Below, piece after piece: positions 1 to 64,000 of a stretch of DNA of 64,000 nt (position 1 is the stretch's first letter; each line of letters begins with the position of its first letter). The notes beneath the pieces were generated by a model. That model was not told the DNA's origin, did not search any database, and saw only the letters and a program-made list of their open reading frames with translations. The stretch comes from a bacterium. GTDB lineage: Bacteria; JAAXHH01. The stretch is from positions 2,616,701 to 2,680,700 of the forward strand of contig OZ245326.1 in the NCBI GenBank assembly GCA_965225915.1. Reading direction: 5' to 3'. The position numbers and the translations under genes were made by a program.

Positions 1-723
1 CTCCGTAACCGGAAGGGAGGGGTCTGGAGGATTCCTCCTGCATTCGATGGCCACGTTCGTTCGCCGTTACCAAGATTCACTACTTTAACCGATGAACAAA
101 AACTTTATCTTCGGGAGTTTTTCTACATCTGGTCTCGTCTCCTGATCCCTAAGTTGGTTCCGGGCGCCAACGTGGTCGTTGCCTCCAATCCATTACTCTC
201 CCACATTGTCGCCGGCGCTATAGCGGATGCGGGGCTTGAAAGGCGCGGCGACATCGTCAGGCTTGTTATGACCATGCGGGGCGGTGATCGGCCAAAAGCG
301 GCACATGATGAATTCGAGGACGTCAGTGTGCTCCCCAGATCGATGTGGGAGCCATGGTTGCTATTCCGAAGGCCTGTGGAGGGAAGAGTACAGGACAACC
401 TCAGAAAATGGAAAACGGGAGGGTTTCGGCGGCCGACTGGTCTCAAGCCATTCGGAGATGTTATTCAATCTTCCCCGACCAGGAAGAATGAGAAGACGAT
501 TGCACCTCATCCCAGCCTTAAGCCACAGTCGTTCTTGCGGCGTCTGGTGAGGGGCGTTCTTCCACTTGGCGAGGGTATAGTCGTCGATACCTTCGCCGGT
601 GCCGGTTCTACGCTTGCGGCTGCCGAAGCAGTGGGGTACGAGTCGATTGGAATAGAAAATGATTCTCATTACTTCAACATGGCCAAGGAAGCGCTGCAGC
701 CACTCGCCGAGCTTAAAGTATAG
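1..723 (+). CDS. DNA methyltransferase, N4/N6 (beta-class layout); 5' end lies outside window
   Basis: Frame 1 is open from base 1, with no stop before the listed start at 154. The C-terminal HPSLKPQSFLRRLV...VVDTFAGAGSTLAAAEAVGYESIGIE carries the FxGxG AdoMet motif near the C-terminus, as in N6_N4_Mtase enzymes. Confidence 0.8.
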   Translation, partial: LRNRKGGVWRIPPAFDGHVRSPLPRFTTLTDEQKLYLREFFYIWSRLLIPKLVPGANVVVASNPLLSHIVAGAIADAGLERRGDIVRLVMTMRGGDRPKAAHDEFEDVSVLPRSMWEPWLLFRRPVEGRVQDNLRKWKTGGFRRPTGLKPFGDVIQSSPTRKNEKTIAPHPSLKPQSFLRRLVRGVLPLGEGIVVDTFAGAGSTLAAAEAVGYESIGIENDSHYFNMAKEALQPLAELKV

Positions 724-742
724 AAGCCGAAGAAGTCCTTCG

Positions 743-1273
743 TTACCTTTCCAGGTAAACCCAGTTTTCGCGAAGTTTACTCACGCCAAGGCGGTCGAGC
801 GTGGCAGTCCGTGTGCCGAGTTCTCCTCTCGGATTGCGTCTGAAGTCTCCTACGGTTACCCTAGATAGGTAGACTTCCCTGGACGTCATTGGGAGTCTTG
901 ATGAAGAGGGTTCGGTGTTGTTATCGACTTCGTATACAAAAACACACATCCACTGGTCGCGCGCGCCATGTGTATCGACCGCACCGCCTCTTTTTCTCGT
1001 GGTTTTGATTTCAAGCCCCTGATCTCCGGACTTAATGGAGTTTTCTGCGTAAACTCCCTGAACGACAAGGTCAGGATGGCCATTGAAGTAGTTGTTTTCA
1101 GTAAGCACCCGTGAATGTTTAGCCAGACTGGCCGTCAGCATGTCCGATAGCACACCAGACATGATAGCGGGTCTCAACATATCGTCCAGACGTTCCAGTC
1201 CACGGTCTACCAGATGAGAATTGACATCGTGGAAGAAATCATAAACGTCCTGCATTGCCGACTCGAAATCCAT
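743..1273 (-). CDS. putative type II restriction endonuclease (PD-(D/E)XK)
   Basis: GHPDLVV followed by GLEIKTT fits the PD...(D/E)xK nuclease motif. It is convergent with the methylase, 19 bp from its stop. Local GC is visibly lower than the bulk. Confidence 0.5.
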   Translation of the reverse strand: MDFESAMQDVYDFFHDVNSHLVDRGLERLDDMLRPAIMSGVLSDMLTASLAKHSRVLTENNYFNGHPDLVVQGVYAENSIKSGDQGLEIKTTRKRGGAVDTHGARDQWMCVFVYEVDNNTEPSSSRLPMTSREVYLSRVTVGDFRRNPRGELGTRTATLDRLGVSKLRENWVYLER

Positions 1274-1389
1274 AATGCGGAGTTGATAAGGTAAAGTCGA
1301 GTCAGGATTGAACGATTCTCTTACTACAACGTTTCTGGACTGATTGATCGGTTCATCTCCTTGACGTTATCTGCATTCAAGTTTTAACA

Positions 1390-1452
1390 TAATGTGATTT
1401 ACTGTGTATTTGTAAACCACTACCTAAAATATCAAGATATCGAATCACATTA
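1390..1452. repeat. 10-bp perfect inverted repeat (taatgtgatt / aatcacatta) with 43-bp spacer in AT-rich region upstream of the endonuclease gene
   Basis: Read directly from the sequence at 1390-1399 and 1443-1452. Function unknown; it could be an operator. Confidence 0.6.
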
Positions 1453-1460
1453 CTACAAAC

Positions 1461-2615
1461 CTATACATCCACGGGCCTCAGATCCAGGGCGAGATCGCGG
1501 AATCCCTTTACCCGGTGGAGGGTGACCAGGTTGGTGTCGTGCTGGTTCTTACCGCCGCGGGCGGTCCGGGCGACGACAAGAAGGTCGTCCCCGGAGATCG
1601 CCTGCGAGGCGTAGCTGTAGGATTCCATCATGCTCTTGCTCATGGCCACGCATCCGGCCTGGAACCAGTTCAGGGCGTCCACGCTGTACATGAGCATCAG
1701 GATGCGCCGTTCGTTGCCGGGGGGGCCACTGAAACCGATGGCCCGAAGGGATTCGCGGTCCTGCCACGGGTTCGTGGACAGGGTTACGGTGGTCCAGTAC
1801 AGGCCGCCCACCTCGTCGTGGACGATCTGAAACTTGCACTGGGCGCCGGGCATGGGGTGGTACTGAAGGAACCGGTAGTCCAGGTTTCTGCCATCGTCCT
1901 CGACCCGCCCGATGGAAGCCAGGCTCGATGTCGAGTGACCGTCGACGATCGTGCGCATGATCATCCTGATTTCGCCGTCCACCAGCACGATATTGCCTTC
2001 CAGGAAGCTGTCGGCGGGCACTTTGTCTTCCAGGCTTTCCGGGTACATCCGTCGTGACAGCACGTCGGGAATGCCCGGGAAACGGACGTGATTCGACATA
2101 CGCCAGGCCGCCGGGTCCAGTAGGTCGCGGGACAGGTCGCCGGCAACCACCAGCGAATTCCAGTCGCTTCGGCTGGGCGCGTCGCAGGTCTCGAAGGCGC
2201 GGTACGCATATCCGTTGTGGATCAGCACCGGCGTAGGCGCGCAGTGGTGCTTGCCCTCGAAGAGCGTGACCGGCCCGTCCCAGGTACAGCCGCCGTCCCG
2301 GGACCGGCCGATGATGATATCCCGGCTCTTTCTCCTGTTACCGATGAGATAGGCATGGTCCTCGTGGGACCATATGGTCGCCCAGATGAAGTCCTGGCAG
2401 GACGCCAGGGTCCAGGAGGCCCCGTCGTCATCGCTGACCAGCACCTCGGTAGCATTCGGCACGGCTTCCTTGAGGGGCTTGGGACGAAACCACTCGTAAC
2501 TTGCCAGTAGACGTCCCGAGCGCATCCGTGCGATCGAGGGCGACCCGGCATACACGTTCTCCGGGTCGGGCGATGACGCCAGAACAAGGTAGTCTTCGGA
2601 TAGCATCCGATGCAT
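1461..2615 (-). CDS. BNR/Asp-box repeat sialidase-like glycosidase
   Basis: Asp-box motifs SDDDGASW and SRDGGCTW. The ORF extends to 2678, but MHRMLSEDY at 2615 is the more likely start. No signal peptide. Confidence 0.7.
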   Translation of the reverse strand: MHRMLSEDYLVLASSPDPENVYAGSPSIARMRSGRLLASYEWFRPKPLKEAVPNATEVLVSDDDGASWTLASCQDFIWATIWSHEDHAYLIGNRRKSRDIIIGRSRDGGCTWDGPVTLFEGKHHCAPTPVLIHNGYAYRAFETCDAPSRSDWNSLVVAGDLSRDLLDPAAWRMSNHVRFPGIPDVLSRRMYPESLEDKVPADSFLEGNIVLVDGEIRMIMRTIVDGHSTSSLASIGRVEDDGRNLDYRFLQYHPMPGAQCKFQIVHDEVGGLYWTTVTLSTNPWQDRESLRAIGFSGPPGNERRILMLMYSVDALNWFQAGCVAMSKSMMESYSYASQAISGDDLLVVARTARGGKNQHDTNLVTLHRVKGFRDLALDLRPVDV

Positions 2616-2837
2616 GAATCCAACCTCCGGCTTTTGGAATGAACAAACGATTCTACCCGAAGGGCATGTGATTGTCAACCGGAAGGTTCGGCGTGCCGGA
2701 TCCCTGAAACTCCCGCCGATTCTTTCCCCAAATCACCATTAGCACTTGATCTGAATCGCTCCCTCCCTGTATCATAGCACTAATCACCTGAAAACCGAGC
2801 CGTACGAATTGAACCGGGTCCGCCAGGAGGATAAAAA

Positions 2838-4019
2838 ATGGCTGGGAAACCTAACCTGTCCCGCCGGGACGTACTGATAAAGGGTGGGATCGCGGCGGCC
2901 GGCATGACGCTGCTGCCTTCTCACGTACTGGCCCAGTTGACCCAGTTGGCGCGGGACGAAACGCCCGTGGACTGGATCGATGAATTCGGGCCACCACAAA
3001 GCCCCGATTTCGTCCTGCTGGACTGGAACGGGCTGGAGTCATGGATAACGCCCGTGGACCAGTTCTTCTCGGCGGGCCACTATCCCGAACCGACCGTAGA
3101 TGCGGCGAACTACAGCCTGGAGGTCTCGGGCGCCGTGAAGCAGAAGCTCTCCCTCGGCCTGGACGAAATCAGGTCGATGCCGAGCAAAGACGTTATCTTT
3201 ACCCTCGAATGCTCAGGCAATCGGGGCGTCCCCGTTTTCCGTGGCGGCGTATACAATGCCCGTTGGACCGGCACGCCGCTGGCGCCGATCCTGGAGCGGG
3301 CAGGGGTGTGGGGCAACGGCATCGAGGTGGTTTTCTTCGGACACGACGAAGGGATAGAGAACATCACGCCGATTCGAAGCGAACCGCTGGCGATGAAGCA
3401 GAATTTCGCCCGGTCGCTGACCATGCAACAGGCGATGGACCCGGACATCCTGCTGGCCTACGACGTAAACGGCCAGACGCTGCCGCCGAAACACGGATAT
3501 CCCCTGCGTCTCATCGTGCCCGGCTGGTACGGCATTACCCAGGTGAAATGGCTGAAACGCATCGAGGTGCGGACGACCCGGTACATGGGCAGATTCATAT
3601 CGCGAGACTACGTAACAGTACGCGAAGAGACCCACAACGGTGAGACCGTCTGGCGGCAGGAATCCGTGGGCCGGGGACGCATCAACTCGGTCACGGCCCG
3701 GGTCACCCGGGTCGGTCCCCTGCACCGTATCTACGGCGCGGCATGGGGCGAACCGCTCAGTGCGGTCCAGGTACGGATCGACGACGGTCCCTGGCAGACA
3801 GCCGAGATCATCGAGGGGCAGGACGCCGAGCACGCCTGGAAGTTCTGGCGGCTGGACTGGGACCGGCCTTCCGCGGGCGAGCATACGATCACGTCGCGGG
3901 GCGTAACAACGGGCGGCACGGTACAGCCTGCGCCGGACGATCCTTACCTGGCGGGCAAAAAGACCTACTGGGAAAGCAACGGTCAGGTGACCCGGACCGT
4001 GCGGACCCTTGAAAGCTAG
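2838..4019 (+). CDS. sulfite oxidase-family molybdopterin oxidoreductase, TAT-exported
   Basis: N-terminal SRRDVLIKGGIAAAGMTLL twin-arginine signal. FTLECSGNRG holds the Mo-ligand cysteine context. The C-terminal part looks like a Mo-co dimerisation domain. GGAGG lies 7 nt upstream of the ATG. Confidence 0.85.
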   Translation: MAGKPNLSRRDVLIKGGIAAAGMTLLPSHVLAQLTQLARDETPVDWIDEFGPPQSPDFVLLDWNGLESWITPVDQFFSAGHYPEPTVDAANYSLEVSGAVKQKLSLGLDEIRSMPSKDVIFTLECSGNRGVPVFRGGVYNARWTGTPLAPILERAGVWGNGIEVVFFGHDEGIENITPIRSEPLAMKQNFARSLTMQQAMDPDILLAYDVNGQTLPPKHGYPLRLIVPGWYGITQVKWLKRIEVRTTRYMGRFISRDYVTVREETHNGETVWRQESVGRGRINSVTARVTRVGPLHRIYGAAWGEPLSAVQVRIDDGPWQTAEIIEGQDAEHAWKFWRLDWDRPSAGEHTITSRGVTTGGTVQPAPDDPYLAGKKTYWESNGQVTRTVRTLES

Positions 4020-4037
4020 GGGCGTTATTTCCGATTC

Positions 4038-5150
4038 ATGATCATCGACGCCCACGCGTACTGTTTCCCGCCGGGAGACGCGAAAGCCGGGTACGGAGCA
4101 CCTCGTGAGCACCTGCGGTGGATGCAGGCGGAACACGCGGCCCATCACCAGCCGGCATGGCGCGTGCGGGACCGTGCACCCGCCTCGTCCGACGAGATCG
4201 GGCCGAAGGCGCCAGGCGACTGGTCCACGTTGCCCGACGTGGATTTCCGGGTCGACCGTTCGCGCGGACGGGTGGTGTGGACGATCGACGGTGAAGACTA
4301 CACCAAGCAGTTCTACCCGCCCCACCTGCACAACCTTGAATACACGCCCGACAGCCTGATCGCCGAGATGGACTACGCCGGCGTAGACGTCGCCCTGTTG
4401 CATACCAATCCCATGCTGGGCCGCGACAGCGCTTTCCAGGCCGAGTGCGTCGCCGCCTGGCCCGACCGCCTGTACTCCATGGCGCCCGTCGACGAGTGGC
4501 GTATCGCCGAAGAAACAGACGGGGCGATCGAAGCGCTCGACCGGGCCGTGCGAACCCACGGGTTGCACGCCGTAAAATTCAACGCCACGCTGGCTTACCG
4601 CGGCAGCGGCGAACGATGGAGTGGCGACGCCTATCGCCCGTTCTGGGAGTCTGTGGACGCCCTGAAGGTCCCGGTTTTCTTCACGTTAGGCGCCGGGCCC
4701 GTACTCGGCTATCATTCCGATCTCGTGCAGGGCTACCTGGACGAGTTGCGGGTGCTCATGGAATGGATGGACCGGCACCCCGATACCATCTGCAGCATCA
4801 CGCACGGTTTCCCCTGGCGCATGTTCGTCGACGGCGGCCGCCTTGTGCTGCCCGACGTCCTGTGGAGACCCTTCGAGAACCCCAACCTCAGCCTGGAAGT
4901 ATGCTTTCCCGTGCGTATCGGCGACCTGTACGACTATCCCTACCGCGAGGTCTGGCCGGCACTGGAAGAGATGGTGGACCGGATCGGCGCCGGCCGGCTC
5001 CTCTGGGGCACGGACATGCCCTTTCAGAATCGGTTCTGCACCTATCGGCAGTCCCGGGACTGGATCGAAAAGTACGCCGGTTTTCTCGACGGCGATGACC
5101 TGGCCCTCCTCCTGGGCGGCACTGCCCGTCGAATACTGGGTATAGCATGA
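4038..5150 (+). CDS. Amidohydro_2-type metal-dependent hydrolase (TIM barrel)
   Basis: MIIDAHAY start and WGTDMPF near the C-terminus, typical of the amidohydrolase-2 family. Confidence 0.7.
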   Translation: MIIDAHAYCFPPGDAKAGYGAPREHLRWMQAEHAAHHQPAWRVRDRAPASSDEIGPKAPGDWSTLPDVDFRVDRSRGRVVWTIDGEDYTKQFYPPHLHNLEYTPDSLIAEMDYAGVDVALLHTNPMLGRDSAFQAECVAAWPDRLYSMAPVDEWRIAEETDGAIEALDRAVRTHGLHAVKFNATLAYRGSGERWSGDAYRPFWESVDALKVPVFFTLGAGPVLGYHSDLVQGYLDELRVLMEWMDRHPDTICSITHGFPWRMFVDGGRLVLPDVLWRPFENPNLSLEVCFPVRIGDLYDYPYREVWPALEEMVDRIGAGRLLWGTDMPFQNRFCTYRQSRDWIEKYAGFLDGDDLALLLGGTARRILGIA

Positions 5151-5261
5151 TGAGAAGGTCCGCCGGATGGCTGAATCCGGCGTTCGGGCCCCCCCGTGTA
5201 AGCATCTGACATTATTCGAGTAGTAACATGAACCGCAGGTTTACATAAACCGGAGGATCCC

Positions 5262-6248
5262 ATGCACGTCGGTACCCAGCAGTTCAGTACGGCTGGCGAA
5301 GATCTGGAATATCTCGCCCGTCACGGCGTTTTCAACAAGAACGAGAACAACATCGCCTTTCACCGGGAATATGGGTGGGACGTAGAGGAGCTTGCACAGA
5401 AGAAGGAGATTTGCGCGGGTTTCGGGATCAACATGGAGATGGTCGCCATACCCGTGGCGCAACTCAACGTGAACGGCGGCCAGGTGCCCAATTACATGCT
5501 GGGCAACTACGAAGAAGGCGACAGGGAAATCGAACTCGTATGCAACATGATCCGCCAGGCTTCGGAAGCCGGCATTCCCGCGGTGAAGTACTACCTGTGC
5601 GAGATGGAGAACCAGCGGACCGAGAGCGTGCCCCCTGGCCGCGGCGGTTCGATCTACAGCACCTGGGACCTGGAAAAGGCGAAGGACATGCCGCCGAGGT
5701 ACGACGAACCCGTGACCGCCGAAACGAACTGGGCCCGCATCACTTACTACCTGGAGCGGGTGGTACCCGTGGCGACCGAGTGCAAGGTCCGTATGGCCTG
5801 TCATCCGTGCGACCCGTGGCTGCCGCCCGGCTTTCGCTGCGTGGATCGCGTGCTCGGTGGTTTCGAGGGGTTCAAGCGCTTCATCGAGATCTGCCCCAGC
5901 CCCTACCACGGCGTCAACCTCTGCCTCGGCTGCATGGCGGAGAGTTCCCTGGATCCCCTCAACGACGTGCCGGAGATCATCCGCTATCTGGGCTCGCGCG
6001 ACAAAATCTTCCTCTGTCATTTCCGCAACATCGTCGGCGGGCGCAATAAGTTCCAGGAGGTGTGGCCGGACGAAGGCGTGATGAACATGCACCGCAACAT
6101 GCAGGCCCTCAAGGAGGTCGGCTACGATCACATGTGCGTGCCGGACCACGCGCCGGGGCACAAGGACCCGGACAGCTCCCGGCAGGCTTTCGCCTACGAG
6201 TTCGGCTACATCCAGGCGATGATCCAGGCCGTTATGGACGAGGGGTAA
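5262..6248 (+). CDS. UxuA-family (mannonate dehydratase-like) TIM-barrel protein
   Basis: VRMACHPCDPW...FLCHFRNI...VPDHAPG parallels E. coli UxuA VRMAVHPDDPP...YFTHLRS...RPDHGH, recalled from memory. Shorter than canonical UxuA. Confidence 0.65.
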   Translation: MHVGTQQFSTAGEDLEYLARHGVFNKNENNIAFHREYGWDVEELAQKKEICAGFGINMEMVAIPVAQLNVNGGQVPNYMLGNYEEGDREIELVCNMIRQASEAGIPAVKYYLCEMENQRTESVPPGRGGSIYSTWDLEKAKDMPPRYDEPVTAETNWARITYYLERVVPVATECKVRMACHPCDPWLPPGFRCVDRVLGGFEGFKRFIEICPSPYHGVNLCLGCMAESSLDPLNDVPEIIRYLGSRDKIFLCHFRNIVGGRNKFQEVWPDEGVMNMHRNMQALKEVGYDHMCVPDHAPGHKDPDSSRQAFAYEFGYIQAMIQAVMDEG

Positions 6249-6318
6249 CGCGTCGACGCCATCTTACTTGTACTTCGGTTTCGCACAAGCGATACCAGAC
6301 AACGAATCACTATCCAAC

Positions 6319-6388
6319 ACAGATGGTCAGAATGAAGCGGTCAATCATCCAGGACAGATGGTCAGAATGAAGCGGTCAATCATCCAGG
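6319..6388. repeat. perfect tandem duplication, 35 bp x 2 (acagatggtcagaatgaagcggtcaatcatccagg)
   Basis: Read directly: copy 1 at 6319-6353 and copy 2 at 6354-6388. It lies in the convergent intergenic space between the UxuA-like gene and dapD. Confidence 0.95.
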
Positions 6389-6401
6389 ATGTTTGCGTCG
6401 G

Positions 6402-7244
6402 CTATCGGATCCATGTCTCCAGTTCAACGCGCGAGTCCGTGCGTTCGTCGCGGTACTTGACGATGACGGGCGTCGCGAGTGAAAGGCCCCAGGCGGGCCC
6501 GGCGCCTCTCGTGACCGCTCGCGCGCCGGGGACGACAACCGCATCCTCCGGTACTACGGTCGGCTCACCCGCCACAGGCCTGATGATGCGACCCCGTGGC
6601 AGATCGTAGATCGGAGTGGACCCGGTCAGTACGGTCCCGGCCGCAATGACCGCCCGGCGTTTGACGACCGCGCCTTCGAAGAGGCCTGTATTGCCGCCGA
6701 TAAGCGCGTCGGACTCGACGATCACGGGGAGGGCGCCTACCGGTTCAAGCACCCCTCCGATCTGCGCCCCGGCGCTGACATGGACGCCACTTCCAATCTG
6801 CGCGCAGGATCCGACAAGCACGTTCGAGTCGATCATGCTACCGTCTCCAATATAGGCGCCGATGTTGATGTACATCGGCGGCATGCAGATCACGCCGCGG
6901 CCGAGGTAGGCGCCGTCGCGCACTGACGATCCGCCCGGTACGAGCCGGACGTTCGACGCGGTAGAAAGGGGGAGGAGCGGTAGGGTATCCTTATCGAGCC
7001 AGGGCGAATCGGCGCCGGGCGAGTCGAAGGCTACCACGTCGCCAAAACGAAACCCTACCAGGATGCCCTGTTTGACCCAGGAATTGACTCGCCAGCCAGT
7101 CGGGGACGACGTGTCCGGTTCGGCCGCGCGCACCAGGCCCTGCGCGAGTTCGGTTCGAAGTGCTGCAAAGGCGGTGCGGGCTTCATCCCGATCGGCATCG
7201 GCCGCCTGGGTATAGAGTTTACGAATCTGTTCGGCGAGTTCCAT
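6402..7244 (-). CDS. dapD: 2,3,4,5-tetrahydropyridine-2,6-dicarboxylate N-succinyltransferase
   Basis: The N-terminal helical domain is followed by a hexapeptide-repeat left-handed beta-helix (IGAYIGDGSMIDSNVLVGSCAQIGSGVHVSAGAQIGG). Length and layout are typical of DapD. Confidence 0.8.
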   Translation of the reverse strand: MELAEQIRKLYTQAADADRDEARTAFAALRTELAQGLVRAAEPDTSSPTGWRVNSWVKQGILVGFRFGDVVAFDSPGADSPWLDKDTLPLLPLSTASNVRLVPGGSSVRDGAYLGRGVICMPPMYINIGAYIGDGSMIDSNVLVGSCAQIGSGVHVSAGAQIGGVLEPVGALPVIVESDALIGGNTGLFEGAVVKRRAVIAAGTVLTGSTPIYDLPRGRIIRPVAGEPTVVPEDAVVVPGARAVTRGAGPAWGLSLATPVIVKYRDERTDSRVELETWIR

Positions 7245-7664
7245 ATTGGTTTTAACTCCTGGAAATTGATCAGGTCTATTAGATGCTCACATGTCCGGCC
7301 GTACAGACGACACGCATCGTTCGAGACCCTCCGGATCATGGCTTTTTCTAAGGATTCCCTGCGCGTGCGCCACAAGGTAATACTGCTTCACGGCATTCTG
7401 TCAAGCATCAATCCTTTGCACCTCGAAGTTGCTGAACAGGCCTGTCTGAACCGACAGCGTGTTCCTATTCAACGTTTATTGAATGTAAACCGTTTCATAG
7501 TGCGTCCCGGCGTTGATCTTTTTGCGCAAACCCTTGACAGCACCAGTCCTGGCCGGTTGCTTTTCAGGAAAACCTCGACTTTTCGTGGGGGAATCTCGAA
7601 ATGGACGTCAATCAAGGGTATCGGGTAGCATCGTAGCCAAAAACATCCGTTGGAGGACAAAAAG

Positions 7665-8462
7665 GTGATTTCTACACGCATACTTCCAGGAGAGTGCCTC
7701 GACGACACCCAGATGGAAAAAACGCTGGAAGTGTTTCACCGGGACGGGTTGGCCCTGATACCGGGGGTACTGACCCGGGATGAAATCGATGCCCTCCGGG
7801 AGGTCACGGACCGGTGTTTCAACGACCCCGTGCTGGCCGGCACCGATTACACGAGCGGGCGGGGGGACGGTTTCGTGCTGCGCAACACGCTGGAGCTGGA
7901 TTCCGTGTTCGTGGACATGCTGATCCGGGAACCCATACTGAGCCTGGCGGAGGCGATCGTGGGGACGGACTGCAAGTTCTGCGGCCAGAACGTGATCCGC
8001 AACGCGCCGGGCCAAGCCATATCGCGGTGGCACGTGGACGACCGGGTGGAATTTCCGCTGCCGGACGACGTGCCCCGCCACGATCCCCGCGTCCGCATGC
8101 CGGTGCAGTGGTTCACCATCCAGATGGCCCTGACCGATATCGACACGGAAGAGGACGGACCGACGCAGTTCGTCCCGGGAAGCCACTATTCGGGGCGCGA
8201 ACCAAACAGCCAGGAACACCCCGAGTTCGAGGGCAGGGGACCGGTTTCAGCCCTTTGCAAGGCGGGGGACGTCTACCTGCAGAACAACCAGTGCTGGCAC
8301 CGCGGGGGGCCCGTCACGTCGGACCGGACGCGCTACGTGTTTCAATCCCAGTACGCGGCCCACTGGGCTTACAGGCGGTTCTCGGAGTATAACCACGTGC
8401 CCGTGCCGCCCACGGTATTGAACCAGGCCTCCGACAGGTTGCGCGGGGTGCTGGGCGTGTGA
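7665..8462 (+). CDS. PhyH-family Fe(II)/2OG dioxygenase
   Basis: WHVDD (HxD), PGSHY and CWHRGGP motifs. A GTG at 7665 has GGAGG 8 nt upstream; the ORF track starts at a TTG at 7650. Confidence 0.8.
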   Translation: MISTRILPGECLDDTQMEKTLEVFHRDGLALIPGVLTRDEIDALREVTDRCFNDPVLAGTDYTSGRGDGFVLRNTLELDSVFVDMLIREPILSLAEAIVGTDCKFCGQNVIRNAPGQAISRWHVDDRVEFPLPDDVPRHDPRVRMPVQWFTIQMALTDIDTEEDGPTQFVPGSHYSGREPNSQEHPEFEGRGPVSALCKAGDVYLQNNQCWHRGGPVTSDRTRYVFQSQYAAHWAYRRFSEYNHVPVPPTVLNQASDRLRGVLGV

Positions 8463-8513
8463 CCAACCGTGTTTCCGCCCGACCCCTGCAAGTCCCAGGC
8501 GTACCGTAGTGTC

Positions 8514-9638
8514 TCAATGTACGATGGTCTCGAACCGCGCCGGAAGGGCCACTTCGAGGAGCTCGAGGTCGCCTGAGCGGTCGGTGAGGGATGTCTTCGT
8601 ATGGGGCGGAATGACGTAGGCGTCTCCCGCTTCCAGCCGGTGCGCGCCCTGGCTATCCCCGTTCAGCGTCACCTCTCCTTCCATGACGAAGGTGAAGAGG
8701 ATGTCGCCCGTGTGACTCGTGGGCTGCTCGGACGCGCCGCCGTTCGCACGGGCAACCTGCACCGAGGCCACGCCGCCCGTCGCCTCGCCTATGCCCGTTT
8801 CCCGGGCCTCGAACCCCGCAATTCTCCAGGGTTGCCAGACCGCGTCCTTCACCTCGTGGCGGCAGAACTTCTGTCCACCGAAGATGCGATCGGGGTTCAA
8901 CACGGGCGTGGGCAGTTCAACCTCGTGGTCGATGGTGGTCACGTGGTCCGCCGGCACGCCGATCTCGATCACCTGCAGGTTTTCGGACGACTCAAGCACC
9001 CGGTGCCGGATTTCAGGGGGTTGGATCACGCAGTCCCCCGCCTTCAACAGGAAGGGCGGCCCCTGGTCCTCGTAGACGAGTTGGACCCAGCCCCGGTAGG
9101 CGAAAATCAACTGAAATCCCACCGTGTGGTAGTGAACCACGTCCGGCACCGGACCGGCGTCGGGTATCCGGATGTGTGAGGCGATGATGCTCCCGCCGAG
9201 GCGGCCTGGAACCAGGTCGCGGTAGTGCATGCCGGCGCGGCCGATCACCCAGGGCGTGTTGTCCTTGAGGCGCCGGACGAGGAAGGCATGCTCCGTCCGG
9301 GGAATTTCGAGCGGCGGATCGGCCTGCGCGATCTCGACGCGGACGCCGTTAGGCGCGGTGAGCTCGGTTTGCCCACCGGCCAGGGCCGCCGGGTCGCGGC
9401 ACAGGATACGGAGCGTGCCGGGCGGTTCGGACGCGTCCTGTTCCAGGCGTATGGTGAGTCCGTGACCTGAAAGTACCGAAACCGTCGGATAGTCGGCCGG
9501 GTAGATCTTGTCCATGCGGAACCCAAGGGTTTTCATGAAAAACGCCAGGTCCGCGTTGAGGTCCGACGTCGGCAGCCTGATTTCAGCGTGCTGTATATTG
9601 TCGGTGAGATTGGTCCGCTTGTTGTCGTGAAGTTGCAT
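8514..9638 (-). CDS. VOC-like plus double-cupin domain protein
   Basis: The N-terminal LAFFMKTLGFRMD segment is glyoxalase/VOC-like. Two cupin barrels follow (HYHTVGFQLIFAYRGW...; GDILFTFVMEGEV...). The ATG at 9638 has GGAGG 9 nt upstream. Confidence 0.6.
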   Translation of the reverse strand: MQLHDNKRTNLTDNIQHAEIRLPTSDLNADLAFFMKTLGFRMDKIYPADYPTVSVLSGHGLTIRLEQDASEPPGTLRILCRDPAALAGGQTELTAPNGVRVEIAQADPPLEIPRTEHAFLVRRLKDNTPWVIGRAGMHYRDLVPGRLGGSIIASHIRIPDAGPVPDVVHYHTVGFQLIFAYRGWVQLVYEDQGPPFLLKAGDCVIQPPEIRHRVLESSENLQVIEIGVPADHVTTIDHEVELPTPVLNPDRIFGGQKFCRHEVKDAVWQPWRIAGFEARETGIGEATGGVASVQVARANGGASEQPTSHTGDILFTFVMEGEVTLNGDSQGAHRLEAGDAYVIPPHTKTSLTDRSGDLELLEVALPARFETIVH

Positions 9639-9651
9639 TTTGAATGGCCTC

Positions 9652-10773
9652 CTATCCAATGAAACGGTGTTTCTCCACGACGTCCATCACCAGTTCCGTC
9701 CCCAGCCCCGGTTTATCTGGAAGTCGGAAATACCCGCTGTCCACGACTGGCGGGTCGGTGAGCAGGTCGTTGCGCCAGGGCGCGTCCTGTTCGTCGTCCA
9801 CGTATTCCAGCACCAGGGCATTCGGGATGTTGGCCATGACGTGCAGGCTCGCGAGCGTGGATACGGCGTTGTTCGGGTTGTGGGGTGAAACCTGCATGTA
9901 GTAGCTTTCGGCCATGGCGGCGATCTTCTTGGTCTCCAGGATGCCGCCCGTGCGCACCACGTCGGGCATGATCATGTCCACCGCCTGTGCGGCGATCAGG
10001 TCCCTGAAGCCGAAGCGCGTGTACCGCCGCTCGCCGACGCATACGGGCACGTTGACTGACGCGGTCACCCGGGCCAGGGCGTCTATGTTCTCCGGGTGGA
10101 CCGGCTCCTCGTAGAACAGGAGGCCGATTTCCTCCAGCCGGTTGCCCAGGCGGATCGCGGCGCTCGTGGTGTATCGGCAACCCACGTCGGTCGCGATGTC
10201 CACGGCGTCGCCCACGGCCTCGCGGCAACGGCGCATGTGATCCAGCGCTGATTTCTCTTCCTGTAGCGTAATGGAACGCGGCGAGTCGATGCGTTCCCCG
10301 GTATCCGGTCTGTCCGACGGGAAGTACGCCTTGATGGCGGTAACGCCCTTTCCGGCCAGCCGGGCGCATTCATCCGGGGAGGCGGCGTGGCTGTAGAACC
10401 GGATGCGCTCACGGCACGGTCCGCCGATGAGGTTGTAGATGGGTTGACCGGTGACCTTGCCCACGATGTCCCAGAGGGCGATCTCGATGCCGCTGATGGC
10501 CGCGATGACCGCGCCGGTTTGTCCGATCTGCTGCAGGGCATGGTACATGCGGTGGTACAGGTACTCGATGTGGAAAGGGTCCTCACCGATGACGAGCTTG
10601 CCCAGTTCCTCCACGGCCTGGCCTATGATCGTGCCCCCAGGCCAGTTCGTCGCGTCTCCCAGGCCCACGACACCCTCGTCGGTATAGACCTGCACGAAAA
10701 TCCACGGCGAGGCGATGTCCGCCGTTTTCCGCCAGGACTCCACCAGGTGTACTTGGACATCGGTTACTTTCAT
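9652..10773 (-). CDS. enolase-superfamily dehydratase (mandelate racemase/muconate lactonizing; galactonate/mannonate dehydratase-like)
   Basis: MKVTDVQVHLV...FVQVYTDEGVVGLGDAT N-terminal capping domain, then a barrel with FYEEPV and CVGER motifs. GGAGG lies 6 nt upstream of the ATG at 10773. Confidence 0.8.
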   Translation of the reverse strand: MKVTDVQVHLVESWRKTADIASPWIFVQVYTDEGVVGLGDATNWPGGTIIGQAVEELGKLVIGEDPFHIEYLYHRMYHALQQIGQTGAVIAAISGIEIALWDIVGKVTGQPIYNLIGGPCRERIRFYSHAASPDECARLAGKGVTAIKAYFPSDRPDTGERIDSPRSITLQEEKSALDHMRRCREAVGDAVDIATDVGCRYTTSAAIRLGNRLEEIGLLFYEEPVHPENIDALARVTASVNVPVCVGERRYTRFGFRDLIAAQAVDMIMPDVVRTGGILETKKIAAMAESYYMQVSPHNPNNAVSTLASLHVMANIPNALVLEYVDDEQDAPWRNDLLTDPPVVDSGYFRLPDKPGLGTELVMDVVEKHRFIG

Positions 10774-10806
10774 GAACCACCTCCGCACCCTTCATCCAGG
10801 CTGACG

Positions 10807-11610
10807 TCAGTCCCGCTGCAGATGGCTGAATTCCGGTCTGGGGCCGCCCTTTTCCCGGTCCCACTGCCACAGTTCCGTGTAGGGAGACTGGACCTGGAAA
10901 CCGAATATGACCGGTCCGTCTTCGCCCGCCCGTTCGAGCACGTCGGGTCGGACCACGCGGGCCATTTCGTATTCGCACCTGGTCCATCGGCGACGCCACG
11001 GACTCAATACCGCGTAGCGCGGCCCTTCGGTCTGGTTCTTCGTCGTGCCGTGCCAGGTGTTGACGTCGAAGAGCACCAGCGAGCCTACAGGTGCGACGGC
11101 GGTCCGGGCGTTGTCATAGGCCGTTTCGGGGACGTCCAGATACTCGTACCGGTGGCTGCCGGGGACGAACTCGGTAGCGCCGTTGATCTCGGTGAAGGGA
11201 CTCAGGCAGAAGATCACGTTGAAGGCGATAGGATGGCTCGTGATCCGCCGGCTCTCGTCCGCTTCGGCCATGGAAGCTTCCCGGTTGTGACCGGTGATGC
11301 CGCTGTCGGAATGCAGCCCGCGCCCGCCCTCACCGGGCATCACCACCGATCCGTACACGGCGCTCAGAAGCGCGTCGGGGCCGAGAAAGTGTCGGACCAG
11401 GCGCAGCAGGTCGGGAAGCTGGTAGAACCGTTCAAAAACCCTCGCCTTGTTGAACAGCCATTCGAAGCCGCCCCGCTCCCTCTCGGGATAACGGGCCTCG
11501 AGTTCTCTGCGCGCCTCGGCGCATTCGTCCGGCGTCAACTGGCTGGACAGGATGGTAAATCCCTCGACCTTCAGGTCCAGCACATGGCCCTCGAATTCTT
11601 CCTTTGTCAT
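10807..11610 (-). CDS. PhyH-family Fe(II)/2OG dioxygenase
   Basis: GLHSDSG (HxD), PGSHRYEY and NTWHGTTKN. The 5' part of the listed 384-aa ORF is Arg/Gly-rich junk that overlaps the next gene, so the start is taken at MTKEEFEG (11610). Confidence 0.8.
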   Translation of the reverse strand: MTKEEFEGHVLDLKVEGFTILSSQLTPDECAEARRELEARYPERERGGFEWLFNKARVFERFYQLPDLLRLVRHFLGPDALLSAVYGSVVMPGEGGRGLHSDSGITGHNREASMAEADESRRITSHPIAFNVIFCLSPFTEINGATEFVPGSHRYEYLDVPETAYDNARTAVAPVGSLVLFDVNTWHGTTKNQTEGPRYAVLSPWRRRWTRCEYEMARVVRPDVLERAGEDGPVIFGFQVQSPYTELWQWDREKGGPRPEFSHLQRD

Positions 11611-11645
11611 GGTATGGATCGTCTTCCCATATGTTGTCGCGTGGC

Positions 11646-12461
11646 CTATCGTCCCGACAGGTCCTCGCCCAGGTCCGTCGCGTCCACCTTGCCCTTTTCC
11701 AGGCTCACGCCCACGACAAAAAGCTCCAGGTCCTCGTCCGTGTGGTTGAAGATCCCGTGAGCCCCGCCGAGCGGGTTGGGGATGGCGTCCCCGCGGACCA
11801 CTGCCTCGGTCTCGTCGTTTACTGTCATCCTGCCCCGGCCGTTCATGATCATGTAGGCTTCCTCCACGAGATCGTGCCGATGGTAGCCCACGGAAGTGCC
11901 GGGCGGCAGCAGGATGTGACAGAGATACTCGAAATTGGTTTGGAAATCCCGGCTTCCCCATACCTCCCGGAACAGCACTTCACCCCGGCCCTCATGGAGC
12001 CGGAGCGGCCTCAGCAGGGATCGGTCGAAACGTCCCACGGGCAGCCGGTCCGTGGACTCCAGGGCGACGTTTCTGCGCGGGTCGTTGAAATCCTCGTGCT
12101 TAGGTTCGCGGACTGTATCCACACAGTGGAAATTGAAGAACCAGGTATCCTGGTCCGTGTGGTTGTAGATGCCGTGGGACTCGCCTGATCGCAGGGGTAC
12201 CGCGGCGCCGCCCGTGACCTCGGCCGTGCGTCCGTTGTGGGTGAACTGCATGGCGTTGTCGATGCTGACGAAGATCTCTTCCGCGTAGGTGTGGCTGTGT
12301 TCACCGATGCCGCTGCCGGGCGGGAAGATCACGGAATGGATGAACCCCCAGGGAGACTTGAATGCCGTGGCGTCGAACCCGGGGTTGAAATAGCTCGCCG
12401 CGGCGCCGCCGTGGCTGACACCCAGGTGCATTTCTTCCCGTCTGGTATGGGATATCAACAT
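11646..12461 (-). CDS. bicupin protein
   Basis: Two cupin motifs (GIGEHSHTYAEEIFV and SVGYHRHDLVEEAYMIMNG). The ATG at 12461 has GGGAG 8 nt upstream. Confidence 0.6.
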   Translation of the reverse strand: MLISHTRREEMHLGVSHGGAAASYFNPGFDATAFKSPWGFIHSVIFPPGSGIGEHSHTYAEEIFVSIDNAMQFTHNGRTAEVTGGAAVPLRSGESHGIYNHTDQDTWFFNFHCVDTVREPKHEDFNDPRRNVALESTDRLPVGRFDRSLLRPLRLHEGRGEVLFREVWGSRDFQTNFEYLCHILLPPGTSVGYHRHDLVEEAYMIMNGRGRMTVNDETEAVVRGDAIPNPLGGAHGIFNHTDEDLELFVVGVSLEKGKVDATDLGEDLSGR

Positions 12462-12518
12462 GTGGTCCGCTCCCGACACCCGGAAGATAGCATCATCCAG
12501 GGCGCGTATTTCGGATCA

Positions 12519-13319
12519 CTACAGGGTGACTTCCTCAACGGCTTGCGTACCGGTCTCGTAAGCAGGCCGCCACCGGTCGTGGGCCATGGATTCTTCCTCG
12601 GTCAGACCGCACAGCCAGTTCCAGGTGTGTATACGTCGCCTCGTGTCCCGGTAGGATTCAACCCCGCTCGTGTAGGGAGCGGACGGGCGATCCCGGTACT
12701 CGGGGATTGCTTCCGAATCGATCAGCCAATCGCGCCGCGGCGGAGTGTTCCGGAAGTAGGAGAATTTGATCATGCTACGGGGCTTGTGATTGAGCTTCGG
12801 ACCGGCCCTGTGCCAGATGCCGTAGCGTGTAATGGCCACGGTGCCGGCCTTCACGACCAGCGAAAGCTGGCCCGTGAGATCGCCGTAGTGGGCCAGGGCG
12901 TCGCGGTTGACCGCCCGGCAGTGGGAACCGGGCAGGATCATGGTCGGGCCATCCTCGATCCCCACGTCCTGCGGATAGTAGTAGCACTGGAGTTCGTTGA
13001 TCTCGTAACCATGGCCGGATATACCGTCCGAATGCCAGTCCTGTCCCGAGACCGGCTCGTTCATGAGGTGGTGATGACCCCCCGTCGGCATCAGGAAATT
13101 GGGACCGAGCAGCGATCGTATCACGCCCGCCAACCGGGGATGGAGCAGGACTTCGCGGACGAAATCGGGAGAACCGACCAGTTCCTTCGCGGGGCCTACC
13201 TTGACGTTGCAGCACCGCTCGTTGAAATCGGGATCCACCATGGCTACGAGCACCGCGTATCCCTTGGCCACGAAATCCATCACGTCGTCATCGGTCATCG
13301 TCGGTCTGATCTCCGCCAT
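12519..13319 (-). CDS. PhyH-family Fe(II)/2OG dioxygenase
   Basis: DWHSDG (HxD), LPGSHCR and GIWHRAGPK. GGAGG lies 7 nt upstream of the ATG. Confidence 0.8.
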   Translation of the reverse strand: MAEIRPTMTDDDVMDFVAKGYAVLVAMVDPDFNERCCNVKVGPAKELVGSPDFVREVLLHPRLAGVIRSLLGPNFLMPTGGHHHLMNEPVSGQDWHSDGISGHGYEINELQCYYYPQDVGIEDGPTMILPGSHCRAVNRDALAHYGDLTGQLSLVVKAGTVAITRYGIWHRAGPKLNHKPRSMIKFSYFRNTPPRRDWLIDSEAIPEYRDRPSAPYTSGVESYRDTRRRIHTWNWLCGLTEEESMAHDRWRPAYETGTQAVEEVTL

Positions 13320-13331
13320 CGCATCGCCTCC

Positions 13332-13694
13332 TCAGTTCCACTTCTCGAGTATGAAATCGAAACCCACGTAGTCGTTTTCAAGGTCCTTGTATTCGTAAAG
13401 CTTGGGGATAGGGTACTGCACCACGCGCCATCCGTCGGCAACAGCCTCCAGCACGGAGTCGTAAGGCGGCTCGTCGCCCGGCAGCCTGAGTTCCGGCCAC
13501 TCGCCTGGGACGAACACCGCCCAACCGACGATCCCGGATCGCATGCTGGTCGACCGTGCCGTCAGGTACATGGTCTTCGGCCGGGGCGGGTTTTCCACCA
13601 GGGCTTCCAGTCGATCGAGGTCCCGCGCATCCAGTGACCCATCTTCAAGTTTCTTACGGCTTACGGCTAGCCATTGACTGATCTCCGATTGCAT
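13332..13694 (-). CDS. hypothetical 120-aa protein, first gene of the minus-strand PhyH/cupin operon
   Basis: An ORF with genome-typical composition whose stop lies 12 bp from the next gene start. I recognise no family. Confidence 0.5.
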   Translation of the reverse strand: MQSEISQWLAVSRKKLEDGSLDARDLDRLEALVENPPRPKTMYLTARSTSMRSGIVGWAVFVPGEWPELRLPGDEPPYDSVLEAVADGWRVVQYPIPKLYEYKDLENDYVGFDFILEKWN

Positions 13695-13884
13695 GTCACA
13701 AGCCCTTGTGTATCAGTATATAGTCCGATAATTAAAAGTGTGAATGGTGTGTGGAATTCGGTATGCCTGACCGGGATTGTACAGGCGAAAAGGACACGTT
13801 GTCAAGCATGATCGAAGTTTGCCCGCTACCGGAATCCGGCATCCGCGGCAGGCTTGACAGCAGCGCCGCGGCCCCATATGTTCC

Positions 13885-14667
13885 ATGGACCTGAAACCCG
13901 GATTCCAGGATAGCCCAATGTCCGATTTGAAACCCTTGAACACCCAGCAGATCAACCAATTCAAGTTGAACGGCTACCTGGTTCTGGAGAACGTGTTCGA
14001 CGAAGAGACCGTCGAGGCCTGGCGCCGGCAAATCTGGCGGAAACTGAACAGTTCGCTGGAGGAACCTGAAACCTGGCCCAGGGAAACGAGCGGTCTGGAC
14101 GGGTATGAATATGATCCGCCCGATTCGGCCCTCGTGCACCATCCGTACATGATGGCGATCATGGACCAGTTCAGCGGCGGGACCTTCGTTGCCGGGGACG
14201 GCATTCCCATCATTCGCTGGCCGGAGCTGGAACGTACATGGCAAATGCCGAAAACAGGGCATATCGACGCCTACGGGGGACGCTGGCTGCCCTTCATGAT
14301 CGGCGCGACAACCTACCTGTACGACGTGGAACCCGGCGGCGGCGCTCTCATCTACTGGCCGGGAAGCCACTTTGCGGCCCACCGGTATTTTCTGGAACAT
14401 CCTTCGCAGGTGGACGGCAATTTTCTGGAGATCGAAGGTTTCTCGTGGGACGTATTCTGCGACAACCCGGCCACCGGCGGCCGGGAGTTTGCCGCGAAGG
14501 CCGGCGACTTGGTGCTGTGGCATTCCTACCTGACCCACAACGGTTCGGAAAACACGGGTACTATGCCGCGCATCGCCCTATTCGCCCGATGGAACCACGA
14601 AAGACACCTGGAGAAAGCCTTTCGCTACGAGATCCCCGATGATCTGTGGAAATACTGGGCGGTGTGA
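13885..14667 (+). CDS. PhyH-family Fe(II)/2OG dioxygenase
   Basis: GHIDAYGG (HxD), WPGSHF and YLTHNGSEN. An alternative start, MSDLKPL, lies at 13918. Confidence 0.8.
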   Translation: MDLKPGFQDSPMSDLKPLNTQQINQFKLNGYLVLENVFDEETVEAWRRQIWRKLNSSLEEPETWPRETSGLDGYEYDPPDSALVHHPYMMAIMDQFSGGTFVAGDGIPIIRWPELERTWQMPKTGHIDAYGGRWLPFMIGATTYLYDVEPGGGALIYWPGSHFAAHRYFLEHPSQVDGNFLEIEGFSWDVFCDNPATGGREFAAKAGDLVLWHSYLTHNGSENTGTMPRIALFARWNHERHLEKAFRYEIPDDLWKYWAV

Positions 14668-14724
14668 CCCGTTGGATAACCTAACAATGTTGGCTATGTT
14701 TAAGAAAAACGCGGAGTTGGAGCT

Positions 14725-16119
14725 ATGGAAATAAGAAAACTCATTTTAAGGGATGTTCGATGTTTTGCCGGTCGACAGGAGTTCGTTATCTGCCCACTTA
14801 CATTTTTGGTGGGAGAAAACAGTACTGGTAAAACTACGGTTCTAGGTTGCTTGCAAGCAGTTTATGATTTCATGTGTAGGAAAGGTTATAGTCTAAACTT
14901 CAATGTAGATCCTTACCCAATGGGAGCATTTTCAAATTTAGTTAGGAGATCTAATCCGACAATAAAACAGTTCCTGGTTGGGTTAGAACTACAGGCCTCA
15001 AAGAAAAAGGAACCGGTTGAATATACATTGATTCTGGTTGCGAGAGAGGAAGGTTCAGAACCCGTAATAAAGGAACAAAAGATAGTTACTAAGCAAGGAG
15101 AGGCGTTTTTCTTCAGGGATGACAGGGAAGCAGATACAACGAAATCTATTCAAAACGATGATTCATCTATCATGAACTTAGGATTCGAAATTGTTGACTG
15201 TTCTGAAGAAAGCGGATACACGAAATTTACTTTAAAAGAAGCAACGGAGCTGAGATTGGATCTCTCACTGTTAGGTTTATTTAGATCTGAGAGTGCGAGG
15301 ACTTTTGGATCTATAAGAGGCGACAGAATCAATTCAGTACCCAAGAACTTTAGAGTTTTTGAGAAATTCAGAAATGCTATTTCGAATTTACTCGATATAA
15401 AACCTAGTTCCTTGTTCTTCAGCAATAGTAGGTTTGACCAACCTGATATAGTCAGTTTTGCTCCGGTGCGCTCTAAACCTCAACGCACCTACAATCCGTT
15501 TAAAGAGGAAGAGAACCCAGAAGGAATCGACATCCCGATGTTGATTATGAATATGTCAAGAGCGAATAAGGATAGATGGGGTGAACTAAGAGACAGTTTA
15601 ATTAAGTTTGGAAAATCATCTGGCTTGTTTACCGATGTAAATGTCAGAAGACTGGGGAAGTCAATTGGCGATCCATATCAACTACAGATTAAGGTAAAAG
15701 GACCTAAAGTAAATTTCACTGATGTGGGATACGGAGTGAGTCAAATTCTTCCGATCCTTGTCCGAATCTACAACGCATACTCTAAGACGGTTTTCTTAAT
15801 GCAGCAGCCAGAGGTACATTTACATCCCAAAGGCCAAGCTGAACTGTCTTCAATGTTGATTGAAACCATTAAAAGCAAGAAGCACAGATATGTGATTGAG
15901 ACTCATAGTGATGCTATGGTAAATAGAGCACGAATTGAAATCATGAATGGTGTAATCGCACCACAGGATGTCTCACTTATATACTTAGAACCTGTTGGCA
16001 ACCGAGTGAGAGTTCACAATATAAGTTTCGACAAACAAGGCAATCTTATAGGTGCTCCACCTGGCTATAGAAACTTTTTCATAAATGAATCGGATAGGTT
16101 ACTAGGTTTTACAAATTGA
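14725..16119 (+). CDS. ABC/SMC-like ATPase of the AAA_21/AAA_15 type with DUF3696-like C-terminus
   Basis: Walker A GENSTGKTT (aa 30-38), Q-loop-like RSKPQRTY and signature-like DVGYGVSQILPIL. Walker B/D-loop is VFLMQQPEVHLHP and the H-loop is IETHSD. A ~300-aa insert separates Walker A from the signature motif. The C-terminal tail is FDKQGNLIGAPPGYRNFF. Confidence 0.8.
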   Translation: MEIRKLILRDVRCFAGRQEFVICPLTFLVGENSTGKTTVLGCLQAVYDFMCRKGYSLNFNVDPYPMGAFSNLVRRSNPTIKQFLVGLELQASKKKEPVEYTLILVAREEGSEPVIKEQKIVTKQGEAFFFRDDREADTTKSIQNDDSSIMNLGFEIVDCSEESGYTKFTLKEATELRLDLSLLGLFRSESARTFGSIRGDRINSVPKNFRVFEKFRNAISNLLDIKPSSLFFSNSRFDQPDIVSFAPVRSKPQRTYNPFKEEENPEGIDIPMLIMNMSRANKDRWGELRDSLIKFGKSSGLFTDVNVRRLGKSIGDPYQLQIKVKGPKVNFTDVGYGVSQILPILVRIYNAYSKTVFLMQQPEVHLHPKGQAELSSMLIETIKSKKHRYVIETHSDAMVNRARIEIMNGVIAPQDVSLIYLEPVGNRVRVHNISFDKQGNLIGAPPGYRNFFINESDRLLGFTN

Positions 16120-16129
16120 AAGTACATTT

Positions 16130-16543
16130 ATGTGTCTTATTTTAGATACCAACAAATTTAGTGAGTATGTAAATCCTGAAAACCAAGATATGGAACTCGT
16201 AAGAAAATGGATGAGCAAAAATGGTAAGATGGTGTACTCACCGACATTAAAATTGAAACAAGAATTGGAAAAACACGACAAGATGAGAAAGCAGTTTGAT
16301 CAATTCAGAGAAAATGGAAAACTGAAACAATATCCAGCAAGAGAAGTTGAACAGGATAAAAGATCATTACCTCAACTGAAATCTGACGACCCTGATATAA
16401 TCGCCTTGGCCAGGATAGCCAAGGTTAAGCTGTTAGTCTCGGGCGACACCAATCTGCATACTGACTTTAAATCTGTTGTTAACGGGAGTGTTTACCAAAC
16501 CACGAAACACAAAAAACTGTTGAGACAAGACACCTGCCCTTAA
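16130..16543 (+). CDS. small PIN-like (VapC-like) putative nuclease
   Basis: The acidic residues fall in PIN-typical contexts: ILDTN (D6), QELE (E45/E47), SDDPDIIALARIAKVKLLVSGDTNLHTDF (D86/87/89, D106, D112). It starts 10 bp after the ATPase stop and shares the AT-rich composition. Confidence 0.5.
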   Translation: MCLILDTNKFSEYVNPENQDMELVRKWMSKNGKMVYSPTLKLKQELEKHDKMRKQFDQFRENGKLKQYPAREVEQDKRSLPQLKSDDPDIIALARIAKVKLLVSGDTNLHTDFKSVVNGSVYQTTKHKKLLRQDTCP

Positions 16544-16589
16544 GTTTTGTACCCGCATTTTTTAATTCTAAAATGTTTATTAGCGTTCC

Positions 16590-17417
16590 ATGAACGAGAC
16601 CCCCCGTTACCTGTCCGGCGAACAACTGGATCAATTCTGGTCCGACGGCTACCTGGTGCTGAAGGGCACCCTGAACGCCGCTACCGTGGAAACCGCCCGC
16701 AACGCCATTCTTGACCTGATCCCCCGCGACCTTTCCCTGCCGGACCACTATATCGCGTACTGCGGCAGAATCAAGCCCATGCACACTGACGGAAACCACA
16801 GTTTCTACAGTCCGGCGCTGCTTCCCCTGCTTCAAAATGAAGGGCTCTACCGGGCCGCGGCCGATATCCTCGAAACCGACTGCATCCGGGTGGGAGACGG
16901 CTCCGTGGGGATTACCCTGCGTGATTCGGGGCGCGAAGGGCGCATTCAGAACCTGCACCTGGACGCGCGGCCGGGCGGACCGGAGGATCTGAACCGTCCA
17001 TTCCTGCGCCACGGGATCGGCATCGGCGGATGCTACTACCTGTCTCCCGTCGAAGAAAACGGCGGCGGCATCCACGTTATTCCCGGCGCGCCGAACAGGG
17101 TGAGGGACGTCATGCTCAACGAACCGGAAGGACTGTCGCGCAACGACACCTGGACCCACGTCGTCGATTTTCCGCCGTCGGTGGAGGTCAAAGGGGACGC
17201 CGGCGACTTCGTGCTCATGCACCACCTGATGCCCCACGCCGCCAGCGCCAACCACCGTAGTGTGCCCAGGGTCGCCCATTTCACCCGCCTGTATCCCCTG
17301 GAGGGCGAAGAGGCCCGTCTCGCCCCGGGACCCGACCGATCCATGAGTTCCGAAGCACTGGCCATGCTGACGCCACTGGGCCGCAAGTTGTTCCGTATGG
17401 ATCCCTGGATCGAGTAA
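16590..17417 (+). CDS. PhyH-family Fe(II)/2OG dioxygenase
   Basis: NLHLDARPG (HxD), a distal HLMPHAASAN, and the N-terminal QLDQFWSDGYLVLKG typical of PhyH. Confidence 0.75.
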   Translation: MNETPRYLSGEQLDQFWSDGYLVLKGTLNAATVETARNAILDLIPRDLSLPDHYIAYCGRIKPMHTDGNHSFYSPALLPLLQNEGLYRAAADILETDCIRVGDGSVGITLRDSGREGRIQNLHLDARPGGPEDLNRPFLRHGIGIGGCYYLSPVEENGGGIHVIPGAPNRVRDVMLNEPEGLSRNDTWTHVVDFPPSVEVKGDAGDFVLMHHLMPHAASANHRSVPRVAHFTRLYPLEGEEARLAPGPDRSMSSEALAMLTPLGRKLFRMDPWIE

Positions 17418-17423
17418 CATAAT

Positions 17424-19406
17424 GTGCCGCAACATGAACGGAGGTATTCCATTTCCCCGGAACCACCTCGAAACCGCGGATCAACGGCCGTAACCCTGCG
17501 GGCCGGGATCATCGGTCTAGGGCTTTCCGCCGTGGTGGCCGTCTGGGGACAGTTCGCCGCCGACCACGCCGGGTACAACTACGTCACCTACGCCCATCTG
17601 CCCTCGGCGCTGCTTATCCCCTTCCTCGTGCTGATCCTGGGACCCCACGTCCTGCTGAAGATCCTGGCGCCCAGGCACACCCTGACGACCCCCGAACTGG
17701 TCGTGGTTTTCGCCATGGGACTGATCGGTTCGATGGTACCCGACTGGGGCATGACGCGGTACCTGGTCTCCATCATCACCGGACCCTTCTATCACGCCAG
17801 TCCCGAAATCCGCTGGGCGGAAACCTTCTTCGACACGCTGCCCGCGTGGCTGGTGATCAGCGACAAAACCGACGCGGTACGGATTTTCTACGAGGGGGCC
17901 GGCCCCGGGTACGACATCCCGTGGATGGCCTGGATCTCGCCCCTGCTGTGGTGGATGTCGTGTTTTGCCGCCCTCATGTGGACCGGCGCGTGCATCGTGG
18001 TCATCCTGAGGAAGCAGTGGGTCAGCCACGAAAGGCTGCGTTTCCCCCTGGGCGAGGTGGCGCTCAACCTGATGGGTCTGCAAAAGGACGAAGACAGGCC
18101 GCCCATGGTCCGCACGAACGCCTTCCGGATCGGCGTCGTCCTGTCGCTGACCGTCGTTCTTTGGAATATCGTTTCCTACTGGGGCTTTGTTTCACCGATT
18201 CCCATCATGGGACCGGACCTGGTGTACGTGAAGGTGCACCCGTCGATCCCCGATCTTCCCATCAGGCTGAATGTCTTCGTGCTCTGTTTCGCCTTTTTTG
18301 TCAATGCCGAGATCCTGTTCAGCCTTTGCTTCTTCCTCCTGCTCACGACGCTGCAACGCGGCGTACTGAACATGCTCGGGGTTACGGCGGCGACGACGAT
18401 GTCGCCCACCGGACTGGTGGGCACGCAGTCCATCGGCGCCCTGATCGCCCTGGTGGTTTGGGGACTCTGGATGGCCCGGCGTCACCTGGCCGCCGTGGGC
18501 AGGCGGGCGTTCCGGAAGGATACGGCAGTGGATGACCGGGAGGAGTTCTTCTCCTACCGAACAGCGGTGTTCGGAATGATCTTCGGATTGATCTACCTGC
18601 TGGGTTGGCTCTACAGCATCGGCATGTCGCTGCCGGTCAGCCTGGCCCTGCTCGCCGTCCTCTTCATCGTATACCTCGGCATGGCCAGGATCGTCGCCGA
18701 GGCGGGCCTCGTCGCCATGGACCTGCCGGTGAACGCCAACGTCTTTACCGCGGGCATCATCGGCGCCGACAACCTCAACTCTTCCACCATCACCGCCCTG
18801 GGCATGACGAACGCCTTTGCGCGGAACTGGCGGACTTTCACGATGATCGGGCTGTCCCACACCGCGTATCTCCAGCGCTGGATGCAGCCGGCCACCCGGC
18901 ACCTCTTCCTGTGGATCTGCCTGTCCTTCGCCGTGAGCGTCGTCGCTTCGCTGTATTATTACATCAGCGCGGGTTACGCCGTGGGCGCCGACAACCTGCT
19001 ATCCAAGCCCGGCGATCTCGTGCCGTTCTTCTACAATACCATCATGCAGTGGAACAGCAGCGCGAGTAGTGTTTCGGGACTTGAACTGGTATTTTTCGGC
19101 AACGGCGTCGCCCTGTACATGCTGATGATCCTGGGGCGCTTCCTCTTTCTCTGGTGGCCGCTGCATCCCATCGGACTCGTCGCCGTGGCCGCGGACACCG
19201 TCCGGTTCATGTTCCTGCCGTTCCTGCTGGCCTGGCTCATCCAGGTGATCCTGCTGCGCCTGGGCGGGGGAGCGCTGTACCGCAAGGCGCAACCCCTCTT
19301 CCTCGGCATCCTGGTGGGCTACGTCGTGGGCATGGCGCTATCGTTCCTGGTGGACAGCCTCTGGTTTCCGGCGACGCCCCACCAATTCGAATCCTTCATC
19401 AACTGA
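17424..19406 (+). CDS. polytopic membrane protein of unknown family (paralogue A), candidate transporter
   Basis: At least 12 hydrophobic segments. It shares LRKQWVxHERLxFPL, NAxARNWRT and WWxLHPIG blocks with the protein at 23306-25300. The GTG start lies 7 bp after the preceding stop. Confidence 0.75.
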   Translation: MPQHERRYSISPEPPRNRGSTAVTLRAGIIGLGLSAVVAVWGQFAADHAGYNYVTYAHLPSALLIPFLVLILGPHVLLKILAPRHTLTTPELVVVFAMGLIGSMVPDWGMTRYLVSIITGPFYHASPEIRWAETFFDTLPAWLVISDKTDAVRIFYEGAGPGYDIPWMAWISPLLWWMSCFAALMWTGACIVVILRKQWVSHERLRFPLGEVALNLMGLQKDEDRPPMVRTNAFRIGVVLSLTVVLWNIVSYWGFVSPIPIMGPDLVYVKVHPSIPDLPIRLNVFVLCFAFFVNAEILFSLCFFLLLTTLQRGVLNMLGVTAATTMSPTGLVGTQSIGALIALVVWGLWMARRHLAAVGRRAFRKDTAVDDREEFFSYRTAVFGMIFGLIYLLGWLYSIGMSLPVSLALLAVLFIVYLGMARIVAEAGLVAMDLPVNANVFTAGIIGADNLNSSTITALGMTNAFARNWRTFTMIGLSHTAYLQRWMQPATRHLFLWICLSFAVSVVASLYYYISAGYAVGADNLLSKPGDLVPFFYNTIMQWNSSASSVSGLELVFFGNGVALYMLMILGRFLFLWWPLHPIGLVAVAADTVRFMFLPFLLAWLIQVILLRLGGGALYRKAQPLFLGILVGYVVGMALSFLVDSLWFPATPHQFESFIN

Positions 19407-19467
19407 AACCTGCCCGAGAACATGGAAGAACGATCGGGATAACCCGAAACACATGCGAGGCTAAACC

Positions 19468-20829
19468 ATGACAGGTACCAAACGCCCCAACCTGTTGTTC
19501 ATCATGGATGACCAGCACCGCCACGACTACCTGTCCGCGGCAGGCGCATCATTTCTAAATACGCCGAACCTGGACCGGCTCTCGCAACGCGGGATCCGCT
19601 TCACGCAATGCATCACCAACGCCCCGGTGTGCGCGCCCGCGCGCATTGGCCTGGCCAGCGGATACCAGCCGGCGCGGCTGGGTTGCCTGGACAACAATTG
19701 CTACCTTCCCCGGCACATCACGCCCTATTACGCCCGCCTGCGGGATGCGGGGTACCGCGTAGGCTGCGTGGGTAAACTCGATCTCGCCAAGCCGGATCCC
19801 TACAACGGCCTTCACGGCGATCGTCCCCGGGTTTTCGGATGGGGATTTACCCATCCCGTGGAGTGCGAGGGCAAGATGCACGCCGGCATGGCGGACGAAC
19901 CCCGGGGACCGTACGGATTCTGGCTGCGGAATCAGGATCTCTTCGAAGGCTTCAGGGCGGACTACGCGGCGCGGGGAGCGAAGGGATGGATCGAAGGCGC
20001 GTCCCACGACTCGGTCCTGCCCCTCGAGGCCTTCGAGGACATTTACATCGGACGTCGCGCCGTCGATTGGATCGAAGCCGTGCCGGACGACTACCCCTGG
20101 CACCTGTTTGTGAGTTTCGTAGGTCCCCACGACCCCTTCGATCCACCCGCGGCTTACGCCGACCGTTACCGGGACGCGGAGGTGCCGCCTGCCGTGCGCA
20201 GCGCGAGAGAAGGGAAACCGGACTGGGTCAACGCGCGGCGTCGCGACCTGTCCGACGATGAGGTCGCGGTCACCCGTCGCCAGTACTGCGCCGCCATTGA
20301 ACTCATCGACGACCAGGTGGGCCGGATCATCGAGGCTGTCGAGCGGCGGGGCATGGGAGAGGACACCTATATTGTTTTTGCCAGCGACCACGGGGAGATG
20401 CTGGGCGATCACGGCATGTACACCAAGTCCCTGCCCTACGAGGCGGCCCTGCGTGTGCCCCTGATCGCCGCCGGACCGGGCATACCGGGCGGGCGGACCT
20501 CCGACGCTCTCGTGGAACTGATCGACGCCAACCCCACCCTGTGCGCCCTGGCTGAACTGCCGGCCCAGGACGGCCTCGACGCGATAGACTTCGGCGCCGT
20601 GCTCACCGGGGAACGGTCTACCCACCGGGAGGAAGGAGCCAGCGCGCTGCGTCAGTTCAGGCTGGTCCGTACGGCGGAATACAAGCTGGTCTCACACGAG
20701 ACGGGCGAGACGGAACTATACGATCTGCAGAATGATCCCGAAGAAAGGGATAACGTGGCGGCGGACCGTTTGGATTCGGTAAGGGAGCTCAGGAGGCGGC
20801 TGCGCCGCCGGTTTCACTTCCCGCCCTGA
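19468..20829 (+). CDS. sulfatase (formylglycine type), no signal peptide
   Basis: NLLFIMDDQHR metal-site start and the CAPAR (CxPxR) formylglycine motif followed by IGLASG. The rest has the sulfatase core layout. Confidence 0.9.
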   Translation: MTGTKRPNLLFIMDDQHRHDYLSAAGASFLNTPNLDRLSQRGIRFTQCITNAPVCAPARIGLASGYQPARLGCLDNNCYLPRHITPYYARLRDAGYRVGCVGKLDLAKPDPYNGLHGDRPRVFGWGFTHPVECEGKMHAGMADEPRGPYGFWLRNQDLFEGFRADYAARGAKGWIEGASHDSVLPLEAFEDIYIGRRAVDWIEAVPDDYPWHLFVSFVGPHDPFDPPAAYADRYRDAEVPPAVRSAREGKPDWVNARRRDLSDDEVAVTRRQYCAAIELIDDQVGRIIEAVERRGMGEDTYIVFASDHGEMLGDHGMYTKSLPYEAALRVPLIAAGPGIPGGRTSDALVELIDANPTLCALAELPAQDGLDAIDFGAVLTGERSTHREEGASALRQFRLVRTAEYKLVSHETGETELYDLQNDPEERDNVAADRLDSVRELRRRLRRRFHFPP

Positions 20830-21671
20830 CCGCTTGCAGCACCGCTGTAAGGCGCCCCGGAAGGCGCGGCGTGTTGGGGAGAGACGATCTTCCTGCGATC
20901 GGGCGTCAGGCGGTCCAGCAATTCGGGTGACGGCTGGTACCCGTGGCGGAAGTTGCCCCAGGACGGTCCGTACCGGTAGACCACGATACGCCGCGTTCCC
21001 GCGTTTCGGCGGGTGGCCGAACCGTGGGAAATGCCATCCACGAACAGCAGGGCGTCGCCGGCTTCCATGAACAATTCGACGGAAGCGGTGATGCCTTCCA
21101 CGGAGGCCCCCTTCGGCTTCATGGCGTGGCGGGCGTATTCGGGATGGATGAAGTTGGACTTGTGGCTACCGGGAATGACCATGGTGGCGCCGTCCCCCGG
21201 ACCGATGTCGGTCAGGGCGATCAGCACGTTGATCTGTCCGCACATGAACCGGCCGCCATCGTAGCGGAATCCATTGCGCATGATCCGCGGGAATCCCCCG
21301 GAATGCAGTCCGATCGCCTCGCCCGGTTCCCGGAAATTGGCGAGGTTTTCGTCGATGAACAGCGGTCCGTGGCTGTAGTCGAACGTCCCTTCCCCGCCCA
21401 CGAAGTGCTTTAGCTTATCGATCCAGGATGGATGATCGATCAGGGCTTCAAAGGGGGCGCCCGCCTCGTAAATCTGTTGCAGGTTCAGTCCGTCCACGGT
21501 GCCATAGGTATGGGCATGAACGCAACCGTGCCATTCGCCGGGCGACAGGGGCGGGATTTCGTCCAGGCAGGCGTTCAGTTCAGTCACCTCTGCCCCGGTC
21601 AGGGCCTGCTTCATGTGGATGAAGCCCTGCAGGTCGAAGAGGTAGATATCCAGGTCGTCGGGTTTGCTCAT
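20814..21671 (-). CDS. PhyH-family 2OG oxygenase-like protein with HxG instead of HxD (candidate halogenase)
   Basis: GLHSGGF: H123 is encoded at 21303-21305 and G125 at 21297-21299. VIPGSHKSN and the distal GISHGSATRR are retained. Its 3' end overlaps the sulfatase 3' end by 16 bp. Confidence 0.7.
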   Translation of the reverse strand: MSKPDDLDIYLFDLQGFIHMKQALTGAEVTELNACLDEIPPLSPGEWHGCVHAHTYGTVDGLNLQQIYEAGAPFEALIDHPSWIDKLKHFVGGEGTFDYSHGPLFIDENLANFREPGEAIGLHSGGFPRIMRNGFRYDGGRFMCGQINVLIALTDIGPGDGATMVIPGSHKSNFIHPEYARHAMKPKGASVEGITASVELFMEAGDALLFVDGISHGSATRRNAGTRRIVVYRYGPSWGNFRHGYQPSPELLDRLTPDRRKIVSPQHAAPSGAPYSGAASGQGGK

Positions 21672-21857
21672 GGGGAAGCACCGGTTGCCGATGGGAAATC
21701 CAGTTGATTTGTGGTTGGTGATTCGTTACTCTCTTGACCGGCAATATAGTACGCCACCCGGCGATACACAACCCAATTACCCCGGCCATATGGCCAGGCG
21801 CCGGCCGGGTCCATTCCAGACCGATGCACCCCGTGGAAACAGGACGAGGTAACCTGG

Positions 21858-23228
21858 ATGAAGGCCGTTTCAACGCCCAATATTCTGATCGTGCTGAGTG
21901 ACCAGCTGCGTCGCCAGGCCCTGTCCACCTACGGCGATCCCAACATCGTTACGCCCCACGTAGACGCCCTGGCCGACCGGGGCGTGCGCTTCGAAAACGC
22001 CAGTTCGACCTGCCCCATCTGCGTCCCCTTCCGCTTTTCCTTCATGACGGGCCTGTACGCCCATGACCGGAAGGTCCCGGGGATCGAGTACAGGATGTCT
22101 CCTGCTGAGCGGACCCTTGCGGACGAATTCAACGAGGCGGGGTACGAGACGATATACACGGGGAAATGGCACCTGGACGGCGGTCACGGCCGCATGGGGT
22201 CGGCCCGCCAGTGCGGGCGGACGCCCGTAAAGAAAGCCTACCGGGGCCGCTGGGAGAAATGGCTGGGTTTCGAGCTCAGGAACGGTCCCTTCGATACGTT
22301 TTATTTCGAGGACGACGACCCGACGCCTCGACCGATCGAAGGGTACCAGACCGACGGTCTTTTCGATCTGGCCATGGACAACCTGGAACACCGGGACCCG
22401 TCCCGGCCCTTCTGCATGGTGATCTCCGTCGAGCCGCCCCACGATCCCTTCGAAGCGCCGGAAGCCCTGCAACGCACCTGGGAGGCGATGGACATCGTAC
22501 TGCCTCCCAACGTCGAGGCGGCCGCCTCCGAAGACTTGGAACGGATCATGCTCAACCGGAAGCGTTACTACGCCATGGTGGAGAACCTGGACTGGAACAT
22601 GGGGCGACTTGGCGCTTTTCTGTTACGGACCGGACTCCAGGATGACACCGTTGTCCTGTTTCTTTCTGATCACGGCGAACTCGGCGGTGCCCACGGACTA
22701 CGGGGAAAGCAGTGGCCTTACGAGGAGTCGACGGGCATTCCCCTGATCGTGGTGGACCCCAGGTGGCCGGAGCGGGCGGGCGACACGATCCAGGATCCGG
22801 TCTGCACCGAGGATCTGTTCCCCACCATCCTGGGTTTGGCTGGAGTGAAGTCGAAAGACGACCTACCGGGTACCGACCTCACCCCGCTGATCCACGGCGA
22901 CGTCGATCATTTGAAAAGGGAAGGCGTGATGCTCGAATTCGTGGCGGAGTTGAGGCAGGGCATGGCCTTCTACGAATGGGTATGGCGCGGATTCCGGACC
23001 GCCCGGTACAAGTACACCGTTCGCGGGGACAACCACGGCGGCGGCCCGTGGCAGTTTTTCGACCTGGCGAATGATCCCTGGGAACAGCGGAATCTCCTGG
23101 ACGATCCCGCGTACCGGGAAGAAATCATACGGCACCATGACCTCCTTTTGCACAGGATGAAGGAAACGGAAGACCACTTCGTACTCCTTCCGGCATTCGG
23201 CCGGAAAGGGTTGAACACCTGGGATTAG
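21858..23228 (+). CDS. sulfatase (formylglycine type), no signal peptide
   Basis: NILIVLSDQLR start and the CVPFR (CxPxR) motif followed by FSFMTG. Confidence 0.9.
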   Translation: MKAVSTPNILIVLSDQLRRQALSTYGDPNIVTPHVDALADRGVRFENASSTCPICVPFRFSFMTGLYAHDRKVPGIEYRMSPAERTLADEFNEAGYETIYTGKWHLDGGHGRMGSARQCGRTPVKKAYRGRWEKWLGFELRNGPFDTFYFEDDDPTPRPIEGYQTDGLFDLAMDNLEHRDPSRPFCMVISVEPPHDPFEAPEALQRTWEAMDIVLPPNVEAAASEDLERIMLNRKRYYAMVENLDWNMGRLGAFLLRTGLQDDTVVLFLSDHGELGGAHGLRGKQWPYEESTGIPLIVVDPRWPERAGDTIQDPVCTEDLFPTILGLAGVKSKDDLPGTDLTPLIHGDVDHLKREGVMLEFVAELRQGMAFYEWVWRGFRTARYKYTVRGDNHGGGPWQFFDLANDPWEQRNLLDDPAYREEIIRHHDLLLHRMKETEDHFVLLPAFGRKGLNTWD

Positions 23229-23305
23229 ACCGCGCGGCATTCGAGCGGCAATGAACCGGATCCGTACTCTGCAACGACGGAACGCCATAGGAAATCGAAG
23301 TTTCC

Positions 23306-25300
23306 ATGTCCCTTTCCAGCACGACATCCGCGCAGACCGGTAGAGATGAAAGCGGAGGATCCGGGGCGACCCTCACGTCGGGTATGACAAAAAAGGCGCT
23401 GTTTATCGGCGTCGTCATGTCCGTCCTCCTGAATATCTGGACGCTCCATGCAGCGTATGTCACCGGGTCGTCCTATATCAGCCTGACCCATCTGCCCGTC
23501 GCCGCGTTGTTCCCCTTCATGCTGGTCCTGCTGGTCTTCAATCCCCTGATGAAGTTCTTCTGGCCGGCCTGGGTCCTGAACCGGTATGAACTCATTGTCG
23601 TTTTCTTCCTGGTCTTCACGGCTTCGACCATTCCCGCCTGGCCCTTCAGTTCCTACTGGATTTCGGCCATCACCGCGCCCCACTACTATGCCACGACGGA
23701 GAACCAGTGGGCGGAACTGTTCTTCCAGTACCTGCCTTCATGGCTCATCGTTTCCAACGAGCAGCAGGCCATATCCTGGTTTTTCGAGGGCGTGCCGGAA
23801 AGCAGACCCTCTATCCTTGGGCTGTTACGCAACACCTGGTCGATACCGCTCTTCTGGTGGATCACTTTTTTTCTGGCGATCTTCGTCGTCGGCGCGTCGG
23901 CCATGGTCATGCTTCGGAAACAATGGGTGGAACACGAAAGGCTGACCTTTCCGCTGGCGCAGATCCCGTTGATCCTGATCGAGGAAGGGACGGGCCGCCG
24001 GGCCCTGCCCGCCGTGATGCAGTCGAAACTGTTCTGGTACGCCTTCGGCCTAACGCTGTTCATTTTCCTTTGGAATATCGTGGGATTCTTCAACTGGGTC
24101 AGTTCGATCCCCATCGGTCCCCTGCACAACTTCACCCTGGTCCTGGCCCGGTCTTTTCCGGCCATACCCATCCGGTTCAATTTCCTGGTGGCCGGGGTCG
24201 GGTACTTCACCAACCTCAACGTCCTGTTCAGCATATGGGTCTTCTTCGTTATCATGATCATACAGCAGGGCATCATGATCCGTCTCGGCGTACCCAAGGC
24301 TTTCGCGGTCGTCAAGTCGCAGCATTCCGGGGGGTTTCTCATCTTCTCCCTTTTCGCCCTCTGGACCGCGCGGCGGCATCTGAAGGACGTGTTTATGAAG
24401 GCGATTGGAAGAGCCCCCCATGTGGACGATTCGAAGGAGTTCTTCTCCTATCGCATGGCCATGCTGGGCGTGCTTGGGGGCGTAACGTATATCGTCTGCT
24501 GGCTGTACGCTTCGGGAATGTCCCTGGGCATCATCGTCTTCATGATGGGGTCGTTGTTGATCATGTTCGTTGGTGTGACCCGCATCGTGGCGGAAACGGG
24601 CATCGTTTTCCTGGATCTGCCCTTCGAGACCCATGATTTCACCGTCGCCGTCATCGGGTCCGGCAGCATTGGTACGCGGGACCTGACCAACCTGGCCATC
24701 GGCAACGCCTACGCACGCAATTGGCGGACCCTCGGCATGTGTTCCATGGGACACATCGCCAAGGTGGACGATGAAATGGGGGGAACGGGAAAAGGGGCGT
24801 TCCGTGCGATCACCGGGGTGCTCGCCCTTAGCATCATCGTGGCGGTGGCGTACACCGTGTACCTGGGATATACCCACAGCGGGGCGTCGAACTTTCTTGA
24901 GCCCGCCTTCAACACGGGAAGCAAGCTGCCCTACGACAATCTCGTGAGATGGATCAGCAACGAACAGGCGATCACGGGAATGGAATTCTGGTTCATGGCT
25001 TTCGGTGGTGTGGTTACCGCGCTGTTGATCCAGGCCCACCATCGATTCACCTGGTGGTCGCTCCATCCCATCGGGTTCGCTGTGGTCATGACGCCGGGCA
25101 TGGTCAGTTCCGTGTTTTCAATCTTCGTGGTCTGGTTCGTAAAAGCCCTGTTGCTCAGGGTGGGGGGCATCCAGCTGTACCGGAATGGCATACCCGCCGT
25201 CCTGGGTATGCTGGTCGCCTTCGTGCTCGGCGTATTCCTGTCTTACGTGGCGGACTGGATCTGGTTTCCGCAGGCCGGCCATCCAGTACAGACCTGGTGA
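23306..25300 (+). CDS. polytopic membrane protein of unknown family (paralogue B), candidate transporter
   Basis: Colinear with the protein at 17424-19406 over its full length, by eye roughly one third identical. Confidence 0.75.
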   Translation: MSLSSTTSAQTGRDESGGSGATLTSGMTKKALFIGVVMSVLLNIWTLHAAYVTGSSYISLTHLPVAALFPFMLVLLVFNPLMKFFWPAWVLNRYELIVVFFLVFTASTIPAWPFSSYWISAITAPHYYATTENQWAELFFQYLPSWLIVSNEQQAISWFFEGVPESRPSILGLLRNTWSIPLFWWITFFLAIFVVGASAMVMLRKQWVEHERLTFPLAQIPLILIEEGTGRRALPAVMQSKLFWYAFGLTLFIFLWNIVGFFNWVSSIPIGPLHNFTLVLARSFPAIPIRFNFLVAGVGYFTNLNVLFSIWVFFVIMIIQQGIMIRLGVPKAFAVVKSQHSGGFLIFSLFALWTARRHLKDVFMKAIGRAPHVDDSKEFFSYRMAMLGVLGGVTYIVCWLYASGMSLGIIVFMMGSLLIMFVGVTRIVAETGIVFLDLPFETHDFTVAVIGSGSIGTRDLTNLAIGNAYARNWRTLGMCSMGHIAKVDDEMGGTGKGAFRAITGVLALSIIVAVAYTVYLGYTHSGASNFLEPAFNTGSKLPYDNLVRWISNEQAITGMEFWFMAFGGVVTALLIQAHHRFTWWSLHPIGFAVVMTPGMVSSVFSIFVVWFVKALLLRVGGIQLYRNGIPAVLGMLVAFVLGVFLSYVADWIWFPQAGHPVQTW

Positions 25301-25347
25301 TCGGGAACTGCGTTCGATTCACTTTGTAAAGGCGTGGGAGGTTTCTG

Positions 25348-25737
25348 GTGTCGGAAGAACAGGATCCCCAGGAAGTACTGGACCGCATCATGGAAAGCGA
25401 CGGCCGCTTTCCACGGCGGGCCTACCTTTTCGTCATGGAAGCCGTTTCGTATACGGTGTCGAAACTGTCCGCCCGAAGGCACATCACCGGCAAGGAACTC
25501 TCCCTGGGCATCAGGGACTTCGCCATCGAGCGGTTCGGCATCGCGGCGAGACTGGTATTTGAAGAGTGGAACATTACGAAAACCCGCCACTTCGGCGATA
25601 TCGTCTTCAATCTCGTCAACGAGGGATTACTTCGGAAAACCGAAGAGGACGCCATCGAGGATTTCGACGATGTATTCGATTTCACCACGGCGTTCGAGAC
25701 CGAATTCCAGATCGAAGTGGAAACGAAGCGCCGCTGA
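25348..25737 (+). CDS. small conserved hypothetical protein (resembles the Minf_1886-type family of PVC bacteria)
   Basis: GTG start with GGGAGG 6 nt upstream. The HITGKELSLGIRDFAIERFG...EEWNITKTRHFGDIVFNLV pattern is recalled from that family. The family call is tentative. Confidence 0.5.
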   Translation: MSEEQDPQEVLDRIMESDGRFPRRAYLFVMEAVSYTVSKLSARRHITGKELSLGIRDFAIERFGIAARLVFEEWNITKTRHFGDIVFNLVNEGLLRKTEEDAIEDFDDVFDFTTAFETEFQIEVETKRR

Positions 25738-25785
25738 ACGACGAACCTGTTCAACACCAAGTCCCCGGGCACGCGGCCGGTGGTC

Positions 25786-27426
25786 CTAAGACCTTCGGAC
25801 CTTTCGCTGCCTTCTTCCGTAGGAGGGCTTGCTGACCTCTGCTACCGGCCCGGAACCGTCGTTGGTATTCGAATCCTCCTTGCGGGCATCCGTAATCCTT
25901 GCGGGGCCGTCCGACGGCGTGGCCACGGCATCGGGTACTTCCCGTGCTGCTGGAGCGGTTTTCGGTTGGACTTTGCGATTATTCCTATTCCTGGCCGACG
26001 GCGTTTTAGTCACGGCATCGGGTACTTCCCGTGCTGCTGGAGCCGTTTCCGGTTGGACGGGGGCCGGGTCTGCCTGCTCAGGCAACCTGTCCTGTCGCGC
26101 GGCCTTCTCTTTGTCGTTGCCGTTCCTGCCTGTCTTGTTCTCGTGACCTTTACCGTTCGTGGTGACCCGGCTGTCATTTACGTCGCCGTTCTCCTTGGCT
26201 GACTCTTCCAGGTTGCTGTCGTCGCGCGCAGGGTCCGCGGCGCCGTTCGACCGCTGGCGCGTGCCTCGCCGGCTCCCGGTCTGCCGGGACCTGCCCGATG
26301 AGCGCTGCGATCGGCTCGAGCCGGATTTTCGGGATGACCGGGATGCGGGTTGTTCCGCTTCGGCCGCCACTGTCTCGCCGCCGGTGTCGCCGTTGGCCGC
26401 GGGGGGCAGGGAACGATAATTTAGCCGACCGGTAGCGGTGGGTTGCGATTTAATCTTGCTGATCAACCGCTTGGGAAACACCATGCGCGCGGTGATGAGC
26501 GGGTTCCCCCACTGGCTGACGTGGAGTCCGCCGCCAAGGCTGACCAGCGCGTAGGCCGTATCGTAATCCAGGGCCTTGTCGTGTGAGATCCATTTCACCA
26601 TCTCGGTTATCGCCAAGCGCGCCGCCTGGTCGACCGTGGACGCGGACGTGATGGTGATCCATTCGCCCTTCGATTCGACCCGGGGCCAGGAAAACCGGCC
26701 ACCGGGCAACGTGTCCAACCTCAGGGTGACCTCCGCCTCGACTTCCACGCCCGATCCGGCAATCTGGCCGTCGCCCACGCAGGCCTTGACATCGCCCAGC
26801 GACAGCAGGGCGCCGTTGACCTGAACGGGCAGGAAGATCTTGGATCCGGTCGTGATTTCCAGGGTGTCCATGTTTCCGCCGTGCCTGCCCGGGTAAACGG
26901 TATCGATCTCCCCATGCTTCGCGGCCACGCCCATGATCCCTATCACCGGGTGCACCGGTAGATTCAGCCGGTCGTCCAGCTGGACCTGTTTGTCGTTAAC
27001 TTCCAGTATCCGCACCTTCGTGTCCTGGATCTCCTGCCCGGGGATGCCCGTTTCCGGCCGCACGGCGAACACGCCGGTACCCGCCGGTTTGATCTGCTTC
27101 ACCTGAATGGACAGGACATCGCCGATGTGGGCTTCATCCACGTAAATGGGACCTGTTACCGGTATTCCGCCGGATTGTTCGACGTTACGATGCGTTTCGG
27201 GTTCTGCCGTGAGAAGGCCCCGGTAGCAGTCCTGCGTTTCCACGACGATGGTCTCGCCGCGGCTGACGGTGATGGCCGGAGAGACGTTCGGGCTGAATAC
27301 CTGGTGAACCCGGTCCTTGGATATCCGTCTTGTCGGCCCTTCGCTTTCTTTCTTGTCGCTTTCTTTCTTGGATGATCTGCGTAACAAAATATGCGTTACC
27401 TCTCTTGGATGCGTTGGAAAATCCAA
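25786..27426 (-). CDS. acetamidase/formamidase-family amidase with ~215-aa disordered basic C-terminal extension
   Basis: The FmdA/AmdA-like core spans about aa 40-330 (GPIYVDEAHIGDVL, GGNMD, GDVKACVGDGQIAGSG). The tail is rich in R, S, G, N, P and D. The TTG start at 27426 is uncertain. Confidence 0.75.
   Translation of the reverse strand: MDFPTHPREVTHILLRRSSKKESDKKESEGPTRRISKDRVHQVFSPNVSPAITVSRGETIVVETQDCYRGLLTAEPETHRNVEQSGGIPVTGPIYVDEAHIGDVLSIQVKQIKPAGTGVFAVRPETGIPGQEIQDTKVRILEVNDKQVQLDDRLNLPVHPVIGIMGVAAKHGEIDTVYPGRHGGNMDTLEITTGSKIFLPVQVNGALLSLGDVKACVGDGQIAGSGVEVEAEVTLRLDTLPGGRFSWPRVESKGEWITITSASTVDQAARLAITEMVKWISHDKALDYDTAYALVSLGGGLHVSQWGNPLITARMVFPKRLISKIKSQPTATGRLNYRSLPPAANGDTGGETVAAEAEQPASRSSRKSGSSRSQRSSGRSRQTGSRRGTRQRSNGAADPARDDSNLEESAKENGDVNDSRVTTNGKGHENKTGRNGNDKEKAARQDRLPEQADPAPVQPETAPAAREVPDAVTKTPSARNRNNRKVQPKTAPAAREVPDAVATPSDGPARITDARKEDSNTNDGSGPVAEVSKPSYGRRQRKVRRS
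25924..26057. repeat. two imperfect 47-bp direct repeats (period 87 bp) inside the amidase tail
   Basis: The core cacggcatcgggtacttcccgtgctgctggagc is identical at 25924-25956 and 26011-26043. The repeats encode PxTAPAAREVPDAV twice. Confidence 0.9.
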
Positions 27427-27436
27427 CAGGAGCGGC

Positions 27437-28516
27437 TCAGCCGAAGAGCTCGTCTCCGTAGGCGAAAATGGCGGGCGTTCCTCCCGTATGCAGGAAGACG
27501 ACGGCGTCGTCAGTCTGGAATCGCCCTTCCCTGATGTGGCCGACCAGGCCGTCCATGGCCTTGGCCGTGTATACCGGGTCGAGTACGATGCCCTCGGTCT
27601 GCGCTACCAGGCGCATGGTTTCGAGGCTGGTCCGCGACGGTTCGCCGAAATCCGGTTTGGCGTACTGGCACGTAACATCGAAATCGTCCGGCGTGAAAGT
27701 GTGTTTCAGTCCAATGACCGAGGCGCATTCGTTGGCCACGGGCGCGAGGCGTTCCTGCATTTCCCGGTCGTCCCCCACCCAGTAATTGAGCCCGACTGCC
27801 TTGAAACAGGCGGAGACGGCGCGCAGTCCGACCACCAGCCCGACGATGGTATAGGTCATGGAACTTGTATAAATGGCCCTGGGCGCGATACCCCGCTGCG
27901 CAAGCTGTTCGCACAGTTCCAGGGTGGCGTCCACGTAGGCCACGGCGCGAAGGATCGCCCCGTCCCGGCTCGTGTCGTAAGGCTTTGATCCTTTTGCTTT
28001 TAATCCATTGATCTGCTTTTCCACTTCATCATTCACGGTCAGCGGGAAGACGTATTTGATCTGGTCCGCCATGAGATGGTTGAGCAGCAGGTTGCCGGAA
28101 ACAGGATAAGATCGATGGTCCCGCGGGATGACCACGACGGACTTCATTCCCAGCCGGGCGGCGGCAGCGGCGGTCTGCGGAGATTGGTTGGACTGGGAAT
28201 CCGAGCCGTGGACCAGGTAATCGCACCCGTTTTCCAGGGCGGGTCCCAGGGAGTAGGTGAACTGGCGGGCCTTGTTTCCACCCATGGCCAGCCCAGTCAT
28301 GTCGTCGCGCTTGATGAGAATCCGAGGGCCTTCGAGGGCTTCCTTCAGGCGAGGACAGTCCTGTAGCGGTGTGGGTAGATGGGCCACCGGGGCCCGGGTG
28401 AATCTACCCAGCAGGTGACGCAATTCCTGCGCGGCGTCACGGTCGTACAACTTCAAAATGCTTACTCCAGCAGGCGAAACACGGGATTTTCTCTTGGGAA
28501 GATCCCGTGGGTTCAC
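27437..28516 (-). CDS. PLP-dependent ACC deaminase/D-cysteine desulfhydrase-family enzyme
   Basis: LIKRDDMTGLAMGGNKARQF...GSDSQSNQSPQTAAAAARLG matches the family hallmark. The GTG start directly abuts the ggt stop. Confidence 0.75.
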   Translation of the reverse strand: MNPRDLPKRKSRVSPAGVSILKLYDRDAAQELRHLLGRFTRAPVAHLPTPLQDCPRLKEALEGPRILIKRDDMTGLAMGGNKARQFTYSLGPALENGCDYLVHGSDSQSNQSPQTAAAAARLGMKSVVVIPRDHRSYPVSGNLLLNHLMADQIKYVFPLTVNDEVEKQINGLKAKGSKPYDTSRDGAILRAVAYVDATLELCEQLAQRGIAPRAIYTSSMTYTIVGLVVGLRAVSACFKAVGLNYWVGDDREMQERLAPVANECASVIGLKHTFTPDDFDVTCQYAKPDFGEPSRTSLETMRLVAQTEGIVLDPVYTAKAMDGLVGHIREGRFQTDDAVVFLHTGGTPAIFAYGDELFG

Positions 28517-30289
28517 CTAGTGACCGAATGCAGCGCCCTCGATCCGGGGGTCCGGCGCCCCCAGGCGGTAGCCGGTGTCGGGGTCCACCATGATACTGTG
28601 GCCATCTCCCTGGCGGTAGGAACCGCCCCCGAAACCCCGGCTGCTCAGCTCATGACCCTTGGCCTGCAAAGTTTCCGCAGTCTCGCGTCCCACTCCGTTC
28701 TCGGCTCGGAGACGGTCCGGGAACCACTGGTGGTGGATTCGCGGTGCGTCGACTGCTTCCTGGATATTCATGCCATGGTCGATGACGTTCAGGATCAACT
28801 GCATTGTCGTATTGATGATCGTGCGTCCCCCGGGACTGCCCACCACCAGGTACAGGTCGCCGTTCCGCGTGACGATGGTCGGGGACATAGAACTCAACAT
28901 GCGTTTGTTCGGTTCGATGAGATTCGGCTCCGTTCCAATCTGTCCGGTGGATCTTGTTATTCCCGGCTGCGGATTGAAGTCGCCCATCTCGTTGTTGGTG
29001 ATCATGCCCGTTCCCGCGATGACTATATGGGACCCGTATCCACCTTCCAGCGTGTAGGTGTTTGAAACGGCGTTGCCCCACTGGTCGGCGACGGAGTAAT
29101 GGGTGGTCTGAACACTTTCCGCGGGCAAGGTCAATTCCGGTCCCACCTCTTCGCTCGGCGTGGCGAAGAAGGGATCGATAGTGGACCGTAGCTTGGCCGC
29201 GTATTCCTTCGTCGTGAGATGTTCCGGAATCTCGACGAAGTCCGCGTCGCCAAGGTGCCGGGCCCGGTCGGCGTAGGCTCGGCGCATTGCCTCGGTCATG
29301 ACGTGAAGGGTGTTGGATGAATTATGCCCCATCCGGCCCAGGTCGTAGCCTTCGAGTATGTTGACCATCAACGACATGGTAATGCCGCCCGAACTCGGCG
29401 GCGGCATGGATATGATCTCGTATTCATCTCTGTACGTAGTGCGGACGGGTTCCCGGATGATCGCCTGGTAGTTCGCAAGGTCGGTGCGGTCGATCATCCC
29501 GCCCCCGGCCTTCATGTCCTTTTCGATCAATTCGGCGGTTCTGCCCTTGTAGAACCCGTCGTGGCCGTCCCTGGCGATAAGCTTCAGGGTTTCCGCCAGG
29601 TCTTTCTGTATCCAACGATCGCCTGCCTGCCAATCCTCTCCGTCCGCCCGCAGCATGGCCTTCTTGCTCGCGGGAATCTGGTTGAAGATGGCTGTGCGGC
29701 TGTTTAATCCCCGGGCGATGCGCTCTGTCAGTATAATGCCCTGTTCCGCGAGATTGATGGCGGGCTGGATGACTTCCGCCATGGACATGGTGCCGTATTT
29801 CTCCAGGGCCAGGGCGAATCCGGCCACGGTCCCCGGCACGCCGATAGCCAGGTGATGAATGCGGTTGGTAGGGGGGTGGTAGGTTGAACCGTTGCCTCGG
29901 GTGAGGGTGATGTTCGGGTTCACGGCGCGGTTGCCGTCATCATCCAGGTACATCCCGGCATGCGCTTTTCCCGGCGCTTTTTCCCGATAGTCAACTGCCA
30001 CGGCCGTGCCGTCGGCCATGCGAATAACCATGAAGCCGCCACCGCCGATATTCCCGGCGGAGGGATGGGTAACCGCCAGGGCCAATCCCAGCGCCACGGC
30101 GGCGTCGACGGCGTTTCCGCCGTTCTTAAGAATGTCCGCGGCGATTTTCGTGGCCATGGGTTCCACGGCCACCGCCATGCCCTTTTTGCCGACTACAGGT
30201 TTGCGGGACGCCGCAACCGCATCGTGGACAGCTATAGACGACAGAATCAGGCCGCACACCGCGACAAGAATTTTCAATCGATGCATCAT
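28517..30289 (-). CDS. ggt: gamma-glutamyltranspeptidase, secreted
   Basis: Signal peptide MMHRLKILVAVCGLILSSIAV. THPSAGNIGGGGFMVI and the autoprocessing site TTHYSVAD are both present. Confidence 0.9.
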   Translation of the reverse strand: MMHRLKILVAVCGLILSSIAVHDAVAASRKPVVGKKGMAVAVEPMATKIAADILKNGGNAVDAAVALGLALAVTHPSAGNIGGGGFMVIRMADGTAVAVDYREKAPGKAHAGMYLDDDGNRAVNPNITLTRGNGSTYHPPTNRIHHLAIGVPGTVAGFALALEKYGTMSMAEVIQPAINLAEQGIILTERIARGLNSRTAIFNQIPASKKAMLRADGEDWQAGDRWIQKDLAETLKLIARDGHDGFYKGRTAELIEKDMKAGGGMIDRTDLANYQAIIREPVRTTYRDEYEIISMPPPSSGGITMSLMVNILEGYDLGRMGHNSSNTLHVMTEAMRRAYADRARHLGDADFVEIPEHLTTKEYAAKLRSTIDPFFATPSEEVGPELTLPAESVQTTHYSVADQWGNAVSNTYTLEGGYGSHIVIAGTGMITNNEMGDFNPQPGITRSTGQIGTEPNLIEPNKRMLSSMSPTIVTRNGDLYLVVGSPGGRTIINTTMQLILNVIDHGMNIQEAVDAPRIHHQWFPDRLRAENGVGRETAETLQAKGHELSSRGFGGGSYRQGDGHSIMVDPDTGYRLGAPDPRIEGAAFGH

Positions 30290-30619
30290 TTACCGTATCC
30301 TTGTTCCGACGATGACAACGCCGTGATGCTCATGGGTCGAATGGGGACTAAGGGCACATCCCTCGTTAAACCAGCGGATTCCAAGTCTGTGCGTTGGAAC
30401 CGGCACTGGCAATAAAGGCGAGGTTTAAAGGCAAGTCAAGGCCTATATGCGCCATGCATCCGAAGAATTACCACTTAGATAGATACGCCCGCGGGCCGCC
30501 GTGTCTTCAGTTTTTCTCTGTTGATCCAGCCGCATGGTCTCCGTATATTCGAACGATGTTCCAAGCGAGCAAAACAACGGTTCCGACTCACGTGCAATAC
30601 CCATTTTCAGGTGCCCTCC

Positions 30620-31768
30620 ATGCGTAAACACTATCGATTGATGATACCCGGTCCAGTCGAAATCAGTCCCGACGTACTGGCCCATATGAGCGATCCCCTC
30701 ACCGCCCATTACGGGGACCGCTGGGTGGAAATCTGGCGGAAGACCGTTTCCAATCTGCAGCGTGTGATCGGAACGGAAGGAGAGGTTTTTATACTCGTGG
30801 GATCGGGACACACGGCCAACGACGTGGCCATGAACAGTCTGTTCAATCCCGGTGACCGGATCCTGACGCTCGACAACGGCCTGTTCGGCCAACGCCTGGA
30901 CGATCTCGCCCTGGCTTTCGGTCTCGATTCGGTGGTGTCGAAGAAACCCTGGGGGATTCCCTTCGAAGCGTCGGATATCCACGCGGCGGCGGCGGACAAC
31001 CCCGGACTGAAGGCGGTCTTCATGGTGCACGGGGAGACATCGACTGGTGTGGCCAACCCGGTGAGGGAACTGGCTGCAGCCGCCCGGGAACACGGGATGC
31101 TCGTACTGGTGGATTCCATAGCGTCCCTGGGCGGTGAGCAGTACCTGATGGATGCCTGGGACATCGACATCACGACATGCGCCTCCCAGAAGGCCCTGGG
31201 CGCGCCGCCGGGCCTGGCCCTCGTAGCCGTGGGCGACCGGGCCTGGGACGCCATGAAAGACCGGAAAGAGCCCCGTGGATTCATGGCCGATCTACAGAAT
31301 CTGCGGCACTTCGCCGAAACGCAGGCCCATGTCCATCCCCATCCCGGCACCATGCCCGTCAACAACTTCGTCGCCCTGGAGAAAAGCACGGCTTTCATCC
31401 TGGAAGAAGAAGGGCTCGAGGCCACCTGGTCCCGCCACAGACGGGTAGCCCGCGTAGTGCGTGAAGGGGTCCGTGCCATGGGACTGAAGGTCATGGCCGA
31501 GGAGCGGGCCGCCTGCGTCAATATGACGGTCATCCTGTCGGAAGACCGGTTCAAACCCGTCGCCTTTTCCGATTTCATGAAAGCCGAGTACGGCATGCAT
31601 GTCGGCCTGGGCTTGGGAGACTACGTGAACCGAACGATTCGCGTGGGCCACATGGGGCAGAACGCCGCCCTCGAGGCCGTCACGCCGTTCCTCGTTGGCC
31701 TTGAACAATACCTGCGCCGGCAGGGGCACGCCGTGGAACGGGGTGCGTCCCTTGCCGGACTGGACTGA
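30620..31768 (+). CDS. class V aminotransferase (serine-pyruvate/alanine-glyoxylate type)
   Basis: MIPGPVEISPDVL start and typical class V layout. The start is taken at MRKHYRL (30620) rather than the upstream in-frame extension. Confidence 0.8.
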   Translation: MRKHYRLMIPGPVEISPDVLAHMSDPLTAHYGDRWVEIWRKTVSNLQRVIGTEGEVFILVGSGHTANDVAMNSLFNPGDRILTLDNGLFGQRLDDLALAFGLDSVVSKKPWGIPFEASDIHAAAADNPGLKAVFMVHGETSTGVANPVRELAAAAREHGMLVLVDSIASLGGEQYLMDAWDIDITTCASQKALGAPPGLALVAVGDRAWDAMKDRKEPRGFMADLQNLRHFAETQAHVHPHPGTMPVNNFVALEKSTAFILEEEGLEATWSRHRRVARVVREGVRAMGLKVMAEERAACVNMTVILSEDRFKPVAFSDFMKAEYGMHVGLGLGDYVNRTIRVGHMGQNAALEAVTPFLVGLEQYLRRQGHAVERGASLAGLD

Positions 31769-31848
31769 AACACTGCCTGACTAAACTGACATATTGCTGA
31801 CCCGGACTGATAAAAAGAAAGCCGGACTGACCTGGAGGAGGCATTCTC

Positions 31849-32175
31849 ATGATCTATGAAGAACGTATCTACAAAATCATGCCCGGCCGCGTGCCGGATA
31901 TCCTGAACCGGTTCACCCATCACGCCGTACCGCTCTTCGAGAAACACGGCATGAAGCTGGTCGGTTTCTGGCAGACCGTGGTGGGACCGAGCAACCATGA
32001 ACTTACCTACCTGCTGGCCTTCGATGACACGGCGCACCGAGACCGCGCCTGGGCGGCGTTCATGAGCGATCCAGCCTGGATCGAGGCCAAGGCCGCCAGC
32101 GAAACAAACGGACCGCTGGTTGCGGACGTGGCAAACCGTATCCTCGCGCCGGTTCCCTTTTCTCCCCTGCAATAG
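31849..32175 (+). CDS. NIPSNAP-family protein
   Basis: MIYEERIYKIMPG...HGMKLVGFW...TYLLAFDD pattern. A GGAGGAGG RBS lies upstream. Confidence 0.7.
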   Translation: MIYEERIYKIMPGRVPDILNRFTHHAVPLFEKHGMKLVGFWQTVVGPSNHELTYLLAFDDTAHRDRAWAAFMSDPAWIEAKAASETNGPLVADVANRILAPVPFSPLQ

Positions 32176-32219
32176 TACGAAAGACGATTTCGGCGCCTGT
32201 GAACCGAGGTGCCGGGCCT

Positions 32220-33152
32220 TTAGGGCACGTAGGGCGATCCCGTTCGACGCAGTTCCTTCGTTACCGCCAGTTGACAGGTGACGTAGGCATTCCCGTCCAC
32301 GTTGCCGCGCCGGTTCATCAGGCCGGCGGCGTAGCCCGGACGGGCGTCGGCGATGGTGCCGACGATAAGGTTGGCGTATTCCACGGTGGTGTCGTAACGG
32401 TCCGCGATGAGGGCGTTCATTTCGCTCCAGGCGATCTTCACGGCCTCTTCCCAGTTGTAACCCTGGCCGCTGGTCAGGTATTCTTCCTGGGACTCCACGA
32501 TCCGGGTCTTCTCCACGACCGGACTGCTGCAGGGGAAACCCGGTGAGCGATCCACCCGCATGGTGATCGTGGAATCGATTTCGACTCCAGTACCCGTCAG
32601 CTCGCCGTCTCCCATGCGCGCGTGTACATCTCCCAGCGAGAGCAGCCCCCCGGGTTTCTGCGCACGGATGTGCACCGTGCTTCCCGGTTGAATCCCGTTA
32701 AAGTCCATGTTGCCGCCGGTATCGATCTGGTGGAGAGCCACGGACTCCAGCTGCACGACGCCGATCATGGGGCGAACAGGTACAACGAAATCGGGTGGAA
32801 AATGTACGAGGCCGTCCCTTACCGGTGCTATGAGCCGGAGGCTACCCCAGTGGGGGCCGCCGTTTCGGTAGAATCCATAGGCGCCGACTTCCATGTCGAG
32901 GATCTCCACGGACACCCAGTCTCCGGCCTCGATCCCCTCGATGCAGAAGGGACCGCACGGGCGTGAAAACCGGTAGGGATCCACGTCCATGACCGCCCCG
33001 GCCCGCAGGTCTTTCTTGGCAAGGTAATCCTGGTCATGCCCACCAAATGTTTCGACCTGGACCGTTTCACCGGGTTCGAGTACACCGCGGGTTTCACGGA
33101 ATGTCGGATCGTCCGGTCCGGAGAGATAGGGCGTGCGGGTAAACCGTCGCAT
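32220..33152 (-). CDS. acetamidase/formamidase-family amidase
   Basis: GPFCIEGIEAGDWV, GGNMDFN and GDVHARMGDGELTGTG blocks parallel the amidase at 25786-27426. Confidence 0.8.
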   Translation of the reverse strand: MRRFTRTPYLSGPDDPTFRETRGVLEPGETVQVETFGGHDQDYLAKKDLRAGAVMDVDPYRFSRPCGPFCIEGIEAGDWVSVEILDMEVGAYGFYRNGGPHWGSLRLIAPVRDGLVHFPPDFVVPVRPMIGVVQLESVALHQIDTGGNMDFNGIQPGSTVHIRAQKPGGLLSLGDVHARMGDGELTGTGVEIDSTITMRVDRSPGFPCSSPVVEKTRIVESQEEYLTSGQGYNWEEAVKIAWSEMNALIADRYDTTVEYANLIVGTIADARPGYAAGLMNRRGNVDGNAYVTCQLAVTKELRRTGSPYVP

Positions 33153-33314
33153 GATTCGCTCCTTCCGTTGGATAAAACTCCGGATACGGGTTCCGGTTTT
33201 TATTTGCTTTATATGGATTCTACGGGACTATATTATTGATGTCAGATACTCCCAAACAAATCATTACGTGGCAAAATATCAAGCAGGCTGGTCCAATTAG
33301 ACGGAGACGCTCCG

Positions 33315-34166
33315 ATGAAACTGACCAAACAGCAACTGGCGTTCATGGACACCTTCGGCTTCCTGGGTTTTCCCGGGTTATTGAAGGACCGAATCGACGG
33401 GATCATCGACGCCTTCGAGACAGTCTGGATCGAACGCGGCGGCGGTCATCACGGCAGCGATCACGACGGAAAGGCCCGGTCCTGCATCGTGCCGTTTATT
33501 GACCAGCACCCGTTTCTCTCGGCCCTGCTGGACGATCCCACGGTCAACGGTATTTTCAGCAGTCTGCTCGGAGATGATTTCGTCTACCTGGGGAGTGACG
33601 GCAATTTCTACGTCGCCGATACGGGATGGCATTCCGATACGGACTGGTCCGGCAAGATGCGCGGCAAGCCGCCGCGTATCTACTTCAAAATGGCCCTTTA
33701 CCTGGATCCATTGACGCGGGAAACAGGGGCGCTGCGGGTGATCCCGGGCAGTCACCGGTACGGGGACGCCTACGCGGAGTCCCTTGAATCCTCGATCAGG
33801 AAATCACCTGAGAACTGGGGTATAGAAGGCTGGGAGGTGCCGGCCGTGGCCCTGGAGACACAGCCCGGGGACATCGCCGTGTTCAACCAGAACACCAAGC
33901 ACAGCGCATGGGGCGGTAGCGACCGCCGCCGGATGTTCACGATCAACTGCACGGCGCGTTTCGCCGACCGCGACATGCAGATCCTGAAGAACGAGATCGC
34001 TGCAAGCGCCCGTTTCTGGCTGGATAACGTCTACGGAGAGGCCATGCTGAAGACGGCCGGGCCGGGTCGCATGAAGCACCTGGAACAACCCCTGGCGCAC
34101 CAGTCCCACCTCGAGGAGGAAGTGCGCAAGGCCAAGGCGCGCATGTCGGAACCGTCGAGGGGATAG
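33315..34166 (+). CDS. PhyH-family Fe(II)/2OG dioxygenase (subgroup with 45780 and 53154)
   Basis: FMDTFGFLGFPGLL, GWHSDTDW (HxD), GALRVIPGSHRYGD and NTKHSAWGG. Confidence 0.8.
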   Translation: MKLTKQQLAFMDTFGFLGFPGLLKDRIDGIIDAFETVWIERGGGHHGSDHDGKARSCIVPFIDQHPFLSALLDDPTVNGIFSSLLGDDFVYLGSDGNFYVADTGWHSDTDWSGKMRGKPPRIYFKMALYLDPLTRETGALRVIPGSHRYGDAYAESLESSIRKSPENWGIEGWEVPAVALETQPGDIAVFNQNTKHSAWGGSDRRRMFTINCTARFADRDMQILKNEIAASARFWLDNVYGEAMLKTAGPGRMKHLEQPLAHQSHLEEEVRKAKARMSEPSRG

Positions 34167-34222
34167 GCCGCGCTCAAAGGCCCACCGACCAGCTACTAAC
34201 GGCCGGGCTTCATGGTTTGGCC

Positions 34223-35227
34223 TTACCGCCACTGCTGCCGGGTTCGTACCTCCGACAGGAAACGCCTGGCGTTACCGGAGAAGTGATCCTCGATCTCCTG
34301 CGAAGTCAGTCCCAGCATCTCCGCCACCTGTTTCTCCTGCCGCAACTGCTCGTAGATAACCAGCGTCGCCCGCGGATCGCAGTGGGGCGTGGTTTCTGTC
34401 GTCCCCTCGTAATAGGTCCACGCGCGGCCATAGGTGACATACTTCCCGCGGGCGCATCCTGCTACGATATTGTCCGAGCCGAACATGACCCGGGATCGGT
34501 CCTCGTGTTTCATCAGCAGGTAATGGGAGTAGAGGTCGTTCACGGCCGACGTGTCGTACCAGATGTTGGGCAGGCCGGTGAGGAAGTGAATGGCCCGTTC
34601 CATCATGAAGGCGTTGAACGCCCGCGCACAGTGAGCGAGGATCCACTGTGCGCGTGGATACCTTTTCGTGTAATACGCCAGGTCCCTCTGGTTGTCCGCG
34701 TCCGCGGGTCCATCCGGCTTGGACATGTGCATGGTGATGGCGAGACCCAGGTCGTCGGCCACCTCGATGAAGGATTCCGGTAGGAATTCGCAAATTCTGC
34801 AGTGGGTGGGGTCCGGCGCGAAGGTCCGGTACGGCTTCAGGCCCAGGAAACCGTGTCTTTTTACCTGCGCGGCCACGTAATCGGGCGTCATGTCGGGCGT
34901 CACCATCATGTTGATCCCCGATTCGGGATCCTGCTTCATTTCCCGGGCCATCCAATCGTTGTGCCCCTCCGTGTCGATCCCGCCCACGATGGGCGTGCCG
35001 AGAACCAGGTAGTGCATTTCGCGGCCGGGATACATCTTTGCCGCCCAGTCCAGGTGGTCCTGGTAGTCGATCTCCAGACGCAAGCCCGTGGATTCCGTGG
35101 TCAATCGTCCCTTGTGCCGCTCCGACCACATGTGGACGTGCATGTCGTAGACCGTATCCGGCACGAAACCGGCCAGCTCGTCTTCCCATATATCCCGGTC
35201 GAATTCCTGGTAGTCCAGCGTGTACAT
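34223..35227 (-). CDS. Amidohydro_2-type metal-dependent hydrolase
   Basis: VYDMHVHMW metal-binding start and FGSDN near the C-terminus. The ATG at 35227 has AGGAG upstream; the longer ORF start is rejected. Confidence 0.7.
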   Translation of the reverse strand: MYTLDYQEFDRDIWEDELAGFVPDTVYDMHVHMWSERHKGRLTTESTGLRLEIDYQDHLDWAAKMYPGREMHYLVLGTPIVGGIDTEGHNDWMAREMKQDPESGINMMVTPDMTPDYVAAQVKRHGFLGLKPYRTFAPDPTHCRICEFLPESFIEVADDLGLAITMHMSKPDGPADADNQRDLAYYTKRYPRAQWILAHCARAFNAFMMERAIHFLTGLPNIWYDTSAVNDLYSHYLLMKHEDRSRVMFGSDNIVAGCARGKYVTYGRAWTYYEGTTETTPHCDPRATLVIYEQLRQEKQVAEMLGLTSQEIEDHFSGNARRFLSEVRTRQQWR

Positions 35228-35451
35228 GGTTGCTCCTCGTTGTATGATCGGATCCTGTGGTGATTCGCGATGGCTTTGCGTCCAGAACACGTATGAACGC
35301 TCCGGGAGACTATCCACATGCAGAAAACTTATTGTACCCTTTAAATGTCACCTGTTCAAGACCAAAAGAACCTTTGACAATACCCCTCCTCGACCGCTTA
35401 TTCCCTGCGAGGTCAATCCCCAAAAAACTGCCATCGAAGATGGAGGTCATC

Positions 35452-36612
35452 ATGGCTGGAATACTCGAAATGGACCGTCGGAATTTCCTGCGTAACACCG
35501 TCCTGGGTGGCGCGGGTGTTTCTCTGATCGGCACACCGGTATGGGAAGCGGCGGCCCAGATGGTTAACGAACCCCAGATGCAACCGGTAAACGGCGTGGG
35601 TCTCGATGATCCGCTGCTGGTGCAACTCAGCATCAACGAGAATCCCCTGGGCGCGTCCCGCAGGGCTATCGAGGCGGTGGCCCAAAAAATGTTCGGCATG
35701 AACCGGTATACCATGCATAACGAACTCGAAGAGGCCCTGGCCGCGCATCATGGCGTCGATCCGGAATACGTGGTCCTGGGCGTCGGATCTTCCGAAATCC
35801 TTCTGACGGCGACGCTGGCGGCTTTCTGGAATCAGCCGGGGAACACGGTTACGGCCTTTCCTTCCTATCGTTCCATACCGAGGACGACAGAAGAACTCGG
35901 ACAGGTCGTCAAGAAGGTGCCGTTGACCGGAGACTGGCAGATGGATCTGGCGGCCCTGGCCGCGGCGGTCGACGACCAGACGCGGATCGTCAGCATCTGC
36001 AATCCCAACAATCCCACGGGGCAGATCCTCGACTCGGGTGAACTGGAACGGACGATTCGGGCCATGCCCGGACACGTCATCGTCTGCGTGGACGAAGCCT
36101 ATATCCAGTTCGTGGACGACCCGGACTACCCGTCCATGGTCTCCCTGACAAAGGACGTCGAAAACCTGCTGATCTCCCGTACCTTCTCGAAGGCCTACGG
36201 CCTGGGCGGCATGCGGGTCGGTTACGGCGTCGCCCACCCTTCGCTCCTGGAACGCATGCAGCGGTTCAGTATCGGTATGCTCAACAAGAACACCCTCTCG
36301 ACCGTCGCGGCCATAGCGGCCCTAGGGGACCAGGAACACGTGCGGCGTTCGGCGGAACTCACGCGGGAAGGGAAAGCATTTCTCTACGAAGAACTGGAAG
36401 CCATGGGGTACAGCCCGATGCGCACGCAGACTATCTTTGTCACCGTCGAAGTCGGCCCCAACGTGCAGACCCTCATAGATCGCCTGTGGGAAAAGAAGGT
36501 CCACGTCCGCCAGGCCTTCGACATGGAAGGCTTCATGCGGATTTCCGTCGGCCTGCCTCAGGAGAACGAGGCCTTCATTTCCGCCTTCAAGCGCGAAAGA
36601 AGCGCTTTGTAG
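35452..36612 (+). CDS. class I/II (HisC-like) PLP aminotransferase with twin-arginine signal
   Basis: MDRRNFLRNTVLGGAGVSLIG is a TAT motif. SINENPLG and SRTFSKAYGLGGMRVGY (PLP lysine) are present. GGAGG lies 5 nt upstream of the ATG at 35452. Confidence 0.8.
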   Translation: MAGILEMDRRNFLRNTVLGGAGVSLIGTPVWEAAAQMVNEPQMQPVNGVGLDDPLLVQLSINENPLGASRRAIEAVAQKMFGMNRYTMHNELEEALAAHHGVDPEYVVLGVGSSEILLTATLAAFWNQPGNTVTAFPSYRSIPRTTEELGQVVKKVPLTGDWQMDLAALAAAVDDQTRIVSICNPNNPTGQILDSGELERTIRAMPGHVIVCVDEAYIQFVDDPDYPSMVSLTKDVENLLISRTFSKAYGLGGMRVGYGVAHPSLLERMQRFSIGMLNKNTLSTVAAIAALGDQEHVRRSAELTREGKAFLYEELEAMGYSPMRTQTIFVTVEVGPNVQTLIDRLWEKKVHVRQAFDMEGFMRISVGLPQENEAFISAFKRERSAL

Positions 36613-36661
36613 GCGGATAGCCAACCACCGGCAGCATGCTATAGAAGGGCAACCAAACCAG

Positions 36662-37426
36662 ATGAAGTATCCCAATCCGTTAAAGCAGCGCATCCGTGGC
36701 GGCGCCCTGCTGCTGGGCACGGTGCTGCCCGCGCCTACCTCGTTCACCGCCGCGGCCGTCTCCGGTGCCGATATCGATTTCATGTGGATCGATACCGAAC
36801 ATTCCTCCTTCGGCATAGAAGACCTCGACATGGTTCCGGTGATCGCCCGACAGCGGGGCGTCGCGCCCATGATACGCGTCGCCTCGAACGATCCCGCGCT
36901 GATCAAGAAGGCCTACGACATCGGGGCCGTGGCGGTCATGGTCCCCCAGGTCAATACGGTCGAAGAGGCGGAAAGGGCCGTCCGGTATGCCCGTTACGCT
37001 CCCGAGGGACAGCGGGGCATTTCTCCCTACTGGGCGATGCTGGCGGACCTGGATTTCAACGAGGTAATCCGAACGGCCAACGAAGAGACCGTGCTCGTGC
37101 TCCAGATCGAGAGCAAGGAAGCCTACGACAACCTCGACGATATCGCGCGGGTCGAAGGTATCGACGTGCTCTTCGTCGGTCCCACGGATCTTTCCGCCAC
37201 GCTGGGCGTGATAACGCAGAACGATTCCCCCGAGGTGCAATCCGTCCTCCGCGACGTGCCGAAGCGCCTGGAAGGCACCGGGATCATGGCGGGGACGACG
37301 CTGGACGACGTAAAGGATATACAGGAGAAAATCGAGTGGGGTTACCGCTACATCAACGTCGGTACGCCCATGGGCTACGGCTTGCGCGTCCTGCAGCAAA
37401 ACCTGAATACACTGCGGAGTGGATGA
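36662..37426 (+). CDS. HpcH/HpaI-family 2-keto-3-deoxy-acid aldolase
   Basis: FMWIDTEHSSF, VMVPQVNTVEEAERAV and PEGQRGISP are typical of HpcH/HpaI aldolases. Confidence 0.85.
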   Translation: MKYPNPLKQRIRGGALLLGTVLPAPTSFTAAAVSGADIDFMWIDTEHSSFGIEDLDMVPVIARQRGVAPMIRVASNDPALIKKAYDIGAVAVMVPQVNTVEEAERAVRYARYAPEGQRGISPYWAMLADLDFNEVIRTANEETVLVLQIESKEAYDNLDDIARVEGIDVLFVGPTDLSATLGVITQNDSPEVQSVLRDVPKRLEGTGIMAGTTLDDVKDIQEKIEWGYRYINVGTPMGYGLRVLQQNLNTLRSG

Positions 37427-37430
37427 CAGG

Positions 37431-38204
37431 ATGATCAGCGAAGACCAGGTCAGGCATTTCCACGACCGGGGATGGGTGGTGGTAGAGGCCGTCTACCGTC
37501 CCGAAGAATCCGACGAGGTGGCCCGGCTCGCCCTGGAAACCGGCGAAAACATCACCGAGCATGAAACCATGGCGGGGTACTCACTGGACGTCTCCGAATC
37601 GGGTGAATCCGCGCCGCGAAAGATCGACAATCCATACCGGCGGGATCCGTTGTTCCGCAACTTTGCCCTGGATGGACGGCTTCGAGATATTCTCCGACGG
37701 ATTACCGGTGAAGAACCTCTGCTCAAAAGCGACCAACTCTTCATGAAACCGCCGCGGTTCGGGTCGGAGAAACCCTACCACCAGGACAACTTCTACTTCC
37801 GCTGCGCGCCGGGTGACCAAGTGGTCACGGCGTGGATCGCCCTCGACGATGTGGACGAGGAGAACGGTTGCCTTCGGTACATTTCCGGGTCCCACAAGAA
37901 GGGGGTACTGGACCACGTGGAAGTGCCCGGACAACCCTACAACCTGGCGCCTCCCGACGACCTCATCGACTGGAAGCAGGAAGCCGCCGCGCCGGTGCGC
38001 AAGGGCGGCGTGGTCCTGCATCATTCCGAAACCCTGCATACGTCACGCCGGAATACCTCGAACCGCTGGCGGCGCGGATACGCGACGCACTGGGTTACCG
38101 CCGAAGTGACCACCGAGACAGACAACCTGGACTACGCCTACTTTCGAAGCGACGACTACGCGGCTCACGTACGGGCTGCGGACCAGAAGACTGTGACCGT
38201 ATGA
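37431..38204 (+). CDS. PhyH-family Fe(II)/2OG dioxygenase
   Basis: KPYHQDNFYF (HxD), ISGSHKKG and ETLHTSRRN. An alternative GTG start lies at 37419. Confidence 0.8.
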   Translation: MISEDQVRHFHDRGWVVVEAVYRPEESDEVARLALETGENITEHETMAGYSLDVSESGESAPRKIDNPYRRDPLFRNFALDGRLRDILRRITGEEPLLKSDQLFMKPPRFGSEKPYHQDNFYFRCAPGDQVVTAWIALDDVDEENGCLRYISGSHKKGVLDHVEVPGQPYNLAPPDDLIDWKQEAAAPVRKGGVVLHHSETLHTSRRNTSNRWRRGYATHWVTAEVTTETDNLDYAYFRSDDYAAHVRAADQKTVTV

Positions 38205-38884
38205 CCATTATGGCCGCCGACACACAAATCACCGAACTCATGTGGTCGCGGACGGCGTCCATTTACGACGCGATCCTGGCCCATCCCTTCATTACGGGAC
38301 TGACCTCGGGCGACCTGGACCGCGCGGCCTTCGAATTCTATACCGTCCAGGACGCGCTTTACCTCAAGGAATATGCCCGGGCGCTGAGCCTCGCCGCGGT
38401 CAAGGCGCCGGATGAAGAGACCATCATCCTCTTCAACGAACACGCCAAGGGATGTCTCGTGGAAGAACGGGCCATGCAGGAGAACTTCTTCGACGTCTTC
38501 GGGCTGTCGGCGGAACAGGTGTGGGCGACTCCCAAGGCGCCGGTCTGCCAGGCCTATACGAGTTACCTGCTTTCGGTGGCCTACGCCCGGCCCTTTCACG
38601 AAGTCGTGGCCGTCGTGCTACCCTGCTACTGGATCTACTGGGAAGTGGGCAAGGCGCTGGCGGAACGGGGATCTCCGGATCCAATGTATCAACAATGGAT
38701 AGACACCTACGCCGGCGATCAGTTCGCCGAGTGCGTCGTGGCCGTCCTCGAGATTACGAACCGAATCGCCCGGGACCTCCCCCCTGAAGACCGGGAAGCC
38801 ATGCTGCAACACTACGTCACAACCAGCCGGTACGAATGGATGTTCTGGGATATGGGGTTCCGCAATGAGGCGTGGCCTGTGTGA
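38201..38884 (+). CDS. tenA: TenA-family protein (thiaminase II / aminopyrimidine aminohydrolase-like)
   Basis: HPFITGLTSGDL, FYTVQDALYL and the VVLPCYWIYWEVG active-site Cys context. Its ATG overlaps the preceding TGA (ATGA). Confidence 0.75.
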   Translation: MTIMAADTQITELMWSRTASIYDAILAHPFITGLTSGDLDRAAFEFYTVQDALYLKEYARALSLAAVKAPDEETIILFNEHAKGCLVEERAMQENFFDVFGLSAEQVWATPKAPVCQAYTSYLLSVAYARPFHEVVAVVLPCYWIYWEVGKALAERGSPDPMYQQWIDTYAGDQFAECVVAVLEITNRIARDLPPEDREAMLQHYVTTSRYEWMFWDMGFRNEAWPV

Positions 38885-38904
38885 GGGCTCCAGGTAGCAG
38901 ACCT

Positions 38905-39699
38905 TCATGCGGCAGAGTTCTCGGCGACCAGTTTTTGCAGGATGTTCGCCATTAACTTACCCGGCGTCTTCTCCGCGTATCCCGCCCGTTCGAATCGTCG
39001 ATGGCCCTTTCGCCGCACCAGGATCTCGCTCCAGAAGAAAAATCCCTCTTTCAGCCTGACTTCCTCCAGCTCGCCGATGTCGTATGACGCCGAGACGTTG
39101 TTGTTGACCAGGCGGTTCGACCGGGTGATGGCCATACCTTCTTCGCCGGAACCGTCGATATCGTAGAAAACCAGCAGGTCGTTCACCGTCGAGGCCACGC
39201 CTTCGAAGAGGGCATTGCGCTGCAGCGATACGATGAAGTTCGCGGCGCGGTCTGCGTCGATATCGGGGTAGATGTACAAGCCTGCACCGCCATCGGTCCT
39301 CGTTCCACGTGTGGCCCTACGTATACGCTCGGCGGCCGGGTCGGCGGAGGCGCCCGATCCCGACTGTTTGGAGGCGCCGGTCCTTGCCTGGCCAGGGCGG
39401 GCCCTACTCGCACGGCCCTCTGACGATCCCTGCGCCGAGCGATAGCGGGGTGGCGACTGCCGGGTGGAAGATGAACCGAAGGTGGAGGACCCCTTCAGTC
39501 GTTCCGGGTTCCGAACGAGCCACTGGTACGCCTCGTTGATCTCCGTGAACTTGGTCGTCGCCCGGTCTTTCACCTGGGTGGGGACCTTGTCCGGATGCCA
39601 GATCAGCGCCAGTTCCCGGTACGATTTCTTCACATCTTCGACGGACGCGCCCGGTGCGAGGTCGAGCGTCGAAAGCGCCTTTATCGTTTTGTCTTCCAT
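38905..39699 (-). CDS. J-domain protein with disordered linker and uncharacterised C-terminal domain
   Basis: VEDVKKSYRELALIWHPDK carries the HPD motif. A Ser/Arg/Gly-rich linker and a ~110-aa globular C-terminus follow. An alternative start lies at 39786/39789. Confidence 0.7.
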   Translation of the reverse strand: MEDKTIKALSTLDLAPGASVEDVKKSYRELALIWHPDKVPTQVKDRATTKFTEINEAYQWLVRNPERLKGSSTFGSSSTRQSPPRYRSAQGSSEGRASRARPGQARTGASKQSGSGASADPAAERIRRATRGTRTDGGAGLYIYPDIDADRAANFIVSLQRNALFEGVASTVNDLLVFYDIDGSGEEGMAITRSNRLVNNNVSASYDIGELEEVRLKEGFFFWSEILVRRKGHRRFERAGYAEKTPGKLMANILQKLVAENSAA

Positions 39700-39817
39700 G
39701 TAGGAGTATTTAACCGATGCAAAGGGTTGTCTCAAGCGTTTTGTGCCGCTATATTTACCGTCGCGATCATCTGACAGGCCATCCATCACAGACCGTACCT
39801 TCGACCGGGGTCACTAA

Positions 39818-40651
39818 ATGCCCATTACCGACGCTTTGCCGGAGATGAAAAGGGAACTGCGGTTTTTTCCGGTGCAGAACGACAGTCCAAAAACGATGAC
39901 GCCCGAACAGATCACCTTTTTCAACGAAAACGGGTATCTGTGCCCCCTGGACGTTTTCACGCCGCAGGAGGCGGAGACGAACCGCCTGTACTTTGAAGAC
40001 ATGATGGCCCGGGCCGAGAAAGAGGGATACAACAGCTACTCGATCAATGGCTGGCAGAGACATTGCCGGGGCATTTACGACCTGGCCAAAACGCCCAGGA
40101 TCCTGGACTACGCGGAAGACCTGGTAGGCGAGACGCTGATCTGCGAAATGACCCATTACTTCTGCAAGATGCCCGGGGACGTTAAAAAGGTAAGCTGGCA
40201 CCAGGATGCTTCGTACTGGCCGCTCACCCCGAGCAAGGTGGTGACGATCTGGCTGGCCATCGACGACGTGGACGAGGAGAACGGTCCCATGACGGTGATC
40301 CCGGGCTCTCACCGGCACGGTCAGATCCCGTTCGAAAACAGCACGAAGGCGGAGCGAAACGTGCTGGGGCAGACCGTCCTTGATCCGGACAGGTGGGGCG
40401 GGGACCCCGTACCCTTTGTCATGAAGGCCGGCCAGATTTCCATGCACACCGACCTTCTGCTGCACGGATCCGAACCTAACGTATCCGACCGTCGACGCTG
40501 CGGTTTGACGATACGATATTTACCGCCCGACGTTCGCGACCGCGAACCGGAATACCACCAGGCCCTCGTCTGTCGGGGCAGCGATCCCTCGGGTTACTGG
40601 AGACCCCTGCCCCGGCCCGAAGGAGATCGGATTCCGCCGCGTAATCGGTAG
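39818..40651 (+). CDS. PhyH-family Fe(II)/2OG dioxygenase
   Basis: VSWHQDASYWP (HxD), VIPGSHRHG and DLLLHGSEPN. Confidence 0.85.
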   Translation: MPITDALPEMKRELRFFPVQNDSPKTMTPEQITFFNENGYLCPLDVFTPQEAETNRLYFEDMMARAEKEGYNSYSINGWQRHCRGIYDLAKTPRILDYAEDLVGETLICEMTHYFCKMPGDVKKVSWHQDASYWPLTPSKVVTIWLAIDDVDEENGPMTVIPGSHRHGQIPFENSTKAERNVLGQTVLDPDRWGGDPVPFVMKAGQISMHTDLLLHGSEPNVSDRRRCGLTIRYLPPDVRDREPEYHQALVCRGSDPSGYWRPLPRPEGDRIPPRNR

Positions 40652-40712
40652 GTATATACAATGTATCTTCGCCATCGGCGATTCTGGACAAACGCTGGAT
40701 GTGGTTCAGAAA

Positions 40713-41603
40713 CTATGTGGCGAGCGGTCGGCAGTGCTTGCACGGACGGCAGCCGTTTGCCGCCGCCTCATCGGCACTGGTGAATTCCATGCGATGCCGA
40801 TCCTGGATGCGGCGGGCGTCGCGGCAGGTCGGATAACAGTAAATACCAGTCGTCCGGCTGCCGACGAAGCGTACACCCCGTTGTTTCCAGTTTGCCAGAT
40901 CCTTTCTTTCAATCCCCTCCCGTTCCAACAGCGTCCATTTCATCTCCGGGCCGTAATAGTAGTTTCCCACGCCGCCAACCGAGGGAACCAGCCGGTGGCA
41001 GGGCATCAGAAAGGGCACGGGATTCCGCGCCATGACCGTGCCAACGGCCCGGATCGCCTTCGGCCTGCCCACCTCCCGGGCCAGCCAGGCGTAGGGGCGA
41101 ACCTCGCCGAGTGGTATTTTCGCCAAGTGCTCCAGGACGGTCTGTTCGAATCCGGTCAAACCCTCAAGGGTGATCGGTGGCGGGATGTTCTTCTCACCCT
41201 TGATCGCTTTCCTGACCGCATGTGCGTACTTTCCGGGCAAGCTGCCTCGTGCCACCTTCCTCCCCAGTCTGTCTTCATAGTAGGATTCGAAGACGCCATC
41301 CTCCTCAACATCGAGCTTTACCGCAGATATGCCCCTTGGCGTGAATCCCACGTGCGCAGGTCCGAACTCCGTTTCGATGACATCGTATCGGTCAATGATC
41401 ATCCCTGTTACTCCTTCCATTATACCGTTTGGGGCGGTCAGTTTAAGTGGCTTTATACCATCTGCCATGTGCGCGAGGGATGCGGCCTCATCGCGGCATG
41501 CAGGACAGGATTCAAGGTGTTCCGCCACGGCCCGTCGCACTTCGGCGTCAACCTCTCCCGTCCTCACTGCATCCAGGTACTGCCTTGCTTCGTTACAGTC
41601 CAT
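40713..41603 (-). CDS. anti-sigma (zf-HC2) / O6-alkylguanine-DNA alkyltransferase / Ada-type zinc-finger fusion protein
   Basis: EHLESCPAC is the Hx3Cx2C anti-sigma zinc motif. The MGMT domain reads TGFEQTVLEHLAKIPLGEVRPYAWLA...RAVGTVMARNPVPFLMPCHRLV. The C-terminus FVGSRTTGIYCYPTCRDA...GCRPCKHCRP parallels E. coli Ada FAVRTTGIFCRPSCRAR...GFRPCKRCQP. No transmembrane segment. Confidence 0.8.
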   Translation of the reverse strand: MDCNEARQYLDAVRTGEVDAEVRRAVAEHLESCPACRDEAASLAHMADGIKPLKLTAPNGIMEGVTGMIIDRYDVIETEFGPAHVGFTPRGISAVKLDVEEDGVFESYYEDRLGRKVARGSLPGKYAHAVRKAIKGEKNIPPPITLEGLTGFEQTVLEHLAKIPLGEVRPYAWLAREVGRPKAIRAVGTVMARNPVPFLMPCHRLVPSVGGVGNYYYGPEMKWTLLEREGIERKDLANWKQRGVRFVGSRTTGIYCYPTCRDARRIQDRHRMEFTSADEAAANGCRPCKHCRPLAT

Positions 41604-42219
41604 GGGGTGTATCCTCCATGATCTTGCGCAGTTTTCTTAAGGCTCGGAATACTTTACCGCGCAGGGCCGATTCCGACGATCCGGTTATCGACGCGATTTC
41701 GGCATAGCTGGACTGCTCGATGAATCGCAGGATGATTAGTTCCCTGCTTTCTCCACCCAGGCCGGCCAGGGCAAGCCGCAGTGCCCGTGTCTGGTCATCG
41801 GAAGGCTCGCGAGCCGAGTTGCTGACTGTCAACTCGACCGCCATTCGATCCTGCGCAGCCGCCCTCCGTTTTCGCGCCCGCAACCTGTTGAACGCCAGGT
41901 TCCGGACGATGCGAAACAGCCAGGGACGAATCTCGAGGGTCCGGCACCGCTCCTCGTCGTACTTGCCGGTGAGCGTGGTATAGGCCCGGACGAAGGCGTC
42001 CTGCGTGATGTCATTGGCGTCATCCGTCCCGCCGAGCATGTGATATGCGTAATTAAACAGGATGTCCTCGTAGGTTGCCACCAGGTCCGCCACCGCGTCG
42101 CGGTTTCCACGGTGGATTTCGAGGGCGATGTTTCGCCCCTCTTCTTCGAGGGCGATGTTTCGCCCCTCTTCATTGGTCATGCGTACGTCCTTTACCCATC
42201 GACTCGATGTCGGTTTCAA
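41593..42219 (-). CDS. ECF-type RNA polymerase sigma factor
   Basis: Region 2 (DITQDAFVRAY...RPWLFRIVRNLAFNRLR) and region 4 (ILRFIEQSSYAEIASITGSSESALRGKVFRALRKL). It overlaps the anti-sigma gene by 11 bp. An alternative start lies at 42180. Confidence 0.85.
   Translation of the reverse strand: MKPTSSRWVKDVRMTNEEGRNIALEEEGRNIALEIHRGNRDAVADLVATYEDILFNYAYHMLGGTDDANDITQDAFVRAYTTLTGKYDEERCRTLEIRPWLFRIVRNLAFNRLRARKRRAAAQDRMAVELTVSNSAREPSDDQTRALRLALAGLGGESRELIILRFIEQSSYAEIASITGSSESALRGKVFRALRKLRKIMEDTPHGL
42118..42171. repeat. perfect in-frame tandem duplication, 27 bp x 2, in the 5' end of the ECF sigma gene
   Basis: ttcgagggcgatgtttcgcccctcttc at 42118-42144 and again at 42145-42171. It encodes EEGRNIALE twice. 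Confidence 0.95.
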
Positions 42220-42387
42220 TAGTACAACACCGCAACGCGGAGTTTAGTTCGGGGATGAGTAAAAAGGATCGGAAAGGTGGTTTGATCAAGCGGGAGACTA
42301 AGTTTGCACTGTCACTTTTCAAGTTTAACCGGAAAGGCGTACTTTACTGATCACGCGCGAGTCCATCGTTATATCCAGCCAGCCCCT

Positions 42388-44133
42388 CTAATCGCTCCCA
42401 CCGAATACCCTCTCCCAGAATCCCGTAGGCCCGGTGTCTTGCTCCCCGTCTTCGGCGATATAGATCGTAAAGGCCGTGTTCCCGATCTGTTCACCCCGCC
42501 ACGCCCTGAAGCCCCGCAGGTTCGGTTCGAGGGCCTCTCCCCGGATGTCCGATTTCCATATCTGGTTCATCGTCGGGTACCACACGAAGAGGCCGCCCAC
42601 TTCCTCCACCAGGATCCGTTCGGCCCGTCGGTAGACGTCCATGCGCGCCTGGTTGTCGCCGACGATGCCGCCGGCCTGTACCACCAACTGGTTGAACCGG
42701 TCATTCTTCCAGGCGTGGCGGCCCGAGGAAAGCCAGAGGTTCATGAGGCTGCTGGGATCGATGAAGTCGGCGCCGAAACGGACGAGTCCCAGGGGAAGCT
42801 GATGGCTGTTGATCGCGTCCATGAAGACCTTGACCTCGATATTGCGCACGGAAAGGTCGATCCCGAGGTTCTGCTTGATCATGGCATGGATCGCCTCGCC
42901 CGCTTCGTGCACCGGCTGTACGTCGCGACGGATCCACATCTCCACCCGGGGGAACCCCTTGCCGTTCGGATATCCCGCTTCGGCCAGCAGCTTACGTCCC
43001 AGTTCGGGATCGTAACGCTGGACGGGCCTTAACACTTCGGTCGCTTCCGCCGGGAACCCGGGCGGAAGCATCGAGTTGGCGGGGATCGCAAAACCCTGCA
43101 GGGCGGAACCGCACACGGCCTGGCGGTCGATGGCGTGGCTGAAGGCCTGGCGGACTTTAAGGTTGTCGAAGGGCGGGTTGTACGTGTCCATCGTGAGATA
43201 GTAGGTCGCGAAGTCGGTGTAGGAATGCAATTCCCGGCTCAACTTCGGATCGGTCTTGATCCGGGCGAGTTCGGCGTGGTTGGTAACGAGGGCGAAGTCC
43301 ACCTCGTCCGCCTCGTAGGAGGCGAGCAGGGGCGGCGGCGTCGACGCGTTGTGCAGCTTGGCGATGATCGTTTCCAGGTAAGGCCGCGCGGCGCCGTGGT
43401 ACCTTGGATTGGCCTTGAGCACGACCCGGTCGGCCTTGGTCCACTCCTTCAGGTAGAACGGCCCGCTGGCGATGGAGGTTTCCGGGCTGGTGGACCAGGC
43501 GTCGCCGTGCTTCTCCACCGCCTGTTGGGGAGACACCCAGCTGTCGACCATGAGGTCCGGCATGTAGGCACAGGGTTCGTCCGTCTCGACCAGTAGGGTG
43601 TAGTCGTCGACCGCATGCACGCCCAGCGAGTCGAGGGGTAGTCTGCCTCCCACGACCTCGCTCCAGTTCTTGATCGGCCGGTAGTACCACTCCACGTCGT
43701 AGGCATTGTCCGGATCGGCCCCGCGTCGCAGTGTGAACACGAAATCGTGGGCGGTCAGCGGCTTGCCGTCGGAGAACTCCAGGTCGTCGCGAAGGTAGAA
43801 GTACCATCCAAGCCCGTCGTCGGTGGGCTCCCAGGAGTTCGCGGCGGCCGGGATCAGGTTGAAGTCCTTGTCGAACCGGATCAGCGGTTCCGCGATGATC
43901 CGGTGACCGTAGGTGCCCTTGTAGATCGTTCGGAACCACTCCATGTAGGTGTTGTCCAGTTGGAACAGGCGGACGTACTGTTCCGAAGGCGGCGCCGCGT
44001 CGGGGGGCAGGGTGACGCCCGCTGAGTTGACGTAGGGCGTGGACGGACCGTCGCTGGCCAGGACATGCAGGATCCCGGCAGCGGCCGCGCCAAGTATTGC
44101 GAGGAGTGATAACACGCGAACCGGCGTCAACAT
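42388..44133 (-). CDS. ABC transporter substrate-binding protein, family 5 (peptide/nickel/opine type)
   Basis: An N-terminal signal/anchor, then SWEPTDDGLGWYFYLRDDLEFSDGKPLTAHDFVFT, typical of SBP_bac_5. No permease or ATPase genes are adjacent. Confidence 0.85.
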   Translation of the reverse strand: MLTPVRVLSLLAILGAAAAGILHVLASDGPSTPYVNSAGVTLPPDAAPPSEQYVRLFQLDNTYMEWFRTIYKGTYGHRIIAEPLIRFDKDFNLIPAAANSWEPTDDGLGWYFYLRDDLEFSDGKPLTAHDFVFTLRRGADPDNAYDVEWYYRPIKNWSEVVGGRLPLDSLGVHAVDDYTLLVETDEPCAYMPDLMVDSWVSPQQAVEKHGDAWSTSPETSIASGPFYLKEWTKADRVVLKANPRYHGAARPYLETIIAKLHNASTPPPLLASYEADEVDFALVTNHAELARIKTDPKLSRELHSYTDFATYYLTMDTYNPPFDNLKVRQAFSHAIDRQAVCGSALQGFAIPANSMLPPGFPAEATEVLRPVQRYDPELGRKLLAEAGYPNGKGFPRVEMWIRRDVQPVHEAGEAIHAMIKQNLGIDLSVRNIEVKVFMDAINSHQLPLGLVRFGADFIDPSSLMNLWLSSGRHAWKNDRFNQLVVQAGGIVGDNQARMDVYRRAERILVEEVGGLFVWYPTMNQIWKSDIRGEALEPNLRGFRAWRGEQIGNTAFTIYIAEDGEQDTGPTGFWERVFGGSD

Positions 44134-44287
44134 GGAGGGACCATCCGTTCGTCACGGGTGGGAAAGGTTATGATGAACGTTACCCCGATCGGGTCTTACG
44201 TCAAGGGGAAGGACGGGTTTCGGCTTGACCGGTTGAGGATGACCCTTATTTTGCACGTGGTCGCCACTCACCCGGGATGAAATCACC

Positions 44288-44788
44288 ATGGATTCCTTCC
44301 TGCTATCGCAAGTGCTCGCCGCGGTCGCCTTCTTGTGCGGTGTCATTTCCTTCCAGCTCAAAAAGCGGCGCAATGTCCTGCTTTGGCTTTGCGCCTCGGC
44401 ACTGTCCAACGCAGCCCACTTCTTCGTTCTCGGCCGAGCAGGAGCCGGGACGCTCTACGGCGTCATGGGCATCCGCGTTTTCACGGCGGCGTTTACCATC
44501 GACCGGCGCTTTATGTACCTATTCATGGCACTGATCCTGGTCGGTTTCTACCTATCCTACGAACGCCCCCTGGACATCCTGGCCCTCTTCGGGGCCATGC
44601 TGGCGACATACGGGAATTTTCAGGCGTCCGACCGGAAGGTGCGGCTCTACTACATGGCTTGCGCGGTGACCTGGATGGTACACAATTTCATCGCCGGAAG
44701 CCCGGTCGCGGTGCTCATGGAAACCACGTTCCTGGTCAGCAACCTGATTGGTTACCGCCGGATTTACCGGACCACGCTGAAAGCCTGA
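44288..44788 (+). CDS. small inner-membrane protein, YgjV-like
   Basis: About 5 hydrophobic helices; size and pattern are reminiscent of YgjV-family proteins. Family call tentative. Confidence 0.5.
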   Translation: MDSFLLSQVLAAVAFLCGVISFQLKKRRNVLLWLCASALSNAAHFFVLGRAGAGTLYGVMGIRVFTAAFTIDRRFMYLFMALILVGFYLSYERPLDILALFGAMLATYGNFQASDRKVRLYYMACAVTWMVHNFIAGSPVAVLMETTFLVSNLIGYRRIYRTTLKA

Positions 44789-44811
44789 GCGGGTAGGCTC
44801 CGTGGTCTGCT

Positions 44812-45750
44812 CTACCCGTACATCCGGATCGCTGTCGGTTCGGTCGGACGGTTCTTGCGGGGCGGTCGCTGCGTCGTGACCTTCAGCGCCTCCTCCCAGC
44901 CGCGTCGCCAGGTTTCGTAGTTCGTAAGCACGAATTCGGGATGGCGGCGGCTCCGGGTGATAAAGTTCGGGTAAAACGAACGACCTGTGGGCAGACCGGT
45001 CTGTTGATACCGCAGATCGAGGCTCCATCGTATCGTGCCGGAACGGTTGGGGATGGACCGGTGCGGGATCAGCTTGTGCATAAGCAGCACGTCGCCCTTC
45101 TTCATCGGCAGAGACAGGACCCCGCCTTCCGGCAACTGGCCGTCTTCGATGCCGAACCCTTCGCTCCAGTACACGGTCCGCCTGTGGTGAACCCGGGGTA
45201 TGATCTGCAGGCATCCGTTCTCTTCGTCGGTGTCGCACAGCGGCATCCAGACAGTAAGAATGAATACCGGGTCCGCGTCTTCGTGGTGTACCTGCGCGTC
45301 CTGGTGCCAGGGCGCCACGTTCTCCTTGATGCGGGCGTTCAGGGGGTCTTCTTCCCCGTTTCCCGCATATGCCAGGTTATCGGGCAACTTGGCCCGCAAA
45401 TGCTGAATGGGACTGCACGTGATTTCGGGTCCCACGAGAGACTCCACCAGGTCCAGCATCCGGTTGTTGCCGAGAAAGTGAAACAACGCTTCGGCCCGCA
45501 TGTGCATGATGTCGATTTCGTCGTAGATCGAGGTGTTTTCCTGAGTGATCAGGGCGAGCCGCCGCTCGAAGGGTTCGCCCGCGTGCAGTTCCGAGATCAG
45601 TCCTTCCTGCTTAAGATCACGGGCCCGTTCATCGACGAACGCTTCGATTCCGGCGATGACGGGATCCAGGTCGGCGTCGGCAAGCGCGCCTTCGACGATG
45701 ACGTAGCCTTCTTCTGCGAAATGCTGGAACTGATCTTCCGTTATAGCCAT
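44812..45750 (-). CDS. PhyH-family Fe(II)/2OG dioxygenase
   Basis: QFQHFAEEGYVIVEG, APWHQDAQV (HxD) and KLIPHRSIPN. Confidence 0.8.
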   Translation of the reverse strand: MAITEDQFQHFAEEGYVIVEGALADADLDPVIAGIEAFVDERARDLKQEGLISELHAGEPFERRLALITQENTSIYDEIDIMHMRAEALFHFLGNNRMLDLVESLVGPEITCSPIQHLRAKLPDNLAYAGNGEEDPLNARIKENVAPWHQDAQVHHEDADPVFILTVWMPLCDTDEENGCLQIIPRVHHRRTVYWSEGFGIEDGQLPEGGVLSLPMKKGDVLLMHKLIPHRSIPNRSGTIRWSLDLRYQQTGLPTGRSFYPNFITRSRRHPEFVLTNYETWRRGWEEALKVTTQRPPRKNRPTEPTAIRMYG

Positions 45751-45779
45751 GTTTTTGTACCCCGTTGAATCTCGCGGTT

Positions 45780-46568
45780 TCAGGCCGCTTTAGGAATGTG
45801 TGAAATTAGATTCTGCAGGTGCAGTAGTCGTTCGGGCGTCGCCGTGGAAAGCAAGGGGCCGTCTTTGTTGCCGAAGACCTCACGCGTGGTGTAGCCGTGT
45901 TGCCGAATAATCTCTCTGAAGGCATCCAGGGAAGGGCCGTCCGTGTGATGCCCCGTGTACACAAGCGTGAACATGCGCCGCTTTTGCCCACCGCCCCAGG
46001 CGCTGTGCTTGGTGGAATGGTTGAATACGACCAGGTCCCCGGGCCGGGTCTCGACGGCCACCGCCGGCACGTCGCTGCCGTGAAGCCCGCCCCAGCATCC
46101 TTTTTTGCCCGTAAGGTGCGCATGAACCGTTTCCGCGTAGCCTTCTCCGAACCGGTGGCTGCCCGGTATGACCCGAAGCGCGCCCGTTTCCTTCGTCATC
46201 GGATCCAGGTAGATGGCCATCTTGTAAAACCGGATGGGTTCCGGCCACTGGGTGTCGGAGTGCCACCTCGTGTCTCCGACGTAGTAGTTCCCGTCGCTGT
46301 TCCAGTACTGGTACCGCTCGCCGAGAAAACCGGCGGCGATACCGTGGATGCGGGGATCGTCCAATAGCGTGCACAGGTACGGGTCATGGTTGATGAAAGG
46401 CACTATGGCCAGTCGCTCGACGCCTTCGTGGTCGTCGCCCCCGTGCTTTTTCAGTAACGCATCGAAGGCCTGATCGATCTCACAGATCTTTTCGTTGAGC
46501 AATCCGGGAAAACTCAGGTACCCGAAAGTGTCCATGAAATCCAGATGATGTGATTCAAGTTGAAACAT
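45780..46568 (-). CDS. PhyH-family Fe(II)/2OG dioxygenase (subgroup with 33315 and 53154)
   Basis: FMDTFGYLSFPGLL, TRWHSDTQW, GALRVIPGSHRFGE and STKHSAWGG. The start is taken at MFQLESHH (46568). Confidence 0.8.
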   Translation of the reverse strand: MFQLESHHLDFMDTFGYLSFPGLLNEKICEIDQAFDALLKKHGGDDHEGVERLAIVPFINHDPYLCTLLDDPRIHGIAAGFLGERYQYWNSDGNYYVGDTRWHSDTQWPEPIRFYKMAIYLDPMTKETGALRVIPGSHRFGEGYAETVHAHLTGKKGCWGGLHGSDVPAVAVETRPGDLVVFNHSTKHSAWGGGQKRRMFTLVYTGHHTDGPSLDAFREIIRQHGYTTREVFGNKDGPLLSTATPERLLHLQNLISHIPKAA

Positions 46569-46631
46569 CGATGTTCCCCAATGGTTTGTATATTCGCAAC
46601 CGGCCGACAAGCTCCGTTGCCTCGAAATCCG

Positions 46632-47726
46632 TCAGTGCTCTTCCAGCACAGATCCTTCTATGCCTCGCGTGCCGTCTTCGTAGGTGTAGTAATACACGAC
46701 CAGCACCCTACCGTCCATCAATTCAACCGACCAGGGATACCCGCAGTCCGATTCGGCGGAATCGTCGCGCACGACGAGACTCGGCGCGGTATCCAGGTCA
46801 CGGGCCTCGGGGTCCAGGACCCGCGCCATGCAACCCATCTGTCCTTCCCACCGGGTGCCCACCGTGGCCAGGATGCGGCCGTCTCTCAGGCCCAGCAGGT
46901 GTCCGGGACATCCCCTCACGGTCGTCGAACGCCACGTCGACCAGGTCTCGCCGCCGTCGTCCGAGTGCACTTCCACGAGGTGAACGTCCTGTCCAGGTGG
47001 CTGGTTCGGATGACAACGGAAGAGTACCAGGATTCTTCCGGATGGCGTCATGCAAATCGCCGGTTCGCTGAAATGGGCGACGTCGTCCGCGGCTATGCGT
47101 CCGGCGAATGACCAGGTCTGCCCGTTGTCTTGCGACGCCTGCATCATTCCGAAAAATGGCGGCTTGCCCTCCGGGTGATCGGTCGCCTTACCAGGAAGCA
47201 GTAGCCGTCCGTCCGGCGTCTCCAGCAATCCGCTGCGGCAGATACCGGTATGCGAAGCGGGATGACCGTTTACGGCATCGGGTAGCTGCGGAAACCGTTC
47301 GGGGTGTGACCAGATGGTTCCCTTGTTCCTGGACCGCACGTGAAAACCCTCACCTGGACGGGAGACCCACGCATGTTTGGAATCCTCTGGATCATCGGCG
47401 GGTACCAGATCCACCGTGCTCCCATGAAGGAATATCTCGCCATTGGAAAGCGTATGGGTCCCGAAATCCAGCACGCCTCCGTAAGGGTAGGACGTGACTA
47501 GTTCCGGCCGTCCCCATGATAGCCCTTCATCGCTGGAGCGGCAGGCCCGCACGTCGAAGAGGGGATGGCTGTGATGACTGAATCCGGTGGCGGGAGACCG
47601 GTGAAACAGCGTCAGCAGGTCACCAACTGCCGTCCGGACGATGTTCGGATGGGCCCCGTACCAACCCTTTTCGCGGTAGATCGTGAAATGATCTGCAACG
47701 CGCCAGCCCATACGGACACCGCCCAT
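46632..47726 (-). CDS. BNR/Asp-box repeat sialidase-like glycosidase
   Basis: Asp-boxes SSDEGLSW, SQDNGQTW and SDDGGETW. No signal peptide. Confidence 0.7.
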   Translation of the reverse strand: MGGVRMGWRVADHFTIYREKGWYGAHPNIVRTAVGDLLTLFHRSPATGFSHHSHPLFDVRACRSSDEGLSWGRPELVTSYPYGGVLDFGTHTLSNGEIFLHGSTVDLVPADDPEDSKHAWVSRPGEGFHVRSRNKGTIWSHPERFPQLPDAVNGHPASHTGICRSGLLETPDGRLLLPGKATDHPEGKPPFFGMMQASQDNGQTWSFAGRIAADDVAHFSEPAICMTPSGRILVLFRCHPNQPPGQDVHLVEVHSDDGGETWSTWRSTTVRGCPGHLLGLRDGRILATVGTRWEGQMGCMARVLDPEARDLDTAPSLVVRDDSAESDCGYPWSVELMDGRVLVVYYYTYEDGTRGIEGSVLEEH

Positions 47727-48094
47727 TCGAATTATGGTCCCATCATTTGTGCAGGCTTCAAATACTACGAGATTAATACAGGATCAACAATATACCTCTG
47801 CGCAAAGTTTGTGGTAAATGGAAAATGGCACTGCGTTTCAGCTTTACGGCGTGGCCGTTCAGTTCTACGTGGACATGGCTGCGGCAGGTTTTCTTTTTTG
47901 AGCCAGGTATCCCTGCGTCGGCGCCACACGACTTCGGCAGGACAGCGTACACCCACGAAATAAACGTCCAGTCCTTCCAGGCGACCAGCGCAATCATTTA
48001 CCCGGTTTCGTTGTGGATTATCCGGAATATATGATTTATCTTTTGTGAGACAAATCGGTATTTTCCCTCTCCCAGGCCGATGTTTTAATCCTGC

Positions 48095-49489
48095 ATGAAC
48101 GCCAGGTCTCAACCGATGATCACTCGGCGCATCACGGGTAACTACGAACTCAACGCAAGGATTACGGGTGCCGAATCGACATCGGTGGCTAGCATCAGGT
48201 TTTCCGGTGACGGCAATGCTTTAAGCGTGTTTCTGAACATCGACATACAAGGCTTCCGCGTGGTCCGGCAGGTCGGGGGAAAGAGTTCGGTTTTGAAGGA
48301 ATATCCGGGCGGGGGACCGCCACCCTGGGAGGTCCGCGTGCTGAAGAAGGGTAACTTCTTCCGGCTCCTCGTCAACGGAAACGCGGGCTGGATCCGCGGT
48401 CCGTCGGGCGAATGGGACGAAATGTACGACCCTTGGGAAAATACGCTGGGCCTGGATGGATCCATGGGGTGCGTCTTTGAATCCTGCACGGTCACGACGC
48501 TGCCCTGGTTGAGCCAGATGACGGAACCGGTCATTCCACTGGGCCCGGCGGGCAGCCACTACGAGAAACAGATCATCCCGGGCTCGATCGTTGAAGTCGG
48601 CGGGCGCTACTACATGTACTGCATGGCGGGTATGGTGGGCGACCAGGAGGGGTCCTCCCGGCGTACCATCGCCGTGGCCGTAAGTGACGATCTGCTGTCG
48701 TGGGATGTGCGCCCGGCGCCGGTTCTCTCGTACAAGGATGTGCCAGGCGACAATATCTACGTGAACGGAACCGTCGTTACCCCCGGCGGCCGGGTCGCCA
48801 TCATGTACTCAGTACAGCAGTATCCGTCCTGGCTCGGTTTCATGATCGCGACGGCCGATGATCCGCTGGGTCCTTTCATACCATTCTCCGGGAATCCCGT
48901 CTACAGGCACTTCAATGATGCCGCCCACGAATTCGACCTGCAACGCGTGGACCATCCGGATTACCGCTACATCATGTTTTATGCGGGGTACACCCCTCGA
49001 CCGTCCGGAGGCTGGTCCGGCGGTGACCGGGGTTACCTGCTCTACAGCGACAATCTCGTGGACTGGCGCGAAGACGAAGGCAATCCCGTATTCGGTCCGG
49101 AGACTCGGGACAACTGGGACGCCGTACACGTGCGGCCGCGGTCCCTGAACCGCATCGGCGATACCTGGTATCTCTGGTACGAAGGCTGCAACGAATGGAC
49201 GCCGCCGGGTGCCAGGGGCCAGCAACAGTGGTGCGACACGGTGGGTCTCGCCCGTTCACATGACCTGAGAAACTGGACCTACTATCCCCATAATCCGGCC
49301 CTCCCGGCGCTGGGCATAGGCAGCGAGCGTTTTGACCATACGTGGACCGGCTGGCCCCGCATGATCGTGAGGGGCGACCTGGGATATGTTTTTTATACAG
49401 GGAACGCCCAGGTCGGTCTTAGAACGATTCCGGTCCGCCTGTTGACGGACTGGGATTCCGAGGGAGGGGAGACGTTCCGGGTTATCTAG
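48095..49489 (+). CDS. glycoside hydrolase-like protein: N-terminal lectin/LamG-like region plus five-bladed beta-propeller (GH43/32/130-like)
   Basis: Repeated propeller-type blades (VEVGGRYYMYC, AVSDDLLSW, YSDNLVDW, IGDTWYLWYEG, ARSHDLRNW). The exact GH family is not resolved by eye. Confidence 0.55.
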   Translation: MNARSQPMITRRITGNYELNARITGAESTSVASIRFSGDGNALSVFLNIDIQGFRVVRQVGGKSSVLKEYPGGGPPPWEVRVLKKGNFFRLLVNGNAGWIRGPSGEWDEMYDPWENTLGLDGSMGCVFESCTVTTLPWLSQMTEPVIPLGPAGSHYEKQIIPGSIVEVGGRYYMYCMAGMVGDQEGSSRRTIAVAVSDDLLSWDVRPAPVLSYKDVPGDNIYVNGTVVTPGGRVAIMYSVQQYPSWLGFMIATADDPLGPFIPFSGNPVYRHFNDAAHEFDLQRVDHPDYRYIMFYAGYTPRPSGGWSGGDRGYLLYSDNLVDWREDEGNPVFGPETRDNWDAVHVRPRSLNRIGDTWYLWYEGCNEWTPPGARGQQQWCDTVGLARSHDLRNWTYYPHNPALPALGIGSERFDHTWTGWPRMIVRGDLGYVFYTGNAQVGLRTIPVRLLTDWDSEGGETFRVI

Positions 49490-49737
49490 GCGGTTTTCCC
49501 CTCCTCTCCGGCCGAGTCTGGAGAGCACGATGGGAAGGGCCAGGGTCAGGCCAATCAGGAAAAGATGTGGTGTGCCAAAGGTCTGGAGGAAATCGGATGG
49601 CGTCATGATGTAAATTGGTTTATGATGACCGAAGCAAAGAAAACAACCCGTGCGGACGCCGCTTCTGAAGGTCCATGTGGAAGGGCCTGTCCCTACCGTC
49701 TATGCCCGACTTCCTTATAGAATAAGGTGCTTCTTTC

Positions 49738-52521
49738 ATGATTACACTCACAAAAAATGGACAGCCTTCGGCGCAAATCGCGCTGTCCCCTGCAGCCGGA
49801 CCGGCGGAACGACGGGCGGCCCGAGAGTTCCAACGCATCGTGAAGCACATGGGCGGTGTTGAGTTGCCCATCCTTCAGGAAACATGCGAGCCATCGGAGA
49901 ACGGTGTCGAGAGATCCCTTGGCCGTCTTGATGGCGCAACGTGCCGGGTTTATATCGGATGTGCTCCCTCGGAGCTTGCCGTCAATCTCTCCGAATCCAC
50001 TCTGGGCTTCGATGGCTACGTCATCCTGTGTACCGGGAACTGCCTGGTGCTTGCGGGCCGCCAGCCTTATTCGGCCCTCTATGCCGTGTACCGGTTTTTC
50101 GAAGAACATCTCGGCTGCGGATTCTTCGAAGAGGGTGAACAGATTCCGAAAAGGGATACCGTCACGATAGGCGAATTCGAGGACTGCCGCATACCCCGTT
50201 TCAAGTGGCGGATGTACTTCGCCAACATGCAGGACGCCTACAGCGGCATGCGCTGGTGGACGTGGGAGGAATTCAAACCCTGGGTTGACTACCTGGTCAA
50301 GAAACGGTTCAACATCCTGGAAAGCGGTAACATTGCGGATTGCTGCGGCATCGGCGCGCTGGCGGCCAACCGTCTGGGCGTACCCGTTAAACTCACCGAC
50401 TGGCAAAAGGAGCGTATCGCGCTTTTGCGCCGCGTGTTCGACTACGCCAGGGAAGCGGGCATACGCATCCGGTACCGCATGCAGCTTCACGTGGGCACAC
50501 CTGCGGTAAGCCCTGGTTTTTCGCCCTACGCCGACGGCCGCCAGCTCCAGGAATTCGTGGACGGGTACCAGGCCATGACCGGTACGAAGATCAGGGTCGC
50601 GCCGCTGGAGTGGTGCGGTGAATCCGAAATAGTACTCGATCCGAGGGACCCGGTTACCCGCCGGTTTACTACCGCCGTGGTGGAATCCTACGGGGAGGCG
50701 CTGGGTACGGATCACCTGTACAGTCTGTGGCTGCCTACGGAGGAGACCTGGGTCGAAGAAGACCCGGAAAGGGTCGCGGAACTCACCCACGCGTCGGTAG
50801 ACGGGATGATCCAGGCCGTCCGGGATGGTGATCAGGACGCGGTGCTGTTCAGCCCCCGGGTGTGCACGGACAATCCTACGGCGGCCGCCCAGGCGCAGGC
50901 CGTTCGGGACGCCGGCCTGCCCGTGATCGGCAACATGTTTCTCAATCATGGCGGACGCATGTACGACTTCCTGCGATGCGATTACTACTGGGACCTTCCG
51001 TGGTCCACGGGCATGTGCGGTCAGTGCGGCAGGGAGACCAACCCCAACGGAGACATCGAAACGGCGATCAACAACGCTCGTTCGCTTGCGGATAATCCGC
51101 GTGCGGCCAATCTCCAGGGTTTCATGGTGTCTTCGGAAACCAACCACCGGAACGTGATGACGATGGATCTCTACGCTGAACTGTCTTGGAATCCCGCTGA
51201 CGTGGATCCGGCCGATTACGTCGAGCGGTGGAACCGCAGGCGGTACGGTCCGGCCGCGGAAGGCACCCGCCCGGCCGTCCGGATATTCGCCGAAACGATC
51301 ATGGCCTACTTCGATCCGTGCACCCACAACGGCCCCCTGTACCGGAACTGGGACGGTACTTTGCTGCCCGGCCTGACCTCCGGGTCCGTCAAACGGCTCA
51401 TCGGGTTTCTTCCGGCGCTCCACGACATGCTCGAGATCCTCCTCTCCCGGTACGATGCCCTCGATGATTCCCCCATGTACCGCTTCGACCTGGTCGACAT
51501 CGGGCGGACCTACCTGGCAGGCCTGTTCAACCATCGCCTGGCCCACACGCGGAAGGCCTTTCGGGCCGGGGACAGGGAACGATTTGAACGGATGGCCCAT
51601 GAGACGGAGCAGGTGATGTTCGCCATGGCCCGGTATTGCAGCGCCCATGAGCAGTTCAGGCTCAAGACCCACGACGATTGGGCGGCCAGGTGGCCCGAGA
51701 TCGTTCCGGGACACGCCAACAGCGAAAGCAACTGGATCACCTTTACCGCCCTGATCTCCCTGGAGAACTGGCGGGTGCTGCTGGACTATCTGCCGGAGGA
51801 TTTCGCCGAGATGATCGTCCACTACTTCCTCCCTCGCGTGGGGCTATACATCGAGCGGATGCGTGTGCTCATGGAGAAGGGAGAGGATATATCGGAACGG
51901 CTGGTCGACCGGGATTCCGACGTCGATCTGCCATCCCGCGTGGCGAACTGGGCGACCCCCCAGGGCAACACACCCTGGTCGCCCTTCGGGGACACCTGCG
52001 AACCCGAACTGACGGAAGAGGACGAGGCGCTCGCCCTCCGGCTGATCAAGGCCGGATCCGTGAGTGGCAGGTACGATTTTTACGAGGGCTCATTGGCCTC
52101 CCTGGTCCGCGAGATGCTGGACGAGTTCCCGCCTCCGGAGGACATCGAGGAGATCCTCGCGGAGGAAGACTACGCGGCGCCGAGCAACCGGCTGGTATTA
52201 CATGGAGTACCCGGTGAAACGATAGAGGGGTTTAACGTGCCCGGCTTCGTGGAAAGGGTCGTAGTGCCCCGGGACCTGCACGATGTCATTACGGTGCGCG
52301 AGGTCCGGAGAGAATACAACATCGCCCGTGGCCAGATCACCTTGTACCAGGTGACCGTGCTGCCGGAGGTTATTTTAACCCGCCACGATGACGAACCCGC
52401 CCCCTCGGACGGCCATAACGTCGCGGTTTTTTCCTTCAATGTCAGCGATGCGGAGTACAGGGTGTGGTTCGACAGCGGGACGGATCTGGACGTGGCATCC
52501 TTTGAAGTGAAAAGATTGTAA
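49738..52521 (+). CDS. GH89 alpha-N-acetylglucosaminidase (NAGLU) homologue with C-terminal extension
   Basis: Colinear blocks against human NAGLU, recalled from memory: WWTWEEFKPWVDYL vs WWDWARWEREIDWM; GTDHLYSLWLPTEE vs GTDHIYGADTFNEM; RRYG; SPMYRFDLVDIGR vs SPAFRYDLLDLTR. No signal peptide. Confidence 0.8.
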   Translation: MITLTKNGQPSAQIALSPAAGPAERRAAREFQRIVKHMGGVELPILQETCEPSENGVERSLGRLDGATCRVYIGCAPSELAVNLSESTLGFDGYVILCTGNCLVLAGRQPYSALYAVYRFFEEHLGCGFFEEGEQIPKRDTVTIGEFEDCRIPRFKWRMYFANMQDAYSGMRWWTWEEFKPWVDYLVKKRFNILESGNIADCCGIGALAANRLGVPVKLTDWQKERIALLRRVFDYAREAGIRIRYRMQLHVGTPAVSPGFSPYADGRQLQEFVDGYQAMTGTKIRVAPLEWCGESEIVLDPRDPVTRRFTTAVVESYGEALGTDHLYSLWLPTEETWVEEDPERVAELTHASVDGMIQAVRDGDQDAVLFSPRVCTDNPTAAAQAQAVRDAGLPVIGNMFLNHGGRMYDFLRCDYYWDLPWSTGMCGQCGRETNPNGDIETAINNARSLADNPRAANLQGFMVSSETNHRNVMTMDLYAELSWNPADVDPADYVERWNRRRYGPAAEGTRPAVRIFAETIMAYFDPCTHNGPLYRNWDGTLLPGLTSGSVKRLIGFLPALHDMLEILLSRYDALDDSPMYRFDLVDIGRTYLAGLFNHRLAHTRKAFRAGDRERFERMAHETEQVMFAMARYCSAHEQFRLKTHDDWAARWPEIVPGHANSESNWITFTALISLENWRVLLDYLPEDFAEMIVHYFLPRVGLYIERMRVLMEKGEDISERLVDRDSDVDLPSRVANWATPQGNTPWSPFGDTCEPELTEEDEALALRLIKAGSVSGRYDFYEGSLASLVREMLDEFPPPEDIEEILAEEDYAAPSNRLVLHGVPGETIEGFNVPGFVERVVVPRDLHDVITVREVRREYNIARGQITLYQVTVLPEVILTRHDDEPAPSDGHNVAVFSFNVSDAEYRVWFDSGTDLDVASFEVKRL

Positions 52522-52623
52522 AACCCTTCGTTGGTGTTTTCTTTTGACAGTCTGCAACCGGGTTGTTTTTCATCGCACCTGATCCTCTACTACACACGGC
52601 AGATCAGTCTGGAGTAAGGAGCC

Positions 52624-53113
52624 ATGAAGTCCGCGCTCGAGGATTACGACCTCGACCTGAAGGTGGCGGAACTCAAGATCAACGGGTTCACGACCTTCGA
52701 AGGCCTCATCCCCCCGGAGAAAATCGACCGCATCAGGGAGGCTTTTCTGTGGAGGCTGAACCGGCTCAAGGCCCGCGAAGAGGGTGAGGTCAATCCAGAG
52801 GAAAGGGGCGAGGTCCGCACGGGCAAGGGACGCCTGCAGTTCGTCAACCGGTATACCCTGCACGTGCCGTGGGAGCCGCCCTTCTCCGATCCGGATGTCT
52901 ACGAAAACCCGGTGCTGCTGGCTTTTCTGGAACGTTACTGGGGCGCCGACGATTTCCACATCACCTGCTATCACTCCAATAATCCATACCCGGGCAGCGA
53001 ATTCCAGGCCGTGGTACGGTACGTCGACAATTGAAATGTCGCAGGAAGAATACGAAAGGCTGTCGGAACGGGGCAGGGAACTGCTGACCCGCAGCCGGAT
53101 TACGACGTCCTGA
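52624..53113 (+). pseudogene. PhyH paralogue remnant (N-terminal ~130 aa plus C-terminal ~25 aa, catalytic core deleted, frame change)
   Basis: The ORF 52624-53034 has a PhyH-like N-terminus (KINGFTTFEGLIPPEKIDRI...) and stops just after PGSEFQ, where paralogues have WHxD. The +1 frame continues to 53113 with a C-terminal-tail-like MSQEEYERLSERGRELL. Confidence 0.45.
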
Positions 53114-53153
53114 CATTCATCTGATCACCCGCTTGCGATGAGAGGAACGCCCC

Positions 53154-53948
53154 ATGTTGTCCAGGATCCAGATAACCCATTTCCACACCTTCGGATTCCT
53201 GGTCATTCGTCAGGCCTTTACCAGGGACGAGGTAAAGGTGTTGATCCGGGAGGCCGACGCGGCGTGCGCGAAGAAACTGGACCGCGATATCGGAGAGACG
53301 GAGTCGATGTGGCAGGTCGAGTTCATCGAGGAACGCCCGGCCCTTATGAAGCTGGTGGAAGACGACCGGATCTTCCTGCCCATGAAGGACCTCCTGGGCG
53401 AGGATCTCATCTGGATCGGATCTGAGGGCATGTGGGGGATCGATCCGAAGCTGGCCGACCACAGTTGGCATTTCGACGGAGACAGGACGTCGCAATATCC
53501 CGATTACCTGCGAACCAAGGTCATGCTGTACCTCGATCCGCAGCGGAAGGATACCGGCGCGCTGAGGGTCATTCCCGGTTCACACAGGGACCCTTTTCAC
53601 CAGGCACTCATGCCCCTGCAGGAAGCCCATCAAAGAGCGGATTCCGATTGCTTCGGCGTCGAGGGACCCCAGATACCCGCGTGCGCCGTCGAAACCGAAC
53701 CTGGCGACATCGTCCTATTCAACCAGTGGCTGTATCACGCGGTGTACGGCAAGGTGGGGAAACGGCGGGTCATCGTCTTAAAGTTTGGCCCCCGTCCGCA
53801 CACGGAAGAACACCTGGCCATGCTGCGAGACGGAGCTCCTTACGTATTCCGGCCCCACGCGTCCTTCCGGGGCAGCGAAAGACCACGGATTCGGCACCTG
53901 ATCGATGGGCTCGCCGAACTCGGAAAGAAAGCGGAAAAGATGGCTTAG
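53154..53948 (+). CDS. PhyH-family Fe(II)/2OG dioxygenase (subgroup with 33315 and 45780)
   Basis: HFHTFGFLVIRQAF, HSWHFDGD (HxD), GALRVIPGSHRDPF and WLYHAVYGK. Confidence 0.8.
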   Translation: MLSRIQITHFHTFGFLVIRQAFTRDEVKVLIREADAACAKKLDRDIGETESMWQVEFIEERPALMKLVEDDRIFLPMKDLLGEDLIWIGSEGMWGIDPKLADHSWHFDGDRTSQYPDYLRTKVMLYLDPQRKDTGALRVIPGSHRDPFHQALMPLQEAHQRADSDCFGVEGPQIPACAVETEPGDIVLFNQWLYHAVYGKVGKRRVIVLKFGPRPHTEEHLAMLRDGAPYVFRPHASFRGSERPRIRHLIDGLAELGKKAEKMA

Positions 53949-54016
53949 GTTTCGCCGGGGTCGTCCAGCGGCGCTCGTTGTCAGTTGACAATCAGGAAGC
54001 AGTAAATGGACGGCCG

Positions 54017-57000
54017 TCAGGCGGGACGCCGGATCCTGGCCACAATGCCCCGCCACCAGATCCTGAGGTCTTCAAAGGCGCTGTAGACCAGGGGAAGCGC
54101 GATCATGGCGCCGATGGTGGAGAAGATCAGGCCGCCCATCACGGATCGGCCCATGGGATAGTAGGGCAGGTCGCCCAGGGAGGCGTTGCCGATGGCCATG
54201 GGCAGCAGGCCGAGCATGGTCGTAAGCGCCGTCATCAGGATCGGGCGAAGGCGGTCGCGTCCCGCCTGGATGATCAACTCCCGGCCCTTCAATCGACCCT
54301 CCCGCTCCAGGTGCTTGATGTGGTCGATGAACACGATGGCGTTGTTGACCACCACCCCGATCAGGATCACCACGCCGATGAGCGCGAGCACCGACATGTC
54401 CGTTCCGGTGGCCCACAGCATCCAGTAGCATCCGAAGAACGCGAAGGGAATGGATACGAGGATGATGATGAGGGGGTCGATGTAGGACTCGAACAGGGAC
54501 CCCAGGAGCAGCAATACCGCAACCAGTGCCAGCATGATGGCAGTCACCATTGCGGCCGTGTCTTCATCCAGCTGTTCCCAGCGTTCCCCCAACCGCCAGG
54601 AATAACCCCTGGGCAGCGCCAGGTCCGCCAGGCTGCTACCTATTTTGTCACCAAGTGTCTCTATACCCTCGGTCGTGGTGTTGGCACGGACCATCAGGAT
54701 GGTCTCGCTGTCCCGCCGGAAGATGGTCCTGAACGCGGGAGTCTGGGTGAAACTCGCCATGGCGGCCAGCGGCAGTTGCGTGCCATCGTCCAGGTAGACC
54801 GCCTGGTCCCGAAGCTGGTGGACGGTTTCCCGGTCCTCCTCCATCGTCTGCATCCTGACCCGGATCTCCCTGTCCTCCGTCTTCAACCGCTTCAGCTCGT
54901 TCCCCCGGATGCCCGACAGCGCCATGTCGGCGATACGACGAGGTGTCAGGCCGAATTTGCCGGACATCTCGCGGTCCACCGTTACCCGAACCTCGTCCTG
55001 CGTCTCTTCGTTGTCGAGGTCGGTGGTGATCGCCGTGATTTCGGGCAGTTGGCTCAAGCGCGCGCTCACGTCCTCCGCGATTTGTTCGAGACGCCTGGGA
55101 TCTTCGCCGCTCAGCGCGATACTGACCCTTGGATCTTCCTCACCGCCCTCGCCCCATCTCCACTTAACGACCAGCCCCGGTATCTCGGGAATGGTCTTTC
55201 GGATGATCTTGGCCACGTCTTCCGACGACCGGTAGGTTTCCGCCCCTCCCTGGGTGCCTAGAATCACCAGTATGGCCGCGTACAACGCAGTAAGCACAGC
55301 AAGGGCCTGAAAAGCGTAAGGCTTTCTCCTGAATAGGAAAAGCAGGCAGGCGCATACCGCAAGCGAGACCCATATCCATGGTTGCTTTGCCCTTTGAAGC
55401 AGTCCCTCCCAGACCGAGTCGTCCTGTCCGCTTTTGAGAAAAACCTCGAACCATATCCGGCTGGACCGGAAGTCCGATCGTACGGCCTTGATGTTCAACG
55501 AGTCCGCCGCGGCGAGCCACTGGTTTTCCAGGTCAACCGCAAATCGCTCGGTTTCCGCCATGTCGGCGAACTGACCGGGTTCGATATACATCCAGACCCG
55601 CCGCTGGTCCGCTGGCTTGTTGTCCATCGTGACCCTGCTCATCGGCAAGATAAAGGTGAGTGCGACGAATCCCGCCATGATGAGCGCCACGTCGAAACGA
55701 TGGTTCAATACCCATCCGATCACCGCGGCGTATCGACGCTCCAACGCTTCCAGTAAACCGATGTTCGGCGGAGCTCCGTCTTTCAGCAACCGGGATGCCA
55801 GCAGCGGAATGAAGGTGAGCGACATCACCAGGGACGAGATCAGCGACACGGTGATGACCAGCCCCAACTCCTTCATCTGCGTCTGGGCACCACCGCCTCC
55901 GATAAAAAGCAGGGGCAGGAACACGATGGCCGTCGTCAGCGTGGCGGCGCTGACAGCCACCGATACCTCGCGTGCGCCCTGTATAGCCGCCTTTACGGGT
56001 TCCAAGCCCTGACGGCGCAGTCTGACGATGTTTTCCAGTACCACCACGGCATTGTCCACCAGCATGCCTATTCCGAGCATCAGTCCCATGAGCGATATAA
56101 GGTTGAGGGACAGGATCTGGTAACGGGCATTGACGAAGTACATGACCGTAAACGTCACCAGGATGGAAGCGGGAATGGACGAGGCTATGATGAAGGTCGT
56201 CCGGTACCTTCTCAGAAAGAAAAACAGGACGCCCAGGGCGAAAAGGCCTCCCCACATGCCGGCGGTTCCAAGCGCATTGAGGGAACTCAAAATCCAGGAG
56301 GCCTGCTCGAAGTAGACGTAATAGGTCAGACCGGGCCACCGGGGATCCCTGGTCAGGTCGTCGAGTGTGGCCTTCACGGCCGCAGAGACTTCCACGGTGT
56401 TGGCGTTGGATTCCTTACTGATGACCATGCCGACGGCGTCTTGGCCGTTGAGGCGGAACCTCCGGCGGACCGTGGGCTTCCGGTAGGACACCTGGGCGAC
56501 GTCGCTGAGCCGGAGTCCCCGATCATTGATGGGGAATCCCTGGATGTCTTCCACAGATTCGAAGGCCCCCGTAAGCCTGACGATATAACGAAAACCGCCG
56601 TCTTCCACGTAACCGCCCGGTGAATCCATGTTGGCCTGCTCCATGGCGTTTACGAACTGCTCCGCGTTCACCCGGTACGCCTTGAGCAGGTCTTCATCCA
56701 GATCGATGATAACCTGCCGCGACTGCGATCCCCATGTGTCGATACCCGCTATGCCGTCGATCCGTTCCATACGGGGACGGAGCTGTTCGTCGACGACCTG
56801 GTACAAGGCTTCCTGATCGCCGTGCCAGGACAGCGAGAGGAACATGACGGGGATATCGGTGCTGGAGAACTTCCGGACCCAGATTCGATCGATATCGTCC
56901 GGCAGCGAAGGCCGCACCCGTTCCACGCGGTCCCGGACCTCCACGTAGGCCAGCTTCATGTCGGTGTCGGGATCGAAAACAAGGTTGACGTTAACCCCGC

Positions 57001-57280
57001 TGGTCCTCGCGTTTGATTCCACGCGTCGCAGGCCCCGCAGGGTTTTCAACTCACCCTCCAGCGGCCTGGCGATGAGATGCACGTTGTCCTCGGGCGTGGA
57101 ATTGGGATAGGGGACCCAGACGTTCATCCACGTCGAATCCTGCGCCGGTATAAATTCCAACGGAAGAAGGCGGAAGGATATCGCCCCGAACAGGATCGCG
57201 CTGACCAGGACCATGAACACGGTTACGGGCCGGCGGAAGGCGAAGGCGGTCCAGTTGTCAGGTGTTAGAAATCTGAACAT
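54017..57280 (-). CDS. RND efflux permease subunit (AcrB/HAE-like), 1087 aa, with extra hydrophobic hairpin
   Basis: Canonical RND blocks (GMLVDNAVVVLENI, IGVVVNNAIVFIDHI). An additional pair of hydrophobic helices lies at aa ~634-675. Confidence 0.9.
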   Translation of the reverse strand: MFRFLTPDNWTAFAFRRPVTVFMVLVSAILFGAISFRLLPLEFIPAQDSTWMNVWVPYPNSTPEDNVHLIARPLEGELKTLRGLRRVESNARTSGVNVNLVFDPDTDMKLAYVEVRDRVERVRPSLPDDIDRIWVRKFSSTDIPVMFLSLSWHGDQEALYQVVDEQLRPRMERIDGIAGIDTWGSQSRQVIIDLDEDLLKAYRVNAEQFVNAMEQANMDSPGGYVEDGGFRYIVRLTGAFESVEDIQGFPINDRGLRLSDVAQVSYRKPTVRRRFRLNGQDAVGMVISKESNANTVEVSAAVKATLDDLTRDPRWPGLTYYVYFEQASWILSSLNALGTAGMWGGLFALGVLFFFLRRYRTTFIIASSIPASILVTFTVMYFVNARYQILSLNLISLMGLMLGIGMLVDNAVVVLENIVRLRRQGLEPVKAAIQGAREVSVAVSAATLTTAIVFLPLLFIGGGGAQTQMKELGLVITVSLISSLVMSLTFIPLLASRLLKDGAPPNIGLLEALERRYAAVIGWVLNHRFDVALIMAGFVALTFILPMSRVTMDNKPADQRRVWMYIEPGQFADMAETERFAVDLENQWLAAADSLNIKAVRSDFRSSRIWFEVFLKSGQDDSVWEGLLQRAKQPWIWVSLAVCACLLFLFRRKPYAFQALAVLTALYAAILVILGTQGGAETYRSSEDVAKIIRKTIPEIPGLVVKWRWGEGGEEDPRVSIALSGEDPRRLEQIAEDVSARLSQLPEITAITTDLDNEETQDEVRVTVDREMSGKFGLTPRRIADMALSGIRGNELKRLKTEDREIRVRMQTMEEDRETVHQLRDQAVYLDDGTQLPLAAMASFTQTPAFRTIFRRDSETILMVRANTTTEGIETLGDKIGSSLADLALPRGYSWRLGERWEQLDEDTAAMVTAIMLALVAVLLLLGSLFESYIDPLIIILVSIPFAFFGCYWMLWATGTDMSVLALIGVVILIGVVVNNAIVFIDHIKHLEREGRLKGRELIIQAGRDRLRPILMTALTTMLGLLPMAIGNASLGDLPYYPMGRSVMGGLIFSTIGAMIALPLVYSAFEDLRIWWRGIVARIRRPA

Positions 57281-57343
57281 GAGTAACTCGCCATGGGTGA
57301 CCGCGGATCGAAGTGATCGAGGGTCGAGCCCGCATGGCCCCTT

Positions 57344-60300
57344 TTATTTTCGGTCCAAAATCGTATAGATCGTGGGAATCACAATGAGGGTCAGAAAGGT
57401 TGATGCGATCAGCCCGGCGATGACCGTGATGGCGAGAGGCGTGCGTATTTCGGCGCCTTCGCCTATGCCAAGCGCCAGGGGCAGCAGCCCCAGTATCGTC
57501 GTGGCCGTGGTCATGAGAATCGGACGAAGCCTGACCCGACCGGCCATGATAACGGCCTCTATCTTGCCTACGCCGCGCCGCCGCAACTGGTTGATGTAGT
57601 CAACAAGCACGATCGCGTTATTGACCACGATTCCCGCCAGCATGATAATGCCGATCAGGACGATGACGCTGATCGCGATGTCCAGAATATACAGGGTAAG
57701 CAGTACGCCCGACAGGGCAAGCAGAAACGATATCATGATGATGAAGGGGTGCAAGAGCGACTCGAATTGCGACGCCATGACCAGGTAGACCAGGAACATG
57801 GCCATGGCGATGGCAAGCAACATGCTGCGCGACGCGTTGGCCATTTCCCGGTACTGGCCGCCCAGGTCGATACGAAAGTCTTCAGGAAGACGCATCCGGT
57901 CCAGTCTTTCCTGCATTTCCTCCGCCACGCTTCCCAGGTCGATCCCGGTCAGATTGGCCGTCACGAGGGCCACGCGCTGCTGGTCGATCCGGCGGATTTC
58001 ACTCGGTCCCTCGTCGAGGTGGACCCGTGCCACGGCGTTGAGCAACACGGGACTGCGTACCGCCGTGCGGGGGGACGACGAGACATTCGAAGATTCCGGA
58101 TCCTCCGACGAGGGATTCCGCTGTGTTCTCCCGTTCATGCCGGAGTTTCCACGATCGCCCGTATTGACGGCCAGGGCCTTCAGCTGGGCGATCTGCTTTC
58201 GGTCTTCCTCCCGGGCCCTGACCAGGATATCTATTTTCCGTTCCCCCGCCGAAAACCTGGTTGCTACGCTGCCGCGAACCTTGTTCCGGATCGCGGCCGC
58301 CGCCTGTCCGATATCCACGCCGAGGGCCGCCATGCGGTCGCGGTCGAACACGACCACGACCTCGGGATGACCCGCTTCCATCAGGGATCGAACATCCCTC
58401 AGGCCTTCCACGCCGTCGAGGGCACTGACCACCTGGCCGCTGACACTGCGAAGGTCCTTCAGGTTGTAACCCCGTATCTCGACCTCCAGCGGCGTTTTGA
58501 AACTGAACAGGGCCGGCCGGCCGAATTCGACCCTGGCGTCCGGAATGTCCACCAGACGGGACCGCAGCCGGTCCATGACGGCGTCGCTGCCGCCCTCTCT
58601 GATTGCTTCCAGGTCGAGCATGACCGACACACGCGCCACGTTCTCGCGCTCTTCTTCCACGAGCGTGCCGCTGGTCTCCATCGCGCCCACCACGACATAT
58701 ACCTGTTCCACATCCGGATCTTCACGGATCACGGATTCGATCATCGTCGCAATCGCGTCGGTCGCCGCCAGTGGCGTACCGGTGGGCAGTATGAGGTCCA
58801 CCACGAATTCGCCCTGCTCCATTTCGGGGATCAGTTCCGTGCCCAGGCGCGGAATGAGAACCGCGGAGGTCCCGACGATCGCCGCCGCCGCAAGAAGCGT
58901 CGCCGCCCTGTGATTGAGCGCGCGGGTGAGCACGGACACGTACAGTGTCTGGCATCCTCCGAGTCCCCGGTTAAACAGGTACAGCACCGGATTAAATACG
59001 TTGCCCAGTACCCAGGCCAGTCCCCTCAGGATAAACCATACGGGAACGAGCACTGTCAACAGCAGGTTCGGTATGATCGTGAACAGGACCTTCAACGCGC
59101 TGCCGACCAGGAAGCGGACAAGCCGGTAGAAGGGCAATACCAATCGGAAGAGGAAGACGAAGATCCAGCGTGGAATCACCGCAACCACACGCAGCCACCG
59201 GTTCTCGGCGTCCCTGCCCGGCGTCGTCCCACCTTGTCGCACGCTTTCCCACAGCCAGTGGCCGGACAGCGCGAAGAACCTGCCTGCCAGGTACAGGGGG
59301 TAGAATCCGATCCAGTCTGCTATGGAAGGGGTGGCGTCCCCTCGACGCGCGCGGTATTCCACGGCGGTTTCCCGGAACCATTGGAGGCCTGGAAAGGTTT
59401 TCATGAACCAGCGTCCCGCGTCGACCCGGAACCTCCGGGCGAACCACTTTATCGTGCCGCGGCGTTCTTCCGAGGGGGACTGTCTGAAATCACTGAAAGC
59501 CGACTGTATCCAAAGGCCCTGGCCCGCCGCGCCGCCCAACCTGCCTTCCCGCGAAGCCATCATGGGAATGAACGTCAACGCCACCGCCAGGGATGCCAGC
59601 AGGGCGAAAGTGACGGTCAAAGCCTGGTCGGTGAAGATCTGGCCGGCGATGCCTTCAATGAAGACAATGGGTAAAAACACGGCGATTGTGGTGAGGGTCG
59701 ACGCGGTCACGGCCATCCCCACTTCAGACGCCCCGCGTCGGGCCGCCTCGACGATACTGTCTCCTTCCTCCCGGCAGCGGAATATGCTTTCGAGCACCAC
59801 GATGGCGTTGTCCACCAGCATGCCGACACCGAGCGCCAGGCCGCCAAGGGACATGATATTGAGCGTGGTCTGGCTGAAGAACATCAGGATGAAGGTGATC
59901 AGTATCGATACCGGTATGGCCACGGCGACGATGAGCGTGGTTCTGATGCTGCGCAGAAACAGGAACAGGACCAGGATTGCCAGGGCGCCACCCCACTGCG
60001 CCGTTCGAATGACCTCGTTGATAGCGTTTTCGATGAAACGGGACTGGTCCGATACGAGGTACAGCGAGACACCCTCGGGCAGGGTCGCAACGATCGTGCG
60101 GTTTCCATCAGCGGTTAAGTTGCTCCCAGAATCGGCGGTGGATTCCGCCGCTTCCCCGGTGGTTGCGTCTTCCTTTTCAGCAGGGACCTCCTCCTTCATT
60201 TCGCCGGTCGAGACATCGCCGAGCCTTTCCCTGATCGCGCGGGCCACGGTAACCGTATTAGCGTCCGCTTCCTTGAAAAGGGAGACTTCCACGCTTTCCC

Positions 60301-61117
60301 GGCCGTTTATTCTCGTGAGGGTCTTGCGTTCCTTGAAATGACGGCGGACGGTGGCTACGTCGTGCAGGCGGACCGGAACTTCTCCGCGGCTTGAAATGAT
60401 GATCTCACCGATTTCCTCGACGGTCTGGAACTCGTTGACCGCGCGTACGATCAACTCTTCGTCGCCTTCCCGCAGCTGTCCACCCGCCTGGTTGATGTTT
60501 TCCTCGGCGAGACGCCGATTGATCTGCTCGAACGTGAGGCCCAACCGCGTCAATTGCGCCTCGTCGATTTCAACCTGGATTTCTTCGACCAGTCCGCCCT
60601 TCATGCGCACCGAGGCCACGCCGGGTATCGTCTCCAATTGCCTTCGGATTTCCCAGTCCGCCAGGTTTCGAAGCTGGATCAGATCCTCCCCGGACAGGCC
60701 CAGTCGCATGATGGGGTCGAGTTCGGGATTATAACGAAGCAGGAGCGGTCTTTCGGCATCCTCGGGAAGAAAAACGCGGTCCACCCGTTCGCGCACGTCC
60801 ATGATCGCCAGATTCATGTCCGTATCCCAGTCGAACTCGAGCACCACGTCGGACATGCCGGCCCGGGAGATGGAACTGATTTCAACCAGTCCGGTAATGA
60901 CCCCCACGGCTTCTTCGACTCGCCGGGAAACGAGGTTTTCGATCTCCTGGGGAGCGGCGCCTTCGTACTCCGTACGTACGGTCAGCGAAGGATAGGAGAT
61001 GTCCGGCAGGAGGTTGACCGCCAAGCGCTGGAAGGACACGTATCCGAAGATCAGCGCCGCCAGCACCAGCATCGTGATGGTGACGGGCTTGCGAATAGCG
61101 AAGTCAACGATGTTCAT
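57344..61117 (-). CDS. RND efflux permease subunit, 1257 aa, with ~190-aa insertion after TM6
   Basis: Canonical RND blocks (GMLVDNAIVVLESI, GIVVNNAIVLVDYI). Large insertions are present relative to the ~1040-aa AcrB layout. Confidence 0.9.
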   Translation of the reverse strand: MNIVDFAIRKPVTITMLVLAALIFGYVSFQRLAVNLLPDISYPSLTVRTEYEGAAPQEIENLVSRRVEEAVGVITGLVEISSISRAGMSDVVLEFDWDTDMNLAIMDVRERVDRVFLPEDAERPLLLRYNPELDPIMRLGLSGEDLIQLRNLADWEIRRQLETIPGVASVRMKGGLVEEIQVEIDEAQLTRLGLTFEQINRRLAEENINQAGGQLREGDEELIVRAVNEFQTVEEIGEIIISSRGEVPVRLHDVATVRRHFKERKTLTRINGRESVEVSLFKEADANTVTVARAIRERLGDVSTGEMKEEVPAEKEDATTGEAAESTADSGSNLTADGNRTIVATLPEGVSLYLVSDQSRFIENAINEVIRTAQWGGALAILVLFLFLRSIRTTLIVAVAIPVSILITFILMFFSQTTLNIMSLGGLALGVGMLVDNAIVVLESIFRCREEGDSIVEAARRGASEVGMAVTASTLTTIAVFLPIVFIEGIAGQIFTDQALTVTFALLASLAVALTFIPMMASREGRLGGAAGQGLWIQSAFSDFRQSPSEERRGTIKWFARRFRVDAGRWFMKTFPGLQWFRETAVEYRARRGDATPSIADWIGFYPLYLAGRFFALSGHWLWESVRQGGTTPGRDAENRWLRVVAVIPRWIFVFLFRLVLPFYRLVRFLVGSALKVLFTIIPNLLLTVLVPVWFILRGLAWVLGNVFNPVLYLFNRGLGGCQTLYVSVLTRALNHRAATLLAAAAIVGTSAVLIPRLGTELIPEMEQGEFVVDLILPTGTPLAATDAIATMIESVIREDPDVEQVYVVVGAMETSGTLVEEERENVARVSVMLDLEAIREGGSDAVMDRLRSRLVDIPDARVEFGRPALFSFKTPLEVEIRGYNLKDLRSVSGQVVSALDGVEGLRDVRSLMEAGHPEVVVVFDRDRMAALGVDIGQAAAAIRNKVRGSVATRFSAGERKIDILVRAREEDRKQIAQLKALAVNTGDRGNSGMNGRTQRNPSSEDPESSNVSSSPRTAVRSPVLLNAVARVHLDEGPSEIRRIDQQRVALVTANLTGIDLGSVAEEMQERLDRMRLPEDFRIDLGGQYREMANASRSMLLAIAMAMFLVYLVMASQFESLLHPFIIMISFLLALSGVLLTLYILDIAISVIVLIGIIMLAGIVVNNAIVLVDYINQLRRRGVGKIEAVIMAGRVRLRPILMTTATTILGLLPLALGIGEGAEIRTPLAITVIAGLIASTFLTLIVIPTIYTILDRK

Positions 61118-61135
61118 GGGATGGATTCCCGCGCG

Positions 61136-62236
61136 TCAGGGAGATACGATCTTGACCCGCGTACTGTCTTTCATGCTTCGGTGACCGGCGATCACGATCA
61201 GGTCTCCCGGACTGAGCCCTTCTCGTATCTCGGTGAAATCGGCGTCCTGCAGTCCCAGGGTGAGCGCGATGCGGGTAGCCAGGCTGTCCTGCACGGTGAA
61301 GACTTCGTTGTCTTCCAGCAACGCGATTTTTGGGATCAGCAGCACATCCTTGCGCTGGTCGGCGAGGATTTTCACCCGGACGAACATGCCGGGTTTCAAA
61401 CGCCAGCCAGGGTCGTCGATCTTTATCGTTGCTTTGAAGGTACCGTTCTGGGGGTTTATGATTGGGCTTACGCGGAGTATTGCGCCGTCGAACGAGCCGT
61501 CCGGCAGCGTTTCAGTCTCCAGGATGACCTGTTGGCCGGCCGCCACGTGGGACCACTCCATTTCCGGCAGATGGGTGTAGATGAGCAACGTATTCAGGTC
61601 GACCAGGGTGAACAGGGCATCGCCCGGCCTCGCCATGTTGCCGACGTTCTGGTGGCGTTCCGTGATGGTGCCGCTGAAGGGCGCCCGGATGGTCGTCTTG
61701 TCGAAGGCGACCTTGGCGGATTCCCAGTCCGCCCTGGCCATAATGAACTCCCGCTCCTTGGCCTCGTGGTCCACTTCGCTGATGAACTGGCCGTTCAGCA
61801 GGGCCATGGAACGGTCAAACTCCTGCTTCCGGGCTTCCCTGATGGCTTCCGCCCTGGCCAGTGCGACTTCTTCTTCGTCGTTTTCCAGCACGGCAAGAAC
61901 ATCGCCCTGGTTCACGAAGGCGCCTTCCTCGACCCGCATTTCCTCGATCATGCCAGTGGTTCGGGGGAAGATCTGCGCGTCGCGGTCCGCCTCCACGGTA
62001 GCGGTCGTCAGGATGAGGTCGGAAATGGTGCCCAGGGAAGCGGGTATCACGCTCACGGGGACTGGAGGCGGTGCGGTGGAATCGGCTTCAGCCTTGCCGT
62101 CCTCGCCTGTTTTCGTCTTGTCGGCCGTATCGGAACTTGCGTCGCCGCAACCCGCAGCCATGAATGCCGCGAAGATCGCAGTGAAGATGGACCAGTAAAT
62201 TTGTTTTCCCAGTTGAAGATCTCTTAAACGCCCCAT
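61136..62236 (-). CDS. RND efflux periplasmic adaptor (membrane fusion protein)
   Basis: Lipoprotein-like N-terminus (FMAAGC), then the lipoyl/hairpin/beta-barrel layout (GDVLAVLENDEEEVALARAEA...). It lies 18 bp upstream of the first permease. Confidence 0.85.
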   Translation of the reverse strand: MGRLRDLQLGKQIYWSIFTAIFAAFMAAGCGDASSDTADKTKTGEDGKAEADSTAPPPVPVSVIPASLGTISDLILTTATVEADRDAQIFPRTTGMIEEMRVEEGAFVNQGDVLAVLENDEEEVALARAEAIREARKQEFDRSMALLNGQFISEVDHEAKEREFIMARADWESAKVAFDKTTIRAPFSGTITERHQNVGNMARPGDALFTLVDLNTLLIYTHLPEMEWSHVAAGQQVILETETLPDGSFDGAILRVSPIINPQNGTFKATIKIDDPGWRLKPGMFVRVKILADQRKDVLLIPKIALLEDNEVFTVQDSLATRIALTLGLQDADFTEIREGLSPGDLIVIAGHRSMKDSTRVKIVSP

Positions 62237-62450
62237 GATTGCTCCAGGCTACATGCCGGGTGAGTCAGGCCGACGATTACGTCCATCTATGAATATACAT
62301 TAATTCAATACCCATTATTCATGGGAAGTTCCCGCTCACCTGTTCGTTAGACGACGAAGAAGGGGAATTGGTTACCTTAAATTGACGTTCGACGATGGAA
62401 AGTACAGGTCGGGAAGTCGTTAGATCAGGCAGGAACATCAACTTCAGCAC

Positions 62451-63290
62451 TCATCCAGCGGATGCCAGCAGCCGCTCCATGTTGCCGCCGAGTATGAGAT
62501 CCATGTCCTGCTCGGCGATGAAGGTACAGTGGGTACGGACGGCTTCCAGCGATTGCCGGTAGGTGCTCGCAAGGATGACCGGAGGATAGTTGGACGCCCA
62601 GCATAGCCGTTCCGGACCGTAGTATTCGTAGAGTTTGCGGACGATCCAGAGGCTGTCCGAATAGGGGTATTCCCACGCGACTGCCGATGAGTATTGAAAC
62701 CCGGAAAGCTTGAGGTGGATATTGGGTACGTCCGCCGATTCGAGAACTTCGCTCAGCATCGGGCGGGGCGGCGGTTCGCCCACACTTAAACTGGCCATGT
62801 GATGGCACAGAAAAGGCACGGTTGGGAACCGCCGCGCGAGTTTTCTCAGGGCGGGCATCCATACTGGACCCAGGGCCAGCGACACGATCTGGTTGAGTTC
62901 CGCGGCCTTCTCGAAGAACGCCAGGCCTTCCCTGGATTCGAACCAGTCAAAATCGTCCCGTAGATAATGGGTAAAGCCCTTTAACCGGTACTTTCCGACG
63001 GCCTCGGCCAACCTGTCCGCGCTGCCTGGTTCGTGGTATGTGTCGGTCCAGGCGCAATCCACATCGGCGAACTGAATGAGACGATCCGGATACCGATCCA
63101 CACACTCGGCCGCGTAGTCGTTGTTGCCGGGATTGTGATCGATACGGGCGCAGACCAGCACCGCCTTGTCCACGCCAACATCATCCATTTCGTGCAGCAG
63201 CATCTCCGCCCGGCCCCGGTTTTCCGGGTCGGGGGGCACCGGTTCGTAGGGCCAGTAATCCCATGCGTGGGAATGACAGTCGATGATCAT
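62451..63290 (-). CDS. Amidohydro_2-type metal-dependent hydrolase
   Basis: MIIDCHSHAW start and WASNYPP near the C-terminus. AGGAG lies upstream of the ATG. Confidence 0.75.
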   Translation of the reverse strand: MIIDCHSHAWDYWPYEPVPPDPENRGRAEMLLHEMDDVGVDKAVLVCARIDHNPGNNDYAAECVDRYPDRLIQFADVDCAWTDTYHEPGSADRLAEAVGKYRLKGFTHYLRDDFDWFESREGLAFFEKAAELNQIVSLALGPVWMPALRKLARRFPTVPFLCHHMASLSVGEPPPRPMLSEVLESADVPNIHLKLSGFQYSSAVAWEYPYSDSLWIVRKLYEYYGPERLCWASNYPPVILASTYRQSLEAVRTHCTFIAEQDMDLILGGNMERLLASAG

Positions 63291-63329
63291 TGCTCGATTC
63301 TCCTTCGCTTAGTACCGAATTCCTGGTCG

Positions 63330-64000
63330 TCAATACCGGTTGACCACCCATAGTCCGGCCGCCAGCAGCACCAGTCCGCCGGCGAGATACGTCGTTACCT
63401 GGTCTCCAAGGATCAGCCAACTCAGTATGACGCCGAATAGCGGTGTCGTAAAGAAAAAAGAGCTGATCTGGGTGGCGCTGTGCCGCTGTAGCAGCCGTAT
63501 CCATACGAGAAAGCAGAATCCGGCCACGATGGCGCCCTGGTACAATACCGCCGCCACGATGGCCAGGTCGATCGAGACGGGCAGTTGCCATTCGTTCAAC
63601 AACCAGAGGACGGTGAAAACGGGCAGCACGACCACCTGTTGCCAGAAAATCAGCGACACGGGGGAAATGCGTCTGACCAGGACCTTGTTGATCATGATCT
63701 GGATGGCCAGGCATATGGAACTGAAAAGGACGAGCACGTCGCCCAGGGGCGTCGACGGCCCACCTGCTTCGTCGTAAATGGTCATCATCATACCGGCCCC
63801 GGCCAGGCCCAGACCGACGATCTTCACCAGCCTGAGGCGGTCGCCCGGAATGATGTAGTGTGCGATGGCGGCGACGAAAAACGGGTAGGTCTGCATGAAC
63901 AGAACGGCATGGCTTCCGGAGGTTTGTTCGGCGCCGATATTCAGAAACAGGATTTGCGCGGCCATTACCAGGCCGGGAACGACTATGATCAGGCGATCGC
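63330..64000 (-). CDS. EamA/DMT-family transporter (5' end outside window)
   Basis: Repeated hydrophobic helices with an EamA-like pattern. The frame stays open upstream of the listed Met through base 64000. Confidence 0.7.
   Translation of the reverse strand, partial: DRLIIVVPGLVMAAQILFLNIGAEQTSGSHAVLFMQTYPFFVAAIAHYIIPGDRLRLVKIVGLGLAGAGMMMTIYDEAGGPSTPLGDVLVLFSSICLAIQIMINKVLVRRISPVSLIFWQQVVVLPVFTVLWLLNEWQLPVSIDLAIVAAVLYQGAIVAGFCFLVWIRLLQRHSATQISSFFFTTPLFGVILSWLILGDQVTTYLAGGLVLLAAGLWVVNRY

Follow-up and report, generated by a model that had tools for sequence, protein, structure and literature searches.

Menshen, which comprises NsnA, NsnB and NsnC, was reportedly described by Millman in 2022, and PrrC and RloC are single polypeptides, ABC-ATPase-regulated anticodon nucleases found in Type I restriction-modification (R-M) loci. 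AF3 models of Menshen put the PIN-like domain of NsnC between the NsnB C-terminal tails; NsnB itself has an arginine replacing the Q-loop glutamine, a GxG signature and a non-canonical Walker B motif, and all 35 Menshen inPIN families are without the D-E-D-D acids (PMC12065111). HEC-03 (Hma-embedded candidate 3; Pseudomonas cichorii WP_025259138 and WP_025259137) is a two-gene system of a DUF3696-type ABC ATPase and a PIN protein that was found, like the other HEC systems, within Hma; it defends against phage, requires both genes and protects when cloned by itself (Payne et al. 2024, bioRxiv 10.1101/2024.01.29.577857). OLD-ABC/PIN dyads, in turn, occur in BREX loci (PMC12839542).

Here we describe an AT-rich islet of two genes, A and B, within a window of 64 kb, by which we mean the whole stretch of bacterial DNA that was analysed. 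The earlier note on this DNA had not recognised the pairing as a named system. The pairing of an ABC ATPase with a PIN protein is, however, already published, since HEC-03 and the OLD-ABC/PIN dyads precede it. To both of these the A–B family is only distantly related.

A two-gene islet in a shared PhyH–PhyH slot

The GC content is 38.5% at 14668-16589 versus 60.3% in the remaining window (z = -11.9 against 583 equal-length windows outside the islet; mean 0.604, sd 0.018, minimum 0.535), which bears out the abrupt drop that had been counted by hand between two PhyH genes. In a 300-nt profile the drop lies between 14500 and 14650 and the recovery between 16450 and 16600, and the islet is the sole 1-kb bin below 47% GC within the 64 kb. 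GC3 is 0.36 in A and 0.41 in B versus 0.75-0.85 in the flanking genes, both of which are PhyH in Pfam (13885..14667 at 1.9e-12 and 16590..17417 at 3.9e-8). The coordinates confirm that the islet holds only two co-oriented ORFs, A then B, 10 bp apart (Table 1).

Table 1. Features of the islet in window coordinates; residue conservation was counted over 64 distinct homologous A–B pairs.
Feature	Position	Strand	Basis
Left junction with the 5' untranslated region of A	14668..14724	+	Sequence; alignment of 8 syntenic loci
Gene A, 464-aa OLD/AAA_15-type ABC ATPase, NsnB-like, proposed sensor/regulator	14725..16119	+	Pfam, PADLOC, AF2
Walker A / P-loop GENSTGKTT, residues 30-38	14812..14838	+	G30, N32, S33, G35, K36 in 64/64 pairs
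Variable insert of A, residues 121-240, candidate trigger-sensing surface	15085..15444	+	Least conserved part of A
Q-loop equivalent PVRSKPQRTY, arginine at the place of the Q-loop glutamine	15463..15492	+	P247, R249, P252, Y256 invariant; R254 63/64
ABC signature variant DVGYGVSQ, GxG for SGG	15721..15744	+	D333, G335, Y336, G337, Q340 invariant
Non-canonical Walker B FLMQQPEVHLHP	15793..15828	+	Q360 64/64, Q361 63/64, E363 63/64; H365, L366, P368 64/64
H-loop ETHSD	15898..15912	+	E392 and S395 64/64; H394 63/64
C-terminal tail of A, residues 401-464, where B is proposed to dock	15925..16116	+	AF2 elements; invariant residues
A–B spacer, 10 bp	16120..16129	+	Same length in 8/8 syntenic loci
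Gene B, proposed RNase effector, a stand-alone PIN domain of 137 aa, VapC-like	16130..16543	+	AF2, Foldseek, residue conservation
Catalytic-type residues of B	D6 16145-47; E45 16262-64; D87 16388-90; D106 16445-47; D112 16463-65	+	
Right junction, AT-rich 46-bp spacer upstream of the PhyH start codon	16544..16589	+	Sequence; alignment of syntenic loci

At the left border, homology with related genomes stops a few bases from the PhyH stop codon (TGA 14665-14667), and gene A has a GGAG ribosome-binding site at 14713-16. GGAG is also present in the A–B spacers of five of the eight syntenic loci, while the spacers of the window and of its relative L001 read AAGTACATTT. A promoter/terminator scan gave no site exceeding shuffled expectation, including no terminator-like site in the right junction. 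We note a weak promoter-like TTGGAT-N17-TATGTT at 14672-14700, read by hand and below the scan threshold.

The hallmarks of an integrative genomic island (integrase, tRNA target, flanking direct repeats) are lacking at the islet. In agreement with what the earlier note saw, we found no tRNA across the window, no integrase or recombinase ORF adjoining the islet, and only short, two-copy, chance-level direct and inverted repeats around it. The best flanking repeat pair (14 nt, 93% identity, at 14593 and 16498) was rejected as an insertion scar, both copies lying within coding sequence. The genes surrounding the window locus are metabolic.

The pair fills the same PhyH–PhyH slot in seven related genomes, giving eight syntenic loci with the window; the insertion in this genome is therefore not recent. 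Across this slot the flanks are 85-97% identical, whereas the A–B module is only 40-73% identical. L010 has the closest flanks and yet an A identity of only 52%, and in L018 A is 91% identical but B only 57%. Between the window and L001, the dS of A (0.23) is well under the flank dS of 0.60-0.98. We thus observe mosaic allelic replacement of A–B within the syntenic slot, which together with the composition shows horizontal exchange, as had been suspected, and the module moves and recombines whole or in parts. The pair probably arrived and is replaced by homologous recombination in the conserved flanking DNA rather than by a site-specific integration event.

The ATPase and its PIN-domain partner

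Pfam places A among the ABC ATPases, as the motifs had indicated, with AAA_15 (1.6e-18) matched over the full profile 1-374 and AAA_21 at 2.9e-15. The best defence-model match is PADLOC NsnB (4.4e-37, 127 bits, residues 3-460 against profile positions 2-343 of 345), against which the L002 homologue reaches 5.2e-40. Other PADLOC matches include PDC-M55A (1.3e-36), AriA (7.6e-20), the PtuA and GajA profiles, and the HEC-03 ATPase model PDLC04148, over residues 282-452 only (1.3e-24, 85 bits). While A is thus matched by the NsnB, HEC-03 and AriA models, the PADLOC search of B gave 0 matches at E<=1. In NCBIfam, nothing exceeded the cut-offs for A, with weak P-loop matches only, and B had no match. 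The AF2 model of A (pLDDT 69.9, moderate confidence) resembles SMC/Rad50 heads, PtuA, GajA and OLD; Foldseek returned 155 PDB matches at E<=1e-3, with SMC, Rad50, PtuA, GajA and OLD among the best 50 of the 155.

All motifs quoted in the earlier note, those of A and those of B, are in place and conserved in the 64 pairs; the Walker B of A, however, turns out to be without both canonical acids. This Walker B reads hhhh-Q-Q-P-E, with Q360-Q361 in place of D-E and E363 of the "PE" as the sole acidic residue kept, which raises doubt that A hydrolyses ATP at all. In view of this Q-Q Walker B, A is probably an ATP-binding switch and not a fast hydrolase. The long insert that had been placed between Walker A and the signature was found there and is variable. 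It contains low-pLDDT segments in the AF2 model, and between the window and L001 it shows 81-82% amino acid identity versus 95-98% in the rest of A, with a dN/dS of 0.25-0.28 versus 0.04-0.10 outside the insert.

The DUF3696-like tail, in contrast, was not detected by Pfam: PF12476 (DUF3696), the C-terminal domain of ATPases such as NsnB and that of HEC-03, gave no match at E<=1 in A or in 51 relatives. A plasmid relative does match DUF3696 at 2.6e-10; the NsnB profile nonetheless reaches residue 460 of A. In the AF2 model, the tail is a conserved arrangement of helix, beta-hairpin and terminal helix (H396-407, E416-424, E427-435, H446-459; pLDDT 84-95), the last of which carries the invariant residues Y448, F451, F452 and E455. 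The tail shows the highest partial correlation with B divergence (partial r 0.34, a modest value from non-independent pairs), and the recombination breakpoint in L018 leaves the A tail joined with B. On the basis of this modest correlation and one recombinant, we propose that A may contact B via its tail.

Structural analysis agrees with the reading of B as a PIN protein with conserved acidic residues. Its AF2 model (pLDDT 93.4, pTM 0.87) is a single domain of alternating beta-alpha topology, and in the PDB every Foldseek match at ranks 1-17 is a PIN domain, in most cases VapC (probability 0.87-1.0), the top matches being VapC toxins and other PIN domains (probability 0.97-1.0, TM 0.5-0.6). 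Utp24 and Rrp44 are also among the fold matches. Among the 64 pairs, D6 is kept in 62, D106 in 63, and E45, D87 and D112 in all; on these counts the metal-binding residues D-E-D-D(+D) typical of active VapC-type RNases are retained in B. B scores 13.7 bits on Pfam PIN PF01850, under the gathering threshold of 23.6; we assign B to the PIN domains from its family members (PIN at E<=1 in 14 of 60 B relatives, best 5e-8, and PIN_3 in 6), structure and conserved residues. The fold search was needed because searching PDB chain sequences with the B profile gave noise only (best E 0.16).

The B family comprises 1702 cluster representatives at 50% identity (E<=1e-3), and nearly all of the 150 best are stand-alone proteins of 130-160 aa. 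At the sensitivity used, tblastn of B against PLSDB plasmids and INPHARED phages gave nothing, nor did a pattern and tblastn scan of IMG/VR, in contrast to PARIS-type systems. Two partners of DUF3696 ATPases on plasmids, a 177-aa protein of Aeromonas and a 352-aa protein of Bacillus, were rejected as B relatives (hhalign probability <1%), and a Pfam search of both proteins gave no match. With a dN/dS of 0.12-0.15 for A and 0.16 for B, both genes are under purifying selection.

HEC-03 has its two genes in the same order as A–B, the first for an ABC ATPase (about 460 aa) and the second for a small VapC-like PIN protein, and both families are found inside other defence operons. The two ATPases share PxRxxPxRxY, TDVG[FY]GVSQ, QPExHLHP and E[ST]HS[DE], the signature of A aligning with TDVGFGVSQ of HEC-03. 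However, they are only 27% identical, over the C-terminal half only (BLASTP E 8e-19), and A scores lower, and partially, on the HEC-03 model than on the full-length NsnB model. The HEC-03 ATPase is annotated as DUF3696 in its NCBI record, whereas Pfam detects no DUF3696 in A, and the Walker B of HEC-03 has E-Q (MEQPEIHLHP) where A has Q-Q. The PIN protein of HEC-03 shares the PIN fold with the B family, but the two align with an hhalign probability of 54% over 35 columns only. The embedding also differs (Type III R-M for the A–B family, Hma for HEC-03), as do the hosts.

To Menshen, A–B is linked by an NsnB-type ATPase matched over its full length, with the same motif peculiarities, and by a PIN-fold partner encoded directly downstream; a Menshen-like mode, with the PIN domain clamped by the tail of the ATPase, is proposed for A–B as well. 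However, NsnA (ParB-DUF262 and ParBDB) is missing here, the upstream gene being PhyH, and NsnC has two domains, including a C-terminal nuclease/toxin, whereas B is a single domain without a toxin domain. Since B keeps the D-E-D-D acids missing from the Menshen inPIN, its PIN domain would act as effector and not as adaptor. PARIS (AriA/AriB), Septu (PtuA/PtuB) and Gabija (GajA/GajB) likewise combine an OLD-type ABC ATPase as sensor/regulator with a nuclease effector. Their effectors are, however, Toprim or HNH instead of PIN, the likeness is limited to the generic ATPase core, and AriB, PtuB and GajB homologues are absent beside A. VapBC shares with B the VapC fold and the acidic active-site set, but the pair has no VapB-type DNA-binding antitoxin, its upstream partner being a large ABC ATPase.

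Linkage and genomic neighbours of the pair

The conserved adjacency of A and B holds across many phyla: an A homologue lies directly upstream of a B homologue in 85 of 86 loci, the single unlinked locus being interrupted by a contig end. The spacer is about 0-30 bp across loci, and no third gene is universally conserved among the 86. In 83/85 loci the pair is AT-richer than the DNA on either side, with a median difference of -8 GC points. IS insertions and truncations were seen at L010, L011 and L026.

The commonest recurrent neighbours are R-M families of types I and III. In this Pfam survey of 87 neighbouring proteins, neighbours were taken as the longest ORFs, which include some shadow ORFs in high-GC DNA, and the family counts are therefore lower bounds; DUF262 is absent among the 25 commonest families. 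Seven or more genomes from different phyla (L002/L013, L012, L014, L017, L022, L023, L024) carry the pair within a Type III R-M operon in the order Mod-A-B-Res, where Mod overlaps A by 4 bp and Res follows B after 25 bp. As a putative ABC ATPase-controlled RNase nested in an R-M operon, with the proposed logic of a backup to restriction, this subset resembles PrrC/RloC, from which it differs in the nuclease domain and in its Type III, not Type I, embedding. Neighbourhoods are often rich in R-M or toxin-antitoxin genes, as in L006, an island with classical toxin-antitoxin pairs, but many loci, including the window, lie amid metabolic genes and outside any defence island, and roughly 70 of the 86, among them the eight-genome syntenic clade of the window, are without adjacent R-M genes.

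Proposed function and alternative readings

We consider it rather probable that the two genes of the islet form a conflict module complete in itself, in all likelihood an abortive-infection system against phage, of the OLD/DUF3696-type ABC ATPase plus nuclease class. Linkage, mobility and R-M embedding make this putative defence function, drawn from homology and context, well supported by context. The analogous systems HEC-03, Menshen, PARIS, Septu and PrrC suggest a mechanism in which A oligomers would keep B inactive in the uninfected cell, probably via the conserved A C-terminal tail. The variable insert may sense a cue from the phage, perhaps one of its anti-restriction proteins or another of its products, which would alter the ATP-bound state of A. 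B, freed or activated, would then cut RNA (tRNA, rRNA or mRNA), leading to translation arrest and aborted infection.

A bolder version, which we think unlikely, holds that A–B represents the Menshen/HEC-03 lineage in its ancestral form, reduced to a minimal core. The tail of an NsnB-like ATPase would cage a PIN RNase that is still catalytic, the inactive Menshen PIN would derive from such an effector, and the Q-Q ATPase would be a hydrolysis-dead switch. The Type III R-M versions would be PrrC-like guards fired when anti-restriction proteins disable Mod/Res, and the family would be enriched in sponge symbionts under heavy phage pressure.

The intact active site of VapC-like B, the regulator-then-toxin order with a 10-bp, toxin-antitoxin-like spacer, the position of L006 amid classical pairs, and an AT-rich, selfish-element-like distribution would also fit a plain toxin-antitoxin or addiction module. 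Here, A would merely be a proteinaceous antitoxin or chaperone for the toxin B, and the module would stabilise itself or neighbouring DNA without phage defence. We hold this to have a limited chance, as the partner of B is not a VapB-type antitoxin but a 464-aa ABC ATPase from the clade of sensor/regulators in HEC-03, Menshen, PARIS and Septu, and as the overlapping genes in Type III R-M operons and the fast-evolving A insert fit sensing. Toxin-antitoxin and abortive-infection roles are not mutually exclusive. The Mod-A-B-Res operons with their overlapping or near-contiguous genes, the frequency of type I and III R-M neighbours, and the parallels with PrrC/EcoprrI, HEC inside Hma and OLD-ABC dyads inside BREX speak for an accessory R-M backup that is not autonomous. 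In such a backup, A would monitor the Type III R-M complex and fire B on anti-restriction in a PrrC-like manner, leaving the window copy as an orphan of reduced or altered function. This seems quite unlikely, given that the many loci without adjacent R-M keep both genes intact and under purifying selection and that HEC-03 is active when cloned alone.

Loss of NsnA and of the C-terminal nuclease of NsnC from a Menshen system, leaving NsnB and a non-functional PIN adaptor, could account for the full-length NsnB match of A, the more so as the N-terminal PIN-like domain of NsnC is predicted to bind NsnB. Yet the two-gene form is kept in 85/86 loci of many phyla without a third conserved gene, B keeps the catalytic acids missing from all Menshen inPIN families, the B family is almost entirely stand-alone, and both genes are under purifying selection; such a decayed system is largely refuted and very improbable. 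We rejected, as barely plausible, a housekeeping pair for RNA processing or ribosome quality control outside genetic conflict. PIN domains do act in rRNA maturation (Utp24 and Rrp44 being fold matches) and the window locus lies amid metabolic genes, but the phyletic distribution is patchy, the composition strongly atypical, alleles are swapped between close relatives, IS insertions and truncations occur, and the pair is embedded in R-M operons.

If the anti-phage function proposed for A–B is confirmed, a large family of about 1,700 clusters at 50% identity would be added to the ABC-ATPase/nuclease anti-phage class, while the general picture of how such systems work would be unchanged. Current tools miss the family because no PADLOC model matches B and the Menshen rules require NsnA. 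With its compact 1.9 kb, the intact B active site and a natural Q-Q Walker B, the pair would be a convenient model for how OLD/NsnB-type ATPases cage and release nucleases, and with the Mod-A-B-Res operons the idea of a backup effector built into Type III restriction could be put to the test. Defence genes are enriched in sponge microbiomes, and the distribution of the family bears on this enrichment. A B relative was confirmed in at least 144 species-level genomes, and the pair is most likely an uncatalogued family common in sponge-associated bacteria, concentrated in lineages with sponge-symbiont names (Poribacteria, Latescibacterota, Binatia, Entotheonella).

Composition and history of the islet

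The islet has a GC content of 38.5% against 60.3% in the remaining window, and lies 11.9 sd under the mean of 583 same-length windows outside it (mean 0.604, sd 0.018, minimum 0.535), bearing out the abrupt drop described in the earlier note. At 300-nt resolution the value drops from 0.59 to 0.40 over 14350-14950 and rises from 0.39 to 0.61 over 16300-16900; across the 64 kb, every other 1-kb bin stays at 0.47 or above. GC3 is 0.36 in the gene of the ABC ATPase (A) and 0.41 in that of the PIN protein (B), compared with 0.75-0.85 in three neighbouring genes. ORF coordinates and Pfam matches agree with the layout read in that note, two co-oriented ORFs with a 10-bp spacer and PhyH dioxygenase genes on both sides. 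Scans likewise agree that integrase, tRNA and convincing flanking repeats are missing: the 64-kb window holds no tRNA, no recombinase ORF was found beside the islet, and repeats around it are at chance level.

Positions of features in the window and in loci fetched from other genomes and plasmids (L numbers)
Sequence	Feature	Position	Strand	Description
Window	Islet	14668-16589		AT-rich
Window	Gene A	14725..16119	+	ORF, 464 aa
Window	Gene B	16130..16543	+	ORF, 137 aa
Window	Q360-Q361 of A	15802-15807		Walker B
Window	C2 of B	16133-16135		second residue
Window	C136 of B	16535-16537		second-to-last residue
Window	Downstream PhyH gene	16590-17417		
Window	Surrounding gene run	about 10800-25300		
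L001	Downstream PhyH gene	8462-9289		
L002	DUF6602 gene	3252-4175		
L010/L011	Element at B 3' end	just downstream of 8372/8396		transposase-like ORF
L026	Interrupted gene A	5410-7605		insertion of about 2 kb
L064	Tandem A-B pairs	4863-8420		A 4863-6182, B 6179-6610, A 6679-7998, B 8001-8420
L087	DUF3696 ATPase locus	3441-6059		Azotobacter pAcX50e
L088	DUF3696 ATPase locus	2865-5493		Aeromonas pAsa9-like
L089	DUF3696 ATPase locus	2865-5326		Bacillus pacificus plasmid p1

The pair has been exchanged horizontally, as the first reading proposed: its GC is below that of the flanks in 83/85 loci (median -8 points; window -24 points), and mosaic alleles occupy a single slot. The PhyH-A-B-PhyH slot of the window is also present in L001, L007-L011 and L018, and the insertion is therefore not recent. 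In L007-L011 identity to the window is 85-97% in the flanks and only 40-73% in the module. In fact, L010 has the flanks closest to the window (91-97%) with an A that is 52% identical, whereas L001 has less similar flanks (84-92%) and an A that is 93% identical; the dS of A between window and L001 (0.23) is far under that of the flanking genes (0.60-0.98). L018 shares 91% identity in A and 57% in B, with a breakpoint within the A tail. This mosaic pattern of identity and dS indicates that the history of the module differs from that of its flanks, and that its alleles have been replaced time and again as the conserved flanks recombined, which also explains the missing integrase and repeats.

We note that the downstream PhyH protein is 69% identical between window and L001 (dN/dS 0.24), compared with 83-87% for other flanking genes; the tracts replacing the module may reach into this gene. 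The islet sits amid paralogous PhyH dioxygenase, cupin, sulfatase and DUF6785 membrane-protein genes, an arrangement that recurs in L001 and 6 other MAGs and looks like a sulfated-substrate degradation cluster.

Elsewhere the module is decaying: in L010 and L011 an inserted element has cost B its 3' end, and L026 has an interrupted A. Pfam Transposase_mut occurs among the surveyed neighbour proteins and is not tied specifically to L010 or L011. Searches of plasmids, phages and IMG/VR contigs found no B relatives; the hosts, by record name, are mostly known sponge-symbiont lineages (Poribacteria, Latescibacterota, Binatia, Entotheonella, Poriferihabitaceae, Porisulfidus).

Linkage and predicted architecture of A and B

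When one genome was scanned for each GTDB species, 144 genomes proved to encode a B relative, from which 80 loci were fetched; 6 more from exact-protein look-ups gave a set of 86. The neighbourhood anticipated in the earlier note is strictly conserved: in 85/86 loci B is preceded, at a distance of at most about 30 bp, by the end of a co-oriented A homologue, and in the lone exception B sits at a contig end. Adjacency persists to about 30% identity in both proteins, the spacer is exactly 10 bp in 8/8 syntenic loci, and clustering of all ORFs within about 7 kb revealed no third gene common beyond subsets of loci. Both genes are under purifying selection (dN/dS 0.12-0.16), and divergence of B follows that of A (r 0.68-0.85). 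The partial correlation with B peaks at the A tail (0.34, versus 0.12-0.24 for other A regions), a co-divergence that is only suggestive because the pairs are non-independent. One locus, L064, carries two complete tandem pairs immediately before a Type III Res gene.

The assignment of A as an ABC-type ATPase is upheld by Pfam (AAA_15, 1.6e-18 over the whole profile; AAA_21, 2.9e-15) and by a moderately confident AF2 model (pLDDT 69.9) that resembles the heads of SMC and Rad50 and, among defence ATPases, PtuA, GajA and OLD. The motif set reported earlier stands in part. Across 64 distinct homologues the P-loop (G30, N32, S33, G35, K36), PxRxxPxRxY (247-256), DVGYGxxQ (333-340), QQPExHLHP (360-368) and ETHSD (392-396) are essentially invariant, but Walker B lacks both canonical acids of the D-E dyad, having instead an invariant Q-Q. 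The HEC-03 ATPase of Pseudomonas cichorii has E-Q at this position, and E-N is reported for NsnB, the Menshen ATPase (PMC12065111). These substitutions suggest that the A clade may bind ATP without fast hydrolysis, as a naturally hydrolysis-impaired ABC ATPase clade. The DUF3696-like tail is not borne out by Pfam, whose DUF3696 model matches no family member; the tail itself (401-464) is conserved, is predicted to form a hairpin and terminal helix, and is covered by the NsnB profile. Residues 121-240 are the variable part, with 81% identity between window and L001 (remainder 95-98%) and dN/dS of 0.25-0.28 (rest of A 0.04-0.10).

B alone scores under the Pfam PIN threshold (13.7 bits), has no match in PADLOC or NCBIfam, and is unrelated by sequence to any PDB entry searched. 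Among 60 B relatives, 6 match PIN_3 and 14 match Pfam PIN at E<=1, with 5e-8 the best value. Its AF2 model is confident (pLDDT 93.4, pTM 0.87), with alternating strands and helices, and the best 17 PDB matches are all PIN domains, VapC toxins first (probability 0.87-1.0, TM 0.5-0.6). The acids at canonical positions are kept (D6 62/64, E45 64/64, D87 64/64, D106 63/64, D112 64/64). Judged by family matches, model and conserved acids, B is a PIN domain, as had been proposed from its acidic residues. The family comprises 1702 representatives at 50% identity (E<=1e-3; 970 at E<=1e-10), and nearly all of the best 150 listed are stand-alone proteins of 130-160 aa. C2 and C136 are conserved in 63/64 and 62/64 homologues, and might form a disulfide or belong to a metal site.

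Known systems, genomic context and possible function

The pairing is not unprecedented, contrary to the first impression. HEC-03 pairs a DUF3696 ABC ATPase with a PIN protein and needs both genes for protection (bioRxiv 10.1101/2024.01.29.577857), and OLD-ABC proteins with PIN endoRNases have been noted in BREX loci (PMC12839542). That A-B belongs to HEC-03 is nevertheless not established: the HEC-03 ATPase is 27% identical to A over the C-terminal half only, its PIN partner aligns with the B family over only 35 columns (54% probability), and B matches no PADLOC model. The top PADLOC match of A is NsnB (4.4e-37; residues 3-460 against profile 2-343 of 345), followed by the candidate PDC-M55A (1.3e-36), the HEC-03 ATPase (1.3e-24, C-terminal third only) and, ranked after these, generic AriA, PtuA, GajA and Old profiles. 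Menshen membership does not hold up, as the pair lacks two defining features, NsnA and a two-domain NsnC with inactive PIN. On these grounds we file A-B as a distinct, so far uncatalogued family within a known kind. Its notable features are the Q-Q Walker B, a stand-alone PIN that is catalytically intact by its conserved acids, and embedding in Type III restriction-modification; it would not surprise a specialist, yet current annotation tools overlook it, and as a candidate it is clean, compact and abundant.

Type III genes for a methyltransferase (Mod) and a restriction subunit (Res) enclose the pair in L002/L013, L012, L014, L017, L022, L023 and L024, assigned by PADLOC MTase_III (3e-105), REase_III (1e-23) and Pfam ResIII; Mod and A overlap by 4 bp and about 25 bp separate B from Res in most. 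The order is Mod-Res-A-B in L027, while Res directly follows the pair in L066 and a Res fragment does so in L063. In a survey of 87 neighbour proteins, taken from loci that do not belong to the window's clade, N6_N4_Mtase (7) and ResIII (7) are the commonest Pfam families, and domains of Type I restriction-modification recur. A DUF6602 protein with PD-DExK/NucC-like PADLOC matches (4e-17), encoded just upstream of the Mod-A-B-Res operon in L002, may be a further defence gene.

We consider A-B to be probably a conflict module. That it merely backs up restriction-modification is improbable; the Mod-Res neighbourhood is that of a subset, and many loci, the window included, lie among metabolic genes. 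A housekeeping role, for which such metabolic surroundings might speak, is the least credible reading of all, and a decayed Menshen system, despite the NsnB match, is scarcely more so, with both genes under purifying selection. A pure toxin-antitoxin or addiction module, in keeping with the VapC-like fold and with one pair (L006) inside a TA-rich island, is unlikely, though ahead of the backup role.

A specific caging and release mechanism for the conflict module is rated below that reading itself, and is drawn by analogy with HEC-03 and Menshen, and with PARIS, Septu and PrrC as treated in the papers on those two. Oligomers of A would keep B inactive, probably via the A C-terminal tail; similarly, in AF3 models of Menshen two NsnB tails flank the PIN-like domain of NsnC (PMC12065111). 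The variable insert of A would sense a phage cue that shifts the ATP-bound state, and B, freed or activated, would cleave RNA and abort infection.

Plasmid DUF3696 ATPases have other partners. In L087 and L088 the ATPase gene is followed by an overlapping gene for a 177-aa hypothetical protein, whose similarity to B is below detection, and by an RNA-ligase-family gene, in what looks like a different three-gene module. In L089, which is without an NsnA gene, the ATPase gene overlaps that of a 352-aa hypothetical protein, and the locus adjoins an AbiGi/AbiGii pair.

Follow-up and report, generated by a model that had tools for sequence, protein, structure and literature searches.

The locus described here raises the question of whether a PhyH-fold Fe(II)/2-oxoglutarate (2OG) enzyme that carries glycine in place of its usual iron-binding acid halogenates its substrate, or instead regains a carboxylate from another position. 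The gene lies in a 64,000-nucleotide stretch of bacterial DNA (contig OZ245326.1), the whole of which we refer to as the window, and its product reads His-Ser-Gly (HxG) at the first iron-binding histidine. HxG is the motif of WelO5 and BesD-type halogenases, and HxG or HxA at this site is a widely used quick genome-mining flag for 2OG halogenases. A sequence-only reading of the window had raised a possible 2OG halogenase and had offered, as its third alternative, a carboxylate supplied from elsewhere. Our comparisons favor that third alternative: judged from its sequence relationships, the oxygenase most likely has a relocated facial triad of the HygX type and is not a halogenase.

The oxygenase gene and its protein

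The gene and its immediate neighbors in the window are:

17424..19406, plus strand: membrane protein of 660 aa that carries DUF6785 and DUF6784, located upstream of sulfatase A (PF20581, E 3.7e-103; PF20580, E 6e-18)
19468..20829, plus strand: sulfatase A, 453 aa, with a C-x-P-x-R motif (PF00884, E 5.1e-40)
20814..21671, minus strand: 285-aa PhyH-fold Fe(II)/2OG oxygenase gene (open reading frame, PF05721, AF2 model, HygX fold match)
21858..23228, plus strand: sulfatase B, 456 aa (PF00884, E 1.6e-46)
23306..25300, plus strand: 664-aa membrane protein, the second with DUF6785/DUF6784, following sulfatase B (PF20581, E 1.5e-103)

The open reading frame at 20814-21671 is uninterrupted, and its 285-aa product has no N-terminal signal-like segment. 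The protein matched PF05721 (PhyH) with an E value of 4.4e-17 and a score of 63.5 bits against a cut-off of 22. This score, the PhyH fold of its predicted model and the presence of H123, H216 and R227 mark it as a PhyH family protein. The residues that bear on its iron site are:

21297..21305, minus strand: H123-S124-G125, proposed proximal His ligand and the Gly replacing the usual Asp/Glu (codons CAT TCC GGG; aligned with HygX H-G-G)
21228..21230, minus strand: N148, aligned with HygX Lys137 (profile A2 alignment to HygX)
21024..21038, minus strand: D212-G-I-S-H216, proposed relocated carboxylate ligand and distal His ligand (codons, HygX alignment, conservation, covariation)
20991..20993, minus strand: R227, 11 residues after the distal His, presumed binder of the 2OG C5 carboxylate (invariance; Arg in 108 of 113 genome paralogues)

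Specifically, His123 is encoded by CAT at 21303-21305, Ser124 at 21300-21302 and Gly125 by GGG at 21297-21299. The VIPGSH block, the distal His216 within GISHGS and the arginines R227/R228 were all found in the protein, bearing out the sequence-only description of these elements. R227, which by analogy with human PHYH presumably binds the C5 carboxylate of 2OG, was invariant in alignment A1 (25 homologues of 66-88% identity), in alignment A2, which takes in 17 relatives of 31-61% identity, and in alignment A4 (the 12 PhyH proteins of the window). The alignment check that had been proposed for a 2OG-binding residue thus found it kept.

The carboxylate of the HxD/E motif is absent from the oxygenase (Gly125), unlike in most PhyH paralogues. 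The 11 other PhyH open reading frames of the window all match PF05721; the HxD motifs listed for them in the sequence-only reading were recovered in open frames, and all 11 align with Asp two residues after the first histidine (His+2). Canonical PhyH oxygenases include human PHYH (2A1X), the ectoine hydroxylase EctD (3EMR) and the 2′-O-methyl-nucleoside demethylases PHYHD1/FJS, with FJS likened by description only. The oxygenase shares with these enzymes PF05721, the two His ligands and the 2OG Arg, and profile A2 matched human PHYH and EctD with E values of 2.5e-14 and 8.4e-14, respectively. However, the canonical enzymes carry the HxD triad, whereas in the oxygenase the acid appears to have moved.

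A candidate relocated triad

The closest solved relative of the oxygenase, in both sequence and fold, is HygX of Streptomyces hygroscopicus (PDB 4XC9, 4XCA, 4XCB and 4ZPI), the Fe(II)/2OG oxygenase responsible for the hygromycin B orthoester. HygX was matched with E values of 2.3e-11 by phmmer, 1.2e-16 by profile A1 and 3e-30, over the full length, by profile A2, at an identity of only about 20-23%. An AF2 model of the oxygenase, built from a diverse 42-sequence alignment, reached a pLDDT of 91.1 with low confidence in an insert at residues 90-102; it replaced an earlier model from 25 close homologues (pLDDT 67.5, with residues 122-133 below 50). With the pLDDT-91 model as query, Foldseek matched HygX with an E value of 1.2e-18. 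VIA aligned the two at a Z score of 25.4 and an rmsd of 2.6 Å over 217 residues; PhyH-fold matches spanned Z 21-25, and enzymes with the canonical triad lay only ~2 Z units below HygX.

According to a review (PMC13374393), the iron site of HygX is H-X-G...E-X3-H: its acid has moved, and Gly occupies the old position; Lys137 fills the gap left by the Gly, and the enzyme acts on a glycoside and is active in vitro. In the profile A2 alignment, LHSGG of the oxygenase falls on LHGGN of HygX, and the D/E-x3-HG block falls on NEALMHG. Indeed, the phmmer, profile A1 and profile A2 searches all placed D212 on the Glu of the HygX E-x3-H motif. The two proteins thus have in common the PhyH-type double-stranded beta-helix, H-x-G, an acid four residues before the distal His and an Arg after it. 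They differ in that the acid is Asp in the oxygenase and Glu in HygX, in that the oxygenase is ~27 residues longer with its 90-102 insert, and in that Lys137 of HygX corresponds to Asn148, so that the gap-filling lysine of HygX has no counterpart. Among the 212 aligned sequences that cover position 148, Asn was found in 170, Asp in 12 and Lys in 4.

The proposed site is strongly conserved. H123, S124 and G125 were unchanged across the 25 homologues of 66-88% identity, and HxG was present in 120 of the 120 close homologues aligned, so the motif is no sequencing accident. D212, H216 and R227 were likewise invariant in the 25, and the complete HxG..DxxxH pattern was found in 119 of the 120, the lone exception at position 212 being P0048, which has Ala. 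Further out, all 17 relatives of 31-61% identity carry D/E-x3-H and 16 of them carry HxG. In the alignment of relatives, proteins with Asp and proteins with Glu before the distal His grade into one another as a single family. At 66-88% identity the clade extends over metagenome-assembled genomes (MAGs) labeled Latescibacterota, Gemmatimonadota, Chloroflexota, Poribacteria and others.

The paralogues of the same genome tie the two positions together. The 3.7-Mb genome encodes 113 PhyH paralogues, of which 99 have HxD and 111 could be aligned at the distal His. Thirteen of these 111 have no acid at His+2, and all 13 have Asp or Glu four residues before the distal His (His-4), compared with just 3 of 98 HxD paralogues (Fisher p 1.9e-14); the 13 share one clade, so the test overstates their independence, and ~2 independent swap events were seen. 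The His-4 acid is Glu in the 12 other variant paralogues and Asp in the oxygenase itself (P0001). The surrounding clade of 15 (support 0.946) contains a nested pair with HRD and Thr at His-4:

Genome positions 315557-316630 and 3185531-3186553: nested HRD/Thr pair, an apparent natural back-swap

By its sequences this pair is a second swap, a reversion to HRD in which the -4 acid was lost. The covariation of His+2 acid loss with -4 acid gain speaks for one carboxylate being retained in every case.

We propose that the protein is an active cytoplasmic Fe(II)/2OG oxygenase of the PhyH fold with a 2-His-1-carboxylate site rebuilt as in HygX. H123 and H216 would be the two His ligands, G125 would stand at His+2, where Asp or Glu is usual, D212 at His-4 would give the carboxylate (H-x-G...D-x3-H), and R227 would bind 2OG. 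Coordination of iron by D212 is suggested by alignment and covariation. A full facial triad would leave no vacant halide site, and oxygen-transfer or oxidative chemistry would therefore be expected: hydroxylation, or a reaction of the oxidative cyclization or dealkylation type, with no halogenation.

Several observations point away from a relocated triad. Asp is shorter than Glu, P0048 has Ala at position 212 and the Lys137 position is Asn; in addition, the variant paralogues fall in one clade, the lead of HygX is ~2 Z units and the gene context varies between lineages.

Alternative readings of the iron site

The alternative that survives best, although we consider it improbable, is an iron enzyme with only the two His as protein ligands, D212 belonging to the second sphere and water, or a carboxylate or sulfate of the substrate, filling the third position, which would give substrate-gated or atypical chemistry. 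Such an arrangement would suit an Asp whose side chain lacks one methylene of the Glu found in HygX and in the 12 variant paralogues, a gene context that suggests anionic sugar substrates, and a local environment unlike that of HygX, with Asn, or Asp in 12 of 212 sequences, at the Lys137 position. However, D212 is kept in 119 of 120 close homologues and lines up with the ligand Glu of HygX, relatives with Asp and relatives with Glu belong to one graded series, and Gly213, next to D212, could let the backbone approach the metal.

Less probable still is a free-standing Fe(II)/2OG halogenase, in which G125 would open a chloride or bromide site and D212 would not be a metal ligand. The small residue at His+2 that is typical of halogenases (Ala or Gly) is present as G125, and HxG, the motif reported for enzymes of the WelO5/BesD type, is invariant in the close homologues of the oxygenase. 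SyrB2 and CytC3 also belong to the same fold group, as the sequence-only reading had noted for SyrB2; indeed, SyrB2 matched a PhyH paralogue of the window with an E value of 6.7e-15. Our halogenase comparison covered SyrB2 and CytC3 (PDB 2FCT and 3GJA). In both of these halogenases a small residue replaces the carboxylate at His+2, visible in the SyrB2 alignment as WHQ followed by an inserted stretch that starts with A. P0048, with its Ala at 212, would have no carboxylate at either position.

The distal end of the site tells against halogenation. Where the oxygenase has an acid, in the column of the metal-binding Glu of HygX, SyrB2 and CytC3 have Ser at His-4 (FWSTLMH and FWSNTMH in the alignment); a literature search on Ser231 of SyrB2 returned nothing, and of the papers listed for HxG facial triads in halogenases just the review on HygX bore on the question. 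Halogenases have no protein carboxylate near the iron, whereas in the oxygenase D212 would be at hand, and the -4 acid appears in step with loss of the acid at His+2. Similarity to the two halogenases was weak: profile A2 scored SyrB2 at E 1.7e-4 and CytC3 at E 1.1e-4, against 3e-30 for HygX. The chlorinating-enzyme model TIGR01762 gave the oxygenase 15.1 bits against a cut-off of 226.3, and no open reading frame of the genome passed that cut-off (best, 67.5 bits). No halogenase appeared among the 50 entries listed by VIA or in the Foldseek matches listed. The substrates of SyrB2 and CytC3 are carrier-protein-tethered amino acids, and neither a carrier protein nor a biosynthetic-cluster context was seen in the window or in the related loci. 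The halogenase suggestion of the sequence-only reading is therefore unsupported, with D212 at the HygX Glu column and TIGR01762 far below its cut-off.

That the protein is catalytically dead or non-enzymatic, for example a PhyH-fold binding protein, would fit the loss of the canonical HxD but is barely credible, since homologues from different phyla, 66-88% identical overall, retain both His, the 2OG Arg and D212, a constraint on catalytic positions that would not be expected of a dead enzyme, and since HygX, with the same motif, is reported in a review to be active in vitro (PMC13374393).

Gene context, substrate and implications

With the relocated triad as the preferred reading, we turn to what the oxygenase may act on. 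Both flanking genes match PF00884, in agreement with the earlier placement of the gene between two sulfatases, and the oxygenase gene lies on the strand opposite to both. Sulfatase A is convergent with it, the 3′ ends overlapping by 16 bp, and matches arylsulfatase and choline-sulfatase models below their cut-offs. Sulfatase B is divergent, across a spacer of 186 bp. A transporter role for the 660-aa DUF6785/DUF6784 protein is a guess.

In a survey of 80 related loci with a panel of genes, a sulfatase lay within 400 bp in 22, and an enolase-superfamily gene resembling acid-sugar dehydratases (aldonate-dehydratase-like) lay within 400 bp in 24, mostly with a 4-bp overlap. RmlA was adjacent in 28 loci, and a DUF6785/DUF6784 gene of the type found at 17424..19406 was present in 19; the arrangement with such a gene downstream of sulfatase B recurred in two (L001 and L003). 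An apiosidase-like glycosidase gene adjoins the oxygenase gene in three Chloroflexota loci, two of which also hold a sugar ABC binding-protein gene. The context varies between lineages, and 17 of the 80 loci contained none of the panel genes. No cluster of the orthosomycin or aminoglycoside kind (that of the HygX, AviO1 and EvdO1/2 group) was found in the window or the related loci. HygX belongs to antibiotic biosynthesis, whereas the oxygenase stands between cytoplasmic sulfatases here and beside an aldonate-dehydratase-like gene in other lineages.

The sulfatase, dehydratase-like, transporter and glycosidase neighbors, together with the glycoside substrate of HygX, suggest a sugar-derived substrate. 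A carbohydrate substrate is known for HygX; for the oxygenase it is suggested by gene context only. We hold it an even bet that the substrate is a small sugar-derived molecule (a sulfated sugar, a sugar acid or the like) that the cell processes in its cytoplasm while breaking down glycans or organosulfates. Poribacterial members of PF05721 are reported to demethylate a sugar O-methyl group (PMC12709175), and sugar-directed chemistry therefore occurs in the PF05721 family. Our search found no literature joining phytanoyl-CoA dioxygenase with sulfatase in sponge symbionts.

A more speculative proposal, to which we give only a small chance, concerns the H-x-G...D-x3-H clade as a whole. Its altered geometry might steer the ferryl species off simple hydroxylation and toward oxidative making or breaking of C-O bonds, as in HygX, with sulfated or acidic sugars as substrates, or the shorter Asp might leave an anion site for a halide or for a sulfate or carboxylate of the substrate. 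If true, either route would add a new reaction to the marine catabolism of glycans or organosulfates.

For genome mining, HxG/HxA is a misleading halogenase flag among PhyH-fold proteins if the distal His-4 position goes unchecked. The relocated triad, for which HygX, an antibiotic enzyme, was the sole described case we found, would also occur in a very large, conserved environmental clade that is tied to sulfatases and sugar-acid genes. The natural carboxylate swap and its back-swap would form a ready variant set for relating ligand placement to ferryl reactivity.

The HxG gene and its PhyH paralogues

The minus-strand ORF at 20814–21671 is uninterrupted and codes for a protein of 285 residues (P0001), which matches PF05721 (PhyH) over residues 12 to 228 with an E value of 4.4e-17 and 63.5 bits (cut-off, 22 bits). 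Its HxG codons lie exactly where the sequence-only reading had placed them:

21303–21305, minus strand, His123, codon CAT
21300–21302, minus strand, Ser124
21297–21299, minus strand, Gly125, codon GGG

The downstream VIPGSH block, the distal His216 (GISHGS) and the following Arg227/Arg228 that it described were all found as well. R227, eleven residues past the distal histidine, is presumably the counterpart of the 2OG-binding arginine of human PHYH. The 11 other PhyH paralogues said to carry HxD proved real: each of the 11 listed pentapeptides was located in an open frame of the window, the 11 ORFs all belong to PF05721, and an alignment of the window's 12 PhyH paralogues has Asp two residues after the first His (position His+2) in 11 of the 12 proteins. 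At a GC content of roughly 60%, choosing ORFs by length alone masked five real PhyH genes, each PF05721, behind longer shadow ORFs on the opposite strand:

10810–11979, minus strand
12522–13331, minus strand
13858–14664, plus strand
16584–17414, plus strand
37407–38201, plus strand

An acid four residues before the distal histidine

By sequence, the best solved relative of P0001 is HygX, the Fe(II)/2OG oxygenase of hygromycin B (4XC9, 4XCA, 4XCB, 4ZPI), with E values of 2.3e-11 for the single sequence, 1.2e-16 for a close-homologue profile and 3e-30, at full length, for a profile of 17 relatives of 31–61% identity. The last profile gave 2.5e-14 for human PHYH and 8.4e-14 for EctD, as against 1.1e-4 and 1.7e-4 for the halogenases CytC3 and SyrB2. 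AF2 gave only a low-confidence model from 25 close homologues (pLDDT 67.5); a model from 42 more diverse sequences (pLDDT 91.1, pTM 0.89) was used for fold searches. Foldseek ranked HygX chains first (E 1.2e-18, TM 0.67/0.73), and VIA-align gave HygX a Z of 25.4 (rmsd 2.6 Å, 217 residues). After HygX, the highest-scoring different protein is TlxI (Z 23.5), and a large number of canonical PhyH-fold oxygenases score Z 21–23; HygX is thus the best fold match, but its lead over the remaining members of the group is only ∼2 Z units.

A review on the biosynthesis of orthoesters, published in 2026 (PMC13374393), gives the facial triad of HygX as an H-X-G...E-X3-H variant, the acid having been relocated and Gly standing in its former place. 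In the full-length HMMER alignment, LHSGG of P0001 falls on HygX LHGGN and the D/E-x3-HG block on HygX NEALMHG, so that D212 pairs with the HygX Glu and H216 with its distal His; the D212 match also appeared in the single-sequence and close-homologue-profile searches. For a halogenase control, we used the SyrB2 and CytC3 alignments from a PDB search with the window's HxD paralogue at 39818–40648. In both enzymes, Ser occupies the position four residues ahead of the distal His (His-4; FWSTLMH and FWSNTMH, respectively), whereas P0001 has D212. Thus, where HygX has its metal-binding acid, P0001 has Asp and two bona fide halogenases of the PhyH fold have Ser.

Covariation, conservation and the halogenase proposal

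The genome of the window, one 3.70-Mb contig, has 111 PF05721 matches, 12 of them inside the 64-kb window. This extreme expansion is comparable to the PhyH gene abundance reported for Poribacteria, in which the domain is present in >1.9% of genes (PMC3909097). A search of the genome with an HMM of the 12 window paralogues yielded 113 paralogue ORFs, of which 99 have HxD and 108 have Arg at the R227 position; two whose distal His failed to align were set aside, leaving 111 for the covariation count. Of these 111, 13 have no acid at His+2, and each of the 13 carries one at His-4 (Glu in 12, Asp only in P0001), compared to 3 of 98 HxD paralogues (Fisher p 1.9e-14, a value that overstates independence because of kinship). 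In a FastTree tree of the 111, all 13 variants fall in a clade of 15 (support 0.946), within which is nested a pair, outside the window, whose first motif reads HRD and whose His-4 residue is Thr, a natural back-swap:

C1:315557–316630 (the genome's contig), plus strand
C1:3185531–3186553, plus strand

Counting this pair, the two positions have changed together at least twice and in opposite senses, as would be expected if exactly one carboxylate has to be retained. Three HxD paralogues also have Asp at His-4 (DLLLH or DRLLH), making both positions acidic:

39818–40648 of the window, plus strand
C1:3120360–3121289, minus strand
C1:2393637–2394344, minus strand

The first of these scores highest in the genome against TIGR01762, the chlorinating-enzyme model (67.5 bits); none of the genome's ORFs exceeds the cut-off of that model, 226.3 bits, and 17 match at E ≤ 1e-5.

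A word-indexed search found 2900 relatives of P0001 at E ≤ 0.001 among 4173 candidates. The best 120 share 68–88% identity with it, under source names including Latescibacteria, Gemmatimonadetes, Zixibacteria, Handelsmanbacteria, Chloroflexota and Anaerolineae. Because H123, S124, G125, D212, H216, R227 and R228 are invariant in 25 homologues (66–88% identity), HxG is a fixed trait of a strongly constrained protein rather than the product of an error or of gene decay. HxG..DxxxH occurs in 119 of the 120; the sole exception, homologue P0048, keeps HSG and has Ala at 212, would be without a carboxylate at either position, and could be an error or a genuine two-His variant. Among the 17 relatives of 31–61% identity, 11 have Asp and 6 have Glu at His-4; HxG is kept in 16, and the other reads HGS. 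When the 50%-identity representatives were searched exhaustively, 1246 matched at E ≤ 0.001; of the 150 listed, 109 are fragments not spanning both motifs, and the 41 that span both comprise 30 with HxG and Asp or Glu at His-4, 2 with both acids, 1 with HxD and Gly at His-4, and single oddities.

Alignment and covariation thus point to D212 as the probable carboxylate ligand of the iron, in a relocated triad like that of HygX, and P0001 is most likely an Fe(II)/2OG oxygenase of this type. That it is a second-sphere residue, the site being filled by an anion or substrate, is unlikely, and keeps some weight because HygX and the other 12 variants in the genome use Glu, a longer residue than Asp, and because HygX Lys137 is replaced by Asn (N148, by count of HygX residues in the HMMER alignment). 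The sequence-only proposal of a 2OG halogenase does have the small residue, Gly125, at His+2, but it is very improbable given the probable carboxylate ligand, at a column where SyrB2 and CytC3 have Ser, and a TIGR01762 score of 15.1 bits, far below the cut-off.

Gene neighbourhood and likely substrate

The gene does lie between two sulfatases, as had been noted, both flanking genes being PF00884 (E 5e-40 and 1.6e-46). It converges on sulfatase A, the 3′ ends overlapping by 16 bp, and a 186-bp spacer separates it from the divergently transcribed sulfatase B. A 660-aa membrane protein precedes or follows each sulfatase, and this paralogous pair, which may be transporters, brackets the sulfatase–oxygenase–sulfatase unit:

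17424–19406, plus strand, membrane protein of ∼660 aa, DUF6785 and DUF6784
23306–25300, plus strand, membrane protein of ∼660 aa, DUF6785 and DUF6784

An obvious signal peptide was not seen in the sequences of the two sulfatases and the oxygenase, which suggests that they may act in the cytoplasm on an imported small molecule. Elsewhere in the window, interspersed among PhyH genes, lie two members of the acetamidase/formamidase family, a gamma-glutamyltranspeptidase gene, and genes for aminotransferases and amidohydrolases, which suggests catabolism of nitrogen-containing small molecules in this region. An HlyD-type adaptor gene is followed by two adjoining RND genes, one unusually long (1257 aa), the best of its three matched stretches covering only residues 679–1254:

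25786–27426, 32220–33152 and 28517–30289, all minus strand, acetamidase/formamidase and gamma-glutamyltranspeptidase group
61136–62236, minus strand, HlyD-type adaptor
57344–61117, minus strand, RND (AcrB-type) transporter
54017–57280, minus strand, RND (AcrB-type) transporter

Species-representative genomes held 216 stretches encoding relatives, of which the best 80 were taken as loci; neighbours were called by phmmer with panel proteins (E ≤ 1e-15), and Pfam was run on 54 ORFs from 6 of the 80 only. The sulfatase and DUF6785 arrangement is kept in 19 of the 80 loci (L001–L018 and L028, 79–94% identity), and a sulfatase lies within 400 bp of the oxygenase gene in 22. An enolase-superfamily gene lies ≤400 bp upstream in 24, mostly with a 4-bp overlap, RmlA directly downstream in 28, and a 2-hydroxyacid dehydrogenase within a few kb in 29; 17 have no panel gene at all. 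In three Chloroflexota loci, a ceramidase-N-like gene and an apiosidase-like (PF13204) glycosidase adjoin the oxygenase gene, two of them also having a sugar ABC binding-protein gene. The enolase-superfamily neighbour most resembles the dehydratases of arabinonate and galactonate, though it does not reach the cut-offs for these; the RmlA neighbour is above its own. The neighbourhoods differ, yet all concern sugars, sugar acids or sulfate esters. Given these contexts, the oxidation of a glycoside by HygX, as described in the review (PMC13374393), and the demethylation of 2′-O-methyl ribose reported for PF05721 enzymes, one from Poribacteria among them (PMC12709175), there is a roughly even chance that the substrate of P0001 would be sugar-derived.

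The relocated triad itself is already known, from HygX. Apparently new are its breadth, with 13 of 111 aligned paralogues in one genome, and the natural back-swap; the clade appears to be large, well conserved and environmental, with Asp instead of Glu. The literature searched, open-access papers and bioRxiv only, describes the motif for HygX alone, which is weak evidence that the clade is so far undescribed. For PhyH-fold proteins flagged by HxG, the lesson is that His-4 should be checked before a halogenase is proposed.

What the first reader, a model, noticed from the sequence alone, without database searches (positions are those of the whole stretch)
40713..42219. ECF sigma factor coupled to a cytoplasmic anti-sigma domain fused to MGMT and an Ada-type zinc methyl-acceptor domain
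Seen directly: the ECF sigma gene (41593-42219) overlaps by 11 bp a 296-aa ORF with three recognisable parts. The first is an N-terminal zf-HC2 anti-sigma motif (HLESCPAC). The second is a complete O6-alkylguanine alkyltransferase domain that retains the PCHR active site. The third is a C-terminal segment closely parallel to the N-terminal zinc domain of E. coli Ada (TTGIYCYPTCRDA...GCRPCKHCRP), with all four Cys present. There is no transmembrane segment and no AraC-type HTH. Established knowledge: in Ada, irreversible methyl transfer from DNA methylphosphotriesters to a zinc-bound Cys converts the protein into a transcriptional activator, while the MGMT Cys accepts O6-methylguanine methyl groups. 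zf-HC2 domains sequester cognate ECF sigma factors. Inference: the adaptive-response logic (suicide methyl acceptance as the signal) may be rewired here to release an ECF sigma factor rather than to activate an HTH. That would be a sigma/anti-sigma switch sensing DNA alkylation. I am not aware of experimental characterisation of this architecture.
Basis: partly seen in the sequence, partly recalled or inferred. Interest (0 to 1): 0.75.

Follow-up and report, generated by a model that had tools for sequence, protein, structure and literature searches.

The report
Anti-sigma factor fused to DNA-methyl acceptors

Summary
ORF 40713-41603(-) encodes 296 aa with three domains, each above Pfam's cut-off. 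These are an RsiW-like zinc anti-sigma domain (C3/H29/C33/C36), a complete two-domain O6-alkylguanine alkyltransferase (PCHR, Cys202), and an Ada-type Zn(Cys)4 domain whose Cys256/260/288/291 align with Ada Cys38/42/69/72. There is no TM segment and no AraC HTH. It overlaps an ECF sigma gene by 11 bp; the sigma more likely starts at ATG 42180 (195 aa).

New findings. The pair recurs in Gemmatimonadota, Acidobacteriota and Chloroflexota. Actinomycetota and others carry a shorter form without the zinc site. The sigma was immediately upstream in all but two of the true-relative loci by similarity search or gene call. A promoter-like motif, CGAAC/GCAAC-N16-G(T/G)GTT, lies upstream at all 25 distinct loci scanned, two of which lacked a sigma hit. 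Both methyl-acceptor sites are essentially invariant, whereas the anti-sigma zinc site is degenerate in 26 of 116 relatives. Two Chloroflexota operons add a second alkyltransferase and an AlkA-like glycosylase.

Best reading: a self-inducing alkylation-damage switch built on a consumable anti-sigma factor. Sigma binding and methylation-triggered release are inferred. One review lists ECF122 with neighbouring methylguanine methyltransferases, mechanism unknown. I rate this a new variant of a known kind.

The parts
42226..42251 (-). ECF-type promoter-like motif CGAAC-N16-GTGTT, about 45 bp upstream of the sigma start codon. It is the presumed autoregulatory promoter.
   Evidence: It is the only exact match in the 64-kb window. 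The equivalent motif lies on the correct strand upstream of the sigma position at all 25 distinct loci scanned, including 6 of 6 loci fetched after the motif was defined. No sigma-70-type promoter was found in 40400-42500.
41593..42180 (-). ECF sigma factor gene, 195 aa from ATG 42180. The mechanical ORF extends to TTG 42219.
   Evidence: Sigma70_r2 scores 44.7 bits and Sigma70_r4_2 42 bits, with no region 3. TIGR02937 sigma70-ECF scores 83 bits against a cut-off of 42.9, and the best named NCBIfam model is SigW, below its cut-off. The start was chosen from the RBS and from alignment to relatives of 181-186 aa.
41593..41603 (-). 11-bp overlap between the sigma stop codon and the anti-sigma start codon, implying translational coupling.
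   Evidence: Read directly from the sequence. The same 8-14-bp overlap occurs in L082, L087-L092 and L002.
41397..41603 (-). Anti-sigma domain, residues 1-69: four helices carrying the zinc motif C3, H29, C33, C36.
   Evidence: zf-HC2 scores 28.8 bits. A family profile hits RsiW 5wuq across its whole length (E 1.3e-6), then RslA 3hug, DdvA 8rlz, ChrR and RsrA. The AF2 model places helices at 3-15, 20-32, 34-53 and 61-69.
41154..41396 (-). Alkyltransferase N-terminal (ribonuclease-like) domain, residues 70-150.
   Evidence: The NCBIfam Ada model aligns residues 70-231 to Ada 188-350. Foldseek matches 1sfe at TM 0.80 over 168 columns.
40911..41153 (-). Alkyltransferase C-terminal domain, residues 151-231, with PCHR. 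The acceptor Cys202 codon is at 40998-41000.
   Evidence: DNA_binding_1 scores 86.8 bits. Y171, R185, N194, C202, H203, R204, Y215 and E229 are invariant in 90 of 90 homologs. The PCH translation was checked.
40725..40877 (-). Ada-type Zn(Cys)4 methylphosphotriester-acceptor domain, residues 243-293. The Cys256 codon is at 40836-40838.
   Evidence: Ada_Zn_binding scores 39.9 bits. The four Cys align with Ada C38/C42/C69/C72. Foldseek matches 1u8b at rmsd 1.9 A over 51 residues with 45% identity. CCCC is present in 116 of 116 family members.

Best explanation
This is a two-gene, self-inducing alkylation-damage module. The ECF sigma and the 296-aa protein are made in fixed proportion from overlapping genes. 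At rest, the N-terminal RsiW-like anti-sigma domain of the 296-aa protein holds the sigma inactive. The rest of the protein is a bifunctional suicide repair enzyme. Cys202 takes alkyl groups from O6-alkylguanine and O4-alkylthymine, and the zinc-bound Cys256 takes methyl groups from DNA methylphosphotriesters. When DNA is alkylated, the protein is irreversibly methylated. I infer that this either loosens the alkyltransferase fold that directly continues anti-sigma helix 4, marking the protein for proteolysis, or, through the Ada-type charge switch, locks it onto DNA. Either way the sigma is freed. Free sigma directs RNA polymerase to the CGAAC-N16-GTGTT promoter in front of its own operon, producing more sigma and fresh repair/anti-sigma protein. 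In Chloroflexota the operon also supplies a second alkyltransferase and an AlkA-like glycosylase. The response shuts off once unmethylated protein again exceeds sigma. Shown here: domain identities, conservation of the catalytic and ligand residues, the conserved gene pairing, the conserved promoter motif, and the AlkA association. Inferred: sigma binding, methyl transfer, and release on methylation.
For: The three domains score above curated cut-offs. The AF2 model has pLDDT 93.2 and pTM 0.76. Fold matches are to Ada-C 1sfe and N-Ada 1u8b. The anti-sigma domain profile matches solved anti-sigma factors: RsiW at E 1.3e-6, then RslA, DdvA, ChrR and RsrA. The Ada Cys align exactly. AGT catalytic residues are conserved in 90 of 90 homologs, PCHR in 115 of 116 and the Ada CCCC in 116 of 116. 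An ECF sigma lies immediately upstream, usually overlapping, in 13 of 15 genome loci by tblastn and in all 12 metagenome loci, across at least 5 phyla. The promoter motif is present at all 25 distinct loci scanned, against about 0.004 expected per 200-bp window, and in 6 of 6 out-of-sample loci. L002 and L090 have the operon sigma, fusion, MGMT/AdaZn paralog, HhH-GPD glycosylase. A published review states that alkylation destabilises AGTs, breaks the N/C-domain contact and leads to degradation (PMC10779285). The Ada electrostatic switch at Cys38 is established knowledge (PDB 1u8b, methylated N-Ada/DNA).
Against: No second promoter match or other repair gene was found in the 64-kb window, so the regulon beyond the operon is unknown. 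The type B relatives lack anti-sigma helices 1-2 and the zinc site yet keep the sigma pairing, so the canonical anti-sigma domain may not be the essential link. Which of the two Cys is the signal, if either, is unresolved.
Confidence: 0.55

Rival explanations
1. The system is a zinc/thiol (ZAS) sensor carrying a repair payload. The sensor would be the C3/H29/C33/C36 zinc site of the anti-sigma domain, which loses zinc on oxidation or on direct attack by electrophiles, as in RsrA. The MGMT and Ada domains would be only the repair function delivered with it.
For: The window protein has a complete CHCC motif aligned with the RsiW and RsrA motifs. Soluble class I anti-sigma factors are enriched in zinc motifs and are often redox sensors (PMC7406223).
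Against: The zinc ligands are degenerate in 26 of 116 family members, mostly in the window's own clade, while PCHR and the Ada CCCC are kept. Those zinc-less variants still overlap the sigma and keep the promoter motif. Type B lacks the site entirely.
Confidence: 0.15
2. Induction works by titration onto damaged DNA, without a methylation-induced conformational switch. The MGMT and Ada domains would simply recruit the anti-sigma protein to lesions or DNA, or the protein would be consumed and turned over, lowering the free pool. Any depletion would then free sigma, as simple homeostatic feedback on repair-protein level.
For: The evidence is the same architecture and the autoregulatory promoter. 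Gene overlap gives roughly 1:1 synthesis, so small losses of anti-sigma would free sigma.
Against: Sigma bound to the anti-sigma domain would travel with the protein to DNA unless binding is mutually exclusive, so some allosteric or proteolytic step is still needed.
Confidence: 0.15
3. The protein acts as a methylation-dependent co-activator. Once methylated, it would stay bound to the sigma and, through the Ada-type DNA clamp, stabilise the ECF holoenzyme at promoters, analogous to methylated Ada contacting sigma-70 region 4.
For: E. coli Ada activates transcription through contacts with sigma-70 region 4 and the alpha C-terminal domain (my own knowledge, not checked here). The N-Ada domain is retained in full.
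Against: There is no sequence-specific HTH. Class I anti-sigma domains occlude the core-binding surfaces of sigma in all solved complexes hit.
Confidence: 0.05
4. There is no signalling link. The sigma would respond to an unrelated cue and merely drive expression of a repair enzyme, and the N-terminal helices would be a vestigial or structural appendage.
For: L023 (Janibacter) couples a minimal ECF sigma to plain MGMTs with no anti-sigma domain and no Ada domain. Type B lacks most of the anti-sigma domain.
Against: The anti-sigma domain is conserved across phyla, with invariant or near-invariant L10, D11, R14, E17, H29, C33 and P58, and it matches solved anti-sigma factors. No other regulator gene is conserved next to the pair.
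Confidence: 0.08

Closest known systems
E. coli Ada (adaptive response regulator; PDB 1u8b, 1adn, 1sfe)
   Same: It has the same two suicide methyl-acceptor modules. The Zn(Cys)4 domain has all four Cys aligned (C38/42/69/72), and the two-domain AGT has PCHR. Both share the logic of a repair protein that controls its own synthesis.
   Different: The domain order is reversed, with AGT before the Zn domain. The AraC-type HTH is absent and an anti-sigma domain sits at the N-terminus. Output would be release of an ECF sigma, not activation of sigma-70 promoters. The NCBIfam Ada equivalog scores 101.5 bits against a cut-off of 345.
B. subtilis SigW-RsiW and other class I zinc anti-sigma pairs (RsrA-SigR, ChrR-SigE, RslA-SigL)
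   Same: The anti-sigma domain aligns over its whole length with the RsiW cytoplasmic domain, with C3/H29/C33/C36 matching RsiW C3/H30/C34/C37. The sigma's best named NCBIfam model is SigW. The gene order is sigma then anti-sigma, with an autoregulatory GAAC...GTT-type promoter.
   Different: The protein is soluble, with no TM helix, so there is no site-1/site-2 proteolysis as for RsiW. The sensor module is an AGT plus N-Ada rather than an extracytoplasmic domain, a cupin (ChrR) or the zinc site alone (RsrA).
ECF122 (Casas-Pastor et al. 2021 classification, as summarised in PMC8999054)
   Same: It is an ECF group whose conserved neighbour is a 6-O-methylguanine DNA methyltransferase, with regulation uncharacterised.
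   Different: It is described as lacking a cognate anti-sigma factor, with a Cellulomonas example. The window protein has a canonical anti-sigma domain and an Ada zinc domain. The actinobacterial loci seen here are type B (no zinc anti-sigma domain) or, in Janibacter, plain MGMT. Whether the window sigma belongs to ECF122 could not be tested.

Membership tests
Class I (zinc-binding) anti-sigma domain | Profile match to zf-HC2 or the anti-sigma domain above threshold | tested here: met
   PF13490 scores 28.8 bits against a cut-off of 22.2. The family profile hits RsiW at E 1.3e-6, RslA at 7.7e-5 and DdvA at 1.6e-3.
Class I (zinc-binding) anti-sigma domain | H-x3-C-x2-C plus an upstream Cys/His ligand | tested here: met
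   C3, H29, C33 and C36 are present. Of 116 relatives, 89 have CHCC and 26 are degenerate.
Class I (zinc-binding) anti-sigma domain | Helical bundle of three helices plus a fourth helix | tested here: met
   The AF2 model places helices at 3-15, 20-32, 34-53 and 61-69, with pLDDT of 79-96 in this region.
Class I (zinc-binding) anti-sigma domain | Encoded next to, and co-transcribed with, a cognate ECF sigma | tested here: met
   The genes overlap by 11 bp in the window. The sigma is upstream in 13 of 15 genome loci and in all 12 metagenome loci.
Class I (zinc-binding) anti-sigma domain | Physical binding and inhibition of the sigma | not testable with these tools
O6-alkylguanine-DNA alkyltransferase (AGT/MGMT/Ogt) | PCHR active site with the Tyr, Arg-finger, Asn, Tyr and Glu network | tested here: met
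   Y171, R185, N194, C202, H203, R204, Y215 and E229 are present and invariant in 90 of 90 homologs.
O6-alkylguanine-DNA alkyltransferase (AGT/MGMT/Ogt) | Two-domain fold | tested here: met
   Foldseek matches 1sfe at E 8.6e-13 and TM 0.80 over 168 columns, plus 38 further AGT structures.
O6-alkylguanine-DNA alkyltransferase (AGT/MGMT/Ogt) | Stoichiometric alkyl transfer from DNA | not testable with these tools
   This needs a biochemical assay.
Ada N-terminal Zn(Cys)4 methylphosphotriester-repair domain | Four Cys ligands in register with Ada C38/C42/C69/C72 | tested here: met
   The phmmer alignment to 1adn, 1u8b and 1wpk shows the register. CCCC is present in 116 of 116 members.
Ada N-terminal Zn(Cys)4 methylphosphotriester-repair domain | Profile and fold match | tested here: met
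   PF02805 scores 39.9 bits against a cut-off of 23. The match to 1u8b has rmsd 1.9 A over 51 residues at 45% identity.
E. coli-type Ada transcriptional activator | AraC-family HTH between the Zn domain and the AGT | tested here: not met
   No HTH family appears in the Pfam scan at E<=1. The NCBIfam Ada equivalog scores 101.5 bits, below its cut-off of 345.
ECF sigma factor | Regions 2 and 4 only | tested here: met
   Sigma70_r2 and Sigma70_r4_2 are both above cut-off, and TIGR02937 scores 83.1 bits against 42.9.
ECF group ECF122 | Match to the group's HMM or placement in its clade | not testable with these tools
   The ECF Hub models and the paper's supplements are not held. In a neighbour-joining tree the type-A-linked and type-B-linked sigmas form separate clades, and whether they are sisters is unresolved.
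ECF group ECF122 | MGMT gene conserved in the neighbourhood | tested here: met
   See the synteny.

The most novel reading that the evidence does not exclude
This would be the first anti-sigma factor whose input is a DNA lesion read by irreversible self-methylation. It would be a consumable sensor in which Cys256 (methylphosphotriester) and/or Cys202 (O6-alkylguanine) methylation frees an ECF sigma. That would give Gemmatimonadota, Acidobacteriota, Chloroflexota and Actinomycetota an Ada-like adaptive response built on sigma replacement instead of an AraC activator. The shorter type B proteins would then be unrecognised helix-4-only anti-sigma factors for ECF groups now listed as having none.
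Probability: 0.5. Interest if true: 0.8.

Novelty: new variant of a known kind. Interest (0 to 1): 0.66.

Why it matters
The adaptive response to alkylation has been worked out for AraC-type Ada proteins, mainly in Proteobacteria and Firmicutes. How most other phyla sense methylation damage is unknown. This module suggests a second solution using the same two suicide acceptor domains, wired to an ECF sigma through a canonical anti-sigma domain.

It would add DNA lesions to the list of anti-sigma inputs. It would also supply a candidate regulator for an ECF group currently listed as having no anti-sigma factor.

The hypothesis is easy to test. The system has two genes and one promoter, the Cys residues to mutate are defined, and cultured hosts of the short form exist (Actinomadura, Spirillospora). 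As a compact, orthogonal, alkylation-inducible switch it could also serve synthetic biology. Public annotation currently calls these proteins only "methylated-DNA--protein-cysteine S-methyltransferase".

Tried and rejected
- **ECF classification supplements.** The supplements of Casas-Pastor et al. are not held, and the main text and the bioRxiv version do not mention ECF122 or methylguanine.
- **Genome-collection scan.** Only L001-L015 (and L023) were informative, and the close Gemmatimonadota relatives had to be fetched by exact-protein look-ups instead.
- **Regulon search.** Within the window only the operon's own promoter matches exactly. The other matches, at 57241 (one mismatch) and 31943 (degenerate pattern), are at chance level. 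No AlkA-like gene, second MGMT or second related ECF is in the window.
- **Downstream genes in other phyla.** They are not conserved: SpoIIE, PilZ, EamA or no family. The PhyH and J-domain neighbours were therefore rejected as parts of the system.
- **Sigma tree.** With the two available outgroups it could not show whether the type-A-linked and type-B-linked sigmas are sister groups.
- **Literature searches.** Searches combining anti-sigma or ECF with alkyltransferase, Ada, methylphosphotriester or PF02805 found nothing beyond the ECF122 remark.
- **RNA and promoter scans.** Rfam and tRNA scans of the window were empty. No sigma-70-type promoter was found upstream of the operon.
Full report
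**1.

ORF listing shows a 296-aa ORF at 40713-41603(-) and an ECF-type ORF at 41593-42219(-). They overlap by 11 bp (ATGGACTGTAA).

Pfam places three domains on the 296-aa protein, all above the curated cut-offs:
- zf-HC2, residues 3-37, 28.8 bits (cut-off 22.2)
- DNA_binding_1 (MGMT), residues 152-231, 86.8 bits (cut-off 27)
- Ada_Zn_binding, residues 243-293, 39.9 bits (cut-off 23)

No HTH family was found even at E<=1. NCBIfam's Ada model aligns residues 70-231 to Ada 188-350, so the alkyltransferase N-terminal domain is present too. The score of 101.5 bits is far below the Ada equivalog cut-off of 345.

phmmer against PDB aligns GSRTTGIYCYPTC...GCRPCKHCRP to Ada 29-74. The largest 19-residue Kyte-Doolittle mean is 0.82, which rules out a membrane helix.

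The sigma has regions 2 and 4 only. It probably starts at ATG 42180, which is preceded by AAAGGA, giving 195 aa. Relatives encode sigmas of 181-186 aa.

**2. Structure**

With a 90-sequence alignment, AF2 gives pLDDT 93.2 and pTM 0.76. Helices lie at 3-15, 20-32, 34-53 and 61-69, followed by the alkyltransferase fold and a small C-terminal domain.

Foldseek matches E. coli Ada-C (1sfe, TM 0.80 over 168 columns) and 38 other alkyltransferase structures. It also matches methylated N-Ada/DNA (1u8b, rmsd 1.9 A over 51 residues, 45% identity).

A profile of residues 1-72 from 29 family members hits solved anti-sigma factors:
- RsiW from the SigW-RsiW complex (5wuq), E 1.3e-6, aligned end to end
- RslA (3hug)
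- DdvA (8rlz)
- ChrR
- RsrA

C3/H29/C33/C36 align with RsiW C3/H30/C34/C37. From my own knowledge, those are RsiW's zinc ligands.

In effect the protein is an Ada whose AraC HTH is replaced by an RsiW-like anti-sigma domain, with the two acceptor modules in reversed order.

**3. Family and conservation**

The word-indexed search found 853 hits. The top 120 are nearly all full-length proteins of about 296 aa, from Gemmatimonadota, Acidobacteriota, Chloroflexota, Zixibacteria and Longimicrobiales MAGs. All are annotated only as methylated-DNA--protein-cysteine methyltransferase. An exhaustive HMMER search with residues 1-150 found 124 representatives at E<=1e-3, of which roughly 25 cover nearly the whole query.

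Among 116 full-length members:

| Site | Conserved |
|---|---|
| PCHR | 115 of 116 (the other is ACHR) |
| Ada CCCC | 116 of 116 |
| Anti-sigma CHCC zinc motif | 89 intact, 26 degenerate |

The degenerate zinc motifs are mostly in the window's own clade. The alkyltransferase residues Y171, R185, N194, H203, R204, Y215 and E229 are invariant in 90 of 90 homologs. The two methyl-acceptor sites are therefore under stricter constraint than the anti-sigma zinc site.

**4. Conserved pairing with the sigma**

In the genome collection, L001-L015 are true relatives. tblastn finds an ECF sigma immediately upstream in 13 of the 15. All metagenome loci fetched (L081-L092) have the sigma directly upstream, usually overlapping by 8-14 bp. 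This includes the zinc-less variants P0012 and P0029.

Three architectures are linked to an ECF sigma:
- **Type A** is the anti-sigma domain plus MGMT plus AdaZn. It occurs in the window and in Acidobacteriota, Chloroflexia, Thermoanaerobaculia and Gemmatimonadota.
- **Type B** starts at about the equivalent of residue 45. It keeps the AP motif (P58 invariant) and helix 4 but lacks helices 1-2 and the zinc site. It occurs in Acidimicrobiia, Limnocylindrales, Actinomadura, Spirillospora and Dormibacterota.
- **A third form**, seen once in Janibacter (L023), is MGMT, then a minimal ECF sigma, then a plain MGMT.

**5. Promoter**

Aligning the upstream regions of close relatives exposed CGAAC-N16-GTGTT (window 42226-42251, minus strand). 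The pattern [CG][GC]AAC-N15-17-G[TG]GTT is present upstream of the sigma position, on the correct strand, at all 25 distinct loci scanned. That count includes L010 and L013, where no sigma was detected by similarity. Type A has CGAAC and type B has GCAAC. The background rate predicts about 0.004 matches per 200-bp window. Six loci fetched after the motif was defined all carry it.

The motif resembles GGAAC...GTT-type ECF promoters (my own knowledge) and indicates positive autoregulation. It is the only exact match in the 64-kb window. No sigma-70-type promoter precedes the operon.

**6. Functional context**

In two Chloroflexota loci (L002, L090) the operon continues with a second MGMT/AdaZn protein lacking the anti-sigma domain, followed by an HhH-GPD (AlkA-like) glycosylase. 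Elsewhere only the two-gene cassette is conserved. The window holds no AlkA-like gene and no second MGMT.

**7. Mechanism**

- **Shown:** a canonical anti-sigma domain fused to two intact suicide methyl-acceptor modules, translationally coupled to an autoregulated ECF sigma, and sometimes co-operonic with alkylation base-excision repair.
- **Established knowledge:** Ada Cys38 methylation removes a negative charge from the Zn(Cys)4 site and switches DNA binding. Alkylated alkyltransferases are destabilised, lose their N/C-domain contact and are degraded (PMC10779285).
- **Inferred:** methylation of Cys256 and/or Cys202 frees the sigma. This could happen by unfolding or proteolysis of the alkyltransferase domain that directly continues anti-sigma helix 4, or by locking the protein onto DNA. 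Free sigma then re-expresses the operon until unmethylated protein is again in excess.

The shared core of types A and B is helix 4 plus the alkyltransferase plus AdaZn. This fits a signal that passes through the alkyltransferase/helix-4 junction. I put the full mechanism at 0.55. I put at about 0.9 the narrower claim that this is a cognate sigma/anti-sigma pair whose anti-sigma is a bifunctional methyl-acceptor repair protein.

**8. Rivals**

- A RsrA-like zinc/thiol sensor is weakened by the repeated loss of the zinc ligands while the pairing and the promoter persist.
- Titration without an allosteric change, a methylation-dependent co-activator role, and no signalling link at all remain possible at low probability. 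The last is suggested by type B and by Janibacter.

**9. Comparison with what is known**

The only literature link found is a review. It lists ECF122 among groups without a cognate anti-sigma factor whose neighbourhood holds 6-O-methylguanine DNA methyltransferases, with mechanism unknown and a Cellulomonas example (PMC8999054). The classification paper's text does not discuss it, and its supplements are not held. Reviews of alkyltransferase fusions mention EndoV and histone-like fusions but no sigma link. Other searches found nothing.

The window protein is not an Ada-family activator, because the HTH test failed. It does pass every testable criterion for a class I anti-sigma domain, an alkyltransferase and an N-Ada zinc domain. 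Whether its sigma belongs to ECF122 could not be tested; in a small tree the type-A-linked and type-B-linked sigmas form separate clades.

**10. Verdict**

This is a real, conserved and well-defined module. The components are known. The combination, and the implied input (DNA methylation damage read by a consumable anti-sigma factor), are experimentally uncharacterised and only partly catalogued. I rate it a new variant of a known kind, with interest 0.66.

Noticed in passing
window 42118-42171: There is a perfect 27-bp tandem duplication inside the N-terminal part of the sigma ORF, giving an in-frame repeat EEGRNIALE x2. Relatives L081, L082 and L084 have one copy. Each copy contains the hairpin GGGCG-ATGTTT-CGCCC. 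It could be a recent slippage event or an assembly artefact.
   Followed up: partly
window 13900-16200: GC content drops to 46% against about 60% elsewhere. ORF 14725-16119(+) is an AAA_15/AAA_21 ATPase (AbiEii/OLD-like), which suggests a horizontally acquired defence-type gene.
   Followed up: partly
window 13885-14667, 37419-38204, 39818-40651, 44812-45750 and others; also L081: PhyH (phytanoyl-CoA dioxygenase family) paralogs are unusually dense, interspersed with an SBP_bac_5 solute-binding protein, TENA/THI-4, HpcH/HpaI aldolase, an aminotransferase and an amidohydrolase. This looks like a catabolic island. One PhyH gene lies convergent to the anti-sigma gene in all close relatives, but not in other phyla.
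   Followed up: partly
L002 6893-8645; L090 5970-7671: In Chloroflexota the operon carries a second MGMT+AdaZn paralog without the anti-sigma domain, followed by an HhH-GPD (AlkA-like) glycosylase.
   Followed up: yes
L023 1097-2625 (Janibacter anophelis): The arrangement is MGMT, then a minimal 155-aa ECF sigma, then a plain 201-aa MGMT with a 4-bp overlap. There is no Ada domain, no anti-sigma domain and no CGAAC/GCAAC...GTGTT motif. This is a third form of ECF-MGMT coupling and may be what ECF122 describes.
   Followed up: partly
window 38905-39789 (-): A J-domain protein with a long Ser/Gly/Arg-rich linker and an uncharacterised C-terminal domain is conserved beside the cassette in L081, L082 and L084 only.
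   Followed up: no
window residue Cys285 of the 296-aa protein (codon 40749-40751): There is an extra Cys three residues before the third Ada zinc ligand (GCRPC). Most relatives have Tyr or Phe here (Y 58, C 16, F 14 of 90), and E. coli Ada has Phe.
   Followed up: no
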